From assembly GCA_046350905.1 (NCBI GenBank), contig JAXLZN010000002.1, forward strand, positions 65,293 through 129,292: a DNA stretch of 64,000 nt, in the 5' to 3' direction. Numbering within the stretch: position 1 is the first letter of the stretch; each line of letters starts with the position of its first letter. Source of the DNA: Candidatus Anderseniibacteriota bacterium (GTDB lineage Bacteria > Patescibacteriota > JAUYIX01). Both the position numbers and the translations under genes were made by a program. The notes beneath the pieces were generated by a model. The model was given only the letters and a program-made list of their open reading frames with translations. It was not told the origin of the DNA and made no database searches. Below, piece after piece: positions 1 to 64,000 of this stretch.

Positions 1-168
1 AAAATCCTGCGACCCGTGCCCCGCTGGGAGCTAGACCTGCTGCGTTGAGGTAGAAGTACAGCAGTACATCGCTCGCCACGAGCAGCACGAGCGCGCGGGT
101 AACCCCGACCCAGGCGGTACTCCTTTCGGGGCGGGGTGGTTCGCCGCGAAGCACGTTATCCGAGGCAG

Positions 169-882
169 CTACGTGCCGCTCGGCAGCTTGATTGAGGCCA
201 GCAGGTCGAGGGCCGCTTGGTACTCGGACAGCGAGGTGATATCGGTGTAGGACGGCTCAAAAGCCTTGGGGTTGGCCACCGGGTCGACCTGCTCGATCGC
301 GATGACCAGCTCAAACCCACCGAGCGAGAACGGCTTGGTGTTGACGACGCCGGCCGAGGTAGAGGTGTGGCCGACAAAGACGTGGAGCGGCGTGCCGCCG
401 AAGGCGTCGACCAGCATGGTCGAGGGAACCTTGGTGCCTGCTACGTCGACGCTCGGACCGGTCGCCGCTTGGCCGGCTGGCAAGCCGGTGCGGCACTGGA
501 TCGAGGTGCTCGCAGACGTGGGGCGAAAACCGACCGTGAGCGTCAGCGTCTTGCCGGCGTCGGTAAAGACGGTGATGTTCTGCGGCTCGGGGCACGTGGG
601 ATCATCGAAAATTTTGGTCTCGGCGGCGTCCCAACCCCGGGGCAGCACGGCCGTGTAGCCGTAGAGGGTTTTCGTAGGCCGAGCGTGCCGGTTGACCGTA
701 GCGTTGGAGGGGCGTTGGTGGCGTTGTTCGCGCCGTTGCTGGTGGTGTTGCCTGTGGGGGTGGAGCTCGTGGTGTTGGTTGCTGCTGGGGTAGCCGCTTG
801 CAGGCGCGACTGGAGCAAAGCCGCCCAGCCCTGCGGCGACAGGCCAGCGACGAGCGCGATCAGGCCGACCTTGCGTCGACAT
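169..882 (-). CDS. hypothetical secreted protein, reading frame broken by indels
   Basis: ORF 169..897 with ATG at 882. A hydrophobic signal-like segment (KVGLIALVAGL) and a Thr/Asn/Ser-rich linker lie in the frame of ORF 543..818 before rejoining the 169.. frame. No family recognised. Confidence 0.4.
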   Translation of the reverse strand: MSTQGRPDRARRWPVAAGLGGFAPVAPASGYPSSNQHHELHPHRQHHQQRREQRHQRPSNATVNRHARPTKTLYGYTAVLPRGWDAAETKIFDDPTCPEPQNITVFTDAGKTLTLTVGFRPTSASTSIQCRTGLPAGQAATGPSVDVAGTKVPSTMLVDAFGGTPLHVFVGHTSTSAGVVNTKPFSLGGFELVIAIEQVDPVANPKAFEPSYTDITSLSEYQAALDLLASIKLPSGT

Positions 883-897
883 GGTGCCGGTCACCAC

Positions 898-976
898 TGG
901 TGGGCGCGCCTGGAGTTGAACCAGGGACCTCAGTCTTATCAGGACTGCGCTCTAACCACCTGGGCTTTAAGCGCCC
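898..976 (-). tRNA. tRNA-Ile (anticodon GAU), CCA encoded
   Basis: Hand-folded cloverleaf. Anticodon stem CAGTC/GACTG with loop CTGATAA, T arm CCTGG-TTCAACT-CCAGG, 3' ACCA. The D-arm region has 2 extra nt and there is a 7:66 mismatch, possibly local indel errors. Confidence 0.8.
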
Positions 977-1173
977 GAGCGAGCGCACGCTAGCAGTCCT
1001 GAGGAGGTGTTTCAACGGCTGGGTCGTGCGGAGGCTCGGAGCTGCAGTCCGACCCTTGCTTTTTGAGGAGCTCCCGTGGTACTGTTCGCGTTGTAGCAGG
1101 TACACGTTCATAGTTAGTCGCTCAGTCGATACCCCCGCACAGCGACTTATCCGCTTTTAGAGACTCAACCCAC

Positions 1174-1474
1174 ATGGGTAAAGAGGCTGTTCGTAGGCGG
1201 GGTGTCCTTCAGCACCTGCGACGACGGACTCCGCGACGCATTTGCGCAAGCGGGGAACGTCACGTCCGCTCAGATCATTAAGGACCGGGAGACCGGTCGC
1301 TCCGAGGCTTCGGCTTTGTGGAGTACGCCACCGACGAGGAAGCGGCCAAGGGCGTCGAGATGTGGAACAACAAAGAGCTGGACGGTCGTTTCGTCCGCGT
1401 GAGCGAAAGCGCGCCCGATGGCGCCTCGCGCACCGCGCGGTGGCAACAACGGCGGTTTCGGCGGCGGGTACTAA
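1174..1474 (+). CDS. RRM-type RNA-binding protein with Gly-rich tail (at least 3 apparent frameshifts)
   Basis: RNP motifs are readable across frames: KRLFVGGVSFS, (R)GFGFVEYATDEEA, then a GGNNGGFGGGY tail ending at TAA 1472-1474. Pieces lie in ORFs 1202..1402 and 1318..1503. One frameshift is at TCC-GAG (~1301-1305), where TCCCGAGGCTTC is expected. Confidence 0.7.
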
Positions 1475-1512
1475 CCCGTCTGTACCGCTCGCTCCTCACG
1501 TAGGGCGTGAGC

Positions 1513-1541
1513 AAGCCCGCGCAAGAGCGCGGGCTTTTCGT
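1513..1541 (+). terminator. rho-independent terminator after the RRM gene
   Basis: AAGCCCGCGC-AAGA-GCGCGGGCTT (10-bp stem) followed by TTCGTT. Confidence 0.6.
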
Positions 1542-2352
1542 TGCGCGAGTAGTTCGCGCCCTTGGGCAACTGGAACGTGACAGAGCTGCAAACGTCTTCC
1601 TCTGAGGATAGGCTGCCTCGCGGCGCGAGGTCAGCGAGAGTTGATTTAGATTTTTGCGTGTCGGGCGGCGCCGCTGCCCGCAGAAAGGTCTACCTTTATC
1701 TGCGCACCGCGCACGGTCATCTCGGCTTCATCAGCTCGGTGCCGGTATAACGCTGCGCACGGCGATAAGCTCTCGGACCGAGCAAGGTCCTACGAGCTGA
1801 ATCTCCTAAAAGGAGGTGATCCATCCGCACCTTCCGATACGGATACCTTGTTACGACTTAGCCCCGATCACCAGTCCCGCCTTGAACGCTACGGGCGCCT
1901 TTGAGCATTACTGGCTTTCTTGACTTGACGGGCGGTGTGTACAAGGCCGAGAACGTATTCACCGTGGTATGGCTGACCCACGGTTACTAGCGAATTCCGA
2001 CTTCATGAGGCGAGTTGCAGCCCTCAATCCGAACTGGGGCCATTTGGTGCGATTCGCTCCACCTTACGGTTTCGCAGGTCGCTTTGTACCGGCCATTGTA
2101 GCATCGCGTCAACCCTAGGCATCAGGGGCCATGCGGATTTGACGTCATCCCACCTTCCTCCGACTATACGCCGGCAGTCCCCTGTGAGATTTCAACACAG
2201 GGCAAGGGTTACTACGCTCGTGCAGGACTTGCCAACAGCTCACGCCGAGCTGACGACAACCATGCAACACCTGTCTAGCACCCACTGAAGGCCGCTCCTG
2301 TTTCCAGGAGCCTGCAGCTAGATGTCAAGCCTGAGTAAGGTTCTTCGCTCTG

Positions 2353-2388
<36 letters not shown>

Positions 2389-2394
2389 TCCCCA

Positions 2395-2429
<35 letters not shown>

Positions 2430-2790
2430 TCCCGAGCGAGGTATAACGCGTTAACGACTCAGAGCGTGTCGAACGCGAAGCCTGGTACCCATCGTTTACG
2501 GCGTGGTTCCTGGGGTATCTAATCCGGAATTCCGCTCCCCACGCTTTCGTCCCTGGATGTCAGTGTTGGCCAGCTGACTGCCTTCGCAATTGGTGTTCTT
2601 CCCGATCTTAACGCATTTCACTGCTACACCGGGAGTTCCATCAGCCTCTCCGACCTCGTCTGGTATCCAGGCCAGATCGACGGTTGAGCCGTCGGATTTT
2701 AAGCTCGACTTTCGTAACCATTTGCCGGACGCTTTACGCCCAATGATTCCGGAAAACGCTCGAGGTCTCTGTATTACCGCTGCTGCTGGC

Positions 2791-3679
2791 CTGCCACCCT
2801 AGCACGCTCACGTGGAGCGATCTTGTAGGCGAAGACTGGATGTAAACGGCCGCACGAGCTCTATAAACCGCCCCATGCTTACGGAGCGAACGTAGAGTCG
2901 ATAGTACAGCTTGCCTCGCATGCTACAGCGCGTCGCAGAAGCTTCTACTTTGAAGTTCTTCTTGAGCACGTGCACCAAGCGCAGACAATCTTCGAGCGAA
3001 AAGCAGTACGTAGCGATCATTGCGTTCCAGTGCTGGCCGGAGCGCTGATCGAGTGTCCCGTCATCCTGGTACCAGACTGCAAGACCGAGCGGGTCTTGGA
3101 GGAGGTCAGCAATGTTGCGGGGCACCTTCTTTACGCCGTTCGGGTAGAAAAGCTTACGGAGCTCTCCTAGATCCGAGCGAGACTGCGTATAGAAGTAGTG
3201 TTGCGTGTACCGTTGAATCGGCTTGAGCTCAGAGGGTTGTAGCTCTCGGAGCTTGCTGCGCATCCACGTTAGGTACGGCAATGTCTTGTCAGCTGTCTTG
3301 AGCCGGTAAATAGCTGTTGCGGCGCCTTGCCGCTCGAGCCACCCATCGCCCAACAGTGAGCCGACCAGAATGCTTCTCGTTTGAACGTTCATACAAAAGT
3401 CGGTGGACTATATCACCACCCTGCTTAACAAAATGTGTTATGCGAGGGGCTTCGCGTGTAGTCTCTGAGGAGCCCGCTCGTATGAGCGGTTTCCTGCTGA
3501 TTGCGTTGCAACCTGTACCGGGGCAGCGATGTCCCTTCGTAGGTTGTGCCGTCGATTGTCACTGCCGCGAACGGGAGTTCGCGACGAGTACGTCGGCATT
3601 TGCAACGTGTTCCAGCATATAGCGAAGTTTTCTCTGCACGCATTTCTGCGCACACTCTGCACCAGCCCCCTATGGGCTT
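2791..3679 (-). mobile_element. intervening sequence (group I-like intron) in 16S at about E. coli position 516
   Basis: Exon 1 ends ...GCTAACTCTGT (plus-strand coordinate 3680). Exon 2 starts GCCAGCAGC (2790). Joined, they restore the conserved GCTAACTC(C/T)GTGCCAGCAGC. The 5' exon ends in U and the insert ends in G. The insert carries a homing endonuclease ORF on the rRNA strand. Confidence 0.75.
2808..3392 (-). CDS. LAGLIDADG homing endonuclease (double motif), intron-encoded
   Basis: 194-aa ORF with two LAGLIDADG-type motifs (LVGSLLGDGWL and LAVWYQDDGTL). It lies wholly inside the 16S insertion on the same strand. Confidence 0.85.
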   Translation of the reverse strand: MNVQTRSILVGSLLGDGWLERQGAATAIYRLKTADKTLPYLTWMRSKLRELQPSELKPIQRYTQHYFYTQSRSDLGELRKLFYPNGVKKVPRNIADLLQDPLGLAVWYQDDGTLDQRSGQHWNAMIATYCFSLEDCLRLVHVLKKNFKVEASATRCSMRGKLYYRLYVRSVSMGRFIELVRPFTSSLRLQDRST

Positions 3680-4475
3680 ACAGAGTTAGCAACCTCTTAT
3701 TCCTGCAGTACCATCAGATCTTTTTCCTGCAGAAAAGCGGTTTACACTCCGAAGAGCTTCATCCCGCACGCGGCGTCGCGTCGTCAGACTTTCGTCCATT
3801 GCGAACTATTCCCAACTGCTGCCTCCCGTAGGAGTGGGACCCGTTCTCAGTGTCCCTGTGGCCGTACACCCTCTCGGGCCGGCTACCCGTCGTCGCCTTG
3901 GTGGGCTTTTACCCCGCCAACTAGCTGATAGGCCGCAGACTCCTCCCAAAGCGCAAAAGCTTTACCTACGTAGCCGAAGCTACGCAGACACATTCGGTAT
4001 TAGACCCGCTTTCGCAGGCTTATGCCGAACTTCGGGGCAGATTATCTACGTGTTACTCACCCGTTTGCCACTAGCGTGTAGTTCCCGACATCCGTCGGGC
4101 ACGCCCGTTCGACTTGCATGTTTTAGGCACGCCGCCAGCGTTATTCCTGAGCTAGGATCAAACTCTCAGAACGAGTTCGATCACTCAAAGGTTAACGTTT
4201 GCATGCACCGTACGCACGTGCCGGGACAAACCCGACCGTTAGCAGCACGGTGCTTCTGTCACGTTCCAGTTGTCAAAGTCCATCGATGAAACCGTGCGCT
4301 CAACTCGCGTCGAGCGTGGCTCACGTCACGTGCGGGTTGTCTGGTAGCGGCTTGCACCGCTAGCCCGCGTTTCGGTGGGTTTCCAAGCAGGACCCTCAAT
4401 CCGTTCGCGCCCGAGCAGGCTAGGTCAGGTTGCCGAGCACGTCAAGGACCCGCCTGTGCGTGGGCGGTGGACAGC

Positions 4476-4884
4476 TCAGATGACCGTGCAGTAGGGCTGC
4501 AGGTCGAGGCTCGGCAGGCTGCCGCGGCAGGTGCAGTAGGGCGGCTGCGTTTGGTTGGGGAGGTGGTCGCAGGTGTCGTAGAGCACCTCGTAGCTGTAGG
4601 GCGGCGGAGTGAGCGGGCCGGTAGGGCAGCTTGCGGTTGTGCCGGAGAGCAGGGTTGATGGACTGTTCGTCCGCCGTGTACTGCACGCACAGGCCGTGGC
4701 CGTCCTTGTCCTGTGCGCAACCTTTTGCGTTTGGCGAGGGGGACCAGGTTTGCGGTGTGCTGGTAGCGCTGACGTTGGAGCGCTGAGCCGACAGAACGTA
4801 AACGTGCCCGCACCGTTCAGGGCGAGGAACACGATGAGTCCGCCGAGCAGCGACCAGCAGCAGTACAGCGACGCGTAGCGCCAT
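4476..4884 (-). CDS. hypothetical small Cys-rich secreted protein (frame broken)
   Basis: MALRVAVLLLV signal-like start at 4884. Cys-containing pieces occur in ORFs 4420..4887 and 4476..4832. No family recognised. Confidence 0.3.
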
Positions 4885-4909
4885 CACGCCGGCAGTGTAC
4901 CATGCTGGC

Positions 4910-5854
4910 GTGCAGCTTGCTCTCAGACGTACTCATCGTGGGTGCTGGACCAGCAGGGCTGACCGCGGGTCTCTACACCGCGCGCCAACCTGCGTACGTT
5001 GATCCTCCGTGATCGTGAGGGCAGCAACCTGGCCCGCCGCATCGCCAACCTGTTTGGGCAGGTCTCGGGCCCGACGCTCCTGCGTACGGGCGAACGCCAC
5101 GCGACTCGGTACGGCGCCGCCATCCAGACCGAAGAGGTGATCAAGTGCGTGGACTGTTCGCTGCTGCCGGCGCGCGCACCAGCGCTGCCGGCGCTTCGCG
5201 TTGCCGTTTTTGGTGCACACCGACCGTGCTGTCTACGGTACCCGCGCCTTGATCGTTTGCGGCGGGGATCAAATCCGCTCGGGCGGGATTGCCCGGAAAT
5301 TTGAGATGTTCGGCAAGGGGGTGGCGGTGTGTGTGGCCTGCGACGGGCCGTTCTACAAAGAAAAAGAAAGTCGTGGTCGTAGGCGGCGGTAACCTGGCGG
5401 CGAGCGAGGCGCTCGATCTACTCGCGCACACGCGGGACGTACGGGTCAACACCAACGGCGAACGCCCAACCATGGATGCGAGCTGGCGGCGCAAGCTCGA
5501 CCGCGCGAACTGTTGCGCGGATGCGTCAGCAAAAAAATCGTTCGGGTAGCAGGCACGCGTTGGATGGATGTCGAGTACGCCGATGGCTCGAGCGACCCGA
5601 TGGCGGGGCTTGTTCCTCGCGATCGGCACAGCGTCGGCAGTGGACTTTGCGCGTTCGCTCGGACGACCATGGCTGGCCAGTCAATCGAGGTAGACCGGCG
5701 CATGCGCACCAACACGGAGGGTGGCCAGGCGGCTGGAGACATGACCGGTCCCCCGCGGCAGGTCGGCAAGTCGATCTGGCGACGGCGTCCGGGCCGCCAT
5801 CGACTGCGTCGAGTACTTGCCCGGCGGAACGTACGTCGACCACCGCGAGGATAG
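4910..5854 (+). CDS. trxB: thioredoxin-disulfide reductase-like flavoprotein (several apparent frameshifts; 3' end uncertain)
   Basis: Motifs read across three frames: DVLIVGAGPAGLTAGLY (from ~4925, GTG start at 4910), GVAVCVACDGPFY (CxxC), KKVVVVGGGNLAASEA, and AAGDMTGPPRQ..AAIDCVEYL. Frame changes occur at ~4980 and in the A-rich run at 5357-5370, among others. Confidence 0.7.
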
Positions 5855-6534
5855 CGTCCAGCAGCGCAGACGCTGCCGCGCACGCCGCCAGGCGGCGATT
5901 TTGGCGTGGTCACCAGGAACTGAGCACGTCCGGCACCTTGTAGCCGCGGAAATTGGCCAGCGGTACGTACTGCGGGTACTCGAGGGCCGCGCCCGCTTCC
6001 GCTCCAAAACTCTCCTCGGCCAGCGACTCTTCTTTGCCGAGCACGCCAGGGACGAGCCGTGCGGTCGCCTCGAGGATGGTCAGCGCAGCGAGTTCGCCAC
6101 CGCTCAGGACGTACGGTCCACCGGGCGAACGGTCCACCAGGTGCTCACGTACACGCTCATCGACGCCTTCGTAGCGGCCGCAGATAAAGATGAGGTGCGG
6201 CAGCCTGCTCAACTCCCGGGCGATCGCCTGCGTGAACGGCTCGCCGCGCGGGTCCATGAGGATCACGTGCGGTTTGGCTGACCCACGGTTCGCGCCGGCC
6301 GAGGTGCTCTACCGCTCTAAAGATCGGCTCAGGCTTGAGGACCATGCCCGGTCCCCCGCCGTAGGGCGTGTCGTCGACCGTCTTGTGCACGCCCTCGGCA
6401 AAGTCGCGTAGGTTGACTGCCTCAACCTTGATGGCGCCTGCGGCCTGACCGCGGCCGAGGATCGAAGCCTGCGCGTAGCCGTCGATGATCTCCGGAAAAA
6501 TCGTGATGACCTGGTAGCGGTGTGCGGTGGGCAT
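5840..6534 (-). CDS. trmD: tRNA (guanine37-N1)-methyltransferase TrmD (2 apparent frameshifts; 3' end uncertain)
   Basis: ORFs 6157..6534 and 5910..6266 contain QVITIFPEI, PYGGGPGMVLKPEP, ICGRYEGVDERV and VLSGGELAAL. GDHAKIAAWRR continues in a third frame near 5900. Confidence 0.8.
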
Positions 6535-6576
6535 GCCGGTGCTACGAAGAACCGCCTCAGTAGGCGGTTGTTCGTG

Positions 6577-6990
6577 CTAGATGCTGAGGTTGTCCATCGG
6601 GCTGGCCTCGGGCTTAGGAGGTTCCAGGCCGGACTCACCTGCCGCTGCCGCGGACGTCTGGCTCGGCTGGCCCAGGTCGTGGCTCTGGTCGCTCATGCGT
6701 TGGTCTTGCTCCTGGAATTCCTTGAAGCGCTTACCGCCCTCGGGCTCGAGGATCTTGAGGTTGACGCGCGCGTCGTTCTTGGCGCCGATGACGCGCAGCA
6801 AGGTGCGCACCGACTTGGCGGTCTGGCCCTGGCGGCCGATGACCTGACCCATGTCTTCGGGGCTGACCGAGAGCGTGATCAAGACGCCCATCTCGTCGAT
6901 GGTTCGCTCGGCTTTGACCGCGTCCGGGTGGTCAACGATGGATTTAATGACGTACTCGACAAACTGCTGGTCGGCGAACTGTTCTGCCAT
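6577..6990 (-). CDS. KH-domain RNA-binding protein (YlqC/UPF0109-like) with acidic/Gln-rich tail
   Basis: 137-aa ORF with the KH GXXG loop VIGRQGQTAKSVRTLL. Classical position between rpsP and trmD. Confidence 0.85.
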   Translation of the reverse strand: MAEQFADQQFVEYVIKSIVDHPDAVKAERTIDEMGVLITLSVSPEDMGQVIGRQGQTAKSVRTLLRVIGAKNDARVNLKILEPEGGKRFKEFQEQDQRMSDQSHDLGQPSQTSAAAAGESGLEPPKPEASPMDNLSI

Positions 6991-7072
6991 GGCTGTGGAG
7001 GCTAGGAGTTAGGTAGTTGGACGCGCCGACGCTACCGCACTCGCGCGGCAGCGTCAACGCGTGGCGGGTCGG

Positions 7073-9937
7073 CTAGATGATGCTGCCGATGAAGTCTTGG
7101 ACGGCCTGGCTGATCTGCTCGAGCGTACCGATGATAGTTGCGCTGGTGATGGTGGCCGCGTGGTCGCGGATGTAGGTTTCGATCTGACCGGGCAGGGCGC
7201 CAGACTCAGTCAGGAGCAGCGGGGCGTGCAGCTTGGCGGCGAACGGCCCCGACAGCAGCGCAGCGAAGAAGAAGCTGTCGCCCGTCAGGGCGGGGTTGGG
7301 CGCGGGCGCGGCTGCTCCGCTCAGGCTTTCGGCGGCCGGGTAGGCAGACCTGTTGCCGCTCGCCACAACAATCGCCGTGGGCGCAGGCGCGTAGGTCGTA
7401 TTGATCTTGGCGTTGGTGGCGTAGCGTTCGTCGCCTGCAACCCGTGTCACTGTAGCCGACGGCAGGAGGGACTTGATCGTCTGGTCCATCGAGGTGGGCA
7501 CGGCGTCGTCACCGCCGATGATCACCACCTCGCTGACGGCTGAGGCGTGGTTGGTCAGGTACTGCTTGGCAAAGCTGTTGAGGGTAGCCTGGCCGCGGTC
7601 GGTCAGAATGGTCGGGTCGACTTTGCCGTCGGCCACGTCAGCGTCGATCGCGCTCATGCCGAGCGTGTCGACAAACCTGAGGTCTTCGGCCAAGACGACG
7701 CGGCCGGACGTGAGGCCGTCACCAAAGAGCTTGTTGTCGATGCGCAACGCAGTCTCGCGGCGATCCCTGCCACCCAGGCGCGTCACGTCGACGAACCCGG
7801 CACCCCTGATGTCGCTGATGACCTGGTCAGCCTGGGCCACCTCGCGGCCGAGGACAAAGATGCAGGCGCTCGGCTTGAGGGCACGCTGCAGCTCGGTCTT
7901 GACCGCGTCATCGAGCTTATCGGTGCGGTTGAGCAAGATCGGCGCGTTCTTGGAGGTCGAGAGCTGCGCGCCCACAAAGGCGTCCGACATGTTGTCGTTG
8001 CGTGCCACGATGCCGCAGTCTGCGGTGTGGTCAGCAAACTCGGCCTGCGAGACCTTGATGGACTGCTCGGTCGGGTCGTTGCCCTCGATACGCGTGACGG
8101 TCTCACCGCTCGGCTGCGTCACAACCACCTCAGGTGTGGTGTAGCTGATGGAGAGCGCGTCGACAACCGGAGCAAGTCGCGGATCGCTCGGGTTACGCGT
8201 AACGTCGACCTTCCAGCACAGGCTCGAACCGGTCGTGCTGAAGGTCAGCGGTGAGCCCAGCGTGGCGGCCGCAAAGGTGCTGCAGTCGTTGCTCAGGCTG
8301 TAGACGTCGGTGCCACCTCGCAGGGTTTCCGTTGCCGTGATGGTCGCGCTGAGGATGTTTCCGCTGACCGTGTCGACCGGGGTTGAGAGAGCTAGGCCGT
8401 TGGTTCGGTCCCGTACAATCAAGCCGCCAAAGAGGTCCCGGACTCCGCTTACCTCTTCGTCGTAAACAAAGTCTAGGTCATCAAACTGGTCAAAGGCCGC
8501 CGAAACGGCGAAGTTGAATATCCCTGTGCTCGCCGAAATGTTGAGCTGACCCGAGGTTGTGCGGTCGGTAGGTTGCACCCAGTCGTTGAGGTCGGGATTG
8601 TAGAGCGAGCAGACCACCTCGCCTGGTTCACCGCCATCCACGTCGGCAAAAATCCAGCACACGCCCGGGTTACCAGACGAATCGAGGTCAATCGAAGCGG
8701 CAGTGTTGTTGTCGCTGGTCGAAATGGTCTCAAAGCCTGCAGTGGTGCCATCGGCAGCCGTCAGCGTCGTGCCGTTCCACATGGTAAAGCGCAGTGGACG
8801 GTTCGTGGCGGTCAAGGCCTCGGTGTAGACGATCAGGGGTTGGTCGGAAGCGTTGAGGCGCATGTCGACACCCAGGCTGTTGGTAGCGGTGTTGCTAATG
8901 TTGCTGGTGCCCGCGGTAGAGCCGTTGAGCTGGCGGTAAGCGCCCGAGGCAAACTGCGTGTAGAGGATTTCGCTCGGACCACCTGAGTTCCAGATGATGT
9001 CCGGGAGGTTGTCGCTGCCTACCTGCACGACCGGCTGGGAGTCCAGCACCGCAGGCGTGCTCGTGAGGTTGTCGGGTGAGGCACCGAGGAAGCCCTGGTA
9101 GGTACCGCTCGTGAGGTGCGCCACCATGATGTCGCCAGAAAAACCGGCACCGTCTTCCCACGCCAGGACCGGCTCGGCGTTGGGGCCAAAGGCAAGGTAT
9201 ACGTTTGATTGGTCGTCCGCGGCGGCTGTGATCGCGTCTGGGGCCGCCCCCGAGACCGGGCCGACCCAGGCGCTGCCGTTCCACATGGCGAGGTAGACCT
9301 GCGACACGGTGCCTGCGTCGTCCTGCGTGTAGGCAACGTAGGGTCGCTCGCTAGTCGGGTTGATGGCGAGCGAGACGTTGAAGACCTGGCGGGTGGGAAA
9401 CGAGCTGACTACGTCGCTACCCGCCACACCGGCGGCGTTCACCAACTGGGTGCCATCCCAACGGGTAAACTTTGCGGCGTCTACGCTGCTGCCCGAATCG
9501 CCGATGAAGGCAAGGTTCTGACGGAAGCTGCTGTCGATCTGGATCGAGCTGTGCCCGATGAACTCGTTGTAGCTACCCGTTGTAATGACGGGTTGCACGC
9601 CCGCGGTGCTCAGGTCAAAGTTGCGCACCACGCCGCTGGCGCGGTTGAGCTCGAGCTGGCCGACGGAGGTGTTCCAGTTGAGCGTGGTAGCTGCGTCTTT
9701 GTAGGTCACCGCGCTGAAGTCTTCGTTGTAGGTGTCTGTTGCGGCGGCGGAGAAGGAGGCGCTGCTGCGTTCGACCCGCATCTGGATCAAGATCACTGCA
9801 CTCACGACCGCGGCAACAACCCCTACGATCGTAAGGGTGTAGTAGACCCAGGCGGCTGGGAGCTCGGGACGAACGGTGCCGTGCGGCGCGCGGCAGAAAG
9901 AACGAGGCATGCGTTGGTTATTACGGGAAGTGAACAC
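7073..9937 (-). CDS. large membrane-anchored surface protein with three C-terminal CWB2 (cell wall binding repeat 2) modules
   Basis: Intact 954-aa ORF. It has an N-terminal TM helix (YYTLTIVGVVAAVVSAVILI) and a long Ser/Thr/Gly/Asp-rich beta-type region. Three repeats of the CWB2 pattern follow (..G.DR.ET/AT...; VVLA/VVAS..; APLLLT/APILLN; IIGG/VLG). Confidence 0.8.
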   Translation of the reverse strand: MFTSRNNQRMPRSFCRAPHGTVRPELPAAWVYYTLTIVGVVAAVVSAVILIQMRVERSSASFSAAATDTYNEDFSAVTYKDAATTLNWNTSVGQLELNRASGVVRNFDLSTAGVQPVITTGSYNEFIGHSSIQIDSSFRQNLAFIGDSGSSVDAAKFTRWDGTQLVNAAGVAGSDVVSSFPTRQVFNVSLAINPTSERPYVAYTQDDAGTVSQVYLAMWNGSAWVGPVSGAAPDAITAAADDQSNVYLAFGPNAEPVLAWEDGAGFSGDIMVAHLTSGTYQGFLGASPDNLTSTPAVLDSQPVVQVGSDNLPDIIWNSGGPSEILYTQFASGAYRQLNGSTAGTSNISNTATNSLGVDMRLNASDQPLIVYTEALTATNRPLRFTMWNGTTLTAADGTTAGFETISTSDNNTAASIDLDSSGNPGVCWIFADVDGGEPGEVVCSLYNPDLNDWVQPTDRTTSGQLNISASTGIFNFAVSAAFDQFDDLDFVYDEEVSGVRDLFGGLIVRDRTNGLALSTPVDTVSGNILSATITATETLRGGTDVYSLSNDCSTFAAATLGSPLTFSTTGSSLCWKVDVTRNPSDPRLAPVVDALSISYTTPEVVVTQPSGETVTRIEGNDPTEQSIKVSQAEFADHTADCGIVARNDNMSDAFVGAQLSTSKNAPILLNRTDKLDDAVKTELQRALKPSACIFVLGREVAQADQVISDIRGAGFVDVTRLGGRDRRETALRIDNKLFGDGLTSGRVVLAEDLRFVDTLGMSAIDADVADGKVDPTILTDRGQATLNSFAKQYLTNHASAVSEVVIIGGDDAVPTSMDQTIKSLLPSATVTRVAGDERYATNAKINTTYAPAPTAIVVASGNRSAYPAAESLSGAAAPAPNPALTGDSFFFAALLSGPFAAKLHAPLLLTESGALPGQIETYIRDHAATITSATIIGTLEQISQAVQDFIGSII

Positions 9938-10017
9938 ACTGTATCAAGCAAACGACGCTTTGTCAAGCGTCGAGGCCTCTGAAGCCACGTACTTTTGTGC
10001 GAACGTCCGCTCGCGCG

Positions 10018-10545
10018 CTACTGCTTCGGCTCTTCTTTTTTCTCCGGAGCGGGAGTAGCCGCTGGTTTTTCTGCAGGTGCAGCTGGTTTTTCTGCCGGCA
10101 CGGCTGGAGCTTCGGCAGGTTTTACCTCGGCCGGCTTCTCAGCTGGCGCTGCCTCGGCTGGCTTGCCCTGCGCTTTCTGCTTGGCTTCGGCGCGTTCTTT
10201 CTTGAGCTTGACGACCTGCTCTTTCCAGGTGCGGCGTTCGCTCAAACGCTTGCGGGCGTGCTCGCGGCGGGCGCGCTCACGCTTGAGGTCGGGGGCCTGC
10301 TCGACCTTGAGGAGGTCCTGCTTGATCAGGAGCTCAGCTGCCGGCACGCTCGGCTGAGCGCCCACGGAGAGCCAGTAGTCCAGGCGGGCCTTGTCGGCCA
10401 CGATCTTAGAGGGCTCCGACTTGGGGTCGTAGCTACCCAGGATTTCGACCACGCGCGAGCGGGGCGAACGGGTCTTTTCTTGCACCACCAGGCGGTAGGC
10501 GGGCAGGTTGGTGCGGCCGACGCGGGCCAGACGAATGGTTAGCAT
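10018..10545 (-). CDS. rpsP: 30S ribosomal protein S16 with ~95-aa Lys/Ala/Pro/Glu-rich C-terminal extension
   Basis: MLTIRLARVGRTNLPAYRLVV..YDP..YWLSVGAQPS, followed by PAEKPA-type repeats. Confidence 0.95.
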   Translation of the reverse strand: MLTIRLARVGRTNLPAYRLVVQEKTRSPRSRVVEILGSYDPKSEPSKIVADKARLDYWLSVGAQPSVPAAELLIKQDLLKVEQAPDLKRERARREHARKRLSERRTWKEQVVKLKKERAEAKQKAQGKPAEAAPAEKPAEVKPAEAPAVPAEKPAAPAEKPAATPAPEKKEEPKQ

Positions 10546-10557
10546 GCGGAGGAGAGG

Positions 10558-13236
10558 CTACGACCGGAGCGCGCTGCTGTCAACGCTCGGGTGGTCGAGC
10601 TTGACCGAGAGCAGCTTGGAGACGCCGTCTTTCTGCATCGTGACGCCGTAGAGGATCGAGGCCTGGCGCATGGTCTCGCGGTTGTGCGTGATGGTGATGA
10701 ACTGCGTCTTGCCCGAGAGCGACTTAACAATCTTGGCAAAGCGGCGGCTGTTGGCCTCGTCGAGCGCGGCGTCGACCTCGTCGAGGATCACAAAGGGGGA
10801 GGGTTTGGTAGCGAGGATGGCCGAGAGGAGCGCGATGGAGGTGAGCGCCTTTTCGCCACCTGAGAGCATGCTGGTGCTCTGGAGCTTTTTGCCGGGCGGC
10901 GTGGCGCGAACCTCTACGCCGATGATGCCGTCACCCGCGCGCAGCCGTTCCACCTCGCGGGTGACGGCATCTTCTTCTGGTTCCGCGGCAACCTCGTCGT
11001 CTGCAGCCAGCTCGTCAGTCGCCGCGGCTTTTTTCTTTTGCGCGCGCACCGGGGTGAGCTTGGCTGACCCACCGTTGAAGAGCACCTTGAAGGCCCGATC
11101 GAACTCCACGTTGATCTGCTCGAGCTGCTTGGTGAAGAGCTGGTGGATCTTGCCGTCGAGTTCGCCGATCAGGTCGCGCAGGCTCGCCGAGGCCGCGTCG
11201 AGGTCAGCCGACTGCTTGGTTAAAAACGTAAAGCGCTCGTTAGTCTGCGTAAACTCGGCCAGCACAGTCTCGTCGACGCCGCCCGCCTGCTCGTACCTGT
11301 GGCGCAGCTCGTCGATGCGGCGCTTGAGGGTCGCGCGCTTGCTCTCGCTGAGCTGCTCAGCACCTCCGCGTCGGACCGCTTTGGCGTGCGTCACCCTCGG
11401 CGCTCGGTTGCCTCGCAGCAGGTCCTCGCAGCGAACCTGGTGCTGCCCCTCGGCGACCTGGAGCTTGCCCACCTGCTCGGCCAAGCCCAGCGAGCGCGGC
11501 ACGCAGCTCGCCGAGCACGCTCGTTGGCGGCACCGCTCGTGCGCTGCTGCTGGCGCTGCTTGTCGAGCATCAGCCACCTCGCGCTCGAGGGCGCGCACCT
11601 GCTCGTCCTGCGTGGCGATGCGCCGCTCGAGATCTTTGAGCTCCTGCTGGAAGAGGGCCTGCTGCTCAGCCTTGCGCCCCGGCAGCACCACCTTTCTTGG
11701 CGGCGGCCACCTGCTGCTTGAGGGTGGTGGTAGAGGCGGGTCAGGTCGGCCACCTGCTCGGCCAGCAGCTTGTGCTCGGTTTCGCGAGCGGCGAGCTGCG
11801 ACTGCGGTCGCCAGCTCAGCCAGGGCATATCGCGTGCCTCGAGCACCCGGTCGAGCTCAGCGTTGAGCTTGGTGGCGTCGGCCTGGTTGGCGGAGTTCGG
11901 CCCGCTTGACCCCGCTGGCGGCGAGCACCTCGAAGGTGGCCGCGCGTACGCCGCGCGCTCTGCCGCACCGCTGCCAGCTGGGCCGGGGTGGTAGCGCTGG
12001 CCGATGGCGGCAACCGAGGTCGTCCAGCAGGCGTTCCAGCTCGCGTACGAGCGAACCCACCTCGCGCTGGTCAACTTGGCCGGCTTGGCGGGGGCTAGCA
12101 GGCCGCGCAGCAGCGTGGTCGTGCCGGTCGTGGCGCGCTGCTGCTCGGCGCGTGCCACCCTGCTCGCGCAACTGCTCAACCTGGGGCACCAGCTCTTTGG
12201 CGCGCCGCGTCAGGCGGTCGAGCTGCGCCTGCTGGATCGCGATGCGCTCCGGCAGATCGGCTACGCTCGCGGGAAGCTCTTTTTCTTCGAGTGACGCGGC
12301 GCGCCGCCGCGTCTCGTTGCGGCGGTCTTCGAGCGTGCTGAGCTCTGCGCGCGCTCTCCCGAGCCGCTCGGCTACCCGCGCCTGCTCCTCGTCGAGCCGC
12401 TGCTGCTCGGCGCTCGAGTGGGCACGCTCGAGCGTGGTGATCTGGCGCTCGAGCGCGGTTCGCTGCTTGGTGACGGTGCTGAGCTGCTCGACGTCGGTCG
12501 CGGCGGCGGCATCGAGCGCGGCCAGCTCGGCTCCAAACCGAAAGCGCAAGCTCTCGGAGCGCAGCTCCTGCTCGATGGCCCCGCGCAGCTCGGCGCGTTC
12601 AGCTTTGTAGCTTGTACAGGCTGGCGAGGCGCGGCTTGATCGTCTCGCTGCCGCAGGTCCTCGACGCGCACCAGGTTGCGACAGGTCGTCTCGAGCTTGC
12701 GCAGGCTCTGCTCCTTGCGCACCTGGTACTGCTTAACCCCCGCAGCTTCTTCAAAAAACTCTTTGCGCTCGGCCGGGCTGGCGCGCAGCGTGTTGTCGAC
12801 CTGCCCCTGGCCCACCACCGCGTAGCTGCGCTGGGCAAAGCCCGCCTTGAGCAGCAGCTCCTGCAGGTCGCGCAGCAGGGCGTGCGCCACGTTGATCTCG
12901 TACTCGCTGTCGCCGTTGCGGAAGAGCCGGCGCGTGATCGCCACCTCGGCTGCGTCCACGCTCAGACCGCCGTCGGCGTTATCAAAGGTGAGCGTCACCT
13001 CGGCCATGGAGTGTCGCGCCCGTGCGTGCGAACCCGCAAAGATCACGTCCTCGCTCTTTTTGCCGCGCAGGGTCTTGAGGCTCATCTCGCCCAGCACCCA
13101 GCGCACCGCGTCTGCCACGTTGCTCTTGCCGGAGCCGTTCGGCCCCCACGATCGCGGTCAGCCCCGGCGTAAACTGCAGGTGCGTCGGGAGCGCAAAGCT
13201 CTTGAAGCCGTTAATGTCGAGCGCCGTGAGGTGCAC
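10558..13236 (-). CDS. smc: chromosome partition protein SMC (multiple apparent frameshifts)
   Basis: N-terminal INGFKSF..GPNGSGKSNVADAVRWVLGE (Walker A). C-terminal LSGGEKALTSIALL and FVILDEVDAALD lie in ORF 10558..11691, with a coiled-coil middle. Pieces lie in ORFs 12982..13236, 12372..13118, 11857..12549, 11391..12179 and 10558..11691. One shift is at the C5 run 13143-13147, where the motif requires a run of 4. Confidence 0.85.
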
Positions 13237-13270
13237 CCGGACAGTCTAGCGGCTCACGGCGCCGGGTGCA

Positions 13271-13785
13271 TCAAAACCAGGCCCGCAGCAGGATCACGAG
13301 CATCAGCAGGCCAAAGACGACCTGCATGACCACCCCGCCGAGCACCCCCAGGGCGCTCCCCAGCCCCGACCGGAGCGAACGCCGCAGCGTCTTGCCGCCG
13401 ATGAGCTCAAAGGCAAACGCACCGAGGAACGGGTAGACCACAAAGCCAAAGATGCCGAAGGCACCGGCACCACGATAGCCAGGATCAGGCCACCGATGAT
13501 GGCGCCGCGACACCCACCAGGATGACCCGATCACCTTGCCTCGAACCACCCCGCCAGCTGGCCGAGGAGCTGCGAGCGCAGCGACGAGGCCGAGGCGATG
13601 AGCGTGCGCGCGTCGATGGGGTGGAACCCCGCGCGGAGGCTTGCGCCTTTGCCATTGAGCAGCAAGCTGCCTGCAAAGATAATGACCGTGCCGGGCAGCA
13701 CGGGGATGAGCGTTCCAACGAGGCCGACCACGATCAGTACGATCGCGACGGCTTCACCGAGCACCGTGAGCCCAGAGCAGCACCA
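13271..13785 (-). CDS. DUF456-like small membrane protein (apparent frameshifts)
   Basis: Hydrophobic segments IVVGLVGTLIPVLPGTVIIFAG (ORF 13531..13944 frame) and FGFVVYPFLGAFAFELIGG..LLMLVILLRAWF (ORF 13271..13549). Confidence 0.5.
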
Positions 13786-13792
13786 TGCGCCG

Positions 13793-14498
13793 CTACTCCC
13801 AGCCGCGCGCCTTGAGCGCGTTGGTGGCAGCGTCGAGCTGCGCAGCTTGCTTGGAGGAGCCGCTGCTGAGCCGGCGAGTTCGTCCCGAGGTAGACGCCGA
13901 CGGTAGAAGCGCTTGTCGTGGTCGGGGCCGCTCGACTCGAGCACCTTGGCCGCACCGGCGTGACGTGCAGCTCGTCCTGCGCCTGCTCCTGCAGCTTGGA
14001 CTTGGAGTCGAGGTAGAGCTTCTGCTGGATGATGGTGGGGAGCTCCGGCAGCAGCTCGCGGCTGATGAAGTCGCGCGCTGGCTCAAAGCCCTGGTCGAGG
14101 TAGATCGAACCCACGACCGACTCAAAGGCGTTGCCCAGGATGTACTCGCGGGCGCGGCTTGGTGTCCCATGGTCTCGCCGCGCGAGAGGTACGAAAGCGT
14201 TCCAAGCCGAGACGCTTGCCGATCTCGGCCAGCTTGCGCGAGTTGACGATCGAGCTGCGCCAGTTGGTCAGGTCGCCCTCGGGGTTGGGGTAGTTGGCGT
14301 AGAGGTACTCGGTCACGACCAGCTCGAGCACGGCGTCGCCCAGGAACTCGAGGCGTTCGTTGTGGCCGAGTGCAAAGCCAGGGTTCTCGTTGGTGGGACC
14401 GGTGCGCAAGGCCTGCGCAGCAGGTCGAGGTTCTTGAAGGTCACCCCGATGTGCTGCTCGAGCTCGTGGAAGTCCGGAGTTGTGGGTGCGGGGGTCAT
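13793..14498 (-). CDS. rnc: ribonuclease III (multiple apparent frameshifts)
   Basis: [18 protein letters not shown] at the start (14498). [21 protein letters not shown] signature in ORF 14122..14409. [17 protein letters not shown] and the dsRBD end ..[19 protein letters not shown] lie in other frames. Confidence 0.8.
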
Positions 14499-14510
14499 GG
14501 ACCGGAGAGG

Positions 14511-15140
14511 CTACCCCGAGGTGCCCTCATCCGTCGACTCCGGGCGGGAGGCAACGGCGCGTCGACCGGCGGCGGGGGCGGCTTGGCGAGGCAGGGGGGA
14601 TCTCAAGGGCGGGCTGACCCTTGGCCTTGGCTTCGTCGATGGCCTTTTACGTTCGGCCATGCGTTCGGCGGTCATGGGGTCTTTCTTCGCCGCCGAGCTG
14701 ACAGCGATGCAAGAGCGTACCGAGCACGCCGTTGACGAAGCGGCCGGACGACTCGCCGCCGAACGTTTTGGCCAGCTCGATCGCCTCGTTGATCGCGACC
14801 TTGGGCGGAATGCCGGGGTCGTACTGCATCTCAAAGATGCCGAGCCGCAAGAAGTGTTCCGGTCGACCGTGGTGATCTGCTCGAGCGGCCACTCGGGTGC
14901 AGTTCGTACAATCTTGGCGTCGATATCCTTGGTGGGCCAGCACGCCGTCGACCAGCTCACGCGCAAAGCCATCATCCTTGAGGCCGGGGGCGAACTCCGC
15001 AAGGTTGTGGGCCACGATCTTGACGAGGGTCGCCCGCGGGCTTTTTGTTGAAGTCCCACTCGTACAGCGACTGGAGCGCAATGGTGCGGGCAAGGTGTCG
15101 GTTGGCCGGTGGGCGGTAGTAAGACGAACGAACAGGTGGC
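14511..15140 (-). CDS. nusB: transcription antitermination factor NusB (apparent frameshifts; start not resolved)
   Basis: [63 protein letters not shown] are spread over frames of ORFs 14647..15282 and 14511..15680. One shift is at the A-run AACAAAAAGCCC. Confidence 0.65.
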
Positions 15141-15163
15141 CAGGATTGTGCCGCCGAGGAGGG

Positions 15164-15197
15164 CTAAACGCAAGGACCTCGCCGAGCGGCGAGGTCC
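15164..15197 (-). terminator. rho-independent terminator after the 15228..15933 gene
   Basis: Minus strand: GGACCTCGCC-GCTC-GGCGAGGTCC (10-bp stem) followed by TTGCGTTT. Confidence 0.6.
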
Positions 15198-15227
15198 GGT
15201 ACGAGAACGTGCGTCTGTAGGTGAAAT

Positions 15228-15933
15228 CAGGTGCCCTGGCCGCTGCCGCGGCCGCCGCCACTGTCGCAGCCCCCACCACCAAGTTCGCCGGCCTCGAGGA
15301 GGTACTGCTGCGTGCTGCCGTCGCTCGTACCCGACACGGCCGTGGCTGACGTGCTCAGCACCAGCGGGGCGTTCTTGGTGAGGCCTGTGCCGTAGAGGGT
15401 TAGCACGTCGCCGGGGCGCGCAGCAGCCGCTGCCCGAGGTCCCGTACAAAGGCCGCGACGTCAAGTTGATTGCTGCCATGGAGGCAGCGACCTTCTTGAG
15501 GTACGCATCACGCGTGGCGGCTGGTGCGCTGCTGACGGGAGCCGTGCGCGTTCGCCGCGACCGGGCTGAGTGCGGCCTGCTGTGGCGCGGGGAACGGGAC
15601 CACAATGTTGACCTGGTACAAGCCGATGAAGCGAGCGCCGACGCCACCTTGGCAACGCGCTGAAAGCTGTAGGTCGCCAACGTGACGCCCGCCTTGTTCT
15701 TGAGGTTGACGGTGATGGGCTTGCTGATGTCGCGGTCACTACACCGTGCTGCCCGCCAGCTGCGTCAGCCCGGTCGGAAACGTAGCTACGGCACTCGTGC
15801 TCGAGGTGCTCGTTGAGGTGGGTGTAGCGACCAGCGCCGTGCCTGCTCCGCCAAACCCGCCTGCAAATGCGTAGATGCCGAGCGCCAGGGCAATGATGCT
15901 CAGCACGAGGGCAAGGTAAGAGAGACCTTTCAT
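15228..15933 (-). CDS. hypothetical membrane-anchored/secreted protein (apparent frameshifts)
   Basis: [23 protein letters not shown] anchor (ORF 15739..15933). A Thr/Ser linker follows. Later pieces ([21 protein letters not shown].., ..[14 protein letters not shown]..) lie in other frames, down to the TGA at 15228. Confidence 0.4.
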
Positions 15934-15993
15934 GGGAAGCGTGGTTAGGGAGTAGTGCCCCAGATGCTAGGCCACCGCGGCCCGTCTGTCGAC

Positions 15994-16275
15994 CTACTCT
16001 TCTTCGTGCGTGTGGGTGGCCTCGGCGGCCGCAGCTTTGCTGCGCGCGAGAGCAGCCTTTTCCGCGGCGCGGCGTTCGCTCCGGGTCACGCGGTGTTTGG
16101 TCTTGAGCACGGTCGCGCCCTTGTACGTCCCGCAGACCTTGCAGACCTGGTGGGGCTGCTTGGGCGTCTTGCACTTGGGGCAGGCCTGCAGCTTGGAGGC
16201 CTTGAGGCGCGCCATCCAGGCCGAACGACGGTGTCGGCCGAGTGAACGTGGGTGTCGTTTGCCAGGGAGAGCCAT
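15994..16275 (-). CDS. rpmF: 50S ribosomal protein L32 with basic/Ala-rich C-terminal extension
   Basis: MALPGKRHPRS...CPKCKTPKQPHQVCKVCGTYKG zinc-ribbon pattern. Confidence 0.9.
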   Translation of the reverse strand: MALPGKRHPRSLGRHRRSAWMARLKASKLQACPKCKTPKQPHQVCKVCGTYKGATVLKTKHRVTRSERRAAEKAALARSKAAAAEATHTHEEE

Positions 16276-16308
16276 GCAGGTCGCGGGGTTAGGTGAGCGG
16301 AGAGCCTA

Positions 16309-18783
16309 CTAGACGACCGCGATGGACGCAACCGAATCACCCTCGCGCAGGCTCATGATGCGTACACCCTGGGTGGCGCGGCCGAGCTGCGAGACCGAGG
16401 CCAGCGGCGAACGAATCACGATGCCCTTGGTGGAGATGGCGACCACGTCGTGCTTGAGCAGCTCTGGCGAGAGCAGCCGCGTGGCCACGACCGGCCCGGT
16501 CTTCTTGGTTACGGCAGCGGTGAGGATGCCCGAACCGCCACGGCTCTGGACCTTGTACTCGGAGATCAACGTGCGCTTGCCGTAGCCGTTGCGCATGACG
16601 ACCAGCAGGTTGGTGCTGGCTTCTTTGGCCGCGGCCGGGGTGATCGTGTCCATGCCCACGACCTGGTCGGTGCCCTTGAGCCGGATGGCGCGAACGCCAG
16701 CCGCCGCGCGGCCCATGGGCCGCGCGTCTTTCTCAGAGAAGCGAATCGACTGCCCCTGCGCCGTGACGACCAAGATGTCGTCGCTGCCGGAGGTTCGCCG
16801 TACCCAGCCGAGCTCGTCGCCCGAGTTGATCTTGATCGCGATCAGACCATTGCGGCGCACGTTGGCAAAGTCGCCGAGCGGCGTCTTCTTGATCACGCCC
16901 TTGCGCGTGACCATGGTCAAGAAGTCCGAGGTCTGCGCGTTGCGCAGGTCGATGACTGCGGTGGTCGTCTCGCCGGGCCCGAGCTGCAAAAAGTTGGCGA
17001 TGTTCTGACCCTTGGCGATGCGGCTGGTCTCAGGAATTTCGTAGGCACGCGTCTGGAAGACCCGTCCGGTCGAGGTAAAGAAGAGCAGGCGCGAGAGGGT
17101 CGTGGTCTTAAAGAAGTGCTTGACCACGTCCTCCTCTTTGAGCTCGGCGCCCTTGATGCCGACCCCGCCGCGCTTCTGCGTGCGGTAGACCTCAGGCTTG
17201 AGCCGCTTGATGTAGCCGCTGCGGGTGACGGTCACGATCGTATCGACGTCGGGGATGAGGTCCTCTTCTTCAAAACCCTCGACCGAGGACTTTACGATCT
17301 TGGTGCGACGTTCGTCCCCAAAGGTAGCTTTGAGCGTGGTGAGCTCCGACTTAATCAGGGCGTTCTGCTTGGCGCGCGACTTGAGCAGCGCCTCGAGCTC
17401 GGCAATGAGCCGGCGCTTTTCCTTGAGCTCGTCTTCGATCTTTTTGCGCTCGAGGCCGGCCAACGTCGAGAGCTTCATCTCGAGGATCGCGTCGGCCTGC
17501 AGCTCGGAGAACTTGAACTTCTTGATCAGGTTACCCTTGGCCAGCTCGCGCGTCTCGGAGGCCTTGATGGTCTTGATGATGGCGTCGATGTGGTCGAGAG
17601 CCTTGGAGAGCCCCTCGAGGATGTGGGCGCGGTCCTTGGCTTTCTGCAGCTCAAACTTGGTGCGGCGCACCACCACCTCGAGGCGGAACTTGAGGAACTC
17701 CTCAAAGACGTTCTTGAGGTTGAGCACGCGCGGTTGCAAGCCGTCGACGAGAGCCAGCACGTTGTAGTTGAAGCTGGTCTGGAGCGCCGAGAGGGTAAAG
17801 AGCTGGTTCAAGACCTTCTTGGGGTAGCTGTCCTTCTTGAGGTCGATCGCCACCCGCACCCCCTCCTTGTCGGACTCGTCGCGCACGTCGCGGATGCCCT
17901 CGATCTTTTTCTCGCGCACCAGGTCGGCGATGTGCTCAACCAAGGTCGACTTGTTGATCAGGTACGGGATCTCGGTGATGACGATTTGGAACTGCCCCTC
18001 TTTTTCTTCCACGATCTCGGTCTTGGCGCGAACTACCACGCCGCCCTTGCCGGTGGCGTAGGCCTGCGTGATGTCTTTTTGGCCGTAGACAATTCCGCCA
18101 GTCGGAAAGTCCGGACCTTTGACGAACTCGAGCAGGTCTTCGGTGGTCGACTCGGGGTGGTCGACCAGGTGCACCAGGCCGTCCACGACTTCGCCGAGGT
18201 TGTGGGGCGGGATCGAGGTAGCCATGCCGACAGCGATCCCAGTCGAGCCGTTGAGCAGCAGCTGCGGCACCACGCTCGGCAGCACGGTCGGCTCCTTGGT
18301 CGTGCTGTCGTAGTTAGGGATGAACTGCACCGTATCGCGGTCGATGTCGGCCAGCATGTGCTCAGCCATGCGCGACATCTTGGCCTCGGTGTAGCGCATC
18401 GCAGCGGGCGCATCGCCGTCTAGCGATCCAAAGTTGCCCTGCCCCGTGATGAGCATGTAGCGCACCGAAAAGTCCTGGGCCAGGCGGGTCATGGCGTCGT
18501 AGACCGCCACGTCGCCGTGCGGGTGGTAGCTCTTGAGGACTTCACCGACGACAGCAGCAGACTTGCGGAACTTGGCGTTGGCGCGCAGCCCCGTCTCCCA
18601 CATGGCGTACAGGATGCGGCGGTGCACCGGCTTGAGTCCGTCGCGGACGTCCGGCAGCGCGCGCGACACGATTACGCTCATGGCGTAGTCGAGGTACGAC
18701 TCCTGCATCTCCTGCGTCAGTCCGCGGGGGCGAACGTTGCCGATAGCGTTGGTCGTCGGTGGTGTGGTTTTTTTGTCTGCCAT
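16309..18783 (-). CDS. gyrA: DNA gyrase subunit A
   Basis: Intact 824-aa ORF with [12 protein letters not shown], the [10 protein letters not shown] active-site Tyr motif, and C-terminal beta-pinwheel repeats. Confidence 0.97.
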
Positions 18784-18953
18784 GGTGAGAAAACCGAGCC
18801 CTCAGACTACCCGTTTTGGAGCCTCTTGTCTAGCGCTCTGAAGGCTCCGCGCATGGTGCTAACGTGGCTTGGTTGAGCCACTGCTGATGACTGCCTGCGG
18901 GTCGACCGACAGGTGGGCGGACCAGCGCATTTGGTCACGCGTGAACCCGAGTT

Positions 18954-20699
18954 CTAGGTCAAAGGGGCGGTGGGTATCGATAGCCGGAAAATGTGCGACG
19001 AGCTGCGCCTGGCTGTGCGCGGAGACGCTCGTCGGGGCAAGCTTGGTGGCTGGTTGCTGGTGCAGCGTGCTGGTGCCTGGGTCGAGGTGACTGCGCCGTC
19101 GCTGTCGTTGATGACCGTGCAGTACGTGGTGGTCGCACCGGCGTAGAACTCCGCGCGGTCGAGCACCACGGTCACCTCGTGCGATGTAGCGGTAGCCGAG
19201 GTACAGAATACCGGTGGGCTGCTCGGCCGGCGCTCCGGACCCGGTGTGCTGCTGCAGGTTTTTGCCGCGCTGCGGCCGCTGCTGCGCGGCGCGTGCGGCG
19301 GTTCGCTCCTGGATCAGGCGCGCGGTGGCAGCTCCATCGCTCGGCTTGCTGGCAAAGGGCAGCGGGGGTGCTCCGTAGAGGAAGGCCGACCACGAGCCAG
19401 GCCACCAGGCTCTCCCCGCCGGCGACCAGCACAGCGCTCCCGGCCACCAGACGCGCGTTGGATCGGGCGCTGCATGCGCTGGGTGACCTGGACGACGATG
19501 CTGCCGACAGAAAAAGTTGCGTGCACGTCTGGCGGCAGGTTGAGCAACCCTTCGGTGAGCGGGACCGAGGAGTCGCCGAGCCCGCGGCTGCCGCGTCGAT
19601 GCGGAGGTGCAGGTCGGCGCGCGCGGTGCGTACCTGGTCGGCAGGGCCGGTCAAGGTCCGCGGTTACGCTGGATGGGTCGGCCGGTCGCCCCGAGTCCGC
19701 CGCTGAGGTTGACCACCTCGGGCGGGAGGGTGATGTCGGCGCTGGTTCGCCCGGGCTTAACCTCAATTTCCAGCATGACCTCAGACGGATCGGCGCGGGT
19801 TGTCGGGCGTGTCGATCTCGACCGTGCGTTCGATCGTCTCGGTGGCGTCCTTGAGGTCGACGGCCACGGTCTTGAGTGTGGTGAGCTTGGCGGCGAGGTC
19901 TTGCTGCTGCCCTGCGCTGTAACGGTCGAGGGCTCGACTGGTGATGGTACCGACAAAGAAGCCCGGCTGGGCTGCCGGTGGTCTGCACCTCGACGCCGAC
20001 CTCTTTGGCGTCTTCAGCACTGCCGCGACCTTGAGCTGCACCGCCACGCTGCCGGGGTCAAAACAGCCCGGTCAGGGTGTTGCGGTCGGCGTCGAGCGCC
20101 TCAGGGGTGAGGGTTTTTTCTACCGTGCCGGTTTCGCCGTTGAGCTGGAGCCGCACGACGACCTTGGCAACGTTGGCGAGCGTGCTGGCCGCTCCCGAGA
20201 CGTCGACCCGCTTGGGAGTCAGGGTCGTGGTATCGGCCACAAAGCCCTGCCCGAGGTCGCCCTGGGTTTCGAGTTCGACCGAGAACGTCTTGGTAGCGCG
20301 TTTTTCTAGCTTGACCTCGACCACAGCCGGCGTCATAGCGATGATCTGCACGTTGGGGTCGTCGGCCGTGACCTGCACCGCGAGCGTGTGCGTGCCGGCC
20401 AGCAGGCCCGCGGCATCTACCACGGCGTGGAGCTGGTCCGGCGTGATGCCGGTGAACGTCGGGGTCGGGGCGCGCACCTCTACCTGCACGCTCGGGAGCT
20501 GGCCGGCGATGGCGAGGTCGCTCGCCACGTCACGGGCCTGGAGCGGAACGGGCTGCGCGAGCACCTCCTGCGTAAAACCGCTGTTGACGACAAAGGCCCA
20601 CAGGCCGATCGCGGCGAGGAGCGCCACGAGCTTGGCGCCCCAGTGCGCAACAACTGCCCGTGCCAGCCGCTTAAGCACGTGCACCTCCAGAGGGCGCAT
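18954..20699 (-). CDS. cdaR: CdaR-like YbbR-domain protein (distal two thirds frameshifted; 3' end uncertain)
   Basis: ORF 20058..20699 has an N-terminal TM helix and YbbR-type repeats (..VEVRAP.., VDVSGAASTLANV..). Further YbbR-like pieces lie in ORFs 19781..20047, 19651..19956 and 18954..19175. The start overlaps the cdaA stop. Confidence 0.6.
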
Positions 20700-21591
20700 C
20701 CGCGCCGCGCGTGCGTGGATCGGTGTGCTGGTCCCTGATGCCGAGCGCCAGTTCGACGTCCCGGGACGGTCCGTTGTACGCGGTGGCTTGGAGGGTGGCG
20801 CTCAGGCGTTCGCTCGCAACGTTGCGAACCAGGTGTCCGTTGTACGCGACTGCGACCGTGCCGCGCTCCTCGCTCACCACGATGGCGAGGGCGTCGCTAG
20901 CTTCGCTGATGCCGAGCGCCGCCTTGTGGCGGGTGCCGAGCTGGTAGGCCTGCACCGACTCGGAGAGCGGCAGCGTCACGCTCGCGGCGGCCACGCGGTC
21001 ACCGCGGATGATCACGGCGCCGTCGTGCAGTGGGCTGTTCGGAAAAAAGATGTTGAGCAGCAGCGAGCTCGTGAGCTCGGCGTCGAGCCGCGTGCCCCGT
21101 TCGATGTCCTCGTCGAGGCCGGTACGGCGGGCCAGCACGATCAGGGCGCCCGTCTTGGACTGCGCCAGGGTGCGAACCGCGTCGGTCACCTCGTTGGCAA
21201 TTGCGGCCGCCCGCCGACGCGAGGTTGAGAGCTTGAGCCGCCACGGCTGGTTACGGCCGAGGCGCTCCAGCGCCCGGCGCAGCTCCGGCTGAAAGACCAC
21301 CGGGATGGCGAGCAGCAAGGCCGGGATCGTCACCCGCAGGAGCCAGTTGAGCGCCTCGAGGTTGAAGGTGCGGCCGACCACAAAGATCACGCCAACCACC
21401 ACCAGGCCAGCCACGATGCTCTGGGCCTTGGTCCCGCGGATGGCGCGCCAGCCCCAGTACAGAATGAACGCCACGACCACGATGTCCACAATCGCAAAGG
21501 GGTGGTCGTGCAGGTTGAGGCTCTGGATAAAGAGCTGGACCTGCTCGCGTGCGGCGTCGAGCTGGGTTGCCAGGGAGGCGGTAGCGGCCAT
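20671..21591 (-). CDS. cdaA: diadenylate cyclase CdaA (DisA_N domain, N-terminal TM helices)
   Basis: 306-aa ORF with PLHDGAVII and GTRHKAALGISE motifs and three N-terminal hydrophobic helices. Confidence 0.9.
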   Translation of the reverse strand: MAATASLATQLDAAREQVQLFIQSLNLHDHPFAIVDIVVVAFILYWGWRAIRGTKAQSIVAGLVVVGVIFVVGRTFNLEALNWLLRVTIPALLLAIPVVFQPELRRALERLGRNQPWRLKLSTSRRRAAAIANEVTDAVRTLAQSKTGALIVLARRTGLDEDIERGTRLDAELTSSLLLNIFFPNSPLHDGAVIIRGDRVAAASVTLPLSESVQAYQLGTRHKAALGISEASDALAIVVSEERGTVAVAYNGHLVRNVASERLSATLQATAYNGPSRDVELALGIRDQHTDPRTRGADAPSGGARA

Positions 21592-21601
21592 CGGCTACAT
21601 A

Positions 21602-22622
21602 CTAAACGACCACGTAGCGGCCGTCGCGCCGTTCGATCCGGCCGGGCACGCGGAAGCCTGAGGCCAGACGGTGGCCACCCCCGCCCAGCACGCGCGCAAT
21701 GCTCGCGACGTCGGTGTCCTTGTGTTCGTTGGAGCGCAGGGAGCCCTTGACGCTGCCTGGCTCTTCTTCGGTCAGCAGCAGGGCGAACCGGCACTCCGGC
21801 ACGTGCGACAGAAAGCTCACGATGCCGTTGGCTTCTTCGGGGGTGACGTCGAGGTCGCGGAAGTCTTGCTGCGTGATGACCGAGAGGGCCATGCCCGAGG
21901 TGGGGTGCAGCTCGGTGCGCTCGAGCGCACGGCCCCACAGCCGCAGGGCTTTGGTGGTCTTGCTGCGGTAGAGCTTGGCAGCCACCAGGCCCGCGTCGGC
22001 GCCCGCGCGCACGCAGTCGGCCGCCATACGCAAGGCGCGTGCGTCGGTATTGGCGTGCTGCAGGCTGCCCGTGTCGTAGTAGAGCGTGGCGAGCAGGGCC
22101 GTCGCGGTCTCGACATCGAGCGGGACGTTCCAGGCTTTGCTCAGCTCGTGCACGATCAGGCCAGTCGAGGCGGCCGTCCGGTCGAGGAGCGAACGGTGGC
22201 CGTAGCCCGGGTCCTGCAGGTGGTGGTCGACGTTGATCACGCTGGCGAGGTCAGGGTTGGCGCCGCCGCAGTTGGCGGTGATGAGCCGCGCGAGCTGCTC
22301 GGTAAAACCGGTCAACAAGCTCGCCGCAGTCGAGGATGACGATAGCGGCGTAGCGCAGGAAGATCCGGCTGCTGCACGACGAGGTCGACGTCTGGCAAAA
22401 AGCGCAGGCTCTCGGGGACGAGGTCGGCGCAGGCAGCGTCGGCCAGCTGCCGAGGTTGATCAGGATACGGCGCAGCGCGAGGGCCGAGGCCAGGCTGTCC
22501 CCGTCGATCGGGCGTCCCGCCAAGCACAGCACGCGGCCACGTGCCACGAGCGAACGCAGCTCGGCCGCGCCGTGGGGCGAGGTCGGGGAGGGCGCGTTCT
22601 GGTTGTCGGTGTCCGGGATCAC
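21602..22622 (-). CDS. nrnA: DHH/DHHA1 phosphoesterase (NrnA/DhhP-like; N-terminal part frameshifted)
   Basis: GDSLASALAL (ORF 22251..22622), INVDHHLQ (DHH motif) and GGGGHRLASGF (DHHA1 GGGH motif) in ORF 21602..22318. Confidence 0.8.
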
Positions 22623-22987
22623 GGCTGCACCGGCTCGCGCGGCTGCTCACGGCGGTTGGCAACAAAGATCTGCTCCATGTGCGCGTGCTGTTCGCCCTTG
22701 TCGGGAACAAAGCGGAGACGTGGCACCGGGCGCATCGAGAGCCGGCTGTTGATCTGGCGCTGCAGGGCGTTGAGGCGCGTGCGCGAGCACGCGCAACGTG
22801 CGCCCAGCGTGCGATGCAGGGGCAGCACCGAGATCGAAACGGTGGCGTGCCGCAGATCGACCGAGCACTCTACGCGCGTGACCGTAGCCAGCACGTCGCG
22901 CCGTAGCTCAACCTCAAGCCGCAGGGCTCGGCGAGCTGCTGGCGGATCAGTTCGTTAACTTTTGCGATGCGGGTGCGGTCGGCCATG
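22619..22987 (-). CDS. rbfA: ribosome-binding factor A (apparent frameshifts)
   Basis: MADRTRIAKVNELIRQQLAE at 22987, then VTRVECSVDLRHATVSISVL..LRFVPD in ORF 22619..22894. Sits immediately downstream of infB. Confidence 0.8.
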
Positions 22988-23005
22988 TGCAGAACGGAGC
23001 GAACG

Positions 23006-24961
23006 CTAGAGCGTACGGGCGCGCTCTTCTTCTTTGTAGAACTTGAGGATGTCGCCGACACGGAGCTTGATCGGACCGGCGAACGTCACGCCTGCCTCGA
23101 TGCCGGTCTTCACTTCTTCGGCGCGCTTCTTGGCTTGCTGCAGGTCGGTGACCTTGCCCTTGCCGATGATTTCGTCGTTGCGGAGCACCTCGACGTGCAT
23201 GCCACGCACGGCCACCCCGCTCGTGATCTTGCCGCCCACGATCATCTCGCCCTTGCCGGTGCGGAAGATCGCGAGCAGGCGGAGCGTACCTAGGTCGGTG
23301 CGGATATGCTCCGTCGGGAGCAACGCCGCCATGCGCTTCTTGGTGGCTTCGACTAGGTCGTAGATCACCTTGTACTCCTCAACCTCGACGTGCTCTTTCT
23401 CGGCGATGCGTTTGGCGACTGGCGCGGTCTTGACGTTGAAGCCGAGCACCACGGCATGTGTGGCCTGCGCGGTCAGCACGTCAGATTCGGTCACGTCGCC
23501 GACGCCGGTGCGCACAAAGGCAGCTACGACTTCCTTGGTGCCGACCGAGCGTAACGTCTCCACCACCGCTTCGAGCGAACCCTGCACGTCTGCCTTAATA
23601 ATGACGGGCAGCTTGAGCACGGACTCATCTTGCTCGGCGGCGCGATCGGCCGATGACTGCGACATCTTACGCAGCTTGTCGAGCTCCTTGAGCTGCTTCA
23701 CCTTTTCTTTGGCGACCCGCTTGCTGATCTCGACCATCAGGACATCGCCAGCCTCGGGCGCTTGCGCCAAGCCAAAGACCTGCACCGGATCGGCGGGCAG
23801 GGCGCGTTCGACCTTGTCGCCCTTAAAGTCGGAGAGCTTGCGGATGGTCCCCGAGGTCGAACCTACCGAGATTTGGTCGTTGACGTTGAGCGTACCGGCC
23901 AGCACGAGGACGGTGGCGACGGGACCCTCCTGCTTGTCGACGTGCGACTCGAGCACCGTGCCGATGGCGGGGCGGTGCGGGTTGGCGCGTAGCTCCTGCA
24001 CGTCAGCCACGAGCAGCAGCATCTCGAGCAGCTTGTCGAGGTTCTTGTGCTGCTTGGCCGAGATCTCGACCGCCACGGTGTCCCCACCCCACTCTTCGGT
24101 CAGGACGCCAACTTCGGAGAGCTCCTTTTTGACGCGCGTGGGATCCGCGTCCGGGAGGTCGATCTTGTTGATCGCAACAACAATCGGAATGCCGGCTGCT
24201 TTGGCAAAGTTGATCGCCTCGATGGTCTGGGGCTTGACCCCGTCGTTGGCGGCGACCACCAGCACCGCAATGTCGGTGACCGAGGTACCGCGCTGCCGCA
24301 TAGCCGAGAACGCTTCGTGGCCCGGCGTGTCGAGGAAGGTAATTTTCTTGCCCTTCTTGACCACCTGGTAGGCTCCAATGTGCTGGGTGATGCCGCCGGC
24401 CTCACCTGCGGCCACGTTGGCCTCGCGCAGCGCGTCGAGCAGCGTGGTCTTGCCGTGGTCGACGTGGCCGGTGATGACCACGATAGGCGGACGGGGCTTG
24501 AGCTGGCGTTCGTCCTTTTCTACCAAGAGCTCGCGCAGCTGCTTGGGGCTCAGCTTGGTCGAACGCTGCTCGGTCTCCTCGCTCTTCTCAACCTTGACGC
24601 CGAGGTCTTCGGAAATGATGGCCGCGGTCTCAAAGTCGATCGACTCGTTGAGGTTGGCCACGATGCCGTTCTTGAGCAGCTCGGTGATGACCTCGGAGAC
24701 GCTCAGGTCGAGCCGCTCCGCAAAGGCCTTAACCGTGACGCGCGCCGGGATCTTGATGACGCGGGTGGCCTCAGGCTTGGCGCGCTCTGCGGCCTTGACC
24801 TGCTGCTTGTGCTGCTCGGCCAGGTACTGCTCGATGCGCTCAACCCACTTCTTTTCGATCTTCTTGGCGTTGGGCTTAACAGGCAAGCGCAGCTTGCGGA
24901 ACAGGTCCCGCAGTTCGTCCTTAGAGAGGTTGGTTCGTTTGGCTAGCTCGGTGATGTTCAT
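23006..24961 (-). CDS. infB: translation initiation factor IF-2
   Basis: Intact 651-aa ORF with [20 protein letters not shown] and NKID GTPase motifs. Confidence 0.97.
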
Positions 24962-25047
24962 ACAAAAAGTGCCCCGCGCACAGGGCGCACTTCACCCTGC
25001 AACGTCGGAGCTAGTCTGTCAACCGTGCCAGGCTTCTCCGTAGCGCG

Positions 25048-25377
25048 TTACTGGACCACCGGCGGGTGCGAACCATTCCCGCGCAACGCGGCTTGGAACT
25101 CGTCGATGTCGGCTTGGTCGGCAGGCGTGAGCGGAACCTGCTGGATCAGCCGCCGCTTACGTAGGTTGCGCGACAAGATCACGATGTGCGCGACCACCAT
25201 GAAGCCGAGCGCGATCCAGAGCGCGCCGCCTGCTACGTAGATCGCAGCGCGGTAGCCAAAAAAGAACCCGACCGTCACCAAGATCAAGCCTGCCACGGTA
25301 ATCTTGCCCCAGCGCGGCCACTTATCGTGGATGTGTCCGATGGTGTCCCACAGGAACCCCCAAGCAGCTTTAAACAT
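25048..25377 (-). CDS. hypothetical small membrane protein
   Basis: 109-aa ORF with two clear hydrophobic helices (ITVAGLILVTVGFFFGY; GALWIALGFMVVAHIVIL). No family recognised. Confidence 0.55.
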   Translation of the reverse strand: MFKAAWGFLWDTIGHIHDKWPRWGKITVAGLILVTVGFFFGYRAAIYVAGGALWIALGFMVVAHIVILSRNLRKRRLIQQVPLTPADQADIDEFQAALRGNGSHPPVVQ

Positions 25378-25412
25378 TGCTCCTACGTACTAGCACGGGT
25401 GGTCGACTTTTG

Positions 25413-26183
25413 CTACGCAAAGAGCCGCTGGCGGCCCACTACAAACTGCACGTTGGTGGTGGAGCTGTGCACGATGACGGGGGTTCGCACCACCTGGCGG
25501 CCATCGAGGTAGCAGGCAATCGGGTGGCTGGCTCGGATCTCGAGCTCGCGTCCCCAGAACGAACTACGTTCACCCTCTCGGCTGCGCAGCAGGCCACCGC
25601 CCCCGCGCACGAGCGAGAGCCGCAGCCGTCCCTCCATGGGGTCGTGCACCACGGTCAGCTCGTGGACCGGCGCCTCGACGCGTAGCGCACCGTCGATGCG
25701 GACGGAGGGGGTAAAGACCAGCTGCTCGCGGCGAACCCGCCGGAGCCACTTGCGTGGGCCTTCTTGCTCGACGGGCGGCGTGCAGGTCAGGCGGCTGATG
25801 AAGCCGTGCTCGTTAGCAAAGGCCAGCCGGAGCGGACGGACGATGCGTCGCGAGAGGGTCACGATGGCGTCCGCGCTCGTGACGCCGAGCAGGGCTGCGA
25901 TGGGCTGATCAGGTAGCACCGGCACGTACGCCAGCGGTGTAGCTGTGCCGAGCTTGGCCATGGCGTTGGTCGCGGCGTTGAGCGTGCGGTCGTCCCCCAC
26001 GATCACGATGGGTGCGTAGCCGCGCGTGACTGCGTCGCGCACCAAGTCCTCAACTTTTCGGAGCGAGGTGACCTGGCCGCGTTCGCCCGTGAGGCTCAAG
26101 TTGTTGACCTGCGTCTCAATGCGGCTGAGGGGGCGTTCGTGGCGTCCCCCGGCGAGGAACGCGTCGTAGACGTAGTAGTACAC
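25413..26183 (-). CDS. diacylglycerol/lipid kinase catalytic-domain-like protein (YegS/LCB5 family-like)
   Basis: 256-aa ORF. IVIVGDDRTLNAATNAM aligns to the GGDGT nucleotide-binding motif region (here GDDRT). Confidence 0.6.
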   Translation of the reverse strand: MYYYVYDAFLAGGRHERPLSRIETQVNNLSLTGERGQVTSLRKVEDLVRDAVTRGYAPIVIVGDDRTLNAATNAMAKLGTATPLAYVPVLPDQPIAALLGVTSADAIVTLSRRIVRPLRLAFANEHGFISRLTCTPPVEQEGPRKWLRRVRREQLVFTPSVRIDGALRVEAPVHELTVVHDPMEGRLRLSLVRGGGGLLRSREGERSSFWGRELEIRASHPIACYLDGRQVVRTPVIVHSSTTNVQFVVGRQRLFA

Positions 26184-26193
26184 CTAGGCGAAC

Positions 26194-26613
26194 CTAGGCG
26201 CTCGCGGCGGCCTTGGCGCGCAGCTCGGTCGGAACCTGCACCGCTGGGCCCGCTGCTGGTTCCTCGGTCGACATGCTGCTCTGACCCGTGAACTGGGCAC
26301 CCTGCGCAATGACCAGCTCAGTGCAGGTCAGGTTGCCTTTGACGCGGGCAGACTCAGCGAGCGCAATGCGCTTGGTTACGTTGATGTCGCCCTCAACGTG
26401 GCCTGCAACCTCTGCACTCGCGGCCTTTACGTTGGCAAAAACTTTGGCGCTCGTACCGATCAGGACAGCGCCGTCGGTGGTGATGGAGCCACGCACCTCT
26501 CCGTCGATCCGGATGTCGCCCTGGCTCTTGAGGTCCCCTTCCACCTTGAGGGATACGCCGACGATGGTTTCTACTACCGCGGTGGATTGTTCGTCAGGGA
26601 GCCGGTTGCGCAT
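26194..26613 (-). CDS. bactofilin-family cytoskeletal protein
   Basis: 139-aa ORF with the repetitive beta-helix pattern (VEGDLKSQGDIRIDGEVRGSI..VFANVKAASAEVAGHVEGDINV..ARVKGNL). Confidence 0.85.
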   Translation of the reverse strand: MRNRLPDEQSTAVVETIVGVSLKVEGDLKSQGDIRIDGEVRGSITTDGAVLIGTSAKVFANVKAASAEVAGHVEGDINVTKRIALAESARVKGNLTCTELVIAQGAQFTGQSSMSTEEPAAGPAVQVPTELRAKAAASA

Positions 26614-26696
26614 GTGATCGTAAGTTTATGTAAGTAGGTTATTCTACCTACGTCTTGCGTAGGATCTATTTGACTTAAGTAATAATGTATTAGCTA

Positions 26697-26993
26697 ATGC
26701 GATACCAACCTAGGAAAAAGCACGAGAAAAGGTTTGCGTCACAAGAGATCTCCTCAGGCGAGCAGGCTTCTGCCGCCCAGAGCGAGGTGACGCAGACCGA
26801 GTACGTGGCTGAATTCACCCCCAGTGAGGAGCGTATGGTCGGGTTTATCAGACGCGATGTTGTCCGTGTCCTGGCTGCTCTACTCGTTGTGGCGGTTGCA
26901 TTTGGCTCACTCGTGGTGGTGGGAATAAAGCGTCCACTCCTCCTACAAAACATTGGTCAGCGGCTTGCTCAGTCCGCTGGTCTCAAGAAGTAG
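26697..26993 (+). CDS. hypothetical small membrane protein (start uncertain)
   Basis: 98-aa ORF in a low-GC stretch with one TM helix (VVRVLAALLVVAVAFGSLVVVG). It follows an AT-rich intergenic region containing TTGACT. Confidence 0.4.
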   Translation: MRYQPRKKHEKRFASQEISSGEQASAAQSEVTQTEYVAEFTPSEERMVGFIRRDVVRVLAALLVVAVAFGSLVVVGIKRPLLLQNIGQRLAQSAGLKK

Positions 26994-26996
26994 TTC

Positions 26997-28259
26997 TTAA
27001 TGTTTCGTTAAGAATTTCTTCGTTTCACGTGGAACTGAGAGATTTGTCAAGAGCAGAATAAGGAGAACCGCGATTCCAACACCTTGCGGGATTGAGATCA
27101 GGTAGTGATCAAGCGTCGCAAGTGGGAGAAGAACTAGAAAAGTTGCTAGGTCACCAATCCGAGGTGACCTGAGCAAGGGTATGCAAAGCGCCAGAATAGC
27201 CGCAACGCCCAGCAGTCCTACTTCAGCCGCTAGGAGTAGCCCCACGTTGTGAACTGGTTGGAGCTCAAAGGGCTGCCAATCTGGGTGCCGAGCCTGCAAA
27301 ACAGGCACAAAGTTACGTAAACCAACCCCCACGAGGGGGTTCTGCTGGAGCACCTCGGCGGCAGCACTAGATAGGGAGTTCCGAATATCCAGCTGCTGGG
27401 TTTGCTCGCTGAGATTAAAACGACCGGTCAGTAACGGGACAAACGCAACGATGCCCAGTAGCGCAACCACGATGGTCGTCCCCGTCACCCGCCAGCGTGA
27501 ACGGCCACCCAGCACAAAGATCGCGAGCAACGCGACCAGTCCACTCAACCAGGCCGAACGAGAGAAGCTGACGATCAGCCCGAGTGTAACCAGTCCAGCG
27601 CCAACTTTTTCTAGTGTGCTTGACCTATCTTTATTTTTGTTAGCTAGTGCGTAGGCGCATAGTCCGACAACGCAGAACGCGCCAAAAAGATTGGCGTGCG
27701 GAAAGGTGCCGAAGGGCCGGAGGAGCTTCACGGTTCCAATAGCTAGCTTGGCCACGCCGAGGGTGGTGTCGTTGGCGACAGGTTCGCCGAGGCGCCAAAG
27801 ACCGAGGCTATGGCCGAGGGCAAACTGGAGGAGCCCGAGCGAGGCCTCTACTGCAGCTACCGCAAAGACCGTCTGGCCGAGGAGCTGCCGGGCTGCTGCA
27901 TCACGCTGGCAGTAGCGGTAGACCAGCACCGTCGTGAGGCCGTAGGTGCAGAGGAGGGCAAACCACCATACTGCCAAGTCCGGCCGGAGAGCGCGGTTGG
28001 CCCCGATGGCGACAGCGACTACCAGCGCTAGCAAGGCAAAAAAGCTGCGGAGGCTCAAACGGGGCGCGTAGCGCCGCAGCGCCACGATCAGGGCCACCGA
28101 GACCAGGGCCGAGAGCGGTAAAAACAGCCGGGTGTACTCGAGGTGCTGGTTCGCGCCAAAGTCTTGCGGCTGCCCAAAAACGTAGCGCGTACCTAACGCT
28201 AGGCTCACGATCCACGCGACCAAGATTCCTTTTGTTAGCAGGGCGCTGCGGCGACCCAT
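26997..28259 (-). CDS. O-antigen ligase/polymerase-like (Wzy_C) integral membrane protein
   Basis: 420-aa ORF with ~10 hydrophobic helices. The ..LIVSFSRSAWLSGLVALLAIFVL.. segment is typical of the O-antigen ligase domain. GC content is visibly lower than the flanks. Confidence 0.75.
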   Translation of the reverse strand: MGRRSALLTKGILVAWIVSLALGTRYVFGQPQDFGANQHLEYTRLFLPLSALVSVALIVALRRYAPRLSLRSFFALLALVVAVAIGANRALRPDLAVWWFALLCTYGLTTVLVYRYCQRDAAARQLLGQTVFAVAAVEASLGLLQFALGHSLGLWRLGEPVANDTTLGVAKLAIGTVKLLRPFGTFPHANLFGAFCVVGLCAYALANKNKDRSSTLEKVGAGLVTLGLIVSFSRSAWLSGLVALLAIFVLGGRSRWRVTGTTIVVALLGIVAFVPLLTGRFNLSEQTQQLDIRNSLSSAAAEVLQQNPLVGVGLRNFVPVLQARHPDWQPFELQPVHNVGLLLAAEVGLLGVAAILALCIPLLRSPRIGDLATFLVLLPLATLDHYLISIPQGVGIAVLLILLLTNLSVPRETKKFLTKH

Positions 28260-28308
28260 GCGGGTTGCCTAGTGTAGCGTACGGCCGGATTGTTCGCTGC
28301 GACGCCGT

Positions 28309-28385
28309 GGTGGGCACGAGAGGGATCGAACCTCTGACCTTGCGAATGTGAATCGCACGCTCTAACCAGCTGAGCTACGTGCCCC
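28309..28385 (-). tRNA. tRNA-Val (anticodon CAC), CCA encoded
   Basis: Hand-folded: acceptor GGGCACG/CGTGCCC, anticodon stem TGCGA/TCGCA with loop TTCACAT, T loop GGTTCGATCC. Confidence 0.9.
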
Positions 28386-28401
28386 TGGCCGCTTGGCCGT
28401 T

Positions 28402-28476
28402 GGTGGACCTGAGGGGGATTGAACCCCTGACCTCGTCAATGCGAATGACGCGCTCTACCACTGAGCTACAGGCCCC
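28402..28476 (-). tRNA. tRNA-Ala (anticodon CGC), CCA encoded
   Basis: Hand-folded: acceptor GGGCCTG/CAGGTCC with a G3:U70 pair, anticodon loop TTCGCAT. Confidence 0.9.
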
Positions 28477-28520
28477 GAAGCATTCGGCAGGGTAGTGCTT
28501 CTCGACGTCCGTCGCAAGGC

Positions 28521-28967
28521 GTGGTACCAGAGGCGGTCATGCAGGCTGCTCACCAACCCTACCGACTCGTTGTGGCGTTTCCGACCGACCTGACGCCCTG
28601 CTGCGAACGCGAGCGCCGCGCCTTTGCCGCCAAGCTGCGGCACCTGACGGCGGCCGGGGTGCGGGTCGAGGCGCTCTCACCGGTAGCGTGCGTCGCGCAC
28701 GATCGGTACGTCGCGCGTTTTGAGCTGGACTACCCGCTCGTGGTTGATGCTGAGTACAAACGTCTCCGTGAACTCGGCTGGGTCTCGGAGCGAACCTGGC
28801 ACGGCAAGCCCTACCGCCACGTGGCCCGCGCGGCCGCGCTGTTTGATGCTGCCGGTCGACTGGTACGCGAGTACCAGCCCTTTGATCTCGAGCACGAGGT
28901 GCTGCGGGTTACCGCCGACCTGCCGCTGCGGCCACGAGGCGCTCGAGGGTCGGCAAAAGCTGCGTAA
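28521..28967 (+). CDS. peroxiredoxin (Bcp/AhpC-TSA-like thioredoxin-fold protein)
   Basis: 148-aa ORF. VVAFPTDLTPCCERE aligns to the FYPKDFTPGCT peroxidatic-Cys motif. ..ALSPV...H..F....LDYPLVVD.. fits the family pattern. Confidence 0.65.
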   Translation: MVPEAVMQAAHQPYRLVVAFPTDLTPCCERERRAFAAKLRHLTAAGVRVEALSPVACVAHDRYVARFELDYPLVVDAEYKRLRELGWVSERTWHGKPYRHVARAAALFDAAGRLVREYQPFDLEHEVLRVTADLPLRPRGARGSAKAA

Positions 28968-29793
28968 ACCAGTCTGCGTAGCCCGCTACGCCCGGGTGAA
29001 AGCCATCTGCTGAGTAGTAGCGCTTGGGATCCTGCGCAAACGGGTCTTTGTCCGCGGGGCGGAGCAGATCAACGTAGGCGACCTGGTGCGACTTGGCCGC
29101 GGCGCGTGCGATGTCGCGCACCTGCCGGGAGCGCTGACCAAAAAATGCGTTGACTGGCCACGGAAATATCGGCGCCGTAGCGAACATCCCCGGCGGCATG
29201 AGCACGACGTGGTCGCTGAGCTTGCGCGCGCGGTCGAGCAGGTCGTTGACGTCAGCCGGCAGCTTGTCGAGTGGGGTGCGGTGCAAAATGTTGTTGCCGC
29301 AGGCGAGCAGTACGACAACGTCAAAACGCTCCGGTGGCGCAGGGAGCAGTGCGGCGATCTCGTGCACCTCGAGGCCGTTCTTGCTGCGGTTGACCACCGT
29401 CGCACCGGGGTAGCGAGCGCCGATCAGGCCGGCTACCGAGGTGGCCGGGTCGAGCACGCCCGTGCCGACGGCCGTGCTGTCGCCGGCGACGAGGATGCGG
29501 AGGTTCGCTCCGGCCCCGGTCGAGGCTCCGGCCTGCTCAAACGGACGGGCCTGCTGGGCGAGTGTGCGGCCGTGGGAAGCCAGAATTAACGTGCGCACGA
29601 CGTTGGTCACGACGGCGATAGCGAGCGTGATCCCGATGATCAGCGCGACGAGGATGAGGTTGCGGCCGAGCACGGTGCTACCGTACCACGCATGCCTGGC
29701 AGGTTGAGCAGCAAGCGAGTGGCGGCGTTTCGGGCGCTGGTGTGGCGCCACAACCGGCAGCACTACCGCGACTTTCCCTGGCGTCGAACGCAC
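28909..29793 (-). CDS. SGNH/GDSL-family hydrolase with N-terminal membrane anchor (true start may be GTG at 29673)
   Basis: LRILVAGDSTAVGTG (block I GDS), ..LLACGNNIL.. (block III) and a C-terminal DGFHPG (block V DxxH-like). The upstream 120 nt of the ORF overlap the divergent glycosylase gene. Confidence 0.75.
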   Translation of the reverse strand: MRSTPGKVAVVLPVVAPHQRPKRRHSLAAQPARHAWYGSTVLGRNLILVALIIGITLAIAVVTNVVRTLILASHGRTLAQQARPFEQAGASTGAGANLRILVAGDSTAVGTGVLDPATSVAGLIGARYPGATVVNRSKNGLEVHEIAALLPAPPERFDVVVLLACGNNILHRTPLDKLPADVNDLLDRARKLSDHVVLMPPGMFATAPIFPWPVNAFFGQRSRQVRDIARAAAKSHQVAYVDLLRPADKDPFAQDPKRYYSADGFHPGVAGYADWFTQLLPTLERLVAAAAGRR

Positions 29794-30525
29794 GACCCCT
29801 ACCGCATCGCCGTATCAGAGGTGATGCTGCAGCAGACGCAGGCCCCGCGGGTGGTGCCAAAGTACCTGGCGTTTGTGCGGCGGTTTCCCACCTGGCGAAC
29901 GCTTGCGCGCGCGTCGGTTGGCGATGTCTTGCGGCTGTGGTCCGGCCTCGGCTACAACCGACGCGCGCTGGCGCTGCGCTCCCTCGCGCAGGCGGTCGTG
30001 CAGGAGCACGGCGGCAAGCTCCCGTGCACGCAGGAAGGGCTCGAAGCGCTCCCCGGCATCGGCCCCGCTACTGCAGCCGCCATCCGCGCCTTTGCGTTTG
30101 AAGAGCCTTCGGTCTACCTCGACACCAACGTGCGGAGCGTGTACCTCCACAAATTTTTTCCGCGGCGGAGCAAGGTACCTGACGCGGCGCTCGTCCCGCT
30201 GATCGAGCAAACCTTTGTGCGTAGCCGTCCGCGGGACTGGTACTACGCCCTGCTCGACTACGGTGCCTGGCTCAAAGCTACGACCGGCAACGCCTCGCGA
30301 CGTAGCAAGCACTTTGCCAAGCAGTCGCGGTTTGAAGGTTCGCAGCGGCAGCTGCGTGGACTCGTTATCCGTGAACTGCTCATCCGAACGCACGAGCCAA
30401 AGAATCTTTTAGTTCGTGCCCGCCGAGAGCACGATTGGACCGCAAAAGAACTCAACGCGGTTCTCGCAGACCTGGCGAGCGACGGGCTCATTACCAAATC
30501 TGAAAACTTCGTACGCATAGTTTGA
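29692..30525 (+). CDS. HhH-GPD adenine DNA glycosylase, MutY-like, lacking the 4-Cys Fe-S cluster loop
   Basis: 277-aa ORF with SEVMLQQTQ (catalytic Glu context), WSGLGYNRRA, LPGIGPATAAAI (HhH-GPD) and YLDTNVRSV (catalytic Asp context). There is only one Cys in the whole protein. Confidence 0.75.
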   Translation: MPGRLSSKRVAAFRALVWRHNRQHYRDFPWRRTHDPYRIAVSEVMLQQTQAPRVVPKYLAFVRRFPTWRTLARASVGDVLRLWSGLGYNRRALALRSLAQAVVQEHGGKLPCTQEGLEALPGIGPATAAAIRAFAFEEPSVYLDTNVRSVYLHKFFPRRSKVPDAALVPLIEQTFVRSRPRDWYYALLDYGAWLKATTGNASRRSKHFAKQSRFEGSQRQLRGLVIRELLIRTHEPKNLLVRARREHDWTAKELNAVLADLASDGLITKSENFVRIV

Positions 30526-30585
30526 AAACGACGCAGCGCACGGTGTGCTAGTGTGACGTCACTTTACTCTGAGGAGGTGATTGAT

Positions 30586-30789
30586 ATGTCAAAGTACACG
30601 TTCGAATGCACCATGGGTCATGCGCCAGCCATGTTTGAAGTCATGGCTGATGACGACGACGCGGCCATGAAGATGATGATGGAAAAAGTGAAACCGCACC
30701 TCCAGGAGGTCCACAAGGATCAGCCCATGGACGACGCGGCCATCATGGATACGATCAAGAAAGGCTGGAAGAAAGAAGCAGCAGCCTAA
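30586..30789 (+). CDS. small acidic Met-rich protein (possibly DUF1059-like)
   Basis: ATG at 30586 lies 7 nt after GAGGAGGTGA (strong SD). 67 aa: MSKYTFECTMGH..MEKVKPHLQEVHKD. A terminator follows. Confidence 0.55.
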   Translation: MSKYTFECTMGHAPAMFEVMADDDDAAMKMMMEKVKPHLQEVHKDQPMDDAAIMDTIKKGWKKEAAA

Positions 30790-30815
30790 GGTTTTCAGGT
30801 CACCTGAAAGTAAAA

Positions 30816-30840
30816 ATGCGCCCTCGCGGGCGTATTTTTA
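30816..30840 (+). terminator. rho-independent terminator
   Basis: ATGCGCCC-TCGC-GGGCGTAT hairpin followed by TTTTTA. Confidence 0.7.
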
Positions 30841-30845
30841 TTCCC

Positions 30846-30922
30846 TGGTCGGGGTGACAGGACTTGAACCTGCGACCTCTTGCACCCCATGCAAGCGCTC
30901 TAGCCAACTGAGCTACACCCCG
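30846..30922 (-). tRNA. tRNA-Pro (anticodon GGG), CCA encoded
   Basis: Hand-folded: acceptor CGGGGTG/CACCCCG, anticodon stem CTTGC/GCAAG with loop ATGGGGT. Confidence 0.9.
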
Positions 30923-30959
30923 ATCGCGCGCGACCGACGCGTTTGCGTAGGTCACGCGG

Positions 30960-31035
30960 TGGTGGACCTGAGGGGATTTGAACCCCTTACCTCGCCCATG
31001 CCATGGGCGCGCTCTACCGATTGAGCTACAGGCCC
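30960..31035 (-). tRNA. tRNA-Ala (anticodon GGC), CCA encoded
   Basis: Hand-folded: acceptor GGGCCTG/CAGGTCC with G3:U70, anticodon stem CGCCC/GGGCG with loop ATGGCAT. Confidence 0.9.
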
Positions 31036-31111
31036 GCGCGGACGGGACGGTACGCTACCGGAGCGAACTCTTCAAGCCTCGCCAGGCGCGAACGCGCTAC
31101 CATGCTCCCAC

Positions 31112-31831
31112 ATGAAAAGGAGCCGTGGACCGATCTACCTCTCGGGCCTACACCTAGCTGCTACGTTTGCTCTGGTTGTTGTTCCCCTCGTGCTGCTCTT
31201 GGTCGTGGCGCTGGTTACCGGCATCAGCCCCGCCGGATTGTTCGGTGACATCGGCGTTTCTACGCTGCGGTTGCTCGTGGCCTACGTTGTCGCGGTAGTG
31301 CTGGCGTGGGTGGCGGCGGTGGCTTTTTACCACGGTCGCCGCGCCGCGGTGGCGCTGCCGATCTTTGACGTTCTGCAGAGCATTCCAAGTTTTGCGGCGC
31401 TGCCGTTTGCGGTCTACCTGCTCGGGCCGAGCAACGTAACCGTCGTACTCTTCCTCGTACTCGCGGTCATCTGGCCGATATTCTTTTCGGTGATTAGTTC
31501 GCTCAAGCAGGTGCAGTCGGACTGGCAAGATGTAGCGCGCGTCACCGACCTGCACGGCTGGCGCTACCTCTGGTACTTTTTGCTACCGATTACGCTACCC
31601 GGCCTCGTGACGGGGTCGATCGTCGGTCTCGGCGAAGGTTGGGAAGCGCTCGTGGCAACAGAAATTATTGTCGGGCCACACGCAGGTATCGGAAACTTTT
31701 TTCAGAACGTTGCCCACGATGTGACTGCCACGACGCTCGGCATCCTCGGCTTGCTCGTGCTGATCTTTAGCATCAACAAGCTGATCTGGCTGCCGCTCCT
31801 CGAGCGCAGCCACCGCCTCACGGAAGACTAA
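31112..31831 (+). CDS. ABC transporter permease (nitrate/sulfonate/taurine NitT-TauT-type)
   Basis: 239-aa ORF with six hydrophobic helices and a BPD_transp_1-like core (..VLQSIPSFAALPFAVYLLG.., ..ARVTDLHGWRYLWYFLLPITLPGLVTG..). Confidence 0.8.
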   Translation: MKRSRGPIYLSGLHLAATFALVVVPLVLLLVVALVTGISPAGLFGDIGVSTLRLLVAYVVAVVLAWVAAVAFYHGRRAAVALPIFDVLQSIPSFAALPFAVYLLGPSNVTVVLFLVLAVIWPIFFSVISSLKQVQSDWQDVARVTDLHGWRYLWYFLLPITLPGLVTGSIVGLGEGWEALVATEIIVGPHAGIGNFFQNVAHDVTATTLGILGLLVLIFSINKLIWLPLLERSHRLTED

Positions 31832-31832
31832 C

Positions 31833-32579
31833 GTGCCACGACCTGTTCTCACCGTCACGCACCTCTCCAAGTCGTTTACCTCTGACGACGGCCGGCGTAC
31901 GTCGGTACTCAGCAACGTGCACTTTTCGGTGCAGCGCGGCGAAATCTTTGTGCTGCTCGGACCGTCAGGTGTCGGTAAGTCGACCTTGCTGCGAACCATG
32001 GCCGGCCTCGAGCAGCCTGACCGGGGTGCGGTACGGCTTGATCCCTCGGTCGGGCGGCACGAGATCAGCGTTGTGTTCCAGCAGTTCGCGCTCCTGCCCT
32101 GGCTCACGATCGAACGCAACGTTGAGCTACCGCTGCTCGCGCGTGCCGTGCCAGCAGCCGAACGTCATCGCCGCGTGGCGCACGAGCTGCGACGTATGCG
32201 CCTCGGCGCGCTCAAGGAGGCGTACCCGCACGAACTCTCCGGTGGGCAGCGTCAGCGGGTCGGCATCGCGCGTGCCCTCGTTTCGCGCCCCACCATCATC
32301 TTTATGGACGAACCCTTTTCTGAGCTCGACTCATTTACGGCTGCAGCACTGCGCCGCGAGGTTCTAGAGATTTGGCGGGAGCAGCGAGTTACCTTTGTGA
32401 CGGTCACGCACAGCCTGCCCGAAGCGCTCGAGCTGGCTGACCACATCGCGGTACTGGCTGATCGTCCGGTGCGCAACGTGCGTGTGGTGCGCAATGATCT
32501 GCCGCGACCGCGCTCGCTCCGTTCGCCGGCCTTCTACCGACTCGAAGACCGGCTCAGCGCGCGCATCCATCCGCTCTAG
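31833..32579 (+). CDS. ABC transporter ATP-binding protein
   Basis: GPSGVGKSTLL (Walker A), LSGGQRQRVGIARAL (signature), IIFMDEPFSELD (Walker B). Starts 2 nt after the permease stop. Confidence 0.9.
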   Translation: MPRPVLTVTHLSKSFTSDDGRRTSVLSNVHFSVQRGEIFVLLGPSGVGKSTLLRTMAGLEQPDRGAVRLDPSVGRHEISVVFQQFALLPWLTIERNVELPLLARAVPAAERHRRVAHELRRMRLGALKEAYPHELSGGQRQRVGIARALVSRPTIIFMDEPFSELDSFTAAALRREVLEIWREQRVTFVTVTHSLPEALELADHIAVLADRPVRNVRVVRNDLPRPRSLRSPAFYRLEDRLSARIHPL

Positions 32580-32587
32580 CAGCGGTG

Positions 32588-32929
32588 CTAGCTACGTACG
32601 ATTGGCAGGCCTGCTTCGTGCCAGGCGTGCACGCCGCCGGCAATGCTTACGGCGGTAAAGCCCTTGCTCGCCGCAATCTGTGCCACCCGTCCGCTGCGCA
32701 CACCCGCGTAGCAGACAAAGACGAGCTGCTTGGTGGCGGGTGGGGCCGTGGTGATGCGTTCCAGCAGGTCGATCTGGCGTTGGTAGTCGCTGTGGGACGC
32801 ACCCGGCAGGTGCTCACGGGCAAAGGCGTCTGCATCGCGTACGTCGATGAGCGAGACGGTGGGCAGGAGTGCGTTGCCTTTGCCGTAGAGGAGCCGGGCG
32901 GCTTCGGTTGGGCTGATCTGGTTCGCCAT
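32588..32929 (-). CDS. rhodanese-domain sulfurtransferase
   Basis: MANQISPTEA..LIDVRDADAFAREHLPGA..VFVCYAGVRSGRVA (active-site Cys loop CxxGxR). Confidence 0.8.
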   Translation of the reverse strand: MANQISPTEAARLLYGKGNALLPTVSLIDVRDADAFAREHLPGASHSDYQRQIDLLERITTAPPATKQLVFVCYAGVRSGRVAQIAASKGFTAVSIAGGVHAWHEAGLPIVRS

Positions 32930-32952
32930 GGTCGTCGGCGTATACTGGCGCA

Positions 32953-33405
32953 ATGCGAGAAGCAGGTCCAGGTCCCAGCCGCGAGAGCCACCAGCACGAA
33001 GAGCGGAAAGCGACGGTGCTCGGCAACCTGCGCATGCTAGACGGCTACGCCCGCGATGCGCTGGCCAACGAACGCTGGACGCCGTACGAAACCCACGACG
33101 GCCACCATTTTTCCGGTGTAGAAATCAAAGGTTACTTTGACACGCAGAACGGCCGACTCACCTCCATCGGTGAGTACAAGGAGCGGGTCCCGGCTTACTG
33201 GTCGACCATCCGGATGTTCATGGGTGCCCCCAGGGGCAAAACAGTGATGGAGACCATGTCGAACTACCCACGCATCGCGGAGTGGGCCGTACCTAAGAGC
33301 GTGTCCGAGCGGTACCCCGAGGCGATGGCCGGCTTAGGGGCCTCGTTCCAGGCCTTTGAGCTCGACCGCAAGCGGCGGCACGCTGAGCAGCAGCGTCCGC
33401 TCTAA
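32953..33405 (+). CDS. hypothetical protein
   Basis: Intact 150-aa ORF filling an otherwise empty gap. No family recognised. Confidence 0.45.
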   Translation: MREAGPGPSRESHQHEERKATVLGNLRMLDGYARDALANERWTPYETHDGHHFSGVEIKGYFDTQNGRLTSIGEYKERVPAYWSTIRMFMGAPRGKTVMETMSNYPRIAEWAVPKSVSERYPEAMAGLGASFQAFELDRKRRHAEQQRPL

Positions 33406-33422
33406 ACCTACGTTGTGCTACC

Positions 33423-33498
33423 TGGTCGGGGTGCGCGGACTTGAACCGCGGACCTCACGGTCCCGAACCGTGCGCTCTACCAACTGAGCTACACCCCG
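33423..33498 (-). tRNA. tRNA-Pro (anticodon CGG), CCA encoded
   Basis: Hand-folded: acceptor CGGGGTG/CACCCCG, anticodon stem CACGG/CCGTG with loop TTCGGGA. Confidence 0.9.
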
Positions 33499-33586
33499 AC
33501 GTGAAGAGCATCCTAGAGGCGCGTGGTTCGATCGTCAAAGAATCTGGAACCTCTATTTATGTAACCAGTAAGTATCACAGGTTCCA

Positions 33587-34261
33587 ATGTCGTGGCACAA
33601 TCCCCGCGTGCCACGATTGACACGTGAGACAATTAGGCAGCTCAAACGCCACCGGGCACTGGGCAAGAGTTACAAGGAACTCATCCAGTTGTTCTCACTG
33701 CCAAAGACAACGATCTGGCATCACGTGCATGCCGTCAAAATGTCTTCAAGGTATCGGTGGGTTTGGAAATCCAAGCGAGGAGGAAGCGCAACCCGTAACA
33801 GGAGGAGGTGGGAAGAAGCTCGTAATCAAGCACGTACCTTGCTCTCTGGGAAAGATCGAGAATTGGTGGTGATCTGGGCAATGCTGTACTGGGCGGAAGG
33901 CCGAAAGCACAGCGAGTTTGCATTAGTGAATACGGATCCAGACCTAATCCGCCTCTACCTCCTAGTTGTAAGAAGTATTTTGAAAGTTCCTGAAGATCAG
34001 GTGGTTGGAACCGTAAGAATTTTTTCGGGTACGAGCGAAGAGGCCTCCGTCAGGTACTGGTCGCGCACTACTGGTATTGCCCAAAAATTGCTTCGCGTAC
34101 GTTTCAATGATGGTGGAAATCACGGCAGAACTCCTTACGGTCTATGCAGAATCACGATTCGAAAAGGCGGGCGCTACTTGAAGTTAGCGCGCTGCGTAGT
34201 AGAAGGTGTTCTAGAGCAGTACTGTAACGGTACTCTCGTAAAACTGGCCCCCGTCGCTTAA
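33587..34261 (+). CDS. free-standing HTH + LAGLIDADG-like homing-endonuclease-family protein (low GC)
   Basis: 224-aa ORF with an N-terminal HTH-like LGKSYKELIQLFSLPKTTIWHHV, then VVIWAMLYWAEGRKHSEFALVNTD, which resembles a LAGLIDADG-type helix plus acidic residue. GC is clearly below the flanks. The last 15 nt overlap tRNA-Arg. Confidence 0.5.
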   Translation: MSWHNPRVPRLTRETIRQLKRHRALGKSYKELIQLFSLPKTTIWHHVHAVKMSSRYRWVWKSKRGGSATRNRRRWEEARNQARTLLSGKDRELVVIWAMLYWAEGRKHSEFALVNTDPDLIRLYLLVVRSILKVPEDQVVGTVRIFSGTSEEASVRYWSRTTGIAQKLLRVRFNDGGNHGRTPYGLCRITIRKGGRYLKLARCVVEGVLEQYCNGTLVKLAPVA

Positions 34262-34323
34262 TGGACTAAAGCGTCCCTGTCCTAAAGGGAAGACTGCAGG
34301 TTCGATTCCTGCCGGGGGTACCA
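34247..34323 (+). tRNA. tRNA-Arg (anticodon CCU), CCA encoded
   Basis: Hand-folded: acceptor GCCCCCG/CGGGGGT, D stem GCTT/AAGC, anticodon stem TCCCT/AGGGA with loop GTCCTAA, T arm GCAGG-TTCGATT-CCTGC. Confidence 0.9.
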
Positions 34324-34375
34324 AAAAAGGAGGGCGAACCGCTACGTGCGCGGTTCGCCCAAGGGCTGCTGTCAT

Positions 34376-35935
34376 CTACTTCCACTTGCTGGCCGGCCAC
34401 AGGCTGTAGCCATCCGAAGCCGCGACGTACCACGAGCCGTTGAGTAGGTAGGCAAGGTCGTCGCGCCTGTCGCCGGTGAAATCTGCGGCAATGCGCAGGG
34501 TCGACCCGCTCGCCTGTCCCTGCGTGCGTGGGTTGTTGTCGACGTGGAACCCGCCAGCGCCGAGGCCGTAGGAGTTCCAGACGGTGACATAGCCTGGCCA
34601 GCTACCGAACTGGTGCCAGAAGGCCCAGGCGTCAGCCGCGCCGTTGCCGTCGATGTCACCCAGGAGCTGGTCGTTGGAGGCATCACCGTGCCCCACCGCC
34701 CACAAGCCGTACGAGGTTCCAAACGTGCCGTCCGGCTGCCCAGCTGCTCCGTACCAGCTGTCGTCTTGGGCAAAGTAGGCAAAGGCGTCAACCCGTCCGT
34801 CGCCGGTCACGTCACGCACCAATCGCTTGGTCGAACCAGTGCCGTGCCCGAGGATGCCCCACTGCGGCCAGCCAAAGTGCACGCCGTCCGACAATGCCAC
34901 GTACCAGTTACCGTTGACGTAGCCGATGAAGTCGTCGCGTCCGTCCCCGTCGACGTCGCCGAAGAACTTGTTCTCCATGGCGTGCTGCCAGATCGGTGCT
35001 GAGGTTGCCTTGTACCAGTTGTTGAAGCCGGTGCCGTTGGAGAGCGCACAGTACACGTTGCCGTCGCTATCGAAGTAGGCAAAGGCATCGTAGCGGCCGT
35101 CGCCGTTCATGTCGCCCACGCCTTGCCAGTCGGAGTGGGTACCGTGCCCTTGCGCAAACCAGGTCTGCTGCACAAAGCTTGACCCGGTTGAGAGCAGCAC
35201 ATCCCAGCGGCCCGTATCGCAGTAGAACTTGGCGATGTCCATGCGCCCGTCTCCGTTGAAGTCGCCTGCCCTGTTGAGGTAAACGAACGAACCTGGCTGG
35301 CAGCTCGGGGGTGGCGGCGTGCCTTGGTGCGCGGCGATGAACCCGTTCGGTTCCCACCAGCTGTTCAGGCCAGCCGGGGTCGGCGTGTACCCCGCGACGC
35401 ACTCTGGCCAGCTGTAGCCTCCCTTGCGGATTCCAAAGTGGAGGTGGTGCCAGTTCTGGGTAGGAGGACAGTTCATGTAGTCAGCGACCCGTGCGATGTA
35501 CTGGCCGCGTGCAACAGTTGATCCGGCGGGAACCAGGCCGGTTTGGGCGGATGGATTGTAGGCGCCGCCCTGCACGTGTCCGAGCGTTGAGCACACCTTG
35601 GAGCCATCTGAGAGGGTGTGCTCAATGACAACGACGTAGCCGTAGCAGCTGTTTCCACCACACGGCACGCAGCCGTACCCGCTAGCGGTTGATGCAAACC
35701 TCACCTTTCCGTCGGCTGGCGCGTAGACCTTGGTACCGGTGGGTGTCCGGCTGACGTTGGTGTCCTGTGCGAGATGGTACCAGTTGTTGAAGTACGGATT
35801 CTGTTCGCCGAAGCCCTGGCCGTACTGTGAGACGTAGCTCCAGTTGTTGAGCGGGTACTGCCAGATGTCGGCAGCTCCCAATCCGATGCGGGGAAGCGCT
35901 ACCAGGAGCAGCGCCGAGAGAGTTGTTCGCCACAT
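34376..35935 (-). CDS. secreted M23-family metallopeptidase fused to six FG-GAP/VCBS-type repeats
   Basis: 519-aa ORF with a signal peptide (LLLVALPRIGLGAA). M23 motifs YHLAQD (HxxxD) and WHHLHFG (HxH). Repeats: GDFNGDGRMD, GDMNGDGRYD, GDVDGDGRDD, DVTGDGRVD, GDIDGNGAAD, ADFTGDRRDD. Confidence 0.85.
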   Translation of the reverse strand: MWRTTLSALLLVALPRIGLGAADIWQYPLNNWSYVSQYGQGFGEQNPYFNNWYHLAQDTNVSRTPTGTKVYAPADGKVRFASTASGYGCVPCGGNSCYGYVVVIEHTLSDGSKVCSTLGHVQGGAYNPSAQTGLVPAGSTVARGQYIARVADYMNCPPTQNWHHLHFGIRKGGYSWPECVAGYTPTPAGLNSWWEPNGFIAAHQGTPPPPSCQPGSFVYLNRAGDFNGDGRMDIAKFYCDTGRWDVLLSTGSSFVQQTWFAQGHGTHSDWQGVGDMNGDGRYDAFAYFDSDGNVYCALSNGTGFNNWYKATSAPIWQHAMENKFFGDVDGDGRDDFIGYVNGNWYVALSDGVHFGWPQWGILGHGTGSTKRLVRDVTGDGRVDAFAYFAQDDSWYGAAGQPDGTFGTSYGLWAVGHGDASNDQLLGDIDGNGAADAWAFWHQFGSWPGYVTVWNSYGLGAGGFHVDNNPRTQGQASGSTLRIAADFTGDRRDDLAYLLNGSWYVAASDGYSLWPASKWK

Positions 35936-36028
35936 GAGGATGACTCCTTTGCTGCGGTTGTTAAGAAACCGCAGTCACCTTCACGCACCCAGGCTTACCA
36001 AAAGATGAGGCATTGATTACGGATTGAT

Positions 36029-36056
36029 AAAAAACAGCGCCGCTTCCGCGGCGCTG
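36029..36056 (-). terminator. rho-independent terminator after the lipoprotein gene
   Basis: Minus strand: CAGCGCCGC-GGAA-GCGGCGCTG followed by TTTTTT. Confidence 0.75.
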
Positions 36057-36072
36057 CCTACGAGTGGCGCGC

Positions 36073-36705
36073 TTAGAGAAAGGAGAACGAACCCACCACC
36101 ACCTGGAAGTCTGCTGTGCCCCGATCTTTTTGGTGTGAAAAATCGTAGACTCTCCCATCGTCCCGCACAAAAGCCACGGAGACCTGATCGGGCGTACCTT
36201 GGTTCCCGTACAAACCCGGGCTAGCGGGTGCAGGCATGCCAGGCCTGATGTAGTCGTAGCGAACACCGTGCTCCAGCTTGGTTGTGCTGGTGAGCTGTAC
36301 GGCACTCGAATGTACGTACCCCTCAACGCTCGTGGCGCTCGAGCTCATCTGCTGCAGCATCTGCTTTTCGGTCGAGAACGCGACCAGCGCAACTTCGGTG
36401 TCGATGCTGGCACTGCTAAACCCAAAGAAAGGTGCTTGCAGGCCGGCCGGGCAGCCTTCCACGCAGGCTGTTCCTTCGTGCACGCTCAGAGTAGCGGGGT
36501 AGTGGACCGAAAATCCGAGCCCAGGTTTGGACAGCGTTTGCGTGGAAACGCTTGTTCCAGGGGTTGACTGCGCGTTTATGGAACTCGGTTGGTTGCTGGA
36601 CGTTTGGTTCGTCGCATTTTGCGGCTGGTTCGCTGCCTGAAACCACGTGCAGCCCGAGAGCAGCACGGTAAACGCGGCGAGGACGGCGAGGAGAGCGGGC
36701 TTCAT
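36073..36705 (-). CDS. hypothetical lipoprotein
   Basis: 210-aa ORF. MKPALLAVLAAFTVLLSGC is a signal peptide with a lipobox (LSGC). A Ser/Thr/Asn/Gln-rich linker follows. Confidence 0.7.
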   Translation of the reverse strand: MKPALLAVLAAFTVLLSGCTWFQAANQPQNATNQTSSNQPSSINAQSTPGTSVSTQTLSKPGLGFSVHYPATLSVHEGTACVEGCPAGLQAPFFGFSSASIDTEVALVAFSTEKQMLQQMSSSATSVEGYVHSSAVQLTSTTKLEHGVRYDYIRPGMPAPASPGLYGNQGTPDQVSVAFVRDDGRVYDFSHQKDRGTADFQVVVGSFSFL

Positions 36706-36776
36706 AGGTGGATGGGGTTATGAATAGCGCAGCGAGGCTACCTAGCCAAAGCTTAACAATCCTTTAAGCCAAATGG

Positions 36777-38309
36777 GTGTTTTTCCACCCACACCACAGA
36801 CACGTGCTAGCATGCCGCACTCAAATGGTGCTGGAAGCGTTCCCAACCCCAAAGGAGCCCGCTGCTGATCTGGTGGCGCTCCGGGGTTCGCTCGCCGATC
36901 AGCTCGAGAGCAACCGCGCCAGCCTGGTCCAGACCTGGGTGAGCGAACTCCGCCGCACCCTGCACCTCCCCACCACCACGGGCCTCCCTGACCCCGCAAC
37001 CCAGGCCCTCTCCTACAAGGAGCTCGACCGGCTACTCCAGCAGCTGATCCAGGCGATCCGCGACGACGACTACGCCGCTCTGCCCGACGCCGCCGCGGCC
37101 AACCACCATGAACCGCGGGAGCACGCCTACAGCATCGTGCCGCTGCTCGCCAAGCTCACCATCTTGGGCGACACGCTCCGCCGCCACGTTGCGGGTGACG
37201 CCGCGGCGCTCTACCTGCTCGACCGTGTACTCATCAAGCTCTCGGTCGAAGCCACGCTCGTGTTTGCCGCGCGCCGCAAGCAATCCTTTGATCGCATCAC
37301 CGACCGCAGCGAAACGCTCAAAGAAACGCTCGAAGCGATCCTCGACTCTTCGCCGGTCGGCATCCTCGTGACCGACCGCGACGGCTACATCACCTACTTT
37401 AACCGCGAGCAGGAGCGCGTCTCGGGCGTCAGCCGCGACAAGGCGCTCGGCCGTAAGCTCTACGTTGAGTACGCCCGCCGTACCGCCGAAGATGTTCGCG
37501 CAGCTTTCCGTAAAGCGGTCGAGCAGGGCGCTACCACGAGCTTTCTGCGCCGACGCTACGAAGGTCGAGGCGGTGCGCAGATCCTCGACGTGCAGATGGG
37601 CCCGATCCGCGACGACGCCGGTCGCATCGCCGGCACGGTCCACATCTGCCGCGACGTCAGCGACCTGGCCACGCTCGAGGACAAGCTCCTCCAGCGCAAC
37701 CGCGAGTTGGCCGCCAAGGTGCACGAGCTCGAAGAGGCCTACACCTACATCGGCAAGGTCAACCGGCAGTTCGCCTCGCTCATCGACGTCAACAGCACGC
37801 TCGGCACGCAGCTCTCCCTCGACAAGGTGCTCGACTTTATCGTGCGCTCGGCTGCCATGCTGACCCGTGCACGCCTGGTGACCCTGCGGCGCCTCGAGCC
37901 CAACGGGCGAACCCTGACGCTCGCCGCGCACTACGGCTTTACCGCTGAGCAAGCCGCGCACTACCGCCCGGTCGACATCGACCAGAGCGTGATCGGCCGC
38001 GTGATCCGCGAAAATCGTCCCATCCTCGTCGTCGACCTCAACCACGACGTGACGTTCCAGTTCCCCGAGCTCGTCGAGGATTTTGGCCTCAAGTCGCTCG
38101 TCTCGGTGCCGCTCAACTCGCGCGGCCGCACCATCGGCACCCTCTCGATCCACCTACCTGAGTCGCGCAGCTTCTCCAACCTCGAGCTCAACTTTTTGAT
38201 CGCCCTCGCCAACCAGGCCGCTCTCGCCATCGACCTGGAGCGAACCCTCCGCACCGCCCGCCGTCCGGCCCCAACGCCCGGCCGTCTCCCGATTTCTGCC
38301 AAGCCATGA
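36777..38309 (+). CDS. PAS-GAF sensor-domain protein without recognisable output domain (start may be ATG 36825)
   Basis: 510-aa ORF. PAS: LEAILDSSPVGILVTDRDGYITYFNREQERVSGV. GAF: LDKVLDFIVRSAAMLTRARLVTLRRL...LVSVPLNSRGRTIGTLSIH. The stop overlaps the rnhB ATG (ATGA). Confidence 0.75.
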   Translation: MFFHPHHRHVLACRTQMVLEAFPTPKEPAADLVALRGSLADQLESNRASLVQTWVSELRRTLHLPTTTGLPDPATQALSYKELDRLLQQLIQAIRDDDYAALPDAAAANHHEPREHAYSIVPLLAKLTILGDTLRRHVAGDAAALYLLDRVLIKLSVEATLVFAARRKQSFDRITDRSETLKETLEAILDSSPVGILVTDRDGYITYFNREQERVSGVSRDKALGRKLYVEYARRTAEDVRAAFRKAVEQGATTSFLRRRYEGRGGAQILDVQMGPIRDDAGRIAGTVHICRDVSDLATLEDKLLQRNRELAAKVHELEEAYTYIGKVNRQFASLIDVNSTLGTQLSLDKVLDFIVRSAAMLTRARLVTLRRLEPNGRTLTLAAHYGFTAEQAAHYRPVDIDQSVIGRVIRENRPILVVDLNHDVTFQFPELVEDFGLKSLVSVPLNSRGRTIGTLSIHLPESRSFSNLELNFLIALANQAALAIDLERTLRTARRPAPTPGRLPISAKP

Positions 38310-39445
38310 GCCCCGTCGGCATCGCTACCCGCAAGCGTACCGTTGCCCGCGCCAGCTTCCGCCTAGAAAACCAGCTCTACCGGGCGGGGTACCAGGTTGT
38401 GGCGGGCCTCGACGAGGTTGGCGTCGGCGCCTGGGCTGGCCCAGTCGTTGCCGCGGCTTGTATTCTCCCGCGCACGCTCAGCATCGGCACCATCTTTGAC
38501 TCCAAGAGCCTGACCAAGCTGCAGCGTCGTGATCTGCAGCAGCTCGTGGTTAAGAAATCGTTAAGCTTTGGCATCGGCGAGGCTTCTGCGCAAGAGGTTG
38601 AACGCTTTGGCATGACGCAAGCGCTCAAGCGGGCGTACGTTCGCGCCGTAGGCAACCTCACGCTCAAGCCAGACGTGCTGCTGCTGGATGGACGCGAGGT
38701 GCGCGGCTTGCCGTTTGAGCACCGCGCCGTCGTCGACGCGGACCAAAAGTGCAAGTGCGTGGCGGCCGCCTCGATTATCGCCAAGGAGTACCGCGATGCG
38801 CTCATGACGCGGCTCGCCCCGGAGTACCCCGCGTACGGTTTTGAGGTGCACAAGGGCTACGGCACGCCGCAGCACCAGCGCGCCCTGCTCGAGCACGGCA
38901 TCAGCCCGATCCACCGCAAGAGCTACCGCTGGATTCAGCAGCTGCTGGCAGGCACCACGCCCGACACGGCCGCCACGCGAGTACCTGGCTGCGGCTCAGA
39001 TGGGCTCGGCAGCCTGGGTGCTACTATTGCGGGCACATGGCCCGCTCCGCCAAACGTTCTCGTACCTCCAGTACGTCAAAGCTGCTCGCTCAAGGTGCGG
39101 CAGGTGCAGCGAACCGTACGACGCCCAGCCCCGCTCGCGCCATCAACTACATCTGCTCGACCGCCCGCCGCCCGGGCGCGTGCGTCGTCCGGTCCACCCA
39201 AGCCGGTGACCCCGACCCCCGAGCGGGTCGAGCAGGTCATGCCTGCCTCACCGGTCGGCCGAGCGAGCCCCGCCGTCCCGCCGACCAAGCCTGCTCGTCA
39301 GCCGCAGCGTACCGCGAGCCGCACCGGCATGGCCTACCAGCCGCCGCACCTCGATTTTATGGATCCAGCCACGGCGCTCCGGCACGCCCACATCAAGTCG
39401 GCCGAGCTGTCGTCGCCGACCTCGGCGCCGGCGCGGGCTTCTTGA
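38306..39445 (+). CDS. rnhB: ribonuclease HII (catalytic domain ~38306-38950; the ORF stays open through a Pro/Ala/Arg-rich stretch)
   Basis: GLDEVGVGAWAGPVVAAA (DEVG motif), DSKSLT, AAASIIAKEYRD and HKGYGTPQH. After ..SYRWIQQLL the frame continues ~165 aa without a stop. Confidence 0.8.
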   Translation: MSPVGIATRKRTVARASFRLENQLYRAGYQVVAGLDEVGVGAWAGPVVAAACILPRTLSIGTIFDSKSLTKLQRRDLQQLVVKKSLSFGIGEASAQEVERFGMTQALKRAYVRAVGNLTLKPDVLLLDGREVRGLPFEHRAVVDADQKCKCVAAASIIAKEYRDALMTRLAPEYPAYGFEVHKGYGTPQHQRALLEHGISPIHRKSYRWIQQLLAGTTPDTAATRVPGCGSDGLGSLGATIAGTWPAPPNVLVPPVRQSCSLKVRQVQRTVRRPAPLAPSTTSARPPAARARASSGPPKPVTPTPERVEQVMPASPVGRASPAVPPTKPARQPQRTASRTGMAYQPPHLDFMDPATALRHAHIKSAELSSPTSAPARAS

Positions 39446-39894
39446 GCATCCTCGCGGCGCGGGCCGTCGGTCCGGTCGGCGTGGTCTACGCAGTCGACAT
39501 TCTCCAAGACAACCTGCGCGCCATCCGCAGCCAGGCGGCGCTCTTCGGCCTCCCCAACGTGGTAACGATCTGGGCCGACCTCGAGGTGCCGGGTTCGACC
39601 AAGATCCCCAACGACACGTGCGACGCGACGCTGCTCTTTAAGGTGCTCTGCCAGCAGGAGGCGCACGAAAAAACCCTGCGCGAAGCCGTGCGCATCACCA
39701 AGCCGGGTGGCCGCGTGATCCTGACCGAGTGGGCCGAGGCGCGGTTTGGCTTCTGCCCGCCTGAGCGCATCGTCCAAAAGCCCCAGGCCGTCCAGCTCGC
39801 TCGGAACCTCGGCCTCGAGCTCGTCGAGGAGCACACCATCGACAGCTTCCACTACATGCTGGAGTTCAAGAAGGTGGCGGCGCGAACCATTTAG
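39329..39894 (+). CDS. class I SAM-dependent methyltransferase (apparent frameshift near 39405; start uncertain)
   Basis: MAYQPPHLDFMDPATALRHAHIK lies in the rnhB frame. VVADLGAGAGFLSILAARAVGPVGVVYAVDI (motif I) ..ITKPGGRVIL lies in ORF 39037..39894. Confidence 0.7.
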
Positions 39895-39913
39895 TTCTAG
39901 CCTGCCGACCAAG

Positions 39914-40357
39914 ATGGATTTCCTGATCACCCTCGCCAACCGCCCGTGGTTCTTTCCGGTCGTGGGCGGCTTGATCGCGGCCTACCTGCTCACGCTCTCG
40001 GTCACGTTGGCCCTCTGGACGCTCCGCGATGCCCGCCGACGCGTGCTCACCCGCGGGGCGCAGGTCGGAGCGGCGCTCTTTGTGCTGGCCTTTGGGCTGG
40101 TCGGGTTTGTGGCCTACGTCGCGCTCCGCCCGCGCCGGACCCTGGAGGAGCGCCACGACGACCTGCGCGAACGCGCCCTCCTGGCCCGCGCTGTCGCCCG
40201 CGCCACCTGCCCCTCCTGCAAGCAAGAAGTTGAGAGCGACTTTGCGAGTTGCCCGTTCTGCAAGGTCGATTTTGCACCGGTCTGCACCAGCTGCGGCGGC
40301 GTGGTCCATTTGAGCTGGAAGCGCTGCGGCTTCCTGCGGGACCGAGGTGGGGGCTGA
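39914..40357 (+). CDS. small membrane protein with PLDc_N-like N-terminus and C-terminal double zinc ribbon
   Basis: MDFLITLANRPWFFPVVGG.. has two TM helices flanking WTLRDARRR. CPSCKQEV..CPFCKV..CTSCGG...CGF follows. Confidence 0.6.
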   Translation: MDFLITLANRPWFFPVVGGLIAAYLLTLSVTLALWTLRDARRRVLTRGAQVGAALFVLAFGLVGFVAYVALRPRRTLEERHDDLRERALLARAVARATCPSCKQEVESDFASCPFCKVDFAPVCTSCGGVVHLSWKRCGFLRDRGGG

Positions 40358-40639
40358 CGTGCGCTCGCGTAAGTTTGCCTCACCGGTGCCGCTCAGCGTC
40401 GACGTGCTTGAAGCCGCAGCGCTCACGGCGGCCAAGCAGCAGCTCAGCCGTGACGGCGGCCAGGCCGGTGGGGCTGCCGGTGCTCTTTACTCGGCTCAGA
40501 AATCTTCTGCCAAGCCCATCCCGGTTGCGCCTAAGAGCCTGCCGATCAGGCCAGCGCCGACCCCAGCGTCGCGCTCACGCTGCGGCGCTTCTTTTCGATT
40601 AAGCGTTGGCTAAGCAATCGTTAAGGTCCACCGTGCTTT

Positions 40640-41018
40640 CTTGGCACGGTGTCGACCTCCCCAGCCTCTCCAAGCAAGAGCTCGGCGCTCTGGAGCGAAC
40701 GCATCGTCTCCGGACGCGCTAGCGCGGCGCGGCTACAAGAACGCTCGCCCGCAACGTGCGCGCCGCTTCGGTGAAGTCGACCTGGTGGTCGCAACACCGC
40801 ACGGTCTTGTTTGTCGAGGTTAAGACCCGCACCAGCCGTCGGTTCGGCCTGCCTGAGGAGGCGGTCGATGCTCGTAAGCGCCTCCACCTCGCCACTGCGC
40901 CGTGGTGCTGGCTGACAGGTTTGCCGGAGAAGCAGACTGGGCCATTTTGGTGGTGGCTGTGGAAATCGATCTCACTAACCGCTCAGCTAGGCTCCGGAGG
41001 ATCGAGGTGGACGGCTAG
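40640..41018 (+). CDS. yraN: YraN-family (UPF0102) endonuclease-like protein (apparent frameshifts)
   Basis: ..GERIVS..RRGYKNARPQRARRFGEVDLVVATPHGLV / FVEVKTRTSRRFGLPEEAVDARKRLHL.. / ..VVAVEIDL.. are read over three frames. TAG stop at 41016-41018. Confidence 0.55.
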
Positions 41019-41034
41019 CCGCACCTGGCGCGAG

Positions 41035-42717
41035 GTGTACAATCCTCCAGTGCAGCCTCGCTACATATTCGTTACCGGTGGAGTACTGAGCGGGATCGGA
41101 AAAGGGATCACGGCTGCGTCTATCGGCGCGATCTGCAAAGCGGCCGGCAAAAAAGTCTTTATGCAGAAGCTGGAGCGCTACCTCAACGTAGACGCCGGCA
41201 CCATGAACCCCTTCCGCCACGGGGAAGTCTTTGTGCTCGACGACGGTACCGAGACCGACCTCGACCTCGGGCACTACGAGCGCTTCATCGACGAGAGCCT
41301 CTCCAAGCTCTCCTTTGTCACGAGCGGCGCCATCTACTGGGAGCTGCTCCAGAACGAACGCCGCGGCGACTACCTCGGCCGCGACATCCAGGTCATCCCG
41401 CACGTGACCGACCTGGTCAAGGCCAAGGTGCGCACCGCCGCCAAGAAGTCCGGCTGCGACGTCATGATCATCGAGGTGGGCGGCACGGTCGGCGACATGG
41501 AGGGCAACCACTTTTTGGAGGCGGCCCGCCAGATGCACCGCGAGGAAGGCGAGGGCCGCGTGCGCTTTGTCCACGTCAGCTACCTGCCCTACGTCACCGC
41601 CACCGGCGAACTCAAAACCAAGCCCACGCAGCAGTCGGTCCAGCTGCTGCGCTCCATCGGCATCCAGCCGGACATCATCGTGGCGCGCTCGGACGTCGAC
41701 ATGCTACCCGACCACGTCGACAAGATCGCCATGTACTGCGACGTGGATCCGGCGGCTGTCATCCCGGCACCGACCATCAAGACGGTCTACGAGGTACCGC
41801 TCAACTTTGAGCGCGCTGGAATCTCTAAGATTCTGTTCAAGCTGCTGGGCTGGACCTACAAGAAGCCGGACCTGAGCAACTGGCGCCAGCTGGTCAAGAC
41901 CATCAACACCGAAAAACCACCCGTGCGTATTGCGCTGGCCGGCAAGTACACCTCGCTCGAGGACGCCTACATCTCGGTGATCAAGGCTATCAAGGGCGCG
42001 GCCTACGCCGAGGGGCGCTGGCCGATCATCGAGTGGGTCGACACGGAAAAAATCGAGCAGGGTGACAAGAAAGAGTGGGCCAAGCTGCGCAGCGTGGACG
42101 GCGTGGTCGTGCCGGGCGGGTTTGGCAAACGCGGGATTGAGGGCAAGATCAAGGTGGCCCAGTACTGCCGCGAGCAGCGCGTGCCCTACTTTGGCCTGTG
42201 CCTGGGTGCCCAGATCATGACGGTTGAGTTCGCCCGGAACGTGCTGGGGATCAAAGACGCCAACTCAGAGGAGTTTGATCCCACGGGGGCGCACCGCGTG
42301 GTGCACTACCTGCCGGGCCAGTACGAGGGGCGCGAGATGGGCGGGACGTTGCGGCTCGGTGCGCGTGACTGCGTGATCAAGGCAGGCACCATCGCCCGCA
42401 AGGCCTACAGCTCCGCTCGCATCAGCGAACGCCACCGCCACCGCTACGAGTTCAACAACGAGTACCGCAAGCAGCTCGAAGCCGCCGGCCTGGTCATCTC
42501 CGGCCAGTCACCCAAGGGGCAGCTCATGGAGATCGTCGAGGTTGCCGATCACCCCTTTATGCTCGGCACGCAGTTCCACCCTGAGTTCAAGGCGCGGCCG
42601 CACAAGGTGCACCCACTCTTTGGGGCCTTTGTGCAGGCCATCGTACGTGGTGCCGCACCAGAGCCGGCCAAGCCCAAGGCGGCCGCGCGCTCAGCGCATG
42701 CGTTCGCTACCCGGTGA
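41035..42717 (+). CDS. pyrG: CTP synthase (start GTG 41035 or 41050)
   Basis: PRYIFVTGGVLSGIGKGI, the GATase motif GLCLGAQ, and HRHRYEFN. The ORF 40756..42717 extension upstream is read-through of the yraN region. Confidence 0.95.
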   Translation: MYNPPVQPRYIFVTGGVLSGIGKGITAASIGAICKAAGKKVFMQKLERYLNVDAGTMNPFRHGEVFVLDDGTETDLDLGHYERFIDESLSKLSFVTSGAIYWELLQNERRGDYLGRDIQVIPHVTDLVKAKVRTAAKKSGCDVMIIEVGGTVGDMEGNHFLEAARQMHREEGEGRVRFVHVSYLPYVTATGELKTKPTQQSVQLLRSIGIQPDIIVARSDVDMLPDHVDKIAMYCDVDPAAVIPAPTIKTVYEVPLNFERAGISKILFKLLGWTYKKPDLSNWRQLVKTINTEKPPVRIALAGKYTSLEDAYISVIKAIKGAAYAEGRWPIIEWVDTEKIEQGDKKEWAKLRSVDGVVVPGGFGKRGIEGKIKVAQYCREQRVPYFGLCLGAQIMTVEFARNVLGIKDANSEEFDPTGAHRVVHYLPGQYEGREMGGTLRLGARDCVIKAGTIARKAYSSARISERHRHRYEFNNEYRKQLEAAGLVISGQSPKGQLMEIVEVADHPFMLGTQFHPEFKARPHKVHPLFGAFVQAIVRGAAPEPAKPKAAARSAHAFATR

Positions 42718-44311
42718 TCCGCTCGCTCCGCTCGCGGGCGAACCCGAACCACTCCTCGATCGCGTAGGTCAGGGCCTTGAACGGTGCCTCGAGCACGATG
42801 TCAAAGATAAAGAGAAAGAGGTTGTAGCGGCGCACGTTGACGGAGAACCAGTAGCCGACCTCGAGCAGCGGGTTGGCAAAAAACAGGAAGAGCGAACCGA
42901 GCAGCCCCACGCGACGTTGCACCATGAAGTACTCGCCGGCGCGGGTGCGCAGGCGGATGCCCACAAAGGTCACGAGCGAGAGGAAGAGCAGGAAGAGCGT
43001 CCCATCCAGCCAGTTGAACCCGAGCCAGGCCAGCAGCCAGATCAGGGCGCCGGTCGTGACGGCAAAGGTCAGGACGTAGACCACCCCGAGCAGAACCTTG
43101 GCGGCCTCGGAGCGGCGGCTGAGCAGCCGCACGTGGTAGACAGACGGCGTGCGGTCGGCGCGGATGCTGGTCCAGAGGTCGGACAGGATGCGCTTGGTGT
43201 TCTCTTTGTCCGGGAACCGCGCGGTCGTGCCTAGCACGAGCAGCAGCAGCGGATGGAAGGTTACGTTGATAATGAGCGGGACGTAGCTGAGGCTGCCGAG
43301 CACCCAAAAGTCGTAGGGCACCTCGAGCGCCAGCGCCAGCAGCATCTTGGTGATAAAGATGAACATGATCGAACGCACCGTGCTGCGGCGCGTACCCGTG
43401 CGGTTCTTGGCGTAGTAGCCGTCGACCACGCCGCGCACGTCGGCGATGAAGGTTTTTTCGTCATCGAGCCGCTCGAGCGCGTCGGTGGGGTGCTCTTTAA
43501 CCACGTCGAGCAGGGCCTGGTACGGGATCACCATGCGGCGAACCTGCTGCGCCAGGCGCGGCCCGTTGGGGTGGGCCAGGTGGTTCCGCACCACGTCACG
43601 GTACCCGAGGATGTGGTGGGCCAGGTTGTGCGCGTCGGCTTCGGTCGTCTCGCGCCAGCCCGGGTAGTACGAGGTGAGGAGGTGGTACTCGATCAGGCGC
43701 GCATCGGACTTGAAGGTCGCGCGGTGCAGCGCGGCGTAGAGCTGCAGGTCGCGGTCCTCTGGATCAAAGGCCGCGTCCTCCCACACGATACGGGGCTTGA
43801 GGACATCAAAGGCGTAGCGGATCAACGCCTCTTCGCGAGATGGATCGTAGATGGCCTGCTCAATTTCTACGGAGGCCAATCCGAGCACCCAATTGGCGAT
43901 GCTGCGCGGGCTCTCCGGCAAGCGGCCCTGCAGCTCGTCGCTCAGGCGGCGGTACTTGGCGATGATTGCGTCGATGCGCGGGACGTCGCGCTCTGGGAAC
44001 GTCCCGTTGGGCACGTACCCCGTCCGGACGAGGTCGCGTACGAGGAGTTCGCCCAGGCGGCTGGGGGAGGTGCGGTAGACCAAGACTTGGCGGCGCAGAA
44101 AGCGGTGGATCGCGTTGCGACGCAGGAGGTGCTGGTCGGTGTTGTCGACCGTGTTGCGGAGCTGCTCGTACAGGCGCGCGATCGAGCTGGAGAGCTCTTC
44201 GGTTTGGATGCGCGGAGAGTCGTCGGGTGCTGGGGCTACGCTGCGCTCAGCAACAAACCGTACGAACTCCGCTGCGTCCTGCTTGAGGCCGGTGTGGCTC
44301 GCTTCTGCCAT
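42707..44311 (-). CDS. hypothetical polytopic membrane protein (soluble N-terminal ~300 aa plus C-terminal TM bundle)
   Basis: Intact 534-aa ORF with at least 6 hydrophobic helices in the C-terminal 230 aa. No family recognised. Confidence 0.6.
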   Translation of the reverse strand: MAEASHTGLKQDAAEFVRFVAERSVAPAPDDSPRIQTEELSSSIARLYEQLRNTVDNTDQHLLRRNAIHRFLRRQVLVYRTSPSRLGELLVRDLVRTGYVPNGTFPERDVPRIDAIIAKYRRLSDELQGRLPESPRSIANWVLGLASVEIEQAIYDPSREEALIRYAFDVLKPRIVWEDAAFDPEDRDLQLYAALHRATFKSDARLIEYHLLTSYYPGWRETTEADAHNLAHHILGYRDVVRNHLAHPNGPRLAQQVRRMVIPYQALLDVVKEHPTDALERLDDEKTFIADVRGVVDGYYAKNRTGTRRSTVRSIMFIFITKMLLALALEVPYDFWVLGSLSYVPLIINVTFHPLLLLVLGTTARFPDKENTKRILSDLWTSIRADRTPSVYHVRLLSRRSEAAKVLLGVVYVLTFAVTTGALIWLLAWLGFNWLDGTLFLLFLSLVTFVGIRLRTRAGEYFMVQRRVGLLGSLFLFFANPLLEVGYWFSVNVRRYNLFLFIFDIVLEAPFKALTYAIEEWFGFARERSERITG

Positions 44312-44387
44312 GGCTCAACCATGCTACGCGCGTTGCATCGCGTGGCGCAACCGCATGCTAGGCTAGCGGCGCACCAGGAGGTGCGAG

Positions 44388-44930
44388 ATGGAAGCCACCT
44401 CAGCTCTTGTTCTCTACAACAGCCCAAGCGAGTTTCTTGCCGGTGGGCTAGCGCCCATCGTGACGCTCAACCAAATTGCGGAGGACTACGGTCTCGTTGG
44501 ACGGGCCAGGGCGGACCACCTCTGCTACAAGTGCGGCGACCACGCATCGTACCTGCACCTGCGGGAGGTGCTCGAGCCGTACGCGGACTACAACCACGTA
44601 GCTCCCATTGGCGGTCGTATGATTTCGTACCTCAAGCTCCGGGAGCCGCTCAGCACAGTCCTCGGCCCGATCTGGTACATCGAACTCTCCGACCAAAAGC
44701 CGGACGGTAGCCAGCACGAGGGGTTCGACCACGTGGAGGTGTACCCGACTGAGTCCAGCATGCGAGCGCTGGCCGTGCACCTCGAAGCGCGCGGGCTCCA
44801 GACCTCGGCTGGGTCCTGCCCCACCCACGAGACGATCGACGTTCGGCGCATCAAGGGGCTCAAGCTCCGCATCGAAGCCGGCCCGCTCGTCGAGAAGATC
44901 GCCCGTGAAGAAATGGGCATCAAGTTCTAG
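44388..44930 (+). CDS. YecM-like VOC-superfamily metal-binding protein
   Basis: 180-aa ORF. ADHLCYKC....GGRMISYLKLREPL....IELSDQKPDGSQHEGFDHVEVYP parallels the E. coli YecM pattern (ADHISLRC...ICLFKLHEP...VELPWPGEKRYPHEGWEHIEIVLP), recalled from memory. Confidence 0.55.
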   Translation: MEATSALVLYNSPSEFLAGGLAPIVTLNQIAEDYGLVGRARADHLCYKCGDHASYLHLREVLEPYADYNHVAPIGGRMISYLKLREPLSTVLGPIWYIELSDQKPDGSQHEGFDHVEVYPTESSMRALAVHLEARGLQTSAGSCPTHETIDVRRIKGLKLRIEAGPLVEKIAREEMGIKF

Positions 44931-44977
44931 ACCACCCTCGGTAGCCGGCTCGCGCGCCAGCTACCGAGGTTCTACGT

Positions 44978-45006
44978 TTGACAAAAAGGTGCTGCCGGAC
45001 TAGGGT
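44978..45006 (+). promoter_or_regulatory. candidate sigma70-type promoter for nusA
   Basis: TTGACA (44978-44983), 17-nt spacer, TAGGGT (45001-45006), about 70 nt upstream of the nusA ATG. Confidence 0.35.
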
Positions 45007-45074
45007 CACGCCACACAGCTAGACAGACTAGCTGACGTTTTTGCATAAGCACGCTTACCCCTCAACCAACCACC

Positions 45075-46319
45075 ATGGCCCAAAAGAAGGAGTTCCAGCT
45101 CGCGATCGAACAGATCGCCGCAGAGAAGAACATCCCGCTCGAAAAAATCATTGAGACGATCGAGGCTGCGCTCGCGGCGGCCTTCCGTAAGGACTTTGGC
45201 ACGCCCGACCAGAACGTCCGCGTGAAGTTCAACGTGGAGGACGGCTCGTCCAAGGTTTTTGACGTTAAGACCGTGGTTGAGGCGATCCCCGAGGACGCCG
45301 AGCAACAAAAAGAGACCGGCATCAACGCCAAGGAGCACGTCACGGTCGAGAACGCGCAGGTCCTTAAAAAAGGCGCGGCCGTCGGCGACGTGATCGAGAC
45401 CGAGATTGCCCCGCCGGCCGGCTACGGCCGCATCGCTGCGCAGACCGCCAAGCAGGTGATCATCCAGCGGCTACGCGAGGCCGAGCGCGAGATCGTGTCG
45501 CGTGAATTTAAGGGCAAAGAGGGTGAGATCATCAACGGCACGGTCCAGCGCATCGAGGGTCGCAACGTCTACGTCGACCTGGCGCAGGCCACCGGTGTCC
45601 TGTACCCGCACGAGCAGATTCCGGGTGAGACCTACACGGTCGGCATGCGGCTCAAGGTGTACGTGGCGGAGGTTCGCGACACGAGCAAGGGCCCCGAGAT
45701 CATCCTGTCCCGCTCGCACCCGAAGTTTGTCGCCAAGCTGTTTGAACTCGAGGTGCCAGAAATCTACTCCGGCGTGGTGCAGATCAAGGGCATCGCGCGC
45801 GAAGCCGGTAGCCGCACCAAGGTTGCGGTCTGGACCGACCAGGACGGCGTCGACCCCGTCGGCTCGGCCGTGGGTCAGCGCGGTACGCGCGTGCAAACCG
45901 TGATCGCAGAAATCGGCGGCGAAAAAATCGACATCATTCAGTTCGACGAGGACCAGGACACCTACCTGCGCAACTCCATGTCGCCCGCCAAGGTCCTCAA
46001 GGTCGAACTCAACGAGGCGGAGAAGCGCGCCAAGGTTGTCGTCGACGACGACCAGCTCTCGCTCGCGATCGGCAAGGGTGGGCAGAACGTTCGCCTCGCG
46101 GCCAAGCTGACCGGCTGGAAGATCGACGTGGTCGGTGCCGGCGAAGAGGGTGGCAAGAAGGAAGGCGAGGAGAAGAAAGAGGGCGAAGAGAAGCCTGCGG
46201 ACGGCGAGAAGCCGGCCGAAACCGAAGCCAAGCCTGAAGAGAAGAAAGAGGAAGTGAAGGAGGAGAAGCCTGCCGAAAAAGAGGAGAAGAAAGAAGAGCC
46301 CGAGAAGAAGTCCGAGTAG
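45075..46319 (+). CDS. nusA: transcription termination/antitermination factor NusA with Lys/Glu-rich C-terminal tail
   Basis: Intact 414-aa ORF with S1 and two KH domains (..IGKGGQNVRLAAKLTGWKIDV..) and a tail EGEEKKEGEEKPADGEKPAETEAKPEEKKEE. Confidence 0.95.
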   Translation: MAQKKEFQLAIEQIAAEKNIPLEKIIETIEAALAAAFRKDFGTPDQNVRVKFNVEDGSSKVFDVKTVVEAIPEDAEQQKETGINAKEHVTVENAQVLKKGAAVGDVIETEIAPPAGYGRIAAQTAKQVIIQRLREAEREIVSREFKGKEGEIINGTVQRIEGRNVYVDLAQATGVLYPHEQIPGETYTVGMRLKVYVAEVRDTSKGPEIILSRSHPKFVAKLFELEVPEIYSGVVQIKGIAREAGSRTKVAVWTDQDGVDPVGSAVGQRGTRVQTVIAEIGGEKIDIIQFDEDQDTYLRNSMSPAKVLKVELNEAEKRAKVVVDDDQLSLAIGKGGQNVRLAAKLTGWKIDVVGAGEEGGKKEGEEKKEGEEKPADGEKPAETEAKPEEKKEEVKEEKPAEKEEKKEEPEKKSE

Positions 46320-46336
46320 CCGTAACTTCAACATCC

Positions 46337-48361
46337 ATGCTGTTCAACCTTCGACTCGAGTACCTCGCGATCGGTGTCGCAGCCCTGGCGCTGCTCTTCG
46401 CGGTGCTACTGACAATTCGCATCAAGGCAACCAAGGGTGGCGACCGCTTTATGGAAGAGATTGCACGCGCCATCCGTGAGGGCGCCTTTGCCTACCTCAA
46501 GCGGCAGTACATCGTCGTGGGCGGCCTGACCGTCCTCGGCGCCGCGGCCCTCTACTACTTTGTGAACTGGCAGACCGCGGTGGGCTTTTTGGCAGGCGCG
46601 GTCACCTCGCTCATCGCCGGCCTGATCGGCATGTGGATCGCTGTCCAGGCGAACGTCAAAACGGCCGAGGCGGCTAAGGAAACCCTCGGCAAAGCCCTGC
46701 GCGTGGCGTTCACCGCTGGCACGGTCACCGGCATGGTGGTCGTGGGGCTCGGCTTGCTCGGCGTGGCTGGGTTCTACCTCTGGCTCGGTGACCCGATGCT
46801 GCTGATCGGCTTTGGCTTTGGTGCCTCGCTCGTTTCGCTCTTTGCGCGCGTGGGTGGCGGCATCTACACCAAGGCAGCGGACGTGGGTGCGGACCTGGTC
46901 GGCAAGGTCGAGAAAGGCATTCCAGAAGACGACCCCCGCAACCCGGCGGTCATCGCCGACAACGTGGGCGACAACGTGGGCGACACGGCTGGCATGAGCG
47001 CCGACCTCTTTGAGACGTACGTGGTCACGCTGCTCGCTGCCATGATCTTGGGCGGCACGGTCGCGGTGGCCGGGGTCGGTGGCGTGCTCTACCCGCTGGC
47101 GCTCGGTGCGATCGGCGTGCTGGCTTCGATCATCGGCTCGTTTTTTGTCCGGCTGCGTGGAACCAACATCACGGGCGCTCTCTACAAAGGTGCGGGTGCC
47201 GCGTTGGTGCTGAGCGGCGTTGGCTTTTACGTCTTTAACCGGATGTACGCGGGCAACGACCTCAAGCTCTTTGGCGCCACGCTCGTTGGGTTGGCCGTTA
47301 CGGTCCTGACGATCGTCATCACCAACACCTTTACGGCTCGCAACCGTCGCGCGGTCTACGAGATCGCCAAGGCTTCTGAGACTGGCCCCGGCACCAACAT
47401 CATTGCTGGCCTCGCGGTGGGGTTGCGTTCGACCTGGCCGATGGTGGTTACGATTGTGGCGGCCATCCTGACGGCCTACTACCTGGCGGGCCTGTACGGT
47501 ATCGCGATTGCAGCGGTGGCCATGCTCTCGAGCATGGGCATCATCGTGGCGATCGACGCCTACGGTCCGATCACGGACAACGCGGGCGGGATTGCGGAGA
47601 TGAGCAACCTGCCGGCCAAGGTACGCAGCAAGACCGACGCGCTGGATGCCGTGGGCAACACGACCAAGGCCATCACCAAGGGCTACGCGATTGGCTCGGC
47701 GGCACTCGCCACGCTGGCGCTGTTTGCAGCCTACGCAGACGAGATCCGCGGGTACCTGAGCCAAGCCGGTCTGTCGCACAGCTTTAGCCTGGAGAACCCG
47801 CTCGTGCTGGTTGGACTGTTCATCGGTGCGGCGCTGCCGTTCTTCTTTGCCAGCCAGCTCATGACCGCGGTCGGCAAGGCAGCCTTTACGGTGGTCGAGG
47901 CGGTTCGCCAGCAGTTCAAGACCAAGAAGATTATGGAAGGCATCGACAAGCCGGACTACGGCCAGGTCGTCGACATCGTGACGCGCGCGGCGCAGAAGTA
48001 CCTGGTGCTGCCGGCGGTCGTCGCGGTTGCGGTGGCGCTGCTGGTCGGCTTTGGGCTAGGGCCCGTGGCGCTCGGTGCGCTCCTGATCGGCCTGATCGTG
48101 AGCGGCTTCTTCCTTGCCATCATGATGACGACCGGCGGTGCTGCCTGGGACAACGCCAAGAAGTACGTCGAGGCGGGACAGTTCGGCGGCAAGGGCTCTG
48201 ACGCGCACAAGGCTGCCGTCGTCGGCGACACCGTGGGTGACCCGTTCAAGGACACGGCTGGTCCGGCGCTCAACTCGCTCATCAAGGTGGTCAACACGCT
48301 GGCCGTGATCTTCGCTGGGCAGTTTGCCCTGCACCACTGGCTCGATAAGTTTTTCCGCTAG
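46337..48361 (+). CDS. hppA: membrane-bound proton/sodium-translocating pyrophosphatase
   Basis: Intact 674-aa ORF with GGIYTKAADVGADLVGKVE, DNVGDNVGD and GDTVGDPFKDTAGP. Confidence 0.95.
   Translation: MLFNLRLEYLAIGVAALALLFAVLLTIRIKATKGGDRFMEEIARAIREGAFAYLKRQYIVVGGLTVLGAAALYYFVNWQTAVGFLAGAVTSLIAGLIGMWIAVQANVKTAEAAKETLGKALRVAFTAGTVTGMVVVGLGLLGVAGFYLWLGDPMLLIGFGFGASLVSLFARVGGGIYTKAADVGADLVGKVEKGIPEDDPRNPAVIADNVGDNVGDTAGMSADLFETYVVTLLAAMILGGTVAVAGVGGVLYPLALGAIGVLASIIGSFFVRLRGTNITGALYKGAGAALVLSGVGFYVFNRMYAGNDLKLFGATLVGLAVTVLTIVITNTFTARNRRAVYEIAKASETGPGTNIIAGLAVGLRSTWPMVVTIVAAILTAYYLAGLYGIAIAAVAMLSSMGIIVAIDAYGPITDNAGGIAEMSNLPAKVRSKTDALDAVGNTTKAITKGYAIGSAALATLALFAAYADEIRGYLSQAGLSHSFSLENPLVLVGLFIGAALPFFFASQLMTAVGKAAFTVVEAVRQQFKTKKIMEGIDKPDYGQVVDIVTRAAQKYLVLPAVVAVAVALLVGFGLGPVALGALLIGLIVSGFFLAIMMTTGGAAWDNAKKYVEAGQFGGKGSDAHKAAVVGDTVGDPFKDTAGPALNSLIKVVNTLAVIFAGQFALHHWLDKFFR
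48329..48361. repeat. direct repeat copy 1 (last 10 codons plus stop of hppA)
   Basis: CTGCACCACTGGCTCGATAAGTTTTTCCGCTAG is identical to 57025-57057. Confidence 0.95.
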
Positions 48362-48384
48362 GAACAGCTGGTAGCGCCTAGATA

Positions 48385-49176
48385 ATGGTCCACGACGCAG
48401 AATCTGAAGGCGCACGCGAATCCGCGGCTGAAGCAACCGAGCTCAAGGCTGTCACGGAACGCCTTGCACGTGGCGACGGCGCGCTCGTTGAGGTCAAAGG
48501 CATCCAGTCGACTGTCGGTGAGCGGCTTTGGGTTACTGCGCGGTATGGGCAGGACGTCACGCTGCCCGAGCCCGGTCAGTACTTTCTCAACATCGACCTC
48601 TTTGCCGACCGGAACGGTCGGTTCGAGCCAATCGGCATGCGGGACTTCGAGGTTCGCAACGGCGTCGCTGATGGCAACAAGCAGCGCCACGGCCGCCTGC
48701 CGGAGATGTCCAACGCCAGAGCCGATGAGCGAACCGCGCACGCACGTGCCGACAAAAAATGGGCAACTGGCGAAGGCATCAAGATCTCGGACGAAGACCT
48801 CCTCAACTACGCAGGCAGACTCGGCGGCCTCAAGGGCATGGGCGTCCTGCGCGAGCGCGGCCTCATCCAGTCCGAGAAAGACTGGGGCAAGAAGGTCTAC
48901 CAAGAGCGCGGCCTCGGAACGCTGCTGAACGTCATCGCATTGCTCGTGCTCAGGCAGAAGGGGGTGGAGCGCGTGCAGCTCGGTCACCTCAACAAGGCAT
49001 CCGAAGCACTGTGGCGGCGGTGGGAGAAGTGGCGTTCGCCTGGCTGGCAGCCGAAGTCGCGCGAGGAGGTGCTGGTGGACGAACTCTACAACGATCCGGT
49101 CGTGCGCGCGGCGCTACTCAAAATTGTGCGGGCCACACAGCGCCAGACCGGCTCGCCCCCCGTGATCTGGAATTAG
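48385..49176 (+). CDS. hypothetical protein with GNAT-like motif in the C-terminal half
   Basis: 263-aa ORF. QERGLGTLLNVIALLVLRQKGVERVQL resembles the acetyl-CoA-binding motif A (R/Q-x-x-G-x-G/A). This is weak evidence. Confidence 0.45.
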   Translation: MVHDAESEGARESAAEATELKAVTERLARGDGALVEVKGIQSTVGERLWVTARYGQDVTLPEPGQYFLNIDLFADRNGRFEPIGMRDFEVRNGVADGNKQRHGRLPEMSNARADERTAHARADKKWATGEGIKISDEDLLNYAGRLGGLKGMGVLRERGLIQSEKDWGKKVYQERGLGTLLNVIALLVLRQKGVERVQLGHLNKASEALWRRWEKWRSPGWQPKSREEVLVDELYNDPVVRAALLKIVRATQRQTGSPPVIWN

Positions 49177-49185
49177 TCGCGAAAA

Positions 49186-49974
49186 CTAGTCGCGCGCACT
49201 CTGCTGCCAGAACGAATTGAATAGGGCGCGCAGCATGCCGACGATGTACTCGTCCGTGATGACAACCGCGATGGGCGTCTTGGGTTGCCACAGCACCACC
49301 TTGTTGGCAAAGAGCTGAATCCCGGTGACAAACGGTGTCACTCCACGTAGTACCCGGGTTTCTCGCAGCTCGGCGACGTCCTTTCCCTTGAGGGTCTCCG
49401 TATCGGGGCTCGGCAGGAGCAGCGCATTAATCTTGATGCCCTTGCGCACGCGTGTGGCGATCCAACGCCGTTCCTCCGCCCACGAGATAAAGCCGATAAA
49501 ATCCTTAGCCGAACCCAGGAACTCCGTCGTCCCCTTGGCCTCATCGAGGATCTGGTAGAAGAGCTTGAGAAACTGATCACGCCCCTCCAGCACCTGGACC
49601 TGCGTCGCGGCGCTGCCCTGCCGGTACATGGCGAGCAAGTCGGGGAGTGCCCCCACGATGTCTTGGTCGTAGGTAGCGAGCGACTCACGCTTCTTACGTA
49701 GCAGCTCGCGCACGGTCGTGGGTGGTTCGACCACAAAGGTGCGTGCGTAGCGCCTGCGTTCCGAAAAGCGTGCCAACCCCTTACGCTCGAGGCCCTGGAT
49801 GAGCTTGTACATGTTGGGTCTCGAGATGCCGAGTCCTTTGGAGAGGGCGGCTAGCGACGCCGGCCCCATTGCCAGCGATAGCACGTAGAGCGCCGTTTCC
49901 TGTTCCGTAAGCCCCAGTTCCCGCAGCGAACTGTACAAGAGACGTTTAACTTGGCTTTGGCTGAGCTTGGCCAT
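49186..49974 (-). CDS. TrmB-family transcriptional regulator (paralog 1)
   Basis: 262-aa ORF with an N-terminal winged HTH (LGLTEQETALYVLSLAMGPASLAALSKGLGISRPNMYKLIQGLERKGLA) plus a TrmB-type C-terminal domain. Same architecture as 57894..58709. Confidence 0.8.
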   Translation of the reverse strand: MAKLSQSQVKRLLYSSLRELGLTEQETALYVLSLAMGPASLAALSKGLGISRPNMYKLIQGLERKGLARFSERRRYARTFVVEPPTTVRELLRKKRESLATYDQDIVGALPDLLAMYRQGSAATQVQVLEGRDQFLKLFYQILDEAKGTTEFLGSAKDFIGFISWAEERRWIATRVRKGIKINALLLPSPDTETLKGKDVAELRETRVLRGVTPFVTGIQLFANKVVLWQPKTPIAVVITDEYIVGMLRALFNSFWQQSARD

Positions 49975-50014
49975 GTCTATCTAATATAAGTATATAGATA
50001 GTATACACATATAA

Positions 50015-50073
50015 TAAATAAAGTCAATACAAAGCCAAATAGTATTGACTAATACGCTATAGTGCGCTATACG
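50015..50073 (+). promoter_or_regulatory. shared operator-like block plus candidate promoter (cassette 1)
   Basis: TAAATAAAG-N13-AAATAG-TATTGACT (50015-50050) matches 58781-58815. There is a dyad AGTCAATA/TATTGACT (50022-29/50043-50). TTGACT (50045-50), 17-nt spacer, TATACG (50068-73). A 5'-UTR hairpin CCAAAC/GTTTGG lies at 50082-50100. GACAAAGGAGA lies at 50127-50137. Confidence 0.5.
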
Positions 50074-50143
50074 TACCGGTTCCAAACAAAAGCCGTTTGG
50101 ACCTCTCGCAAGGGAGAATGTTCCTCGACAAAGGAGACTTATC

Positions 50144-50383
50144 ATGAAGATGAACTGGTCAGACATGAAGACCCTGCCCCGACGTTCCGAGAGGGACGGC
50201 GAATACCTCCTTGGTTTTGGTTTCGTGTTTCCCGACGAGTTCGTCGGTGAGGCCGAGGACCCGGAAGCGCCTCCAAGATTCATCAGCGGTGGGTGGACCA
50301 GGGCGGGGGTGACTGTCTTTCGTGATCGCGACGGCAGCCTGTACGCGGTGCCGTGCGAGGTATTCACCGGATGCAGTGGATGA
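50144..50383 (+). CDS. hypothetical 79-aa protein (first cistron of cassette 1)
   Basis: ATG lies 6 nt after AAGGAGA. MKMNWSDMKTLPRRSERDGEYLLGFGFVFPDEF...GCSG. No family recognised. Confidence 0.55.
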   Translation: MKMNWSDMKTLPRRSERDGEYLLGFGFVFPDEFVGEAEDPEAPPRFISGGWTRAGVTVFRDRDGSLYAVPCEVFTGCSG

Positions 50384-50411
50384 GCCTCTGGGTTAGACAG
50401 ATTTCCTGTGC

Positions 50412-50512
50412 GCAACGCAGCTGCGCAATGCTGCGACCGTTCGGCCAACATACATCGTTTTGGTTGGCCCTCCGTCAGAGCTGCCCTTGTCCGGCGGCTC
50501 TGACGGGGAAAC
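50412..50512 (+). promoter_or_regulatory. conserved three-hairpin RNA element, copy A (candidate cis-regulatory RNA)
   Basis: Aligns with 60550-60643. P1 at 50416-21/50430-35, P2 at 50443-49/50463-69, P3 at 50472-85/50493-506. Ends GGGGAAAC, 4 nt before the ATG at 50517. Confidence 0.6.
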
Positions 50513-50516
50513 ACAC

Positions 50517-51983
50517 ATGACCAAGCAACCAACCATCAAGAAATTAAAGAAAGTTGTCGTACTCGACACTATTTTTTTCTACCCCGAGCACCGGGCGGTC
50601 TTGGAGCAGCTCGCGGATGAAGTCATCGAGTACCCCTCGAGCCTGCCGGAGTCGCTCGAACGGCAGTACGTCGACAACCCGGAGCTATTCCGCAACGTTC
50701 GTTGCTACACGGAGCTCGGCGCCAACAATTCCTCGCTCCAGCTCCTCATGAACCGCATCGATGGCGCCGACTGTGTCATCAGCTGCTGGACGTGCATTCC
50801 TGACGAGATTCTCAAGCTCAACCCGCAGCTCAAGCTGATCGTCTTCTGGACGCACGAGAAGGAGCACCGCCTCAACCTCAAGCTCGCCGAGCAGTTCGGC
50901 ATCACCGTGACAAACATTCCCGACTACGGCACTGACGCGGTCGCGGAGGTCGTCTTTGCGGGACTGCTCGAGGTGCTCGCCAAGAACTACGTTACGCACA
51001 CGCTGCCGCAGAACGAGGAAAGCCTCGCCCTCACGGTCATGCACGAGCTGCTCCGCCGCCGCCGCATGCTCGACCGCAACGAGAAGTACACGCGGGCTGG
51101 GAAGTTCGTGCACCACTTCCACAAGCTCGGCAAGATCACCTTTGATCCCGGGCAGCGGACGCTCGATGAACTTATTCCAGAACGGCTGCTCGCGCGCGCC
51201 GGCGTAGCGCTCATCGGACAGCAGCCGTACGCACATCTCCGCACGTGGTTGCGAGCCTTTGAGGTGGTTGTCGATGAGCTGCCTGTGTTTGACGCGAGCA
51301 AGGCGGAGTTCTACCGCACGCTCGCCCGAAATGACTTCGTCGTGATCAGCAGCAATGAGCTCGATCCGAAGCTCGTGCAGAAAATCAATCTGCTCGCGGG
51401 TGTCAAGGTCGTCGACCTTGCGCAGCTCAAGACGATCGACTGGAGCGTCGCGGGCAAACGCTTTGGCGTGCTCGGTCTCGGCCGCATTGGTTCCAAAGTG
51501 GCGCGGGTCGCGCGCGACGTTGGATTTGAAGTGCAGTTCGCCGCGCGGGTCCCTGCTGCTCGTAGCGACCACCGCCACGTCTCAGTCAGTGAGCTGCTCG
51601 CAACTTCTGACGTGCTCTCGGTGCACCTTCCGGCGCACAAAGCCGACAACTTTTTGTCGGCCGATAAGCTCGCGCTCCTCAAGAAGGGCGGCATCTTCAT
51701 CAACACCGCTGACGGCAACATCACCGACACCGCCAAGCTGACCGAGCTCCTCAGCGCGAACCACGTGCTGGCCTACCTCGACGTCTACCCCGGCCTGCCG
51801 CGCAAGGATGTGTTCGGCTTGCCAATGGAGGACAAAGCGGACTGGAAACTCAAGGCTGCGCTCCCGCGCCACGTGCTCGCCTACCGCGCGGGCTGGAAGA
51901 CGCAGGAATCAATTCGAGTCAAAACCTTTGAGCTGCTCGGCCACATGGTCGACTACCTCACCTCGCACCCCCATGCCCACTGA
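50517..51983 (+). CDS. atypical D-isomer-specific 2-hydroxyacid dehydrogenase-family protein with large internal insertion
   Basis: Catalytic-domain pattern (..LKLIVFW..FGITVTNIPDYGTDAVAEVVFAGLL) and NAD fold GVLGLGRIGSKVARVARDVGFEV. More than 100 extra residues separate them. INTADGN replaces the family NxxRG motif. Confidence 0.7.
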   Translation: MTKQPTIKKLKKVVVLDTIFFYPEHRAVLEQLADEVIEYPSSLPESLERQYVDNPELFRNVRCYTELGANNSSLQLLMNRIDGADCVISCWTCIPDEILKLNPQLKLIVFWTHEKEHRLNLKLAEQFGITVTNIPDYGTDAVAEVVFAGLLEVLAKNYVTHTLPQNEESLALTVMHELLRRRRMLDRNEKYTRAGKFVHHFHKLGKITFDPGQRTLDELIPERLLARAGVALIGQQPYAHLRTWLRAFEVVVDELPVFDASKAEFYRTLARNDFVVISSNELDPKLVQKINLLAGVKVVDLAQLKTIDWSVAGKRFGVLGLGRIGSKVARVARDVGFEVQFAARVPAARSDHRHVSVSELLATSDVLSVHLPAHKADNFLSADKLALLKKGGIFINTADGNITDTAKLTELLSANHVLAYLDVYPGLPRKDVFGLPMEDKADWKLKAALPRHVLAYRAGWKTQESIRVKTFELLGHMVDYLTSHPHAH

Positions 51984-52842
51984 ACGCCAAACGCGAGCAA
52001 CCTTCAACCGGCTCAAGCGGTTCTACGACGCGAGCTGGGACCCCAAACGTAAGACGCTCCACGTCGGTCTGTTCCGACAAGCGGACGACTCCCTGCAGCG
52101 TGCCTACGCGAACGCGACGAGCTACCTGCTCGAGCTCGTCAACGAGCAGCGGCGCATCACCGCGCAATCGGTTGTGCTCGACGTTGGCTGCGGTACAGGA
52201 CAAACGTTGCTCGACCTGTGTGCACGCGTTGGCTGCCGTGGCGTCGGCCTCGATCTGAGCGACGCGCAGGTTTCGCACGCGCGGGCTGACCTCCGCGCCC
52301 GGAATGCGCTGCGAGTCAAGCGCAACCTGCCAAAGCTGCGCTGCACGTTCATCCGCGGCAGTGCGAGCGTGCTCACGCGCCACGTCGGGGCCCGGCCGGA
52401 GTTCACGCACGTGATCAGCCAGGACGCGCTCTTCCTCGCAGCCAACAAGCAGCGCGCGTTCCAGGGCATCGCTACGGTACTTGTCCCAGGCGGCGTGGTC
52501 GGCATCGCAGACTTCCTGCAGCAGGCCTCTGCCGCACGCTACAGTTCGCCCGCCCGTCGCGCGATCTTCAAGGTGGTCAACTGGCAGGAGGGTTTGTCGT
52601 TCGAGCGGTACCAGCGTGCGCTACGTACAGTCGGACTCGACGTCGTCCACGCCGAGCAACGCGATCGCGACATGATCAAGACGTACACGCTGCTCGTCCG
52701 GCAGCTCGCAGCGTTCATCGACCGTCACCCAACCTACCGCACGCTGCGCGAACGGTACCAGAGCATCGTTGCTGCGGTGCGCGCAGGCAAGATGGGGTGG
52801 GCGCTCTGCATCGCGCGCAAGCCGCTCACCGCACGCCAATGA
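51973..52842 (+). CDS. class I SAM-dependent methyltransferase
   Basis: ATG at 51973 overlaps the upstream stop by 11 nt. VLDVGCGTGQTLLDL (motif I), GVGLDLS, and LVPGGVVGIADF (post-II). The N-terminal HVGLF....SLQRA is typical of small-molecule MTases. Confidence 0.8.
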   Translation: MPTERQTRATFNRLKRFYDASWDPKRKTLHVGLFRQADDSLQRAYANATSYLLELVNEQRRITAQSVVLDVGCGTGQTLLDLCARVGCRGVGLDLSDAQVSHARADLRARNALRVKRNLPKLRCTFIRGSASVLTRHVGARPEFTHVISQDALFLAANKQRAFQGIATVLVPGGVVGIADFLQQASAARYSSPARRAIFKVVNWQEGLSFERYQRALRTVGLDVVHAEQRDRDMIKTYTLLVRQLAAFIDRHPTYRTLRERYQSIVAAVRAGKMGWALCIARKPLTARQ

Positions 52843-53582
52843 AGTACGTCATCGGCAACTGGAAGATGAACCCGACCGAGCTGCCCCGCGCGCTCGAACT
52901 GATCCGCGCGACCGAGGCAGCAATCCCGGCCGGCACACCGCGCGGCTGCGTAGCGATCGCGGCACCGTTTGTGTACCTCCACCCGCTTGCCTGCGAGACC
53001 GCTGCCGTCGCACTCGCCGCGCAGGACACCTTCTGGGATCAGGCTGGCGCGTACACTGGGCAGGTCTCGCCCGCCATGCTGAAGGGTCTGGGCGTGCGGT
53101 ACGTCTTGATCGGCCACAGCGAACGCCGCACGCACGCATTTGAAACCGACGCACACATCACGCATAAGGTGCGCGCTGCTCTCGACGCCAATCTACGCGT
53201 GATCCTCGCGGTCGGCTCGCGCGCTCGATCAGAAGCAGCGGTCCTGCGTGACATCCGTCGGCAGCTGCGGGTGCTCGACGTACTCGGCAGCGGTCGTGCG
53301 CAGGGTCGCCGGGATTTGCTCATCGCGTACGAACCGCTCGTGGCGATCGGCACCGGGCAGGCGGCACCAGTCGACCACGTGCGTCGCGTCGCTGCAGAAA
53401 TCAGCAGACTGTCCGGGGCACCCGTGCTGTACGGCGGCAGCATCAGCCGCAAGAACGCGAGCACGTACCTCGCGCTGCCGGAGCTTGCTGGCGTGCTCGT
53501 CGGGAGCGCGAGCCTGCGTGCGCGCGAGTTCGCTGCAATTATCCAGGCTGCCGAGCAACTCTCCCACCACCATGACTCCTAA
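52839..53582 (+). CDS. tpiA: triosephosphate isomerase
   Basis: ATGA overlap with the methyltransferase stop. IGNWKMN, IGHSERR, YEPLVAIGTG and YGGS motifs. The loop-6 Trp of the usual EPxWAIGTG is Val here. Confidence 0.8.
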   Translation: MKYVIGNWKMNPTELPRALELIRATEAAIPAGTPRGCVAIAAPFVYLHPLACETAAVALAAQDTFWDQAGAYTGQVSPAMLKGLGVRYVLIGHSERRTHAFETDAHITHKVRAALDANLRVILAVGSRARSEAAVLRDIRRQLRVLDVLGSGRAQGRRDLLIAYEPLVAIGTGQAAPVDHVRRVAAEISRLSGAPVLYGGSISRKNASTYLALPELAGVLVGSASLRAREFAAIIQAAEQLSHHHDS

Positions 53583-54222
53583 GAAAATCATTCTCGCCGG
53601 CACCAAGCCGCACTCCATCGCACGCGTCATTGGGCGCCACCTGCACGAGCAAGGCTGGGACGTGTGGCTCTACAGTCGTCACGCCAAGCGGGTCGAGCAC
53701 ACTCGCTGGCACGAGCGTCGCTGCGACGTAACGAAATCGGCTGACATTGCACGCCTCCTCTCAGAGGTTGGTACGCCGCAGGCTGTGGTGTTCAGCGCTG
53801 ATTCGGATGGCCACGGCACCATCCAACGTATTTCTGAACGGCGGCTCCGTGCGCTCATCGATGCCAAAGTGACGGGCAGCATTCTCTTGACCAAGCGCGT
53901 GCTCGCACATTCGCGCAAGCCGGTTTCACTCGTGTGGCTGATCGGCAAGATTGGGGTCAAGCCACAGGACCTCTTCCTGTACGGCGTCGTCAACGCGGCA
54001 GTCGTTGCCTTCGTAGATCAGCTCAAAGCGCTGGGTCGAACGGTGCGACCGTACATGCTGCCGCTCGGGGTGATCACGCCATCGACGCTCGGTGATGCGT
54101 ACCTGCGCCAGAATCCCGGGAAGCAGCTTGCGACGGATTCGCCGGTGAACGTCGCACGTTTCGTCGCTCGCATCCTCCGGGGGGGGGTACGCATCCGGTA
54201 CCGTACAAAGGGATCAATCTGA
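53572..54222 (+). CDS. short-chain dehydrogenase/Rossmann-like protein with degenerate SDR motifs
   Basis: ATG at 53572 overlaps the tpiA stop by 11 nt. KKIILAGTKPHSIARVIG sits in place of TGxxxGxG. LYGVVNAAV sits in place of YxxxK (no Lys). Confidence 0.55.
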   Translation: MTPKKIILAGTKPHSIARVIGRHLHEQGWDVWLYSRHAKRVEHTRWHERRCDVTKSADIARLLSEVGTPQAVVFSADSDGHGTIQRISERRLRALIDAKVTGSILLTKRVLAHSRKPVSLVWLIGKIGVKPQDLFLYGVVNAAVVAFVDQLKALGRTVRPYMLPLGVITPSTLGDAYLRQNPGKQLATDSPVNVARFVARILRGGVRIRYRTKGSI

Positions 54223-54325
54223 GATGGTGTAGCACCGCTCGCAATCCGTGATTGCCGTTGCTTGGTCGGGATGTGACCTGACCAGGAAACGGAAATTACG
54301 GAACGTCCTTCACAAGGGAGAAAAC

Positions 54326-54658
54326 ATGAAAAATACTGTGCAGCTCGGGTACCTGCTCCTCCTCATGCTCTCTTTTTTCAACGCGATATTCGGCTCCCAA
54401 CAGCCAACGCTTAGCAGGCTGCTCTGGGCTCTCTTCTACAGCACGTTGGTTATTGCATTCGTGCTGAAACCGCCCGCAGACGATGGGTATGTCGGTGCCG
54501 CCCGAATCGTATACGCGTTTGCGTTACTGATGATGGCTGGATCATGGATTGGTCGAAGTCCAACCCCCATCACGTCAATGTGGAGTGCCATTACTTTTGT
54601 TGTAGCTGCCGACAACTGGCTGCTCTGGAGTAAGTGCCGGACCGAGAGCGATCAGTAA
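54326..54658 (+). CDS. hypothetical small membrane protein (3-4 TM helices)
   Basis: ATG lies 6 nt after AAGGGAGAA. MKNTVQLGYLLLLMLSFFNAIF.. GC is lower than in the upstream operon. Confidence 0.6.
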   Translation: MKNTVQLGYLLLLMLSFFNAIFGSQQPTLSRLLWALFYSTLVIAFVLKPPADDGYVGAARIVYAFALLMMAGSWIGRSPTPITSMWSAITFVVAADNWLLWSKCRTESDQ

Positions 54659-54682
54659 CGTCTTGAAATCTGACGTCGCAGT

Positions 54683-54724
54683 GCCGCCTAGTAGGTCTTC
54701 GGGCTGAACGGCGGCTTCTCTTTG
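54683..54724 (+). terminator. terminator-like hairpin after cassette 1
   Basis: GCCGCC (54683-88) pairs with GGCGGC (54710-15), followed by TTCTCTTT. Confidence 0.45.
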
Positions 54725-54811
54725 GCAAGAACTATGGGGAGCCACCTCCACGCGTGCAGCTGTCCATGCCAACACCCTCATGGTGATCTTCGAGATCGGC
54801 TGGACAGCGGC

Positions 54812-56308
54812 CTACAAACCGCTGCGGCCAAACTTCTTCTCAGATTCGTCGAACTTCCTCTTGAGCTCTTCTGAGCGAAAGAATACATGGCGAGCAGGGT
54901 CGTAGAGAAACCCCATCTGCTCGAACCCCTCGGGCGTGGCGCGTGGATCGCCTGGCGGTAAGCGAAACACTGCTGCCATCTGCTCGAGTGTGTAACGAGG
55001 AATCCAGGTGGCGGGCTGCTCTTGCAGCTGCGACGTTAGCGCGAGCATCCGTTTGCTGACCGAGGCGACTGTATCGTCCGCTGAAATGGGAACCCGCAGA
55101 GAGGCCTCAATGCGCTGCCCGACTTCTTCGACCACTCCTATCCGTCGCACGATGGCACGGTTCGCTTGTGAGAGGTGGTCCCAGCCGATGGTGATCGCAC
55201 CCTCGTTGCCCACGTTCTTAGCGTTGGCTGTGGACATGAGCGTCTCGATGTTCTTGTCGAAGAGCTCCTCTACCGCTGGTATGAGGGGCGGCTCAATCAC
55301 TTCATGAATGAGGCTGCGTTCGGTGAGCAATGTACTACCGGATAGCTCAATGGGCTGCACAGCACGCATGGACGGCGACAGAGGTTCGACCTGGTCCGAC
55401 CCTTCAGCCTCGTCGATGGGCTCTACGGCGCTCTCATTGGGCCAAGGCTCGCGGTTGTCAAAGTAAAGGCCGCCATCGCGCACGGCCTGTTTGGCATCGC
55501 TGCCTTTCATGCTCGGCGCCCTATTGAAGAGCATGACTAGGTCGAACTTCTCCGTCCGCTCCTTGAACTGACTTAACGTTTCTGGCAGGAGGGTAACGAC
55601 GTAGTCCACGCCGCCATGCTTAAAGTGGAGCGTCCTGTGGGTTGTATCGTAGCGGGCCTGCCGGTCGTAGCTGCTCTTGATGCGGTCAACCAGAGCCGCG
55701 ACGTGGCGGTCATCAAGTACGGGATCAACCAGCGTGATGTCTCGGGCACCTGCCAGAATCGCCAGCTCGACGTCGTCCGCTGAACCAAAGTACACGGCCC
55801 GCCGGTAGTGCTCCGGCTCACCTGTAGCAGTGGCATGCTCACTGATCATTTGAGCAAAATGCAGCTTGTCGCGCTTGATCGTGTCCGCAAAGCCAATTGA
55901 GTGGACCTGTAAGTTTCTGGCTAGCACCTGTTCTGCAGGTGGGAGTTTCTCGACTTGGCGCTCGAATTCACGCCGGGTAAGCTCGGCGTTCGCATACATA
56001 TCGGCGAAATCGACGATGTTTTGGTCAAGCGCTGCCCGGTCGACGTGCGCTGCATCAAGCTCGTTCATCGCCGCGTGTGTCTCTATGGCACGCTCGAGCA
56101 CTCCGTTGAGGGTCTCATCGTCGATCTGCGGATGACCGGCCTTCCAACGTTCGGCAGAAACGGTTTGACGGTTCGTAGCCTCCTCAGTCTCGAGCTGCGC
56201 AGGTTGTTCGCCAGGCTGCGACGGCGGCAGGATGCCCTCGTCCTCTCGAGGATCTGGGGCAGGTGCATTCTCTTTCTTAGTGGCCATGCCTGTATGGTAC
56301 TCCTCCAT
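54812..56308 (-). CDS. hypothetical 498-aa protein (acidic N-terminus; possible Rossmann-like core)
   Basis: Intact ORF in a lower-GC region. AVYFGSADDVELAILAGARDITLVDP resembles a nucleotide/SAM-binding beta-alpha-beta strand. No family recognised. Confidence 0.55.
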   Translation of the reverse strand: MEEYHTGMATKKENAPAPDPREDEGILPPSQPGEQPAQLETEEATNRQTVSAERWKAGHPQIDDETLNGVLERAIETHAAMNELDAAHVDRAALDQNIVDFADMYANAELTRREFERQVEKLPPAEQVLARNLQVHSIGFADTIKRDKLHFAQMISEHATATGEPEHYRRAVYFGSADDVELAILAGARDITLVDPVLDDRHVAALVDRIKSSYDRQARYDTTHRTLHFKHGGVDYVVTLLPETLSQFKERTEKFDLVMLFNRAPSMKGSDAKQAVRDGGLYFDNREPWPNESAVEPIDEAEGSDQVEPLSPSMRAVQPIELSGSTLLTERSLIHEVIEPPLIPAVEELFDKNIETLMSTANAKNVGNEGAITIGWDHLSQANRAIVRRIGVVEEVGQRIEASLRVPISADDTVASVSKRMLALTSQLQEQPATWIPRYTLEQMAAVFRLPPGDPRATPEGFEQMGFLYDPARHVFFRSEELKRKFDESEKKFGRSGL

Positions 56309-56516
56309 TCTGCTTGCGCGTGAGCTTCTTTCAACCTTCCGGCAGTACTCTTTACATTTCGCGCAGCATGAACAAGTTCGCTCAGCACCTCGAATAACGC
56401 GGGCCCCTTTACGTATTCACGCAATATGGTTTGATGCGTGCATGGGTGTGGAAACTCCCGGACCAGGCGAAGCTGGGAACGCAGACAAATCAATTGTACG
56501 AGAGCGCGAGGCGGCC

Positions 56517-56969
56517 ATGCAGCGCTACGCCGGCCGCACGTTCAAGACTGAGAAGGGATGGACCTACACGTACGATGACCGCGGGCGTACGACGCGACAG
56601 CAGGCTGAAACCGGACACACGCACGCCCCGCAAGATCTCACGGTTTTTGTCGAAATGAACGTAGAAGAGAAACTATCCTTTGCTGCCGCAATGCATGCAG
56701 AAAATGACGACCCGGCATCAAAGGAAAAGGTTTACGTCGTTGAACGAGGCTCCGACAATCAGCCTCGGATCGTGGAATCGTGGGCAGATATTACCGACCC
56801 ATCGAAGCTATCTATTGCGATTGTGCGTGATGGCAAAATGCTGAGGTTCAAACCGGTCACGCTTCGGCCTAGGGTTGGTTCGTACGTCTTTGATACGAGG
56901 CTATTTCGAGACCGGCACGGCAAGTCGTACAAAGAGAGGCACTTGGGGCACAGAGTTACTGAAGTATAG
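56517..56969 (+). CDS. hypothetical 150-aa protein (alternative start 56442)
   Basis: MQRYAGRTFKTEKGWTYTYDDRG..., with GAGG 5 nt upstream of the ATG. No family recognised. Confidence 0.45.
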   Translation: MQRYAGRTFKTEKGWTYTYDDRGRTTRQQAETGHTHAPQDLTVFVEMNVEEKLSFAAAMHAENDDPASKEKVYVVERGSDNQPRIVESWADITDPSKLSIAIVRDGKMLRFKPVTLRPRVGSYVFDTRLFRDRHGKSYKERHLGHRVTEV

Positions 56970-57020
56970 GTAGTAGAAAAAGTCTTCGGTTAGCTGATGC
57001 TGGGCCGAATATGCTCTACG

Positions 57021-57057
57021 TTCGCTGCACCACTGGCTCGATAAGTTTTTCCGCTAG
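57021..57057. repeat. direct repeat copy 2: orphan hppA 3' fragment
   Basis: 57025-57057 is identical to 48329-48361. TTCGCTG (57021-27) matches 48311-17 if 14 nt (GGCAGTTTGCCCTG) are deleted. There is no hppA body upstream. Confidence 0.95.
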
Positions 57058-57081
57058 ACTGCAGGATCTCGAAGAGCGAAC

Positions 57082-57107
57082 AGAGCGCGGCCGGTAGGCC
57101 GCGCTCT
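57082..57107. terminator. strong hairpin (probable original hppA terminator; also directly follows the stop of the convergent 57111 gene)
   Basis: AGAGCGCGGCC-GGTA-GGCCGCGCTCT, an 11-bp perfect stem. The T-tract is weak on both strands. Confidence 0.5.
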
Positions 57108-57110
57108 TGC

Positions 57111-57884
57111 CTATTGAGCGCTGTCTGTTTGCGTAGAGGATGGGGCCCAGGTAAATCGAACATTTGCGTCGTAGTAGTCCAGCGAACCGTGGCCGGAGTA
57201 CTCCCACCCTTCCGTCGCTAGGATGCCGCGGGGAGATGGCGTAAGGGTGTGCGAGGGTCCTTCCAAAGAATCATCCAGTCCCAAGCCAATTTTCAGCATA
57301 GCCTTATCGTAGTAGGCATCTAAGAACTTTGGCATGGTGAGTTCGCTCAATCGATAATCACCGATAGGACCCTTCACTGGCCCCGGCTTTTGTTCAAAAT
57401 CGGCAATTGCGCTTTTAAGCTCCTCAGGGGGGTTTCCAGAAAAGATTCGTTCCACGTATTCTTTTGCGAGTTCGGGTAACTTGTCATATCGCCCTTTGAT
57501 TGACGGCTCTCTGGAAACAAGGGCCCAGCTTCGTCTTACGGAGTCGTTGAAATCGTCACGTGAAACAAACTCACCGCCGTAGTATGCCTGCTCACCTTTT
57601 GGAACATGCCTCAACACAAGCTTGGAAAGTCTTTCCGCAGTAAGCGGCGCTCCCTCCTCGTCATGTTGAACCCTGAAAATGAGAACGAGGTCATTCTCCT
57701 TGGCGACATCAATGTCTCTCTTGGAGAAGGGTAATGGAGGAATATCGCGTTCAGGAATCTCGATTTTGAGAAACTCAGAAACTTGCTTAGGCCCGATAAC
57801 ATCCCTCCCGAGTATACTTTCCGCGTATTCCAGGTTGGCCTTTTCGTTCTTGCCTTCTGGATTGATGCTTCCGATTTCGCGCAC
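57111..57884 (-). CDS. hypothetical 257-aa protein, co-oriented 9 nt downstream of TrmB paralog 2
   Basis: Intact ORF with low GC. No family recognised. Confidence 0.55.
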   Translation of the reverse strand: MREIGSINPEGKNEKANLEYAESILGRDVIGPKQVSEFLKIEIPERDIPPLPFSKRDIDVAKENDLVLIFRVQHDEEGAPLTAERLSKLVLRHVPKGEQAYYGGEFVSRDDFNDSVRRSWALVSREPSIKGRYDKLPELAKEYVERIFSGNPPEELKSAIADFEQKPGPVKGPIGDYRLSELTMPKFLDAYYDKAMLKIGLGLDDSLEGPSHTLTPSPRGILATEGWEYSGHGSLDYYDANVRFTWAPSSTQTDSAQ

Positions 57885-57893
57885 GGCTTATTG

Positions 57894-58709
57894 TTAGGTC
57901 TTACTGCTTGAGGATACTCCAGCCCACGCCAGCTCAAAGATCATGACCATCATGTCGTGAATGGTTTTGTCCTCGATGATCGTAGCAGCAAACTGAGGAC
58001 CGCTGAAGTTGATTATCGAGACCTTGTTGATACCATAGACGGTAATGTCGCTCTTATACGGAAAGAGCTTCTGCGGCACGTGCCGGACTTTTGGCCAAAT
58101 CTTCTTTGAGTAGCCTGCGTAGATGGTCTTGCTGTAGTCCACATCGACTTCGGTGTAGGGCAGCACGGCTCGGGCTGTGATCGACAGCTTCTCTTTCCTA
58201 CGGATGTACGTGTGAATGAACTTCTCGGGCAGGAACTTCAGCAGATCCGCAGTGTTCGCAAATGCCAGCATTTCGTAGGGCCCCTTCCCTGATACGTGGT
58301 CCTCGAAGACCTTCAGGACGCCCTCTTTACCCTCAAAGAACCTGACAATCGGCTTGTTAGCGGCGTGCGAGTAGAGCCCCTCCAGCGTAGGGAGGAGAGC
58401 CTGCATGCTCTCGAGGTCTCGCTTGGCGAGGGTGATACGAGACTGCGCATGCCGTTCTAGGCTCTTGGGGTTCTCAACCTGGTAGAAGAGCTTGTTGCGC
58501 TTCTCAAGCTCAGAAACGAGTCCTTTGACGGCCAGGTTCTCCAGCACTTTGTAGGTAGTGCTGCGGTTGAGCTTGGTGAGTTCCGCAACCTTGGATGGGT
58601 AGGCCCCACCTGCTTGGAGGAGGGCAGCGTAGACAGCAGCCTCCTTTCCAGCCAGCCCGGCTTTCCTGAGCTGTTTTTGGATGTTGCTGTCTTCAGTAGC
58701 CATCTGCAA
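57894..58709 (-). CDS. TrmB-family transcriptional regulator (paralog 2)
   Basis: 271-aa ORF with a wHTH (AGLAGKEAAVYAALLQAGGAYPSKVAELTKLNRSTTYKVLENLAVKGLV) and a C-terminal domain colinear with 49186..49974. Confidence 0.8.
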   Translation of the reverse strand: MQMATEDSNIQKQLRKAGLAGKEAAVYAALLQAGGAYPSKVAELTKLNRSTTYKVLENLAVKGLVSELEKRNKLFYQVENPKSLERHAQSRITLAKRDLESMQALLPTLEGLYSHAANKPIVRFFEGKEGVLKVFEDHVSGKGPYEMLAFANTADLLKFLPEKFIHTYIRRKEKLSITARAVLPYTEVDVDYSKTIYAGYSKKIWPKVRHVPQKLFPYKSDITVYGINKVSIINFSGPQFAATIIEDKTIHDMMVMIFELAWAGVSSSSKT

Positions 58710-58780
58710 ACCAGTCTACGCTGTATTACCAATTTTGTCAATTCTAACGAACAAAATGAAAGTAGAATGAAATATTTGTT

Positions 58781-58836
58781 TAAATAAAGCCATAAACAGC
58801 AAATAGATTGGCATTGTAGAAGCACAAAATATGAAT
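58781..58836 (+). promoter_or_regulatory. shared operator-like block plus candidate promoter (cassette 2)
   Basis: TAAATAAAG-N11-AAATAG-ATTGGCA (58781-58813). TTGGCA (58808-13), 17-nt spacer, ATGAAT (58831-36). A 5'-UTR hairpin GTTTCC/GGAAAC lies at 58855-70. GACAAAGGAGA lies at 58880-90. Confidence 0.5.
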
Positions 58837-58899
58837 TCCGAGCTACAAAGATCTGTTTCCAAAGGGAAACAAATTCATTGACAAAGGAGATAGAACGCC

Positions 58900-60519
58900 A
58901 TGGCTAAGCCCAAGGTGCTGTTCGTCAAGGCCGCGCAGGAGAGCGATGCTACCTGGGACCCGATCCGGATGAGCCCTAACCAGGGCCTCTGGTACCTGGC
59001 CTCGGAGCTGCGCGAGCAGGGCTACTACGTGCGTCTCATCGATGAGACCACGCGCCACGGCGGACTCCACAAGCACTCCATGGTGCACCGCACGATCAAG
59101 CTGGCCACCAAGGCTGGCGAGGTCGACGAGGTGTACGAGGTGCCTGTGGTGACGCCGTTCGCCGATCATATCCGGAGCAAGATGGAAGACTTCGAGCGGC
59201 TCTCCCCTGGAGAGTTCGTCGAGAAGCACTCCGCCTTCCGGATTCCCGGCGAGATCAACCGCACGGTCGTCCGGACCGGCAACCCCATCGAGCACACGCT
59301 CGAGGACATCGAGCGGGAGCTGGCCAGCGGAGACGCGGTGATCGTGGGCATTCCGTTGCCTGCCACCTCGAACTACGTTTCGGCCACTCGGCTCGGCAAG
59401 GCCATCAAGGACACCTTCGGCCAGCACGTGAAGGTGATCTACGGTGGGCAGCACATCACGGCGATGCCGGGGCAGTTCCTCAAGGACAACCCCTGGGTCG
59501 ACGTGGCCGTGTGCGGGGATGCCGTGACGACGATCGAGCGGGCGCTCCAGTGCGCGCTCGATGGGACCACCAAGGTCGTCTGGAGGATGTGCGGGGATAA
59601 GACGGCGAGGCAGGAGGACATTTCCTGCTACCCGCTGCTCGACCCCACGCTCCTCGAGGAGAACGAGTACCCGACGCGCCCCAACCATACGTTCGATACG
59701 GATGGGCGCAGGTGGGTGGACTTCATGACCTCCAAGGGTTGCGGGCTGAGCTGCGAGTTCTGCGGCGTCAGCGGCATTCCCAAGGAGGAGAAGAAGTACT
59801 CGGCGATTCCGCTCGATAAGCTCGAGCAGCAGCTCTTGCTGTTCAAGCGGGCGGACATCTCCGAGCTCGTGATCCAGGACGACGCGGTCCTGTCGAACAA
59901 GCTTCTCCCGGGGGCAGTCGCGCTCTTCAAAAAGCACGGCTTCTCCTGGCAGAACAACGGCGGCATCGAGTACGAGAGGATCGACGATGCAACCGTGGAG
60001 CAGTGGAGCGCGTACAACCGCTCGGGCGAGGGTCGCACCACCGCGCTCTACGTGCCCTTCAATCCACGCGAGTGGAACGAGGGGCAGAGCGCTGGCGTGA
60101 CCCAGACCCAGCGGCGGCCCCACGTGGTCGAGCTCCTCAAGAAGCTGCGCGAGTCTGGCTGCTACGTGTTCTCTTCGGAGATCATCGGGCAACCGACCGA
60201 GCGGCGCGAGGAGTCCGGGCGCGATACGGCCCGGTACATCGACCTGGTGCGTGAGGGCTACATCGATCAGGCCCTCACGTTTTCCGCCACAGTCCTGCCG
60301 GGCACCAAGTGGTCATGGAAGCACGGCGCCCTCGTGGTCAGTAGCATTGACTACGTCGGGTACAGCCTGTTCACCACGCACCACCGCACCTACTGCATCT
60401 CCGACCCGCGCGAGATCGAGCGCTGGGTGGTTGAGCGGAACAAGACGCTCAACGAGGTGCAGCGCTCCTACGCCTGGGGCACGGCGTTTCCAAACGTCGG
60501 GCCGCAGGTGGGTGAGTGA
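58900..60519 (+). CDS. B12-binding-domain radical SAM enzyme (class B-like)
   Basis: Intact 539-aa ORF. N-terminal Rossmann-like cobalamin-binding-type region (VLFVKAA...GLWYLASELREQGYYVRLID..., ..VIVGIPL..., VIYGGQHITAMP). Radical SAM CxxxCxxC (GCGLSCEFCG, 59740-59763). Confidence 0.8.
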   Translation: MAKPKVLFVKAAQESDATWDPIRMSPNQGLWYLASELREQGYYVRLIDETTRHGGLHKHSMVHRTIKLATKAGEVDEVYEVPVVTPFADHIRSKMEDFERLSPGEFVEKHSAFRIPGEINRTVVRTGNPIEHTLEDIERELASGDAVIVGIPLPATSNYVSATRLGKAIKDTFGQHVKVIYGGQHITAMPGQFLKDNPWVDVAVCGDAVTTIERALQCALDGTTKVVWRMCGDKTARQEDISCYPLLDPTLLEENEYPTRPNHTFDTDGRRWVDFMTSKGCGLSCEFCGVSGIPKEEKKYSAIPLDKLEQQLLLFKRADISELVIQDDAVLSNKLLPGAVALFKKHGFSWQNNGGIEYERIDDATVEQWSAYNRSGEGRTTALYVPFNPREWNEGQSAGVTQTQRRPHVVELLKKLRESGCYVFSSEIIGQPTERREESGRDTARYIDLVREGYIDQALTFSATVLPGTKWSWKHGALVVSSIDYVGYSLFTTHHRTYCISDPREIERWVVERNKTLNEVQRSYAWGTAFPNVGPQVGE

Positions 60520-60549
60520 CGTGCCACCGAGGATGTCGCATCAGCGACC

Positions 60550-60643
60550 GCAACGCAGCTGCGCAGCGCTGCGACATGGCCAACTCATTGATTAGTTGGC
60601 CCTCCGTCAGAGCCGCTCTTCTCGGCGGTTCTGACGGGGAAAC
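60550..60643 (+). promoter_or_regulatory. conserved three-hairpin RNA element, copy B
   Basis: P1 at 60554-59/60568-73, P2 at 60578-84/60595-601, P3 at 60604-16/60625-37, ending GGGGAAAC. Lies between the radical SAM stop and the 106-aa ORF. Confidence 0.6.
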
Positions 60644-60673
60644 CCGATCGTACATTAGAGAGGAGAAACCAAA

Positions 60674-60994
60674 ATGAACTCTGCCGAAAAGTTCGTGCGT
60701 TTGTCCGAGGCCAATTTGATCACCGAGTGCACCCAGATCAAGACCTCGTTCCACGACCTCAAGCGGCTGACCATCAACACGGTCGGCATGATGCGTATCC
60801 AGTTCCAGGGCGACGTGCCCCGGATGCGCACGCAGAACTGGGATGGTAGCTACGACGTGGACATCTACTCCGATAGCGTCGTGACCATTCACGACCAGCA
60901 CGGAGTCCACTGCTACGTCGTGACCTGGTCCAAGCGGAGCGACAAGCTGCCGACCACGCACATCCTGCCGCGCCTCCCGGAGGTCGAGGACTAG
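60674..60994 (+). CDS. hypothetical 106-aa protein (last cistron of cassette 2)
   Basis: ATG lies 8 nt after GAGAGGAGAAA. MNSAEKFVRLSEANLITECTQIKTSFHDL... No family recognised. Confidence 0.6.
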   Translation: MNSAEKFVRLSEANLITECTQIKTSFHDLKRLTINTVGMMRIQFQGDVPRMRTQNWDGSYDVDIYSDSVVTIHDQHGVHCYVVTWSKRSDKLPTTHILPRLPEVED

Positions 60995-61001
60995 CGGCAC
61001 T

Positions 61002-61033
61002 AAGGGCGCCCGGAAAGATTTCCGTGCGCCCTT
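61002..61033 (+). terminator. terminator hairpin after cassette 2
   Basis: AAGGGCGC...GCGCCCTT with an inner CGGAA/TTCCG stem, followed by TAATGTT. Confidence 0.55.
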
Positions 61034-61166
61034 TAATGTTGAGTTCGCAACCTGAGAATGTGACTTGACTATTTGGCGCAGCCGGCTACACTGCGGTCAA
61101 AGGTTCCCGCCTGATGACAAGAGCTCCTGGGCTCTCCCGCAAGGGTAGTCGGGCGGGTCATTCGTA

Positions 61167-61799
61167 TTAACTGACTTCCAGAGCGTCGATAGGTACGTTG
61201 CCCAACGCTCGCATCGGCCGTTCTTCTCCACGCGACAAACTGACATATCGTGCCCATGACACATAATCGGCGATCTGGCCGTTGAGATCGGCCATCGTAC
61301 TGTGGAAGAACACGTGAAACGGTTTTCCTGTCGTTTTCAAGACCGGCTTAATCGCTTTCAACAATGCACGTTGCTCTTTCCGGATAAGCGTCTTGTCGAA
61401 GATAACCACTATTCTTTTTAGCGGTGTCGTTGACCAAATCTGTAGCGTTCGAGTAAGCAGTGCACGGCCAAATCGAGCATACATAGACACGGGGTCCCGC
61501 AAATTAGTGGGGAGCAGCCGTTTCTGAGCGTGCGCAACGCAGCACCTAATTCCGTGTGTACTGTTGATAGTGGAGAAGACTTGATCGCGCACTAATTGCG
61601 CATCTGGTGCGGCATGAAAAAAGGGAACGTCGATGCCACGCGACAGAAGCCAGTACCGCAGCTGTAGCAACGGACGCGCCGATGCGATGGGCTGCATGGT
61701 CGACATAGATCCCATCACAAAGTACTTGGTGCCAAGCTCAGAAAAATCGAAGTTGCCAGACTCGTCAATGAAAACGAATAACGTGCCTTGTGTGTTCAC
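61167..61799 (-). CDS. DUF3800-family protein
   Basis: 210-aa ORF with low GC. N-terminal LFVFIDESGNFDF matches the DUF3800 IDESG signature. Confidence 0.65.
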   Translation of the reverse strand: MNTQGTLFVFIDESGNFDFSELGTKYFVMGSMSTMQPIASARPLLQLRYWLLSRGIDVPFFHAAPDAQLVRDQVFSTINSTHGIRCCVAHAQKRLLPTNLRDPVSMYARFGRALLTRTLQIWSTTPLKRIVVIFDKTLIRKEQRALLKAIKPVLKTTGKPFHVFFHSTMADLNGQIADYVSWARYVSLSRGEERPMRALGNVPIDALEVS

Positions 61800-61885
61800 C
61801 GGTAGAGGCTACTGAATCCGACCTTACGAGAAGTTAAAGTCTAGAGTTTGTTCGTACAGAAAGAACGCGCTAGCCTCTGGCGGGC

Positions 61886-63190
61886 ATGGATGTAAAGGTC
61901 CACAAGCTACCCACGTCGACCGTCGAGCTGATGGTCGAAGCCAGCCCTGACGAGCTGAAGGCACACGAGGATCGCGCGCTGCGGTCGCTCGCCAGCAAGC
62001 TGCAGCTGCCGGGATTCCGTCCGGGCAAGGTGCCGCTCAGCTTGGCCCGCAAGCACCTCGACCCGGCCAAGCTGCTGGCCGCGGTGGTCGACCTGGCCGT
62101 CCCGCAGCTCTACGCCAAGGCTGTCATCGACAACAAGCTCGAGACGATCGGCCCGCCGCAGATTCAGATTCTGAAAATCGCGCCGGGTAACCCGCTGGTC
62201 TTCCGTGCCACGGCCGCGATTCTGCCCGAGTTCAAGCTGCCGGACTACCGTAAGGTGCGCGTCGAACAAAAAAAGGCCGAGGTCACCGACGACCAGGTCG
62301 AACGCCTGATTCGTGACCTGCGCCGCGACCGTGCCAACGAAAAAACGGTCGACCGCGCCGCTGCCAAGGGCGACGTGGCCGTGATCGACTTTGACATCAC
62401 CCAGAACAAGGTCCCGATCGAACGCGGCCAGGGCCGCGAGCAGCCGCTCCTCATCGGCGACGAAGCTTTTGTGCCCGGTTTTGAAGACAACCTGATTGGC
62501 CTCAAGGCTGGCGACGAGAAAGACTTCTCTCTCAAGTTCCCGGACGACTACGGCGCCAAGGTCTTAGCTGGCAAAATCGCCGAGGTGCACGTCAAGGTGC
62601 GCAAGGTCAACGAGCGCATCCAACCAGAACTCGACGATGCCTTTGCCAAGCAGGTCGGACAGTTCGCCTCGATGACAGATCTAAGGACGCAGCTCAAGAA
62701 GAACATGCAACTGGACGCCGAGGCGCGCGAACAGGAGCGCTACGAGGGCGAGGTGCTCAAGAAGTTGGCCGGGCAGACTACCGTGGAGGTACCGGACCCG
62801 CTGCTGCAGGGCGAGCTCGACAAAATGGCGCGCGAACTCGAGGGCAGCCTGGCCCGTCAGGGCGCCAACCTGCAGGACTACTTGACCAGCATTAAGAAAA
62901 GCTTAGACGAGCTCAAGAAAGGCTGGGTCGAGCAGGCCAAGCAGCGCATCGTGATCGGCCTGCTGCTCCGAGCCATCGCCAAAGAAGAGGAGATCAAGGT
63001 CGAGGACAGCGAGGTGCAAGACGAGGTCAACGCCACGCTCAAACAGAACCCCGGCAACGTCGAGGTTGAGAAAACGGTGCGCGGCAAGCCCTACCAAGAC
63101 TACGTGCGGGAGATTGTTCGCAACAGAAAGACGATCGAGCTACTATCCTCGCTAGCGCAAGGCAAGACACCGGCCGACTCACCGCGGTAG
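61886..63190 (+). CDS. tig: trigger factor
   Basis: 434-aa ORF. N-terminal ..LPGFRPGKVP ribosome-binding signature, central FKBP-like region, C-terminal helical arms. Confidence 0.9.
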   Translation: MDVKVHKLPTSTVELMVEASPDELKAHEDRALRSLASKLQLPGFRPGKVPLSLARKHLDPAKLLAAVVDLAVPQLYAKAVIDNKLETIGPPQIQILKIAPGNPLVFRATAAILPEFKLPDYRKVRVEQKKAEVTDDQVERLIRDLRRDRANEKTVDRAAAKGDVAVIDFDITQNKVPIERGQGREQPLLIGDEAFVPGFEDNLIGLKAGDEKDFSLKFPDDYGAKVLAGKIAEVHVKVRKVNERIQPELDDAFAKQVGQFASMTDLRTQLKKNMQLDAEAREQERYEGEVLKKLAGQTTVEVPDPLLQGELDKMARELEGSLARQGANLQDYLTSIKKSLDELKKGWVEQAKQRIVIGLLLRAIAKEEEIKVEDSEVQDEVNATLKQNPGNVEVEKTVRGKPYQDYVREIVRNRKTIELLSSLAQGKTPADSPR

Positions 63191-63214
63191 TAGCCAGCGT
63201 CCGTAACCAAACTC

Positions 63215-63775
63215 ATGGCAAAGCTCGTCAAAGAGATCATGACTACCGAGGTCGTCAGCGTGCAGCCAGGCACGACGATCGCGAAGTTGGCAGCCGCAAT
63301 GGTGGACCACAACCTGACCGGCGTGCCGGTCGTGCGCAAGGGCGCTGTAGTTGGCATGGTCACCGACAGCGACCTGGTCGCGCAGAAGTCCAACATCCAC
63401 GCGCCCCAGTTTTTGTCGGCGCTGCACTCGTTCATCATGCTGCGCTCGAGCAAGTCGGTCGAGGAGGAGATCAAGAAGCTGCTTGGCAGCAAAGCTGAGG
63501 ACATCATGACTTCGCCGATCGTGAGCGTGCGGTCGGGGGAGACGATCGCCAAGCTCGCCACGCTGATGGTCGAGACCAAGGCCAACCCCATCCCCGTCGT
63601 CGACAACGGTGCGCTCGTCGGCATCGTCAGCCGCCACGACCTGCTCAAGCTCATCGCCGACGAGGCCACCGCCAAGCCTGCACCGACCCCCGCACCCGGG
63701 AGCGAACCCGCCGCCGGACCCAGCAAGCCGGGCCCGAGCAAGCCGCAGGCTAAGCCCGCCAAGCCTAGCAAGTAG
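63215..63775 (+). CDS. CBS-pair domain protein with Pro/Ala/Lys-rich tail
   Basis: Two CBS repeats (IMTTEVVSVQPGTTIAKLAAAMVDHNLTGVPVV..; IMTSPIVSVRSGETIAKLATLMVETKANPIPVV..). Tail AKPAPTPAPGSEPAAGPSKPGPSKPQAKPAKPSK. Confidence 0.85.
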   Translation: MAKLVKEIMTTEVVSVQPGTTIAKLAAAMVDHNLTGVPVVRKGAVVGMVTDSDLVAQKSNIHAPQFLSALHSFIMLRSSKSVEEEIKKLLGSKAEDIMTSPIVSVRSGETIAKLATLMVETKANPIPVVDNGALVGIVSRHDLLKLIADEATAKPAPTPAPGSEPAAGPSKPGPSKPQAKPAKPSK

Positions 63776-63779
63776 GCGC

Positions 63780-64000
63780 GTGGTTAAGCTGCGCACGACA
63801 GTTCCGTCTGCTGCCGCCGCCAAGCGTGGCGCAGTGCGGCCGCGCATTGCTGCCCACCACGTCGGCATTGGTGCGCACGTTTCGATCGCGGGCGGCTACT
63901 GCCAGGCTTTGGACCGTGCCCACGAAGCCGGCCTCGACGCCATGCAGATTTTTACGTCCTCGCCCCGCAGTAAAGCGCGCCGCGAGATCAAGAAAGAAGA
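63780..64000 (+). CDS. nfo: deoxyribonuclease IV (endonuclease IV), 5' partial; start uncertain
   Basis: The open frame to the window end reads ..HVGIGAHVSIAGGYCQALDRAHEAGLDAMQIFTSSPR.., matching the Nfo N-terminal pattern (GAHVSxAGG...QIFTKSP). Confidence 0.65.
   Translation, partial: MVKLRTTVPSAAAAKRGAVRPRIAAHHVGIGAHVSIAGGYCQALDRAHEAGLDAMQIFTSSPRSKARREIKKE

Follow-up and report, generated by a model that had tools for sequence, protein, structure and literature searches.

A 33-nt duplication of the hppA 3' end brackets one of two accessory gene blocks between hppA and tig in an Andersenbacteria lineage

The hppA-tig junction of this Andersenbacteria lineage is best read as an insertion hot spot that now carries two accessory gene blocks. 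In the 64-kb stretch of DNA analysed here (the window, to which all positions refer), the last 33 nt of hppA recur exactly at the far end of the first block, block A, which looks like a CIME-like island whose recombination mechanism is unproven. Block B follows and reaches almost to tig (Table 1).

Table 1. Features at the hppA-tig junction, in window positions
Feature	Position	Strand	Remarks
hppA, membrane H+/Na+-pyrophosphatase	46337..48361	+	intact, 674 aa; Pfam H_PPase, E 6e-251
33-nt repeat, copy 1, attL-like	48329..48361	+	last 10 codons plus stop of hppA; contig L172 begins at 48332
Block A	48362..57024		8,663 bp; repeat-bracketed; absent from 7 relatives; interior 49417-56671 equals Logan contig L171 at 100%
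A1, 263-aa ORFan	48385..49176	+	starts 24 nt past hppA stop, where relatives have tig
TrmB-family regulator 1	49186..49974	-	Pfam TrmB, E 7e-10; divergent from operon
Structured leader motif, copy A, about 105 nt	50409..50514	+	directly upstream of operon start; z -4.6
Operon	50517..54222	+	the next four genes; Pfam, NCBIfam, L171 gene calls
2-hydroxyacid-dehydrogenase-like	50517-51983	+	operon
Methyltransferase	51973-52842	+	operon
Triosephosphate isomerase	52839-53582	+	operon
Short-chain dehydrogenase	53572-54222	+	operon
Small membrane protein, 110 aa	54326..54658	+	translation; L171 gene call
A8, 498-aa two-domain protein	54812..56308	-	no library match
A9, about 150-aa ORFan	56517..56969	+	right edge of block A; start from Logan gene call
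33-nt repeat, copy 2, attR- or attI-like	57025..57057	+	upstream hppA body absent; contig L173 ends at 57028
Block B, about 4.8 kb	57058..61867		also absent from relatives; mosaic GC3, 0.53-0.91
Hairpin	57082..57107		11-bp stem, 4-nt loop; 3 nt from stop of B1
B1, 257-aa ORFan	57111-57884	-	block B
TrmB regulator 2	57894-58703	-	block B
B12-binding radical SAM	58900-60519	+	block B
Structured leader motif, copy B	60547..60645	+	about 88% identical to copy A; z -5.0
106-aa ORF	60674-60994	+	block B
DUF3800	61167-61799	-	block B
CGCTAG	61868..61873	+	final 6 nt of hppA; 12 nt before tig start
tig, trigger factor	61886..63190	+	Pfam; synteny; ancestral right-hand neighbour of hppA
CBS-domain gene	63215..63775	+	Pfam; synteny; ancestral right-hand neighbour of hppA

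The repeated hppA end and the hppA-tig junction in relatives

The repeat, CTGCACCACTGGCTCGATAAGTTTTTCCGCTAG, has exactly two copies in the 64-kb window, and no further copy with up to three mismatches was found there (shuffles with a match, 0/100). It is the longest exact direct repeat within the 64 kb; the runner-up is a 20-mer common to two tRNA-Pro genes. The identity runs to the hppA stop codon and no further, and hppA keeps its full length, a geometry also seen where elements integrate into the 3' ends of genes. Ten codons before copy 2 there is an in-frame stop. The original prediction, made from the letters of the window, had described both the exact duplication and the missing hppA body before copy 2, and both descriptions hold. 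It had also extended the homology to TTCGCTG across a 14-nt gap. These letters are present as described, but they add merely four matched bases (TTCG); since TTCG is found in 21% of 60-nt windows here, the extension is not above chance and was rejected. The 33-mer shows no obvious dyad symmetry of the kind typical of integrase core sites, and Rfam gave no match for the repeat region.

An independent assembly contains the same repeat. Logan contigs (k=31 assembly, SRR26348421) match the window at 100%, and the beginning of L172 and the end of L173 fall exactly k-1 = 30 nt into each repeat copy, with block A as the continuation of L172 and block B as that of L173. Boundaries at k-1 are what a branch node of a k=31 de Bruijn graph predicts, and since the two contigs also continue differently, the reads do branch at the repeat. 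Neither the repeat nor the junctions are missing from this assembly: L172 and L173 together carry both right-hand junctions. At the 33-mer this graph has two incoming and two outgoing edges and does not determine how they pair. The assembler could then have joined two separate molecules, a chromosome with hppA, the 33-mer, block B and tig and a circular episome of 8,696 bp that also has the 33-mer. The window was taken from a metagenome-assembled contig, and 33 is a default SPAdes k value. Nevertheless, we consider this mis-pairing highly improbable, because a 33-nt repeat is far below normal read length and the final k of common assemblers, and spanning reads should have resolved it. The biology would be unchanged in that case, as an element with the hppA end as its att site.

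Useful relatives were recovered through a protein database plus contig look-ups; among JGI metagenome contigs, the search for closer ones returned only hppA at 60% identity or less. The hppA product itself is 100% identical to an NCBI protein from a Candidatus Andersenbacteria MAG. The order NusA-hppA-tig-CBS is kept in all seven relatives, whose hppA is 79-91% identical to the one here. In six of them the hppA stop and the tig start codon are 0-31 nt apart, with no hairpin, and in the seventh (L001) some 600 nt, which include a 131-aa ORF, separate the two genes. Because the relatives have hppA and then tig, the whole of 48362-61885 (13.5 kb) is evidently inserted DNA when measured against them, and copy 2 lies inside it.

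This result changes the extent of the insertion. The original prediction had 48362-57024 inserted between hppA and its terminator. DNA is indeed inserted directly behind an intact hppA, and the duplicated gene end does bracket a block, but the inserted span is 13.5 kb, not 8.7 kb. The expected empty site, in which the hppA stop would be followed by the hairpin region at 57058-57110, was not seen in the relatives, which lack the 13.5 kb and not exactly the bracketed DNA. The predicted hairpin with its 11-bp stem is real, and none was found after copy 1. It is best read as the terminator of the minus-strand gene B1, not as the ancestral hppA terminator, and as common to hppA solely during an intermediate stage in which block B alone lay between hppA and tig.

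The roughly 0.6-kb insert of L001 at the same junction differs from the insert here and counts for a hot spot. The hppA end itself is not a recurrent att site: when 124 hppA loci with 3 kb or more of downstream sequence were compared, L055 was the only other one with a duplicated hppA end. Near tig, blastn-short and local alignments gave no third repeat copy with a match of at least 11 nt, only the 6-nt CGCTAG. This hexamer, noticed post hoc and present in 0.8% of 40-nt windows, could possibly be an eroded third att copy, left as an older scar.

Gene content and composition of the two blocks

Nine probable genes were counted in block A, fewer than the 11 ORFs first claimed, and Logan gene calls agree with the starts. 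The product of A1 has no Pfam, PHROG, NCBIfam, PADLOC or PDB match and a single homologue among 5.8 billion proteins. Its AlphaFold model (pLDDT 43) was unusable for a fold search. The domains of A8 have stand-alone homologues of about 190 aa and are also found inside giant proteins.

In the operon, stops and starts of neighbouring genes overlap. Its homologues occur CPR-wide at about 50-64% identity, and the arrangement of TrmB beside 2-Hacid_dh recurs in three other loci (L164, L165 and L166). The module of TrmB, 2-Hacid_dh, methyltransferase and TIM is widespread in CPR bacteria and absent from the close relatives; among the module homologues listed, none lies on a contig that matches in size the 0.5-1 Mb contigs of those relatives.

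The first six genes of block A have a GC3 of 0.72-0.81, compared with 0.82-0.88 in core genes, which agrees with the earlier statement that most of the block is near the host in GC. Across the 13.5-kb insert GC3 is mosaic and in places far below that of the core genes, and a patch of low GC3 spans copy 2, from A7-A9 into B1. The two blocks also share the structured leader motif, which was found neither elsewhere in the window nor in the loci of the seven relatives and has no Rfam match. A role for the motif as a riboswitch conserved with the dehydrogenase operon was rejected, because the homologous genes of L164 and L166 have no such motif upstream and the loci of the relatives lack it too. 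The shared motif and the low-GC3 patch over copy 2 hint that blocks A and B are not fully independent.

Such a link would be expected of a composite island, in which A and B accreted at an hppA end in a donor (attL-A-attI-B-attR) and the 13.5 kb moved whole, with the internal 33-mer as the retained middle att. The motif and the patch both speak for it, the CGCTAG ahead of tig is a candidate for the outer attR, and transfer of CIME-ICE tandems has been documented (PMC5704250). However, the outer right repeat would have just 6 nt, while the inner one has 33 nt and is perfect. A donor with the same arrangement was not found, and this route again lacks a recombinase. We therefore regard the composite island as unlikely.

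Recombinase searches and comparison with known elements

None of the 14 probable genes of 48362-61885 matched a recombinase, phage or transposase model (Pfam, PHROGs, NCBIfam), and PADLOC gave no match on eight of the ORFs. The 13.5 kb contain no integrase, excisionase or recognisable remnant of one, and searches for a recombinase hidden among the ORFans returned no HMM or PDB sequence match. A six-frame regex scan of the window for common tyrosine and serine recombinase motifs, which is a weak test, found nothing credible; positions 1-45000 were covered for recombinases by this motif regex plus a sample of ORFs. The original prediction that no ORF of the block shows recombinase motifs thus agrees with these searches.

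Block A has direct repeats from the 3' end of its target gene at both ends, and the target is intact at one junction. No tyrosine or serine recombinase is encoded beside the att site. Transposons and insertion sequences fit poorly, since there is no transposase and no inverted repeats at the block ends. A 33-nt duplication is also far beyond the usual length of a target-site duplication. As for a prophage or phage satellite, PHROGs hit only the dehydrogenase domain. Neither the 33-mer nor relatives of the block proteins turned up in viral contigs, and plasmid and phage DNA gave no match.

CIMEs offer the closest description: attL and attR are kept and integration and transfer genes are absent (definition in PMC5704250). 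Integrase-less elements flanked by att sites, and accretion at one site, have been described (PMC5704250, 10.1101/2020.12.28.424599). Block A resembles CIMEs in its direct repeats from the 3' end of a protein-coding gene, its intact target, its cargo without an integrase and its place beside another inserted block, which recalls accretion. The CIMEs of Streptococcus thermophilus occupy the 3' end of fda. Unlike CIMEs, the hppA site here has no known cognate ICE, IME or integrase, and a search of viral contigs, plasmids, phages and 167 other hppA loci revealed no element whose integrase would recognise the same att site. Block A also has no visible decayed recombination or conjugation genes, and the second block has no clear outer repeat. 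The literature searched contained no description of CIME-like elements in CPR bacteria.

The tycheposons of Prochlorococcus (10.1101/2020.12.28.424599) likewise carry metabolic modules in streamlined genomes; as they integrate one after another at one site, the older ones are displaced inward, and partial copies of the target gene separate neighbours. In contrast, they have tyrosine recombinases, replication genes and mostly tRNA targets, none of which is present at the hppA locus. The H47 island of E. coli (PMC5426353) is small, flanked by direct repeats and without a site-specific recombinase of its own. Its excision was shown experimentally, whereas mobility here is only inferred, and host and cargo are unrelated. 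The duplication in L055 (a Hyphomicrobiaceae MAG) places about 68 nt of the hppA 3' end 1.3 kb downstream, and its two copies bracket a small cargo, a BrnT toxin module, without an integrase. That repeat, however, is imperfect and reaches into the terminator region, the phylum is unrelated and the insert is ten times smaller.

An insert that brings no recombinase could also result from a repair or replication accident. Block A would then have entered a break near the hppA end by copying or capture, for example through template switching or through end joining after a staggered break, and the 33 nt would have been re-copied as a by-product. The 124 loci do not show the hppA end as a recurrent target, and the integrase-less H47 island with its short direct repeats provides a precedent, as it recombines without RecA or a site-specific recombinase (PMC5426353). 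Nonetheless, a random break would explain less well than selection on an att-type event why the duplication stops precisely with the stop codon and hppA remains intact. Moreover, the window shows no source copy of block A, and the claimed TTCG microhomology is at chance level. An accident of this kind is in our view distinctly unlikely.

A possible history of the locus and its meaning

With moderate confidence, we favour serial insertions at the hppA-tig hot spot, with block A as the latest arrival through Campbell-type insertion of a circle carrying an hppA end. Block B would have arrived first, directly behind the hppA stop, and at this stage hppA and the convergent B1 gene would have shared the hairpin. 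Later, a circular DNA with block A and one 33-nt hppA end would have met the chromosomal hppA end, and a single crossover would have left the intact hppA at the left junction and the displaced 33-nt copy at the right. The insert would not encode the enzyme. One possibility is a site-specific integrase, since lost or provided in trans, and block A would then be a CIME-like element; the other is host recombination on short identity. The perfect duplication would be explained by a recent event or by a circle from a sibling genome of the same population. Of this picture, the analysis shows the repeat, the insertion as measured against relatives, the lack of recombinase matches and the accessory character of the cargo. 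Since none of the seven relatives has the intermediate with block B alone or block A alone, we infer the order of events, as we do the circular intermediate and the enzyme.

A bolder version of the serial-insertion history makes block A an active, integrase-independent cassette that switches between an 8.7-kb circle and the integrated form via the 33-nt hppA end. The enzyme would then be a host function or a new recombinase among A1, A8 and A9. We consider this very unlikely; if true, TrmB-regulated metabolic modules would circulate among Patescibacteria by such switching.

The genomes of CPR/Patescibacteria are small, and the ways in which they acquire accessory metabolic functions are poorly understood. 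The locus described here is a clean, datable case: in one lineage, 13.5 kb of DNA with two TrmB-regulated modules and, among their genes, a triosephosphate isomerase break up the conserved NusA-hppA-tig-CBS backbone. The junction scar points to recombination at the hppA end, without an element-encoded integrase, as at least the last step. If integrated and circular forms both exist, the locus would offer tractable integrase-less gene mobility in an uncultured phylum; otherwise, it would be an ordinary decayed genomic island.

A repeated hppA end

We found that the 33-mer CTGCACCACTGGCTCGATAAGTTTTTCCGCTAG occurs exactly twice in the window, as the original prediction had it, and that it is the window's longest exact direct repeat. 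There was no further copy in the whole window at up to 3 mismatches, and shuffled sequences gave no match. Copy 1 comprises the final ten codons and the stop of hppA, a full-length membrane pyrophosphatase gene (Pfam H_PPase, E 6e-251), and an ORFan (A1) begins 24 nt further on, with neither hairpin nor terminator between. Copy 2 lacks an hppA body upstream and is followed by an 11-bp-stem hairpin, both as foreseen from the sequence. The homology to TTCGCTG across a 14-nt gap is also present, but contributes no more than four matching bases, as chance would in 21% of 60-nt windows.

At NCBI, an entry from a Candidatus Andersenbacteria MAG matches the hppA protein at 100% identity, so the window is metagenome-assembled. 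The repeat region was checked in an independent Logan assembly (k=31) of run SRR26348421, which yielded three contigs identical to the window (L171, L172, L173). The L172 start and the L173 end each lie exactly 30 nt (k-1) within a 33-mer copy. Since a de Bruijn graph must break where the 33-mer has two different continuations in the reads, these breaks show that the raw reads do contain the repeat and both right-hand junctions; the k=31 graph fits an integrated or an episomal edge pairing alike. It is possible that the assembler mis-paired the repeat edges, though this is unlikely for a repeat of 33 nt and would leave the biology unchanged.

The hppA end does not recur as a target: among 124 hppA loci with 3 kb or more of downstream sequence, only L055 repeats it. 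This locus, from an unrelated Hyphomicrobiaceae MAG, likewise has a duplicated hppA 3' end. However, its repeat is imperfect (~68 nt, against an exact 33 nt), includes a terminator-like hairpin and brackets 1.3 kb instead of 8.7 kb, containing a BrnT toxin gene and two small ORFs without an integrase.

Coordinates of the features discussed (window positions unless a locus is named)
Feature	Position	Strand
16S rRNA gene	1809-4173	-
Homing endonuclease ORF	2808-3392	
Group I intron	3384-3689	
224-aa ORF	33587-34261	+
hppA	46337-48361	
Repeat copy 1	48329-48361	
Logan contig L172	48332-49335	
Block A	48362-57024	
A1	48385-49176	
Logan contig L171	49417-56671	
Motif, block A	50409-50514	+
Repeat copy 2	57025-57057	
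Logan contig L173	57028-59007	
Block B	57058 to about 61867	
Hairpin	57082-57107	
257-aa ORFan	57111-57884	-
Motif, block B	60547-60645	+
tig	61886-63190	
CBS gene	63215-63775	
L055 hppA-end repeat	2543-2610 and 3884-3953	
L166 module	7573-13118	

The site in relatives

Seven relatives were recovered whose hppA is 79-91% identical (L001, L161, L162, L163, L167/L168, L169, L170). All seven keep the order NusA-hppA-tig-CBS, followed by AP endonuclease and UDG where the contig extends that far. In six of them tig begins 0-31 nt past the hppA stop, with no hairpin; L001 has ~0.6 kb with a 131-aa ORF at this junction. The predicted empty site, an hppA stop running into the hairpin region, was thus not found. 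By comparison with these relatives, in which tig follows hppA, the inserted DNA spans all of 48362-61885 (13.5 kb), not block A alone, and takes in the second 33-mer. The hairpin, separated by 3 nt from the stop of the minus-strand 257-aa ORFan gene, is not the ancestral hppA terminator it had been taken for. None of the seven shows the intermediate arrangement, hppA-block B-tig.

In the window, A1 occupies tig's former place in the nusA-hppA transcription unit; tig stands behind the divergent DUF3800 gene, and its 86 nt of upstream sequence showed no consensus promoter. The UPF0102 gene-NusA gap is a second variable spot of this conserved neighbourhood (L161-L170): it is empty or holds, depending on the genome, a cupin gene, CopC/cupredoxin genes, CTP synthase with ORFans, or an ABC transporter with two TrmB regulators.

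Cargo of the two blocks

Block A encodes A1 (263 aa), a TrmB regulator transcribed divergently from an operon whose genes overlap at their stops and starts (2-hydroxyacid-dehydrogenase-like protein, methyltransferase, triosephosphate isomerase, short-chain dehydrogenase), a small membrane protein, a 498-aa two-domain protein (A8) and a ~150-aa ORFan (A9). The adjoining block B encodes the 257-aa ORFan and another TrmB, which shares 27% identity with the block A regulator, along with a B12-binding radical SAM protein, a 106-aa ORF and a DUF3800 protein. GC3 is 0.82-0.88 in core genes, 0.72-0.81 in the first six block A genes, 0.60-0.68 in its last three and 0.53-0.91 in block B.

The TrmB/dehydrogenase/methyltransferase/TIM module is kept in other CPR lineages at 50-64% identity. 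Among the matches listed, no homologue was assignable to the relatives' 0.5-1 Mb contigs, so in this clade the module counts as accessory. In L166, a distant CPR genome, the TrmB/2-Hacid_dh/methyltransferase module directly adjoins tig within the relatives' NusA...tig...AP-endonuclease...UDG neighbourhood, so module and neighbourhood were associated more than once.

Searches of the insert ORFs against Pfam, PHROGs and NCBIfam matched no recombinase, transposase, phage or conjugation model, bearing out the predicted lack of recombinase motifs in block A, and a PADLOC scan of eight insert ORFs matched none either. A1, A8 and A9 had no match among PDB sequences, and nothing resembling the insert was found among viral contigs, plasmids and phages.

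Elsewhere in the window, a group I intron carrying a LAGLIDADG homing endonuclease ORF interrupts the 16S rRNA gene; intron-split 16S rRNA genes of this kind are common in CPR bacteria. A 224-aa ORF between tRNA genes has homing-endonuclease-like sequence (LYWAEGRK motif) without a Pfam match.

Proposed history of the insertion

The junctions, with an intact gene end on the left and a displaced copy on the right, have the geometry expected of a Campbell-type insertion, and repeat identity stops exactly at the hppA stop codon. The simplest history would be a two-step insertion, in which block B entered directly behind the hppA stop and block A followed on a circle that bore the 33-nt hppA end and recombined with its chromosomal counterpart. 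That the two copies match perfectly suggests that the event was recent or that the donor belonged to the same population. A weak hint of an older scar is CGCTAG, the 6 nt with which hppA ends, recurring 12 nt upstream of tig; it was spotted post hoc, and 0.8% of 40-nt windows would be expected to contain it.

Alternatively, blocks A and B may have travelled together as a composite island, because they share a ~105-nt, strongly structured motif, just upstream of the dehydrogenase operon in block A and of the 106-aa ORF in block B. The copies are ~88% identical and fold as three consecutive hairpins (z-scores -4.6 and -5.0), one of them, of 16 bp, extending into the ribosome-binding region. The motif had no match in Rfam, and neither the rest of the window, the seven relatives' loci nor the regions preceding homologous operons in other CPR lineages contain it. 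It could act as a cis-regulatory leader or be a repeat specific to the island.

For the two-step insertion, the recombining enzyme could be an integrase acting in trans or since lost, by analogy with CIMEs (defined in PMC5704250), and blocks A and B could have accumulated by accretion as seen in tycheposons (10.1101/2020.12.28.424599). Host recombination on short repeats, reported for the H47 island (PMC5426353), which also lacks its own integrase, could have served instead. Taken together, the observation behind the original prediction is confirmed and its interpretation partly supported: the locus is a scar of a known type, left by a genomic island in an unusual host.

Follow-up and report, generated by a model that had tools for sequence, protein, structure and literature searches.

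TrmB-family regulators usually control sugar or small-molecule pathways, and class B radical SAM enzymes perform methylation and related chemistry on unactivated carbons. Known operators of the TrmB family are inverted repeats (TACT-N7-8-GAGTA and TATCAC-N5-GTGATA) similar in style to the candidates described below, and the archaeal TrmBL1/Tgr regulate glycolytic genes (PMC4158304). The stretch of DNA analyzed here (64 kb, hereinafter the window) belongs to the genome of a Candidatus Andersenbacteria (CPR) bacterium and contains two cassettes in which a gene for a TrmB-type regulator is divergent from genes encoding enzymes. A sequence-only reading had proposed that the two cassettes, sharing a promoter block and a structured RNA, form one regulon that makes or modifies a small molecule or a small protein. 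All the gene positions given in that reading are confirmed, and, in agreement with its failure to place the genes in a well-characterized pathway, no described pathway was found for them in the profile libraries and literature searched. Built from known components, the region forms a regulator–enzyme island that is conserved and as yet undescribed. We consider it somewhat better than an even bet that these are two old, separately regulated modules forming a conserved CPR island, part of which is also present in DPANN archaea.

Two regulator–enzyme modules

In module A, trmB1 (49186..49974, minus strand, 262 aa) is divergent from four plus-strand genes, for which refined starts are given here: a 2-hydroxyacid-dehydrogenase-fold protein (DH; 50517..51983, 488 aa, matching PF02826 and PF00389), a CMAS-like class I SAM methyltransferase (51973..52842, 289 aa, with Pfam methyltransferase domains and every NCBIfam match below the cutoff), triosephosphate isomerase (TIM; 52839..53582, PF00121, E 1.7e-58) and an atypical SDR (53572..54222, 216 aa, weak SDR matches). 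From DH through SDR, stop and start overlap at each junction; a long hairpin (54251..54297, plus strand) and a small membrane ORF (54326..54658, plus strand) that is not conserved in relatives come next. The DH protein carries an insertion of about 150 aa and a non-canonical active site: in all 27 aligned members of the family an invariant Asp (NTADGN) stands in place of the catalytic Arg and Gly/Pro (DVYPGLP) in place of the catalytic Glu, these members show no conservation of the usual catalytic His, and there are invariant His/Cys-rich motifs. The AF2 model has the 2-Hacid_dh fold (pLDDT 85). The DH would be a protein of NAD(P) fold that descends from 2-hydroxyacid dehydrogenases and lacks the canonical catalytic Arg/Glu/His. 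The SDR-like protein likewise has conserved non-canonical motifs, AGTKxxSIGR and YxxxN.

In module B, trmB2 (57894..58709, minus strand; 271 aa from TTG, with an alternative ATG start two codons in) is divergent from a gene for a B12-binding (class B) radical SAM enzyme (58900..60519, plus strand, 539 aa, PF02310 and PF04055). The CxxxCxxC motif of this enzyme (C281/C285/C288) is invariant, its sole relative in the PDB is the B12 domain of TokK, and no NCBIfam family reaches its cutoff. As the sequence-only reading held, both regulators are of the TrmB type, with 39.0 (trmB1) and 48.7 (trmB2) bits against the Pfam threshold of 25.6 for PF01978; they are 27% identical to each other over the full length (E 4e-14).

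The comparison covers 36 loci, a small sample from about 8 independent lineages. Orthologs of trmB1 (51-53% identity) are divergent to a DH-like gene in L001, L015, L017 and L034; DH is followed by a methyltransferase ortholog (47-48% identity) in L015-L018 and by a homologous methyltransferase in L034/L035. In L017/L018 the methyltransferase is fused to the SDR, which makes up the C-terminal half of the fusion. L001 and L002/L003 have orthologs of trmB2 (59-69% identity) oriented divergently to the radical SAM gene, and a TrmB-family gene occupies the same position in L036. Overall, orthology and synteny extend to five further lineages both for trmB1 with DH, methyltransferase and, in some cases, SDR, and for the TrmB gene with the B12-binding radical SAM gene. 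The two modules lie 7 kb apart in the window and about 2 kb or less apart in L001, L015 and L017, which span Andersenbacteria-like and Uhrbacteria-like genomes. In L001, trmB2 and the radical SAM gene adjoin TIM, trmB1 and DH; in the Uhrbacteria-type L015 and L017, a TrmB gene and a B12-binding radical SAM gene adjoin trmB1, DH and methyltransferase (with or without SDR). The objection that the cassettes might not co-occur in relatives thus falls, because they do so in these three lineages.

TIM is co-directional with trmB1, with stop and start overlapping, in L001 and L034/L035 and is absent from the Uhrbacteria-type modules; it would have been recruited to module A in the Andersenbacteria lineage. 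A DPANN archaeon has module A, with the DH-like gene directly followed by a different radical SAM gene. The radical SAM enzyme has 88 homologs, which come from CPR, DPANN, a cyanobacterium and a Firmicutes MAG, vs 749 matches for the DH family, itself widespread in CPR and DPANN. The radical SAM family often occurs without the DH module (DPANN archaea, a cyanobacterium, L002 and L004). Given that the radical SAM gene can also be alone or have other neighbors and that the DH family is far more widespread, a single pathway for both is not established.

Candidate operators and promoters

The trmB1–DH spacer contains the inverted repeat GTATA-N7-TATAC (49990..50006), which overlaps the -10 of the predicted trmB1 promoter (TTGACT-16-TATACT, 50027 to 50000). 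It is present in a single copy in the window and exactly once in each trmB1–DH spacer of L001, L015, L017, L018, L034 and L035; neither the window nor the 36 loci contain any other occurrence. To judge from this conservation and position, TrmB1 would bind here. In the trmB2–radical SAM spacer, the inverted repeat ATTTTGT-N12-ACAAAAT (58732..58757) surrounds the -35 of the promoter predicted for trmB2 (TTGACA-17-TAGACT, 58741 to 58713), and conservation and placement likewise suggest that TrmB2 would bind TTTTGT-N12-ACAAAA. The sequence TTGTCAAYNNTAACGNACA on the trmB2 side is conserved in L001, L002/L003 and L036; between the window and L001 the motif extends over 24 nt with 2 mismatches, which none of 500 shuffles reaches, and TTTTGTCAA-N3-TAACGNACA is the best-conserved candidate operator of this spacer, found only there. 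By such binding, each TrmB would repress its own gene and set the level of the divergent operon. The argument for one regulon drawn from the duplicated operator and leader is weak: the best-conserved candidate operators are module-specific. The RNA element is not conserved in the DH operon.

The trmB1–DH spacer also contains the box TAAATAAAGTC with a 9-nt dyad (50015..50050). The dyad, AGTCAATAC-N11-GTATTGACT (50022-50050), consists of two back-to-back -35-like hexamers with TTGAC in the right arm, where the sequence-only reading had placed such a hexamer. The candidate counterpart in module B is TAAATAAAGCC .. AAATAG .. ATTGGC with a -35-like TTGGCA (58781..58813). The common block that had been claimed for both spacers, TAAATAAAG..AAATAG..ATTGRC, does not reach significance when only the window is considered (9-mer blastn E 3.2), and its spacing differs between the two copies; the two L001 spacers do have a comparable box, TTTTGGCTTWGTAAAG, significantly in common (0 of 500 shuffles). 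The box is not a generic dispersed repeat, which bears out the sequence-only reading. This third, weaker box, located between the divergent promoters of both spacers, may couple the modules, and it could also be an AT-rich, UP-like promoter feature. The 5'UTR hairpins (50081-50101 in module A; 58851..58874, plus strand, in module B) and the common ribosome-binding region noted earlier are both found. The latter, GACAAAGGAGA (58880..58890, plus strand, in module B), precedes the first genes of both cassettes and has a third exact match within a coding region; it is the best-supported short similarity between the spacers, 17 nt long with 2 mismatches, a match that 3 of 500 shuffles equal.

The RNA element and the small ORFs

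The structured RNA element occurs on the plus strand at 50408..50515 (copy 1: H1, H2, H3; covariance model 130 bits) and, directly 3' of the radical SAM stop, at 60535..60646 (copy 2: H0, H1, H2, H3; 114 bits), where H0 is 60535-60548 and the three-hairpin part 60546-60646. Aligned over 108 columns, the copies have a mean column identity of 88%, with blastn E-values of 2e-10 and 3e-6; the 19-mer GTTGGCCCTCCGTCAGAGC is present twice vs 0.02 expected, folding z-scores are -4.3 and -5.7, the G·U pairs fit the plus strand only, and no Rfam family matches. L001 and L029 keep H0-H2 3' of the radical SAM stop, and L036 keeps H0 with the start of H1. Three pair changes are compensatory, and changes that break a stem are confined to the outermost H1 and H2 pairs; with only 3-4 distinct sequences, this covariation is thin evidence. 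No such element precedes DH in L001, L034, L035, L015 or L017, and copy 1 is specific to this genome. The claim of one element per plus-strand operon is upheld for the window, where the two copies are far above chance; the duplication is a local peculiarity of this lineage.

The element, about 105 nt long, would be a structured stretch in the 3' part of the radical SAM transcript, specific to the lineage. In L001 a T-run follows H2, and in close relatives the H2 hairpin with its U-run resembles a terminator of that transcript; in this genome, the element appears to have acquired H3, lost the U-run and been copied once into the DH operon leader. There the 3' arm of H3 covers GGGGA just 5' of the DH start codon and would occlude the DH ribosome-binding site. 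By its anatomy, the leader copy is most likely an intercistronic RNA-stability or processing structure or a partial barrier.

Each copy has a small plus-strand ORF nearby. The 79-aa ORF (50144..50383, GC3 0.70) is an ORFan of uncertain coding status: its sole database match is an identical sequence, nothing in Pfam, NCBIfam or PHROG matches, and no relative has it upstream of DH. Its translation-initiation region is similar to the one of the L001 radical SAM gene (1 of 200 shuffles). The 106-aa ORF (60674..60994, GC3 0.90), followed by a terminator-like hairpin read from the sequence (61004..61031, plus strand), is by codon bias a real, lineage-specific gene; it is homologous to a single 102-aa protein and to repeats within proteins of 1300-1700 aa, and it is absent from the relatives' loci.

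Alternative explanations and comparison with TrmBL2

Modules that are functionally unrelated, brought together only because CPR genomes gather TrmB-type regulator/enzyme cassettes in one region, and whose RNA element and ribosome-binding region are alike through one recent local duplication with no regulatory meaning, are an alternative that we regard as rather unlikely yet serious. The module-specific candidate operators and the mere 27% identity of the regulators are compatible with it, as are the radical SAM gene without DH in L002, L004, DPANN archaea and Limnospira, the third TrmB cassette of L015, which carries a MoaA-like radical SAM gene and adjoins both others, and the restriction of RNA element copy 1 and the 79-aa ORF to this genome. 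It accounts poorly for the proximity of about 2 kb in three other lineages, from Andersenbacteria-like to Uhrbacteria-like, for the box significantly common to both L001 spacers, and for the DPANN DH-like gene directly followed by a radical SAM gene. The three-hairpin element might itself be a selfish or REP/MITE-like repeat or a generic terminator, unlinked to the system, and its GC-rich tandem hairpins, intergenic location, sharp similarity boundaries and clearly recent insertion upstream of DH have that appearance. We consider this improbable: an unfiltered covariance model finds exactly two copies in 64 kb, with the next, unrelated site at 11 bits; in 596 Gb of species-representative genomes and JGI metagenomes the H1-H2 pattern occurs once in a relative's genome and otherwise as chance matches; the placement 3' of the radical SAM stop is conserved, with compensatory changes; and H3 in the window lacks a U-run, the terminator scan being blank there. 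The sequence-only reading's own concern that the element might be a generic dispersed repeat is thereby answered.

Two further alternatives concern the substrate, and we hold either to be very unlikely. A RiPP-like system, in which the 106-aa or the 79-aa product is the substrate of the B12-binding radical SAM enzyme, is suggested by the small ORFs flanking the RNA element beside a class B radical SAM gene and by an NCBIfam similarity, though a weak one, to RiPP C-methyltransferases (22 bits vs a cutoff of 282, E 4.5e-5). The radical SAM gene, however, typically stands alone with a regulator of its own, the 106-aa protein corresponds to a domain repeated in giant proteins and is not found beside the radical SAM gene in any relative, and the 79-aa ORF has no homologs; the small-protein substrate that had been considered is therefore not supported. 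Module A could also belong to ordinary central carbon metabolism, with a TrmB-type glycolytic regulator acting on TIM and on a genuine D-lactate or glycerate dehydrogenase. Replacement of Arg and Glu in 27/27 DH members, with the His not conserved, speaks against this, as do the lack of TIM in Uhrbacteria-type modules and the invariable DH partners, a methyltransferase and an atypical SDR, notwithstanding the linkage of TIM to trmB1 in two different arrangements, the database names 'lactate dehydrogenase-like' and 'glyoxylate reductase', and the archaeal precedent of TrmBL1/Tgr (PMC4158304).

Under the favored interpretation of two separately regulated modules, the substrate is probably a small metabolite, possibly one derived from a triose or a sugar, which the enzymes would methylate and reduce, and probably not a peptide, all of these being low-confidence predictions. 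Both regulators have the TrmBL2-type architecture, a winged helix and a C-terminal domain, and profile alignment detects no sugar-binding (sugar-sensor) domain in either. A profile of the trmB1 family matches TrmBL2 (5bpd) from one end to the other, with E 2.4e-11. Given this whole-length match and the lack of a detectable sugar-binding domain, the sugar-pathway background of TrmB, on which the sequence-only reading drew, is not directly transferable to these regulators: the CPR TrmB profile aligns with TrmB (3qph) over only about 140 N-terminal residues, in contrast to positions 11-253 of 255 for TrmBL2.

Two regulator–enzyme modules and their relatives

The locus is a conserved island of two regulator–enzyme modules with SAM- and B12-dependent enzymes, and literature searches for such a two-module island found no description, in agreement with the sequence-only reading, which could assign it to no described pathway. 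In the first module, trmB1 (49186–49974, minus strand) is divergent from the gene for a 488-aa protein with the 2-hydroxyacid dehydrogenase fold (DH; 50517–51983, plus strand); in the second, trmB2 (57894–58709, minus strand) is divergent from the gene for a B12-binding radical SAM enzyme (rSAM; 58900–60519, plus strand). Every gene that had been listed from the sequence is present. The first cassette runs from a 79-aa ORF through a structured RNA element to the DH, a class I methyltransferase, TIM and an SDR-like protein, and from the DH to the SDR each stop codon overlaps the next start codon. The DH operon probably ends at a near-perfect long hairpin (54251–54297, plus strand), which directly follows the SDR stop and precedes a small membrane ORF; its Rfam match to mir-230 is at chance level (E 0.0074).

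The GC content of the window is about 0.62, with 0.53–0.58 between 54 and 62 kb. Near its start, the 16S rRNA gene (1809–4173, minus strand) is matched in two pieces (1809–2983 and 3620–4173), and the insertion yields a group I intron match at 3384–3689 (50.2 bits versus the gathering score of 50). A 16S insertion with a group I intron fits a CPR origin. The rSAM and DH proteins share 100% identity with NCBI entries assigned to a Candidatus Andersenbacteria MAG.

Both regulators are of the TrmB type and paralogous, as had been proposed. They match PF01978 with 39.0 bits (trmB1) and 48.7 bits (trmB2), above the Pfam cutoff of 25.6, and as paralogs they are distant, with 27% of residues identical along the whole length (E 4e-14); no further TrmB paralog was found within the window. 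All 13 cassette regulators, those of the window and of the related loci, match PF01978 with E 0.01 or better and possess an N-terminal winged helix-turn-helix. The tyrosine of the recognition helix is kept (TTYKVL in TrmB2 and nvYkvL in the profile, opposite RTYDVL of TrmBL2 in the alignments), with lysine beside it in the cassette regulators versus aspartate or glutamate. In TrmB and TrmBL2 of Pfu, the DNA-recognizing tyrosine is Y50 (PMC4158304). Because the AF2 model of TrmB1, built from only two aligned sequences, was of too low quality (pLDDT 48), the PDB was searched with a profile instead. The search started with the profile of the 13 regulators identifies TrmBL2 (5bpd) end to end (residues 9–263 of 264, E 2.4e-11), versus an alignment with the sugar-sensing TrmB 3qph over residues 2–137 only. 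The cassette regulators (262–271 aa) give no Pfam match to the C-terminal TrmB domain, and TrmBL2 is described in a review of the family as devoid of the C-terminal effector domain (PMC4158304).

Context look-ups around homologs of rSAM and the DH (36 loci, L001–L036) covered about eight independent lineages. In L001, where rSAM is 71% identical to that of the window, trmB2 (minus strand) and rSAM (plus strand) are directly followed by TIM (minus strand) and by trmB1 (minus strand) divergent from the DH (plus strand). With a slash for divergent transcription, L034 and L035 show the order TIM-trmB1/DH-MTase-(SDR), and L002/L003 and L036 the order trmB2/rSAM, where the trmB2 position in L036 is taken by a TrmB-family gene. 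Two Uhrbacteria-type contigs (L015 and L017) encode TrmB/small ORF-B12-rSAM adjoining trmB1/DH-MTase; L017 encodes methyltransferase and SDR as a single intact fusion, and in L015 (10325–12077) an IS element with an rve-family integrase (10635–11453) parts the SDR segment from the methyltransferase gene. In a Woesearchaeota contig, TrmB/DH is followed by a different radical SAM gene. TrmB1 orthologs (51–53% identity) are always paired with the DH, and TrmB2 orthologs (59–69% identity) are paired with rSAM in L001 and L002/L003. The rSAM family of DPANN archaea has a different divergent winged-helix regulator, and in L004 and Limnospira it is found in other gene contexts. As a unit, each of the modules is clearly conserved; they are frequently neighbors but not inseparable: the co-occurrence expected from the sequence holds in L001, L015 and L017, and does not extend to rSAM of DPANN, L004 and Limnospira.

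In L015, both modules are adjoined by one more TrmB cassette (1031–2967), whose radical SAM gene is MoaA-like and encodes 337 aa, and in L019, from DPANN, a 379-aa non-B12 radical SAM gene (9604–10743) lies directly 3' of the DH-like gene, so that TrmB-type regulators are repeatedly linked to radical SAM genes. A heliorhodopsin gene (9162–9926) is located about 4.5 kb downstream of the trmB2/rSAM module in L002, a close relative. The rSAM homolog of Limnospira (L010/L011, 6920–10103; 40% identity) is encoded between the tryptophan-tRNA ligase and YbaK-like tRNA_edit genes, the latter followed by an SSF transporter, a context quite unlike that in CPR. Functional clues from these distant neighbors, SufS and a UbiE-like methyltransferase in L004, and trpS and the YbaK-like gene in Limnospira, were set aside because they are mutually inconsistent.

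The enzymes and the small reading frames

The rSAM protein carries the CxxxCxxC motif as CGLSCEFC, with C281, C285 and C288 invariant in 27 homologs. The match to PF04055 (E 2.5e-5, 25.0 bits) is below the gathering score of 29.5; the N-terminal cobalamin-binding domain matches PF02310 with 45 bits versus a cutoff of 32.1, and the sole PDB match of the family profile is the B12 domain of TokK (E 1.8e-12). None of the NCBIfam class B subfamilies compared (TokK/ThnK, PhpK/Sden_1168 P-methylases, RiPP C-methylases, KedN5, BchE and MJ_1487) was reached, the best scores being 19–27 bits against cutoffs of 251–700. Members of the family come from CPR and DPANN, as well as from one Firmicutes MAG and one cyanobacterium; those of CPR and DPANN are usually accompanied by a dedicated, divergently encoded winged-helix regulator. 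An exact-sequence look-up of the rSAM protein of the window returned no record, and viral contigs scanned for the rSAM and DH families yielded nothing. The locus defines an uncharacterized class B radical SAM family.

The DH matches PF02826 (95 bits) and PF00389 (31 bits), its PDB profile matches reach E 1.7e-36, and the GxGxxG NAD(P)-binding domain is kept; the predicted structure adopts the two-domain 2-Hacid_dh fold (Foldseek probability 1.00 to 5tx7, 6p2i and 8pio). Of the canonical residues of D-isomer-specific 2-hydroxyacid dehydrogenases, Arg (N-x-[STAG]-R-G) and Glu are replaced and His is not conserved. At the site of the catalytic Arg, INTADGNAVD stands opposite INIARGKVVD of 2dbq, with an invariant Asp; the catalytic Glu is replaced by Gly/Pro (DVYPGLP opposite DVFEEEP); and the usual catalytic His is absent from the conserved columns of the family alignment. 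An insertion of about 150 aa contains the invariant His/Cys-rich motifs WTHEKEHR and HHFHKLG. The family is large (749 matches versus 88 for rSAM) and limited to CPR and DPANN among the matches listed that carry a taxon name. Its members, of about 490 aa, are labeled in the sources as lactate dehydrogenase-like or glyoxylate reductase but lack the catalytic residues of that class, and metabolic reconstructions that rely on these labels may err. The SDR-like protein has the conserved motifs AGTKxxSIGR and YxxxN, with Pfam scores below the gathering thresholds.

Codon bias (GC3 0.90) shows the 106-aa ORF of the second cassette (60674–60994, plus strand) to be a real gene. Its relatives are one 102-aa protein and otherwise only repeats inside giant proteins; it matches 6–9 separate stretches in each of three 1300–1700-aa metagenome proteins and therefore resembles a repeat domain that is present once. 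A homolog search with the 79-aa ORF returned the identical sequence only, so this is an ORFan, and the two small proteins are unrelated on comparison. A small protein had been considered as a possible product or substrate of the system, which would correspond to a RiPP-like cluster. This reading is unlikely because neither small ORF accompanies rSAM in the loci of the relatives, where a precursor gene conserved beside the maturase was not found either. The 79-aa ORF is also not recognizable as a collapsed rSAM duplicate: the similarity at its 3' end was reached by 646 of 1000 shuffles and is not significant, and the collinear tblastx matches are dominated by the RNA element itself. The translation-initiation region of this ORF resembles that of rSAM from L001 (1 of 200 shuffles), from which one might speculate that it was derived from the rSAM gene.

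Two ORFs between the cassettes, of 498 aa (54812–56308, minus strand) and 257 aa (57111–57884, minus strand), and a DUF3800 gene beside the cassettes (61167–61799, minus strand) have lower GC3 values (0.53–0.68). The former two match no family, none of the three has a counterpart in the loci of the relatives, and they may be recently acquired filler. A PHROG scan of the unannotated ORFs of the window gave no matches.

Candidate operators and the structured RNA element

The inverted repeat GTATA-N7-TATAC is present as a single copy in the window (49990–50006), where it overlaps the -10 element of the predicted trmB1 promoter. It also occurs once per trmB1/DH spacer in L001, L015, L017, L018, L034 and L035, that is, in every spacer available, and nowhere else in the 36 loci, and is thus kept from Andersenbacteria-like to Uhrbacteria-like genomes. 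Around the -35 element of the predicted trmB2 promoter lies TTGTCAAYNNTAACGNACA, with the repeat TTTTGT-N12-ACAAAA; the sequence is likewise conserved in L001, L002/L003 and L036. These putative repressor sites, conserved and correctly placed on predicted core promoter elements, are the best operator candidates, each apparently specific to one module. Inverted repeats on promoter elements are the arrangement for repression by TrmB-family proteins, and the operators listed for other members of the family (TACT-N3-AGTA; TATCAC-N5-GTGATA, the TGM; and TACT-N7-8-GAGTA) are inverted repeats (PMC4158304).

Both spacers also contain a third box, located between their divergent promoters. The copies in L001 agree at all but one of 16 nt, TTTTGGCTTWGTAAAG (0 of 500 shuffles). 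The spacers of the window each have TAAATAAAG(T/C)C, which has no other exact match there. The promoter block described as common to both cassettes stands to the extent that TAAATAAAG occurs in both spacers, but the 9-mer alone is not significant in the window (blastn E 3.2) and the spacing of the sub-blocks differs between the two spacers; a search of the window for GCTTWRTAAAGC with 3 mismatches is uninformative (86 matches versus 80 expected). Copies of the third box within one genome are more alike than orthologous copies between genomes, which fits a shared factor; the box could also be an AT-rich UP-like promoter feature. The other features that had been seen in the sequence are all there: the leader hairpins, the identical GACAAAGGAGA and the dyad whose right arm is -35-like. 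In L015, three neighboring TrmB cassettes (spacers 1769–1953, 3889–4075 and 7837–8000) share GTTACACAA in the 5'UTRs of their genes, upstream of the coding start; this may be a leader motif specific to that genome, much like the ribosome-binding context that both cassettes of the window have in common.

Of the similarities between the cassettes, only that of the RNA element departs strongly from chance. The two copies, upstream of the DH (50408–50515) and after the rSAM stop (60535–60646), find each other with blastn E 2e-10 and 3e-6, have a mean column identity of 88% over 108 columns, and fold into three hairpins (z-scores -4.3 and -5.7). An unfiltered covariance-model search of the whole window recovers these two only (130 and 114 bits; the next, unrelated site scores 11), which bears out the description of one three-hairpin element of about 100 nt per operon. 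The opposing possibility, a generic dispersed repeat of the REP/MITE kind, is rejected on the pattern scans and on the covariance model, which was run on the window and the related loci, given two copies in 64 kb and one in a relative. The scan with the H1-H2 pattern, which comprised one genome per species (596 Gb) and JGI metagenomes, identified true relatives only in the L001 contig and L029, with one copy in the species-representative genome of the relative; the remaining matches in these collections are chance matches in unrelated taxa. Among the Rfam covariance models, riboswitches included, none matches either copy, whether with the gathering threshold or with E relaxed to 5.

In L001 and L029, the rSAM stop is followed by hairpins H0, H1 and H2 and then by a T-run, TTTAACTTTATTTATTTTTTT or TTTAAAATAT, an intrinsic-terminator feature; because the T-run follows directly, H2 appears terminator-like in these relatives. 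L036 has H0 and the start of H1 after the rSAM stop, up to the contig end. Compensatory changes keep the stems of all three hairpins: C-G is exchanged for U-A in H0 and likewise in H1, and pair eight of H2 goes from U-A to C-G; the loops of H0 and H2 vary, and the H1 loop, UGCGCAAU, is conserved. The 16-bp hairpin H3 is seen only in the window, and its copies differ by changes that keep G·U pairing and would be A·C mismatches on the opposite strand. A terminator scan found none at either window copy, where H3 is followed by GGGGAAAC with no U-run. In none of the loci of the relatives is there a copy upstream of the DH. Given the two copies, the conserved position after rSAM and this absence, the RNA element is a structured 3' region of the rSAM transcript in this lineage, not a conserved component of the two-module system, and by itself it is of local interest only. 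Judging from its anatomy, it could serve as an intercistronic stabilizer, a processing site or a partial barrier. The GGGGA located 7 nt upstream of the DH start codon lies, in copy 1, within the 3' arm of H3, which might occlude the ribosome-binding site.

One system or two, and comparison with known systems

The sequence-only reading united the cassettes in one regulon of an uncharacterized SAM/B12 system. The conserved and undescribed island upholds part of this claim; against the rest, the window features that would indicate a single regulon, namely the RNA element, the promoter block, and the leader with its ribosome-binding region, are for the most part either weak or confined to the lineage. 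It is conceivable, if rather doubtful, that the two modules are halves of one unknown SAM/B12-dependent pathway that is specific to ultra-small CPR/DPANN symbionts and exchanged between domains. The pseudo-dehydrogenase, with a new, possibly metal-dependent active site, the methyltransferase–SDR pair and the class B methylase would then remodel a scavenged host metabolite or lipid precursor under TrmBL2-type control via dedicated operators, with the lineage-specific three-hairpin RNA adding post-transcriptional coupling of the two operons.

The firmest new items are the full-length match of the cassette regulators to TrmBL2, the module-specific candidate operators, and the loss of canonical catalytic residues in a widespread CPR/DPANN family of DH proteins. 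CPR and DPANN have very few regulators and a mostly unexplained accessory metabolism, and the locus is a recurring regulator–operator–enzyme unit with concrete candidate DNA sites.

The locus is a new variation on two known kinds of systems, repressor cassettes of the TrmB type and radical SAM enzymes of class B. With class B radical SAM methylases (TokK, P- and C-methyltransferases of the Fom3/PhpK type, and BchE), rSAM shares the B12 domain and the CxxxCxxC core; it differs from the characterized enzymes in that no subfamily is matched and in that it is usually a stand-alone gene with a divergent winged-helix regulator. The DH shares the two-domain fold and GxGxxG with glyoxylate/hydroxypyruvate reductase, PGDH, D-LDH and CtBP, and differs from D-isomer-specific 2-hydroxyacid dehydrogenases in the replacement of Arg by Asp and of Glu by Gly/Pro, the unconserved His and the insertion of about 150 aa. 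Classical SDRs have TGxxxGxG and YxxxK, whereas the SDR of the window lacks both motifs. Hairpins of the REP/BIME type, intercistronic or at the 3' end, stabilize or partition polycistronic mRNAs, and the RNA element likewise consists of tandem GC-rich hairpins between cistrons or at the 3' end; unlike REP/BIME, it is not dispersed, has in H1 a conserved loop on a covarying stem, and belongs to no Rfam family. The T-run after H2 in the relatives is like that of intrinsic terminators, whereas the window element has no U-run.

The regulators share the PF01978 winged helix and the recognition tyrosine with the TrmB family of Thermococcales and haloarchaea, above all with TrmBL2 (PDB 5bpd/5box), which also has their length of about 262–271 aa; TrmB sensu stricto and TrmBL1, the sugar-sensing members, have a C-terminal sugar-binding effector domain and about 340 aa, and in the shorter cassette regulators no such domain was detected. 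The candidate operators, short AT-rich inverted repeats with a 7–12-nt spacer on predicted promoter elements, would also fit this family. Unlike the archaeal TrmB family, the cassette regulators are bacterial (CPR) and would act on sigma-70-type promoters. Each faces a single enzyme operon transcribed divergently; TrmBL2, in contrast, is a chromatin-like global binder.

What the first reader, a model, noticed from the sequence alone, without database searches (positions are those of the whole stretch)
50412..50512. Conserved ~100-nt three-hairpin RNA element abutting the start codon of the dehydrogenase operon (copy A)
Seen:
- 50412-50512 aligns with 60550-60643 at roughly four fifths identity by eye, although the flanking genes are unrelated.
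- Both copies form the same three stems.
- P1 is CGCAGC/GCTGCG.
- P2 is GGCCAAC/GTTGGCC, with unrelated loops of 13 vs 10 nt.
- P3 is 13-14 bp, CCGTCAGAG../..CTCTGACGG.
- The stem differences in P3 are G-C vs G-U and U-G vs C-G, so pairing is kept.
- Both copies end in GGGGAAAC.
- A 1-nt length difference inside P3 breaks any common reading frame.
- Copy A ends 4 nt before the ATG at 50517, so the 3' arm of P3 overlaps the only purine-rich SD-like stretch (GACGGGGAAAC).

Inference:
- This is a cis-acting structured RNA. It could be a riboswitch, a protein-binding leader, or an intercistronic processing or stability element.
- I do not recognise it as a known riboswitch class from memory.
Basis: partly seen in the sequence, partly recalled or inferred. 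Interest (0 to 1): 0.75.

Follow-up and report, generated by a model that had tools for sequence, protein, structure and literature searches.

The report
Conserved hairpin RNA tail of rSAM gene
The two ~100-base look-alike sequences are real. They are not a metabolite sensor for the dehydrogenase genes: they belong to a small, previously unlisted family of multi-hairpin RNA segments that follows one radical-SAM enzyme gene in a few related ultra-small (CPR) bacteria, and this genome carries a second copy.

Summary
Copy A (50396-50512) and copy B (60535-60643) are about 81% identical and are the only two copies in the window. Rfam has no match.

The interpretation needs changing. Homologs of P0-P1-P2 lie 13-20 nt after the stop codon of the orthologous B12-binding radical-SAM gene in four other CPR (Andersenbacteria-like) lineages. 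Compensatory changes occur in P0, P1 and P2. In two of those lineages P2 is followed by a U-rich tract, making it terminator-like, and P3 is missing. Five dehydrogenase orthologs have short, AT-rich leaders with no Shine-Dalgarno sequence and no element. An ortholog of the 79-aa gene upstream of copy A also lacks the element.

So copy B sits at the ancestral position, the rSAM 3'-UTR or intercistronic spacer. Copy A is a lineage-specific duplicate. Its stems have been maintained: 3 of 58 paired columns differ, against 20 of 44 unpaired.

The most likely role is a 3'-end, stability or read-through module acting in cis. A factor-binding or sRNA role for the invariant P1 loop (GCGCA) remains open. 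A riboswitch is very unlikely. This is a new small RNA motif of a known kind, of moderate interest.

The parts
50396..50512 (+). Copy A, whole element (P0-P1-P2-P3 plus AAAC tail). It lies between the 79-aa gene and the dehydrogenase gene.
   Evidence: R1 131.8 bits; R2 85 bits at 50396-50469; folds
50396..50410 (+). Copy A P0 hairpin (ACAG / CUGU, 4 bp, 5-nt loop). It is weak (-2.9 kcal/mol). It is homologous in position to GUCGC/GCGAC in the other copies.
   Evidence: Chance formation cannot be fully excluded.
50411..50415 (+). Linker CGCAA. The CGC is invariant in all homologs.
50416..50435 (+). Copy A P1 (CGCAGC / GCUGCG) with loop UGCGCAAU. The loop core GCGCA is invariant in all homologs.
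50443..50469 (+). Copy A P2 (GGCCAAC / GUUGGCC, 13-nt loop)
50470..50508 (+). Copy A P3, a 16-bp hairpin (-31.3 kcal/mol). The 5' arm starts with the anti-SD-like CUCC and the 3' arm ends with GGGG.
   Evidence: probability unpaired about 0 for 50495-50508
60535..60643 (+). Copy B, whole element. It lies in the rSAM 3'-UTR / spacer before the 106-aa gene, which is the ancestral position.
   Evidence: R1 114.4 bits; R2 81.5 bits; folds; orthologous position in L062, L066, L065 and L103
60535..60548 (+). Copy B P0 (GUCGC / GCGAC)
60554..60573 (+). Copy B P1 (loop UGCGCAGC)
60578..60601 (+). Copy B P2 (10-nt loop, or 8 nt with the extra U-A pair)
60602..60639 (+). Copy B P3, 16 bp (-29.5 kcal/mol)
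58900..60519 (+). B12-binding radical-SAM gene whose 3' end carries the element in five lineages
50144..50383 (+). 79-aa small-protein gene upstream of copy A. It is a real gene, with a 43% identical homolog in L121.
50517..51983 (+). 2-hydroxyacid-dehydrogenase-family gene, first of dh-MT-TIM-SDR. Its start codon sits in an unpaired A/C-rich stretch 8 nt after P3.
60674..60994 (+). 106-aa orphan gene downstream of copy B. It has its own strong SD (GAGGAGA) and its own terminator.

Best explanation
**What it is**
The element is a sense-strand structured RNA segment made of independent consecutive hairpins (P0, P1, P2, and in this lineage P3). It belongs to the 3' end of the B12-binding radical-SAM transcript of a small clade of Andersenbacteria-like CPR bacteria. 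Copy B is the orthologous, vertically inherited copy. Copy A is a duplicate specific to this lineage. It landed 12 nt behind the stop codon of a small gene that sits between the TrmB-divergent promoter and the dehydrogenase operon.

**Inferred mechanism (not shown)**
- The hairpins form co-transcriptionally and act in cis on the fate of the upstream cistron's 3' end.
- In the AT-richer relatives, P2 plus a U-rich tract is the intrinsic terminator.
- In this genome and in L066, the U-tract is replaced by a 16-bp GC clamp (P3) with an A-rich tail. P3 should not terminate. It would therefore let transcription run into the next cistron while still blocking 3'-to-5' exonucleases and segmenting mRNA stability.
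- The invariant linker CGC and P1 loop GCGCA suggest an additional sequence-specific contact: a protein, a CGC:GCG pseudoknot, or loop-loop pairing.
- In copy A, P3 also locks up the GGGG stretch. The dehydrogenase is probably translated without an SD, as in its orthologs.
For: **Shown**
- Two copies only, folding as described.
- Homologs occur 13-20 nt after the rSAM stop codon in L062, L103, L066 and L065.
- 95.7% of cells are paired. Six genuine pairs in P0-P2 change on both sides (P0 3, P1 1, P2 2). One search counts 7, but the P3 one is an alignment artefact. None of 500 shuffles reached the observed values.
- Stems are conserved and loops are free between A and B (p 1.6e-6).
- L062 P2 scores as a terminator: 10 bp followed by TTTAACTTTATTTATTTTTTT.
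- P3 is followed by AAAC, not by U. Real terminators in this window do have U-rich tails.
- The rSAM tree ((L066,W),(L065,L062)),L063 puts the element in one clade and P3 in one sub-branch.
- Dehydrogenase orthologs lack the element and lack an SD.
- The dehydrogenase start region is unpaired, and GGGG is never unpaired.
- G-U pairs favour the sense strand in the window copies.

**Inferred**
- The effect on stability and read-through.
Against: - There are no expression, 3'-end or half-life data.
- Only five lineages are available. Two are cut off by contig ends, and two are identical within the element.
- P3 shows only wobble changes, with no double compensation.
- A plain stabiliser or terminator does not explain why the P1 loop and the CGC linker are invariant.
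- It also does not explain why L062 and L103 are 81/81 identical in the element while their flanks are about 81% identical or unrelated.
- L063 does without the element and uses an ordinary terminator.
- The sense/antisense folding energies do not favour the sense strand in L062 or L066.
- Copy number in the rest of the genome is unknown.
Confidence: 0.42

Rival explanations
1. It is a regulatory RNA domain with a specific partner. One form would be a 3'-UTR-derived small RNA (P0-P1 plus the P2 terminator) acting in trans. The other would be a docking site for an RNA-binding protein or a second RNA. In either form the invariant P1 loop (YGCGCARY, self-complementary core GCGC/UGCGCA) would be the recognition element. 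In this genome the two copies would then place the rSAM and dehydrogenase transcripts under the same factor.
For: - The linker CGC and the loop GCGCA are invariant in all lineages while the other loops vary freely.
- The L062 form (two hairpins, then a terminator hairpin and U-tract) has the anatomy of a bacterial sRNA.
- The element is 81/81 identical between L062 and L103 despite diverged flanks.
- The rSAM and dehydrogenase/MT/TIM genes are neighbours in relatives. Each is transcribed divergently from a TrmB paralog. This suggests a shared pathway.
Against: - No promoter-like sequence precedes the element.
- There is no processing evidence.
- No target complementarity was found in the rSAM or dehydrogenase leaders (read by eye).
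- Invariant positions cannot show covariation.
- The sample is very small.
Confidence: 0.22
2. It is a DNA-level or selfish repeat. One form would be a REP/BOX/MITE-like palindromic intergenic repeat. The other would be a recombination hotspot or site that marks junctions of gene rearrangement. Hairpin conservation would then reflect DNA or ssDNA recognition or recent spread, not RNA function.
For: - The two direct copies flank a 10.1-kb segment whose gene order is rearranged relative to relatives.
- Gene content right after the element differs in every lineage.
- The element is identical between L062 and L103 with sharp borders.
- Two Logan contigs end inside the element, as happens at repeats or strain-variable junctions.
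- P3 has a 16-bp-arm, 6-7-bp-spacer layout.
Against: - Only 2 copies occur in 64 kb, and none elsewhere in about 100 kb of relatives' loci.
- The position after one gene is conserved through 61-81% protein identity among the carrier lineages.
- There are no terminal inverted repeats.
- There is no transposase, integrase, RAYT or reverse transcriptase nearby.
- The P3 spacers differ in length and sequence, so the two copies are not a compatible recombination pair.
- The dehydrogenase lies inside the 'segment' yet is syntenic with TrmB in all relatives.
- Nothing was found in 185,579 species genomes or IMG/VR with P3/P1 patterns.
- The G-U pairs would be A-C mismatches on the other strand.
Confidence: 0.13
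3. In copy A the element was co-opted as a constitutive translational damper. P3 pairs the anti-SD-like CUCC with the GGGG eight nucleotides upstream of the dehydrogenase AUG. This would keep dehydrogenase translation low or make it depend on an unwinding factor.
For: - GGGGAAAC-ACAC-AUG has the format of the ribosome-binding sites of neighbouring genes: GGAGAAAC-CAAA-AUG and GGGAGAAAAC-AUG.
- The 16S 3' end carries CCUCC.
- GGGG is fully paired.
Against: - Orthologous dehydrogenase genes have no SD at all.
- The start codon lies in an unpaired A/C-rich stretch suited to SD-independent initiation.
- Copy B has the same P3 but is not next to a start codon.
- No alternative fold would release GGGG.
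Confidence: 0.1
4. It is a riboswitch or ligand-sensing leader that controls the dehydrogenase operon.
For: - It is structured and GC-rich, and abuts a start codon in a metabolic operon.
- It is not a known class.
Against: - It is absent from all five orthologous leaders.
- The conserved association is with the upstream gene.
- It is a row of independent hairpins with variable junctions and loops, with no multi-helix junction or conserved pocket.
- There is no terminator/antiterminator or SD/anti-SD alternative.
- P3 is too stable to switch.
- Copy B has 30 nt and an independent SD between it and the next gene.
Confidence: 0.03

Closest known systems
Intercistronic / 3'-UTR stabilising stem-loops in polycistronic mRNAs (from my own knowledge, for example the Rhodobacter capsulatus puf operon hairpins and the REP hairpins between E. 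coli malE and malF)
   Same: Very stable GC-rich hairpins without a U-tail. They sit a few nucleotides after the stop codon of an upstream cistron and before a co-transcribed downstream cistron. They are expected to block 3' exonucleases and give cistrons unequal stability.
   Different: This element is locus-specific and inherited with one gene across genera. It has four hairpins in a fixed order. It also has an invariant loop (GCGCA) and linker (CGC) that a pure exonuclease barrier would not need.
Rho-independent (intrinsic) terminators
   Same: In L062 and L103, P2 is a 10-bp GC-rich stem followed by a U-rich tract. It passes the terminator scan.
   Different: In both window copies and in L066, P2 is followed directly by P3, and P3 by AAAC. 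No hairpin has a U-tail. Genuine terminators in the same window do have one.
3'-UTR-derived small RNAs of enterobacteria (for example CpxQ, SroC, DapZ; from my own knowledge)
   Same: A conserved structured segment at the 3' end of a protein-coding gene, ending (in L062) in the gene's terminator. It has a short invariant single-stranded or loop motif that could act as a seed.
   Different: There is no evidence of processing or of an internal promoter. No target was identified. Chaperones such as Hfq or ProQ are not known here. In the window the segment is read through into another cistron.
Dispersed palindromic intergenic repeats (REP/BIME, pneumococcal BOX/RUP, Neisseria Correia elements)
   Same: About 100 nt, imperfect palindromes, intergenic, more than one copy in a genome, and found at sites of rearrangement.
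   Different: Only two copies were seen. There are no terminal inverted repeats or target duplications and no cognate transposase. The syntenic position is conserved in five lineages. No hits were found in other taxa.
Riboswitches and other cis-regulatory leaders in Rfam 15
   Same: A structured RNA next to a start codon (copy A only).
   Different: No Rfam match. There is no conserved junction or pocket and no expression platform. The element is not conserved with the downstream gene.
Staphylococcus aureus icaR 3'-UTR anti-SD motif (from my own knowledge)
   Same: A C-rich anti-SD-like motif (CCUCC) located in a 3'-UTR.
   Different: Here the motif is locked inside P3 by GGGG of the same element. 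No pairing with the rSAM 5'-UTR SD is evident.

Membership tests
Any Rfam 15 family | Covariance-model score at or above the family's gathering threshold | tested here: not met
   Gathering scan of the whole window and a permissive E<=10 scan of 50300-50600. No relevant match.
Riboswitch (generic) | Conserved association with the downstream regulated gene(s) across genomes | tested here: not met
   Five dehydrogenase orthologs lack the element. The downstream gene after the rSAM-linked copies differs or is absent.
Riboswitch (generic) | Conserved unpaired nucleotides in junctions forming a ligand pocket, with covarying stems | tested here: not met
   The hairpins are consecutive with no multi-helix junction. 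J1/2 and the P2 and P3 loops vary. Only the P1 loop and the CGC linker are invariant.
Riboswitch (generic) | Expression platform with mutually exclusive folds (terminator/antiterminator or SD/anti-SD) | tested here: not met
   MFE and centroid structures agree. P3 is -31 kcal/mol with probability unpaired about 0, and no competing helix was found.
Riboswitch (generic) | Ligand-dependent structural change | not testable with these tools
   Needs in-line probing or SHAPE.
Rho-independent terminator | GC-rich hairpin immediately followed by a U-rich tract | tested here: not met
   Not met for the window copies: P2 is followed by P3, and P3 by AAAC. Met for the L062 homolog and weakly for L103.
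REP/BOX/MITE-like dispersed repeat | Many copies at unrelated intergenic sites in one genome | tested here: inconclusive
   2 copies in 64 kb and none in other loci of relatives. The rest of the genome could not be searched. Two Logan contigs end inside the element.
REP/BOX/MITE-like dispersed repeat | Terminal inverted repeats, a conserved GTAG-type head, or an associated transposase (RAYT, IS200/605) | tested here: not met
   The ends CGCAA... and ...GGGGAAAC are not inverted repeats. There are no transposase-like genes in the window region.
Integron attC site | A single long imperfect hairpin with R''(RYYYAAC)/R'(GTTRRRY) outer boxes and inner L''/L' boxes, 57-141 nt, at the 3' end of promoterless cassettes next to an integron integrase | tested here: not met
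   GGCCAAC/GTTGGCC matches 6 of 7 positions in each box, but they close only a 24-27-nt hairpin with no L boxes. The element is four separate hairpins. No integrase is present in the window.
3'-UTR-derived sRNA | Discrete stable RNA species released from the mRNA 3' end, with a conserved seed and target | not testable with these tools
   The anatomy is compatible in L062. There are no transcript data.
Intercistronic / 3' stabilising stem-loop | Stable hairpin(s) just downstream of a cistron within a transcript, on the sense strand | tested here: met
   The element begins 12-20 nt after the stop codon in all six instances. There is no promoter between the upstream gene and the element. Folding energy is -57 to -62 kcal/mol. 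The G-U pairs are sense-specific in the window copies.
Intercistronic / 3' stabilising stem-loop | Measured protection of the upstream mRNA segment from decay | not testable with these tools
   Needs half-life or 3'-end mapping.

The most novel reading that the evidence does not exclude
The element could be a new class of CPR-specific regulatory RNA domain. It would be carried in the 3'-UTR of a cobalamin-dependent radical-SAM gene. Its invariant, self-complementary P1 loop (UGCGCA) and CGC linker would mediate a specific tertiary, loop-loop or protein contact. In this genome the duplicate would put the dehydrogenase-methyltransferase-TIM operon and the rSAM gene under one post-transcriptional control.
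Probability: 0.15. Interest if true: 0.6.

Novelty: new member of a known kind. Interest (0 to 1): 0.35.

Why it matters
- Almost nothing is known about post-transcriptional control or mRNA 3'-end formation in CPR/Patescibacteria, which cannot be grown alone.
- A structured 3'-UTR or intercistronic element that is kept for a long time with one gene would be one of the few concrete handles on RNA-level gene organisation in this group. It shows compensatory changes and has been duplicated within a functionally linked gene neighbourhood.
- It is also a caution. A GC-rich structured element next to a start codon looked like a riboswitch, and comparison with orthologous loci showed that it belongs to the gene upstream.
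- The motif could be added to RNA family collections once more genomes are available.

Tried and rejected
1. **Known RNA family.** Rfam gathering and permissive scans were negative.
2. **Wider distribution.**
   - A P3-arm pattern scanned against 185,579 species genomes gave 30 hits, all chance or an unrelated Tannerella repeat.
   - The same pattern and two others against IMG/VR gave only chance hits.
   - A P0/P1 pattern against JGI metagenomes gave 52 hits, of which only L103 was real.
3. **Further copies.** Two covariance models found no extra or degenerate copies in the window. The weak hit at 54237-54294, which ends in CCAGGAAAC, is within chance (3 mismatches in 14).
4. **Copy A as the tail of a decayed rSAM duplicate.**
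   - For: the 79-aa gene's RBS region, TTCCTCGACAAAGGAGA, resembles the rSAM's.
   - Against: there is no protein similarity above shuffled controls.
   - Against: the 79-aa protein has a genuine homolog behind the orthologous promoter in L121.
   - The shared 5'-UTR box is better explained by the paralogy of the two TrmB-promoter units.
5. **Coding potential.** A stop-codon read-through or SECIS-like role was rejected. The frames through the element differ between copies and the stop codons differ among homologs. A peptide-coding reading was rejected because of indels that are not multiples of three.
6. **Integron attC, tyrosine-recombinase core site, or Campbell-type insertion of the 10-kb segment.** Rejected. 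The dehydrogenase is syntenic with TrmB in all relatives. There is no recombinase. The P3 spacers are incompatible.
7. **Conserved closing helix around the four hairpins.** The ones predicted differ between copies A and B.
8. **Literature.** No paper in the library describes this motif or CPR 3'-UTR elements.

Full report
**1. Observation**

The two sequences are present as described. Copy A (50411-50512) and copy B (60549-60643) align at 81% identity (blastn E 4e-21; MAFFT). The flanking sequence on either side shows no significant similarity. Pattern searches with mismatches and two covariance models run without filters find no further copy on either strand of the 64-kb window.

Each copy folds on its own into the same consecutive hairpins:
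- P1: 6 bp with an 8-nt loop.
- P2: 7-8 bp with loops of 13 and 10 nt.
- P3: 16 bp, not 13-14, at -31.3 and -29.5 kcal/mol.

Whole-element z-scores are -5.4 and -4.8. The three stem differences in P3 are all C/U opposite G. The P3 loop is 7 nt in A and 6 nt in B. Both copies end in GGGGAAAC, and copy A ends 4 nt before ATG 50517.

Between the copies, 3 of 58 paired columns differ against 20 of 44 unpaired columns (Fisher p 1.6e-6). The stems have therefore been kept in both copies since the duplication.

**2.

- *Organism.* The window comes from a MAG named Candidatus Andersenbacteria (CPR/Patescibacteria). It has 62.5% G+C.
- *Position.* Both copies lie just behind a co-directional gene.
  - Copy A lies after a 79-aa ORF (50144-50383). 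The ORF has a good SD and coding-like GC3.
  - Copy B lies after a B12-binding radical-SAM (rSAM) gene (58900-60519).
- *Extra hairpin.* A fourth hairpin, P0, sits 12-15 nt after each stop codon (50396-50410 and 60535-60548).
- *Promoters.* No promoter-like sequence precedes either copy. Both are therefore internal to polycistronic transcripts: 79aa-A-dh-MT-TIM-SDR and rSAM-B-106aa.

**3. Relatives of the dehydrogenase**

The dehydrogenase is a CPR-wide family of about 490 aa. Five orthologous loci were read: L033/L034, L062, L035, L119 and L120.

In all of them the divergent TrmB-dehydrogenase spacer is only 127-153 nt. It is AT-rich, and a TTGACA/TATAAT-type promoter lies close to the ATG. 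None has an SD or the element. In the window the spacer is 543 nt.

The extra DNA is the 79-aa gene plus copy A. The 79-aa protein has one homolog (43% identity, E 9e-11). It is encoded in L121 behind the clearly orthologous promoter. There it is followed by unrelated hairpins and no element.

**4. Relatives of the rSAM gene**

Only four close orthologs exist in the protein collection, at 68-71% identity. Behind their stop codons:
- **L062** has P0, P1 and P2, then TTTAACTTTATTTATTTTTTT (R1 26.4 bits, R2 73.8 bits). P2 there scores as an intrinsic terminator, and P3 is missing.
- **L103**, from the JGI metagenome scan, has the same P0-P2. It is followed after about 30 nt by a different co-directional gene.
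- **L066** has P0, P1, P2 and the first 20 nt of P3 before the contig ends (R2 91.4 bits).
- **L065** has P0 and the 5' arm of P1 before its contig ends.
- **L063/L064** have only a plain terminator.

A neighbour-joining tree of the rSAM proteins gives ((L066,W),(L065,L062)),L063. The element was therefore gained once, or lost once in L063. P3 belongs to the W/L066 branch.

Copy B is thus the orthologous copy. Copy A is a secondary copy. It keeps some states seen in the relatives that copy B has lost: the P1 loop UGCGCAAU, GUUC in J1/2, and the GCC that follows the stop codon.

**5. Structure support**

On the six-sequence alignment A4, 95.7% of cells pair. One search counts seven pairs with changes on both sides:
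- P0: three.
- P1: one (C-G to U-A).
- P2: two (C-G to G-C, and U-A/C-G).
- P3: one, an artefact of aligning the L062/L103 U-tract against P3.

That leaves six genuine compensatory pairs, all in P0-P2. None of 500 shuffles and none of the slid controls reach these values.

Caveats:
- The sample is small.
- L062 and L103 are identical in the element.
- P3 shows only wobble changes.
- Copy A's 4-bp P0 could have arisen by chance.

The linker CGC and the P1-loop core GCGCA are invariant everywhere, although the other loops vary freely. UGCGCA is self-complementary. CGC could also pair with the loop GCG as a compact pseudoknot. Neither idea can be tested on invariant columns.

G-U pairs favour the sense strand in the window copies, by 3-6 kcal/mol. 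The same is not true in L062 or L066.

**6. What it is not**

- *Not in Rfam*.
- *Not a riboswitch or dehydrogenase leader.* It is not conserved with the downstream gene. It has no junction pocket and no alternative fold. P3 is never open.
- *The SD-like GGGG is not a regulated SD.* It is permanently sequestered by the anti-SD-like CUCC. The orthologs have no SD. The dehydrogenase start lies in an unpaired A/C-rich stretch. The 16S 3' end does carry CCUCC, so a constitutive damping effect of copy A cannot be excluded.
- *Not a canonical terminator in this genome.* P3 is followed by AAAC. Real terminators nearby have U-rich tails.
- *Not demonstrably a mobile or recombination element.*
  - There are no terminal inverted repeats.
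  - There is no transposase, integrase or reverse transcriptase among the genes between or around the copies.
  - The P3 spacers are incompatible.
  - There are no hits in 185,579 species genomes or in viral contigs.

Some facts keep a DNA-level or repeat reading alive at low probability:
- The element is 81/81 identical between L062 and L103 inside flanks that are about 81% identical or unrelated.
- Gene content behind the element varies between lineages.
- Two Logan contigs end inside it.
- The rest of the genome could not be searched.

**7. Most likely mechanism (inferred)**

The element is a cis-acting module at the 3' end of the upstream cistron. In the AT-richer relatives, P2 plus the U-tract terminates transcription. 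In the GC-rich W/L066 branch the U-tract is replaced by the P3 clamp. P3 should let the polymerase pass into the next cistron while still protecting the upstream message from 3' exonucleases. P0 and P1 add stability. Through the invariant loop and linker they may also provide a specific contact.

The main rival is that this contact is the real function, as a protein- or RNA-binding domain or a 3'-UTR-derived sRNA. I rate the stability/read-through reading at about 0.4 and the specific-partner reading at about 0.2. Repeat or recombination is about 0.13, co-opted translational damping of the dehydrogenase about 0.1, and a riboswitch about 0.03.

**8. Novelty and interest**

No described family matches, and no paper in the library mentions it. 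It is a new, narrowly distributed RNA motif of a familiar kind: a 3'-UTR or intercistronic stem-loop element. The compensatory changes and the within-genome duplicate under selection make it a credible functional RNA in a poorly understood phylum. It is rare, its function is unproven, and the more exciting riboswitch reading is not supported. Interest is 0.35.

Noticed in passing
window 1809-4173 (- strand): The 16S rRNA gene is split into two Rfam matches (1809-2983 and 3620-4173). A group I intron match lies at 3384-3689. This is an intron- or insertion-bearing SSU gene, as often reported for CPR bacteria. The 3' end carries a canonical CCUCC anti-SD.
   Followed up: partly
window 50121-50137 and 58874-58890; L066 ~85-107; L062 ~5650-5665; L121 ~147-160: The 5'-UTRs of the 79-aa/83-aa gene and of the rSAM gene share a box: GTTCNTYGAVAAA, or TTCNTYGACAAAGGAGA in the window. 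It occurs nowhere else in the window. Both genes are transcribed divergently from paralogous TrmB-family regulators that are 27% identical. This could be a shared operator or leader motif, or a trace of an old duplication of the regulator-promoter unit.
   Followed up: partly
window 49975-50078; L121 1-100; L033 1960-2087; L035 8397-8550; L119 726-871: The TrmB-divergent promoter region is conserved across lineages: AAGTCAA ... TATTGACA-N17-TATACT. It probably holds the TrmB operator. The dehydrogenase orthologs start 10-40 nt after the -10 box without an SD, so they appear to be leaderless or short-leader genes.
   Followed up: partly
window 49186-60994 compared with L062 4653-9731: Gene order is rearranged between relatives. 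In L062 it is TrmB2<->rSAM -> <- TIM-TrmB1 <-> dehydrogenase. In the window, TIM has moved into the dehydrogenase operon (dh-MT-TIM-SDR), and the TrmB2<->rSAM unit lies 7 kb downstream.
   Followed up: partly
window 54326-58709 and 61167-61799: This is a lower-GC stretch (48-59%, GC3 0.53-0.72) holding genes of unknown function: a 110-aa membrane-like protein, 498 aa, 245 aa, 257 aa, TrmB2 and DUF3800. They have no Pfam, PHROG or PADLOC assignment apart from the TrmB2 and DUF3800 domains. The stretch may be horizontally acquired.
   Followed up: partly
window 60674-60994; L121 556-804: The 106-aa protein after copy B has no homolog among 5.8 billion clustered proteins. It does share a short motif, T-x-x-W-(D/N)-G-S-Y-D, with the 82-aa protein that follows the 79-aa homolog in L121 (E 0.003 pairwise). 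If they are related, the 79-aa and 106-aa genes were once neighbours.
   Followed up: partly
proteins P0091, P0113, P0127, P0167: Both the long 2-hydroxyacid-dehydrogenase family and the B12-rSAM family have their next-closest relatives in DPANN archaea (Woesearchaeota, Nanoarchaeia) as well as CPR bacteria. This suggests a shared gene set of episymbiont lineages, possibly for lipid or glycerol-phosphate modification together with the CMAS-like methyltransferase and TIM.
   Followed up: no
L062 7410-7440 vs L103 1160-1120 (- strand): Downstream of the element, L062 keeps a remnant (TTAGTAAACGTGCC) of the start of the small membrane-protein gene that is intact in L103 (ATGAGTAAACTTGCC). A U-tract has replaced the spacer. 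This suggests a recent gene loss that turned an intercistronic element into a terminal one.
   Followed up: partly
window 54237-54294: The spacer between SDR and the 110-aa gene has two small hairpins, starts with CGCAAT and ends with CCUGACCAGGAAAC. That loosely echoes the ends of the element (R1 10.7 bits, E 0.57). I judged it to be chance.
   Followed up: yes
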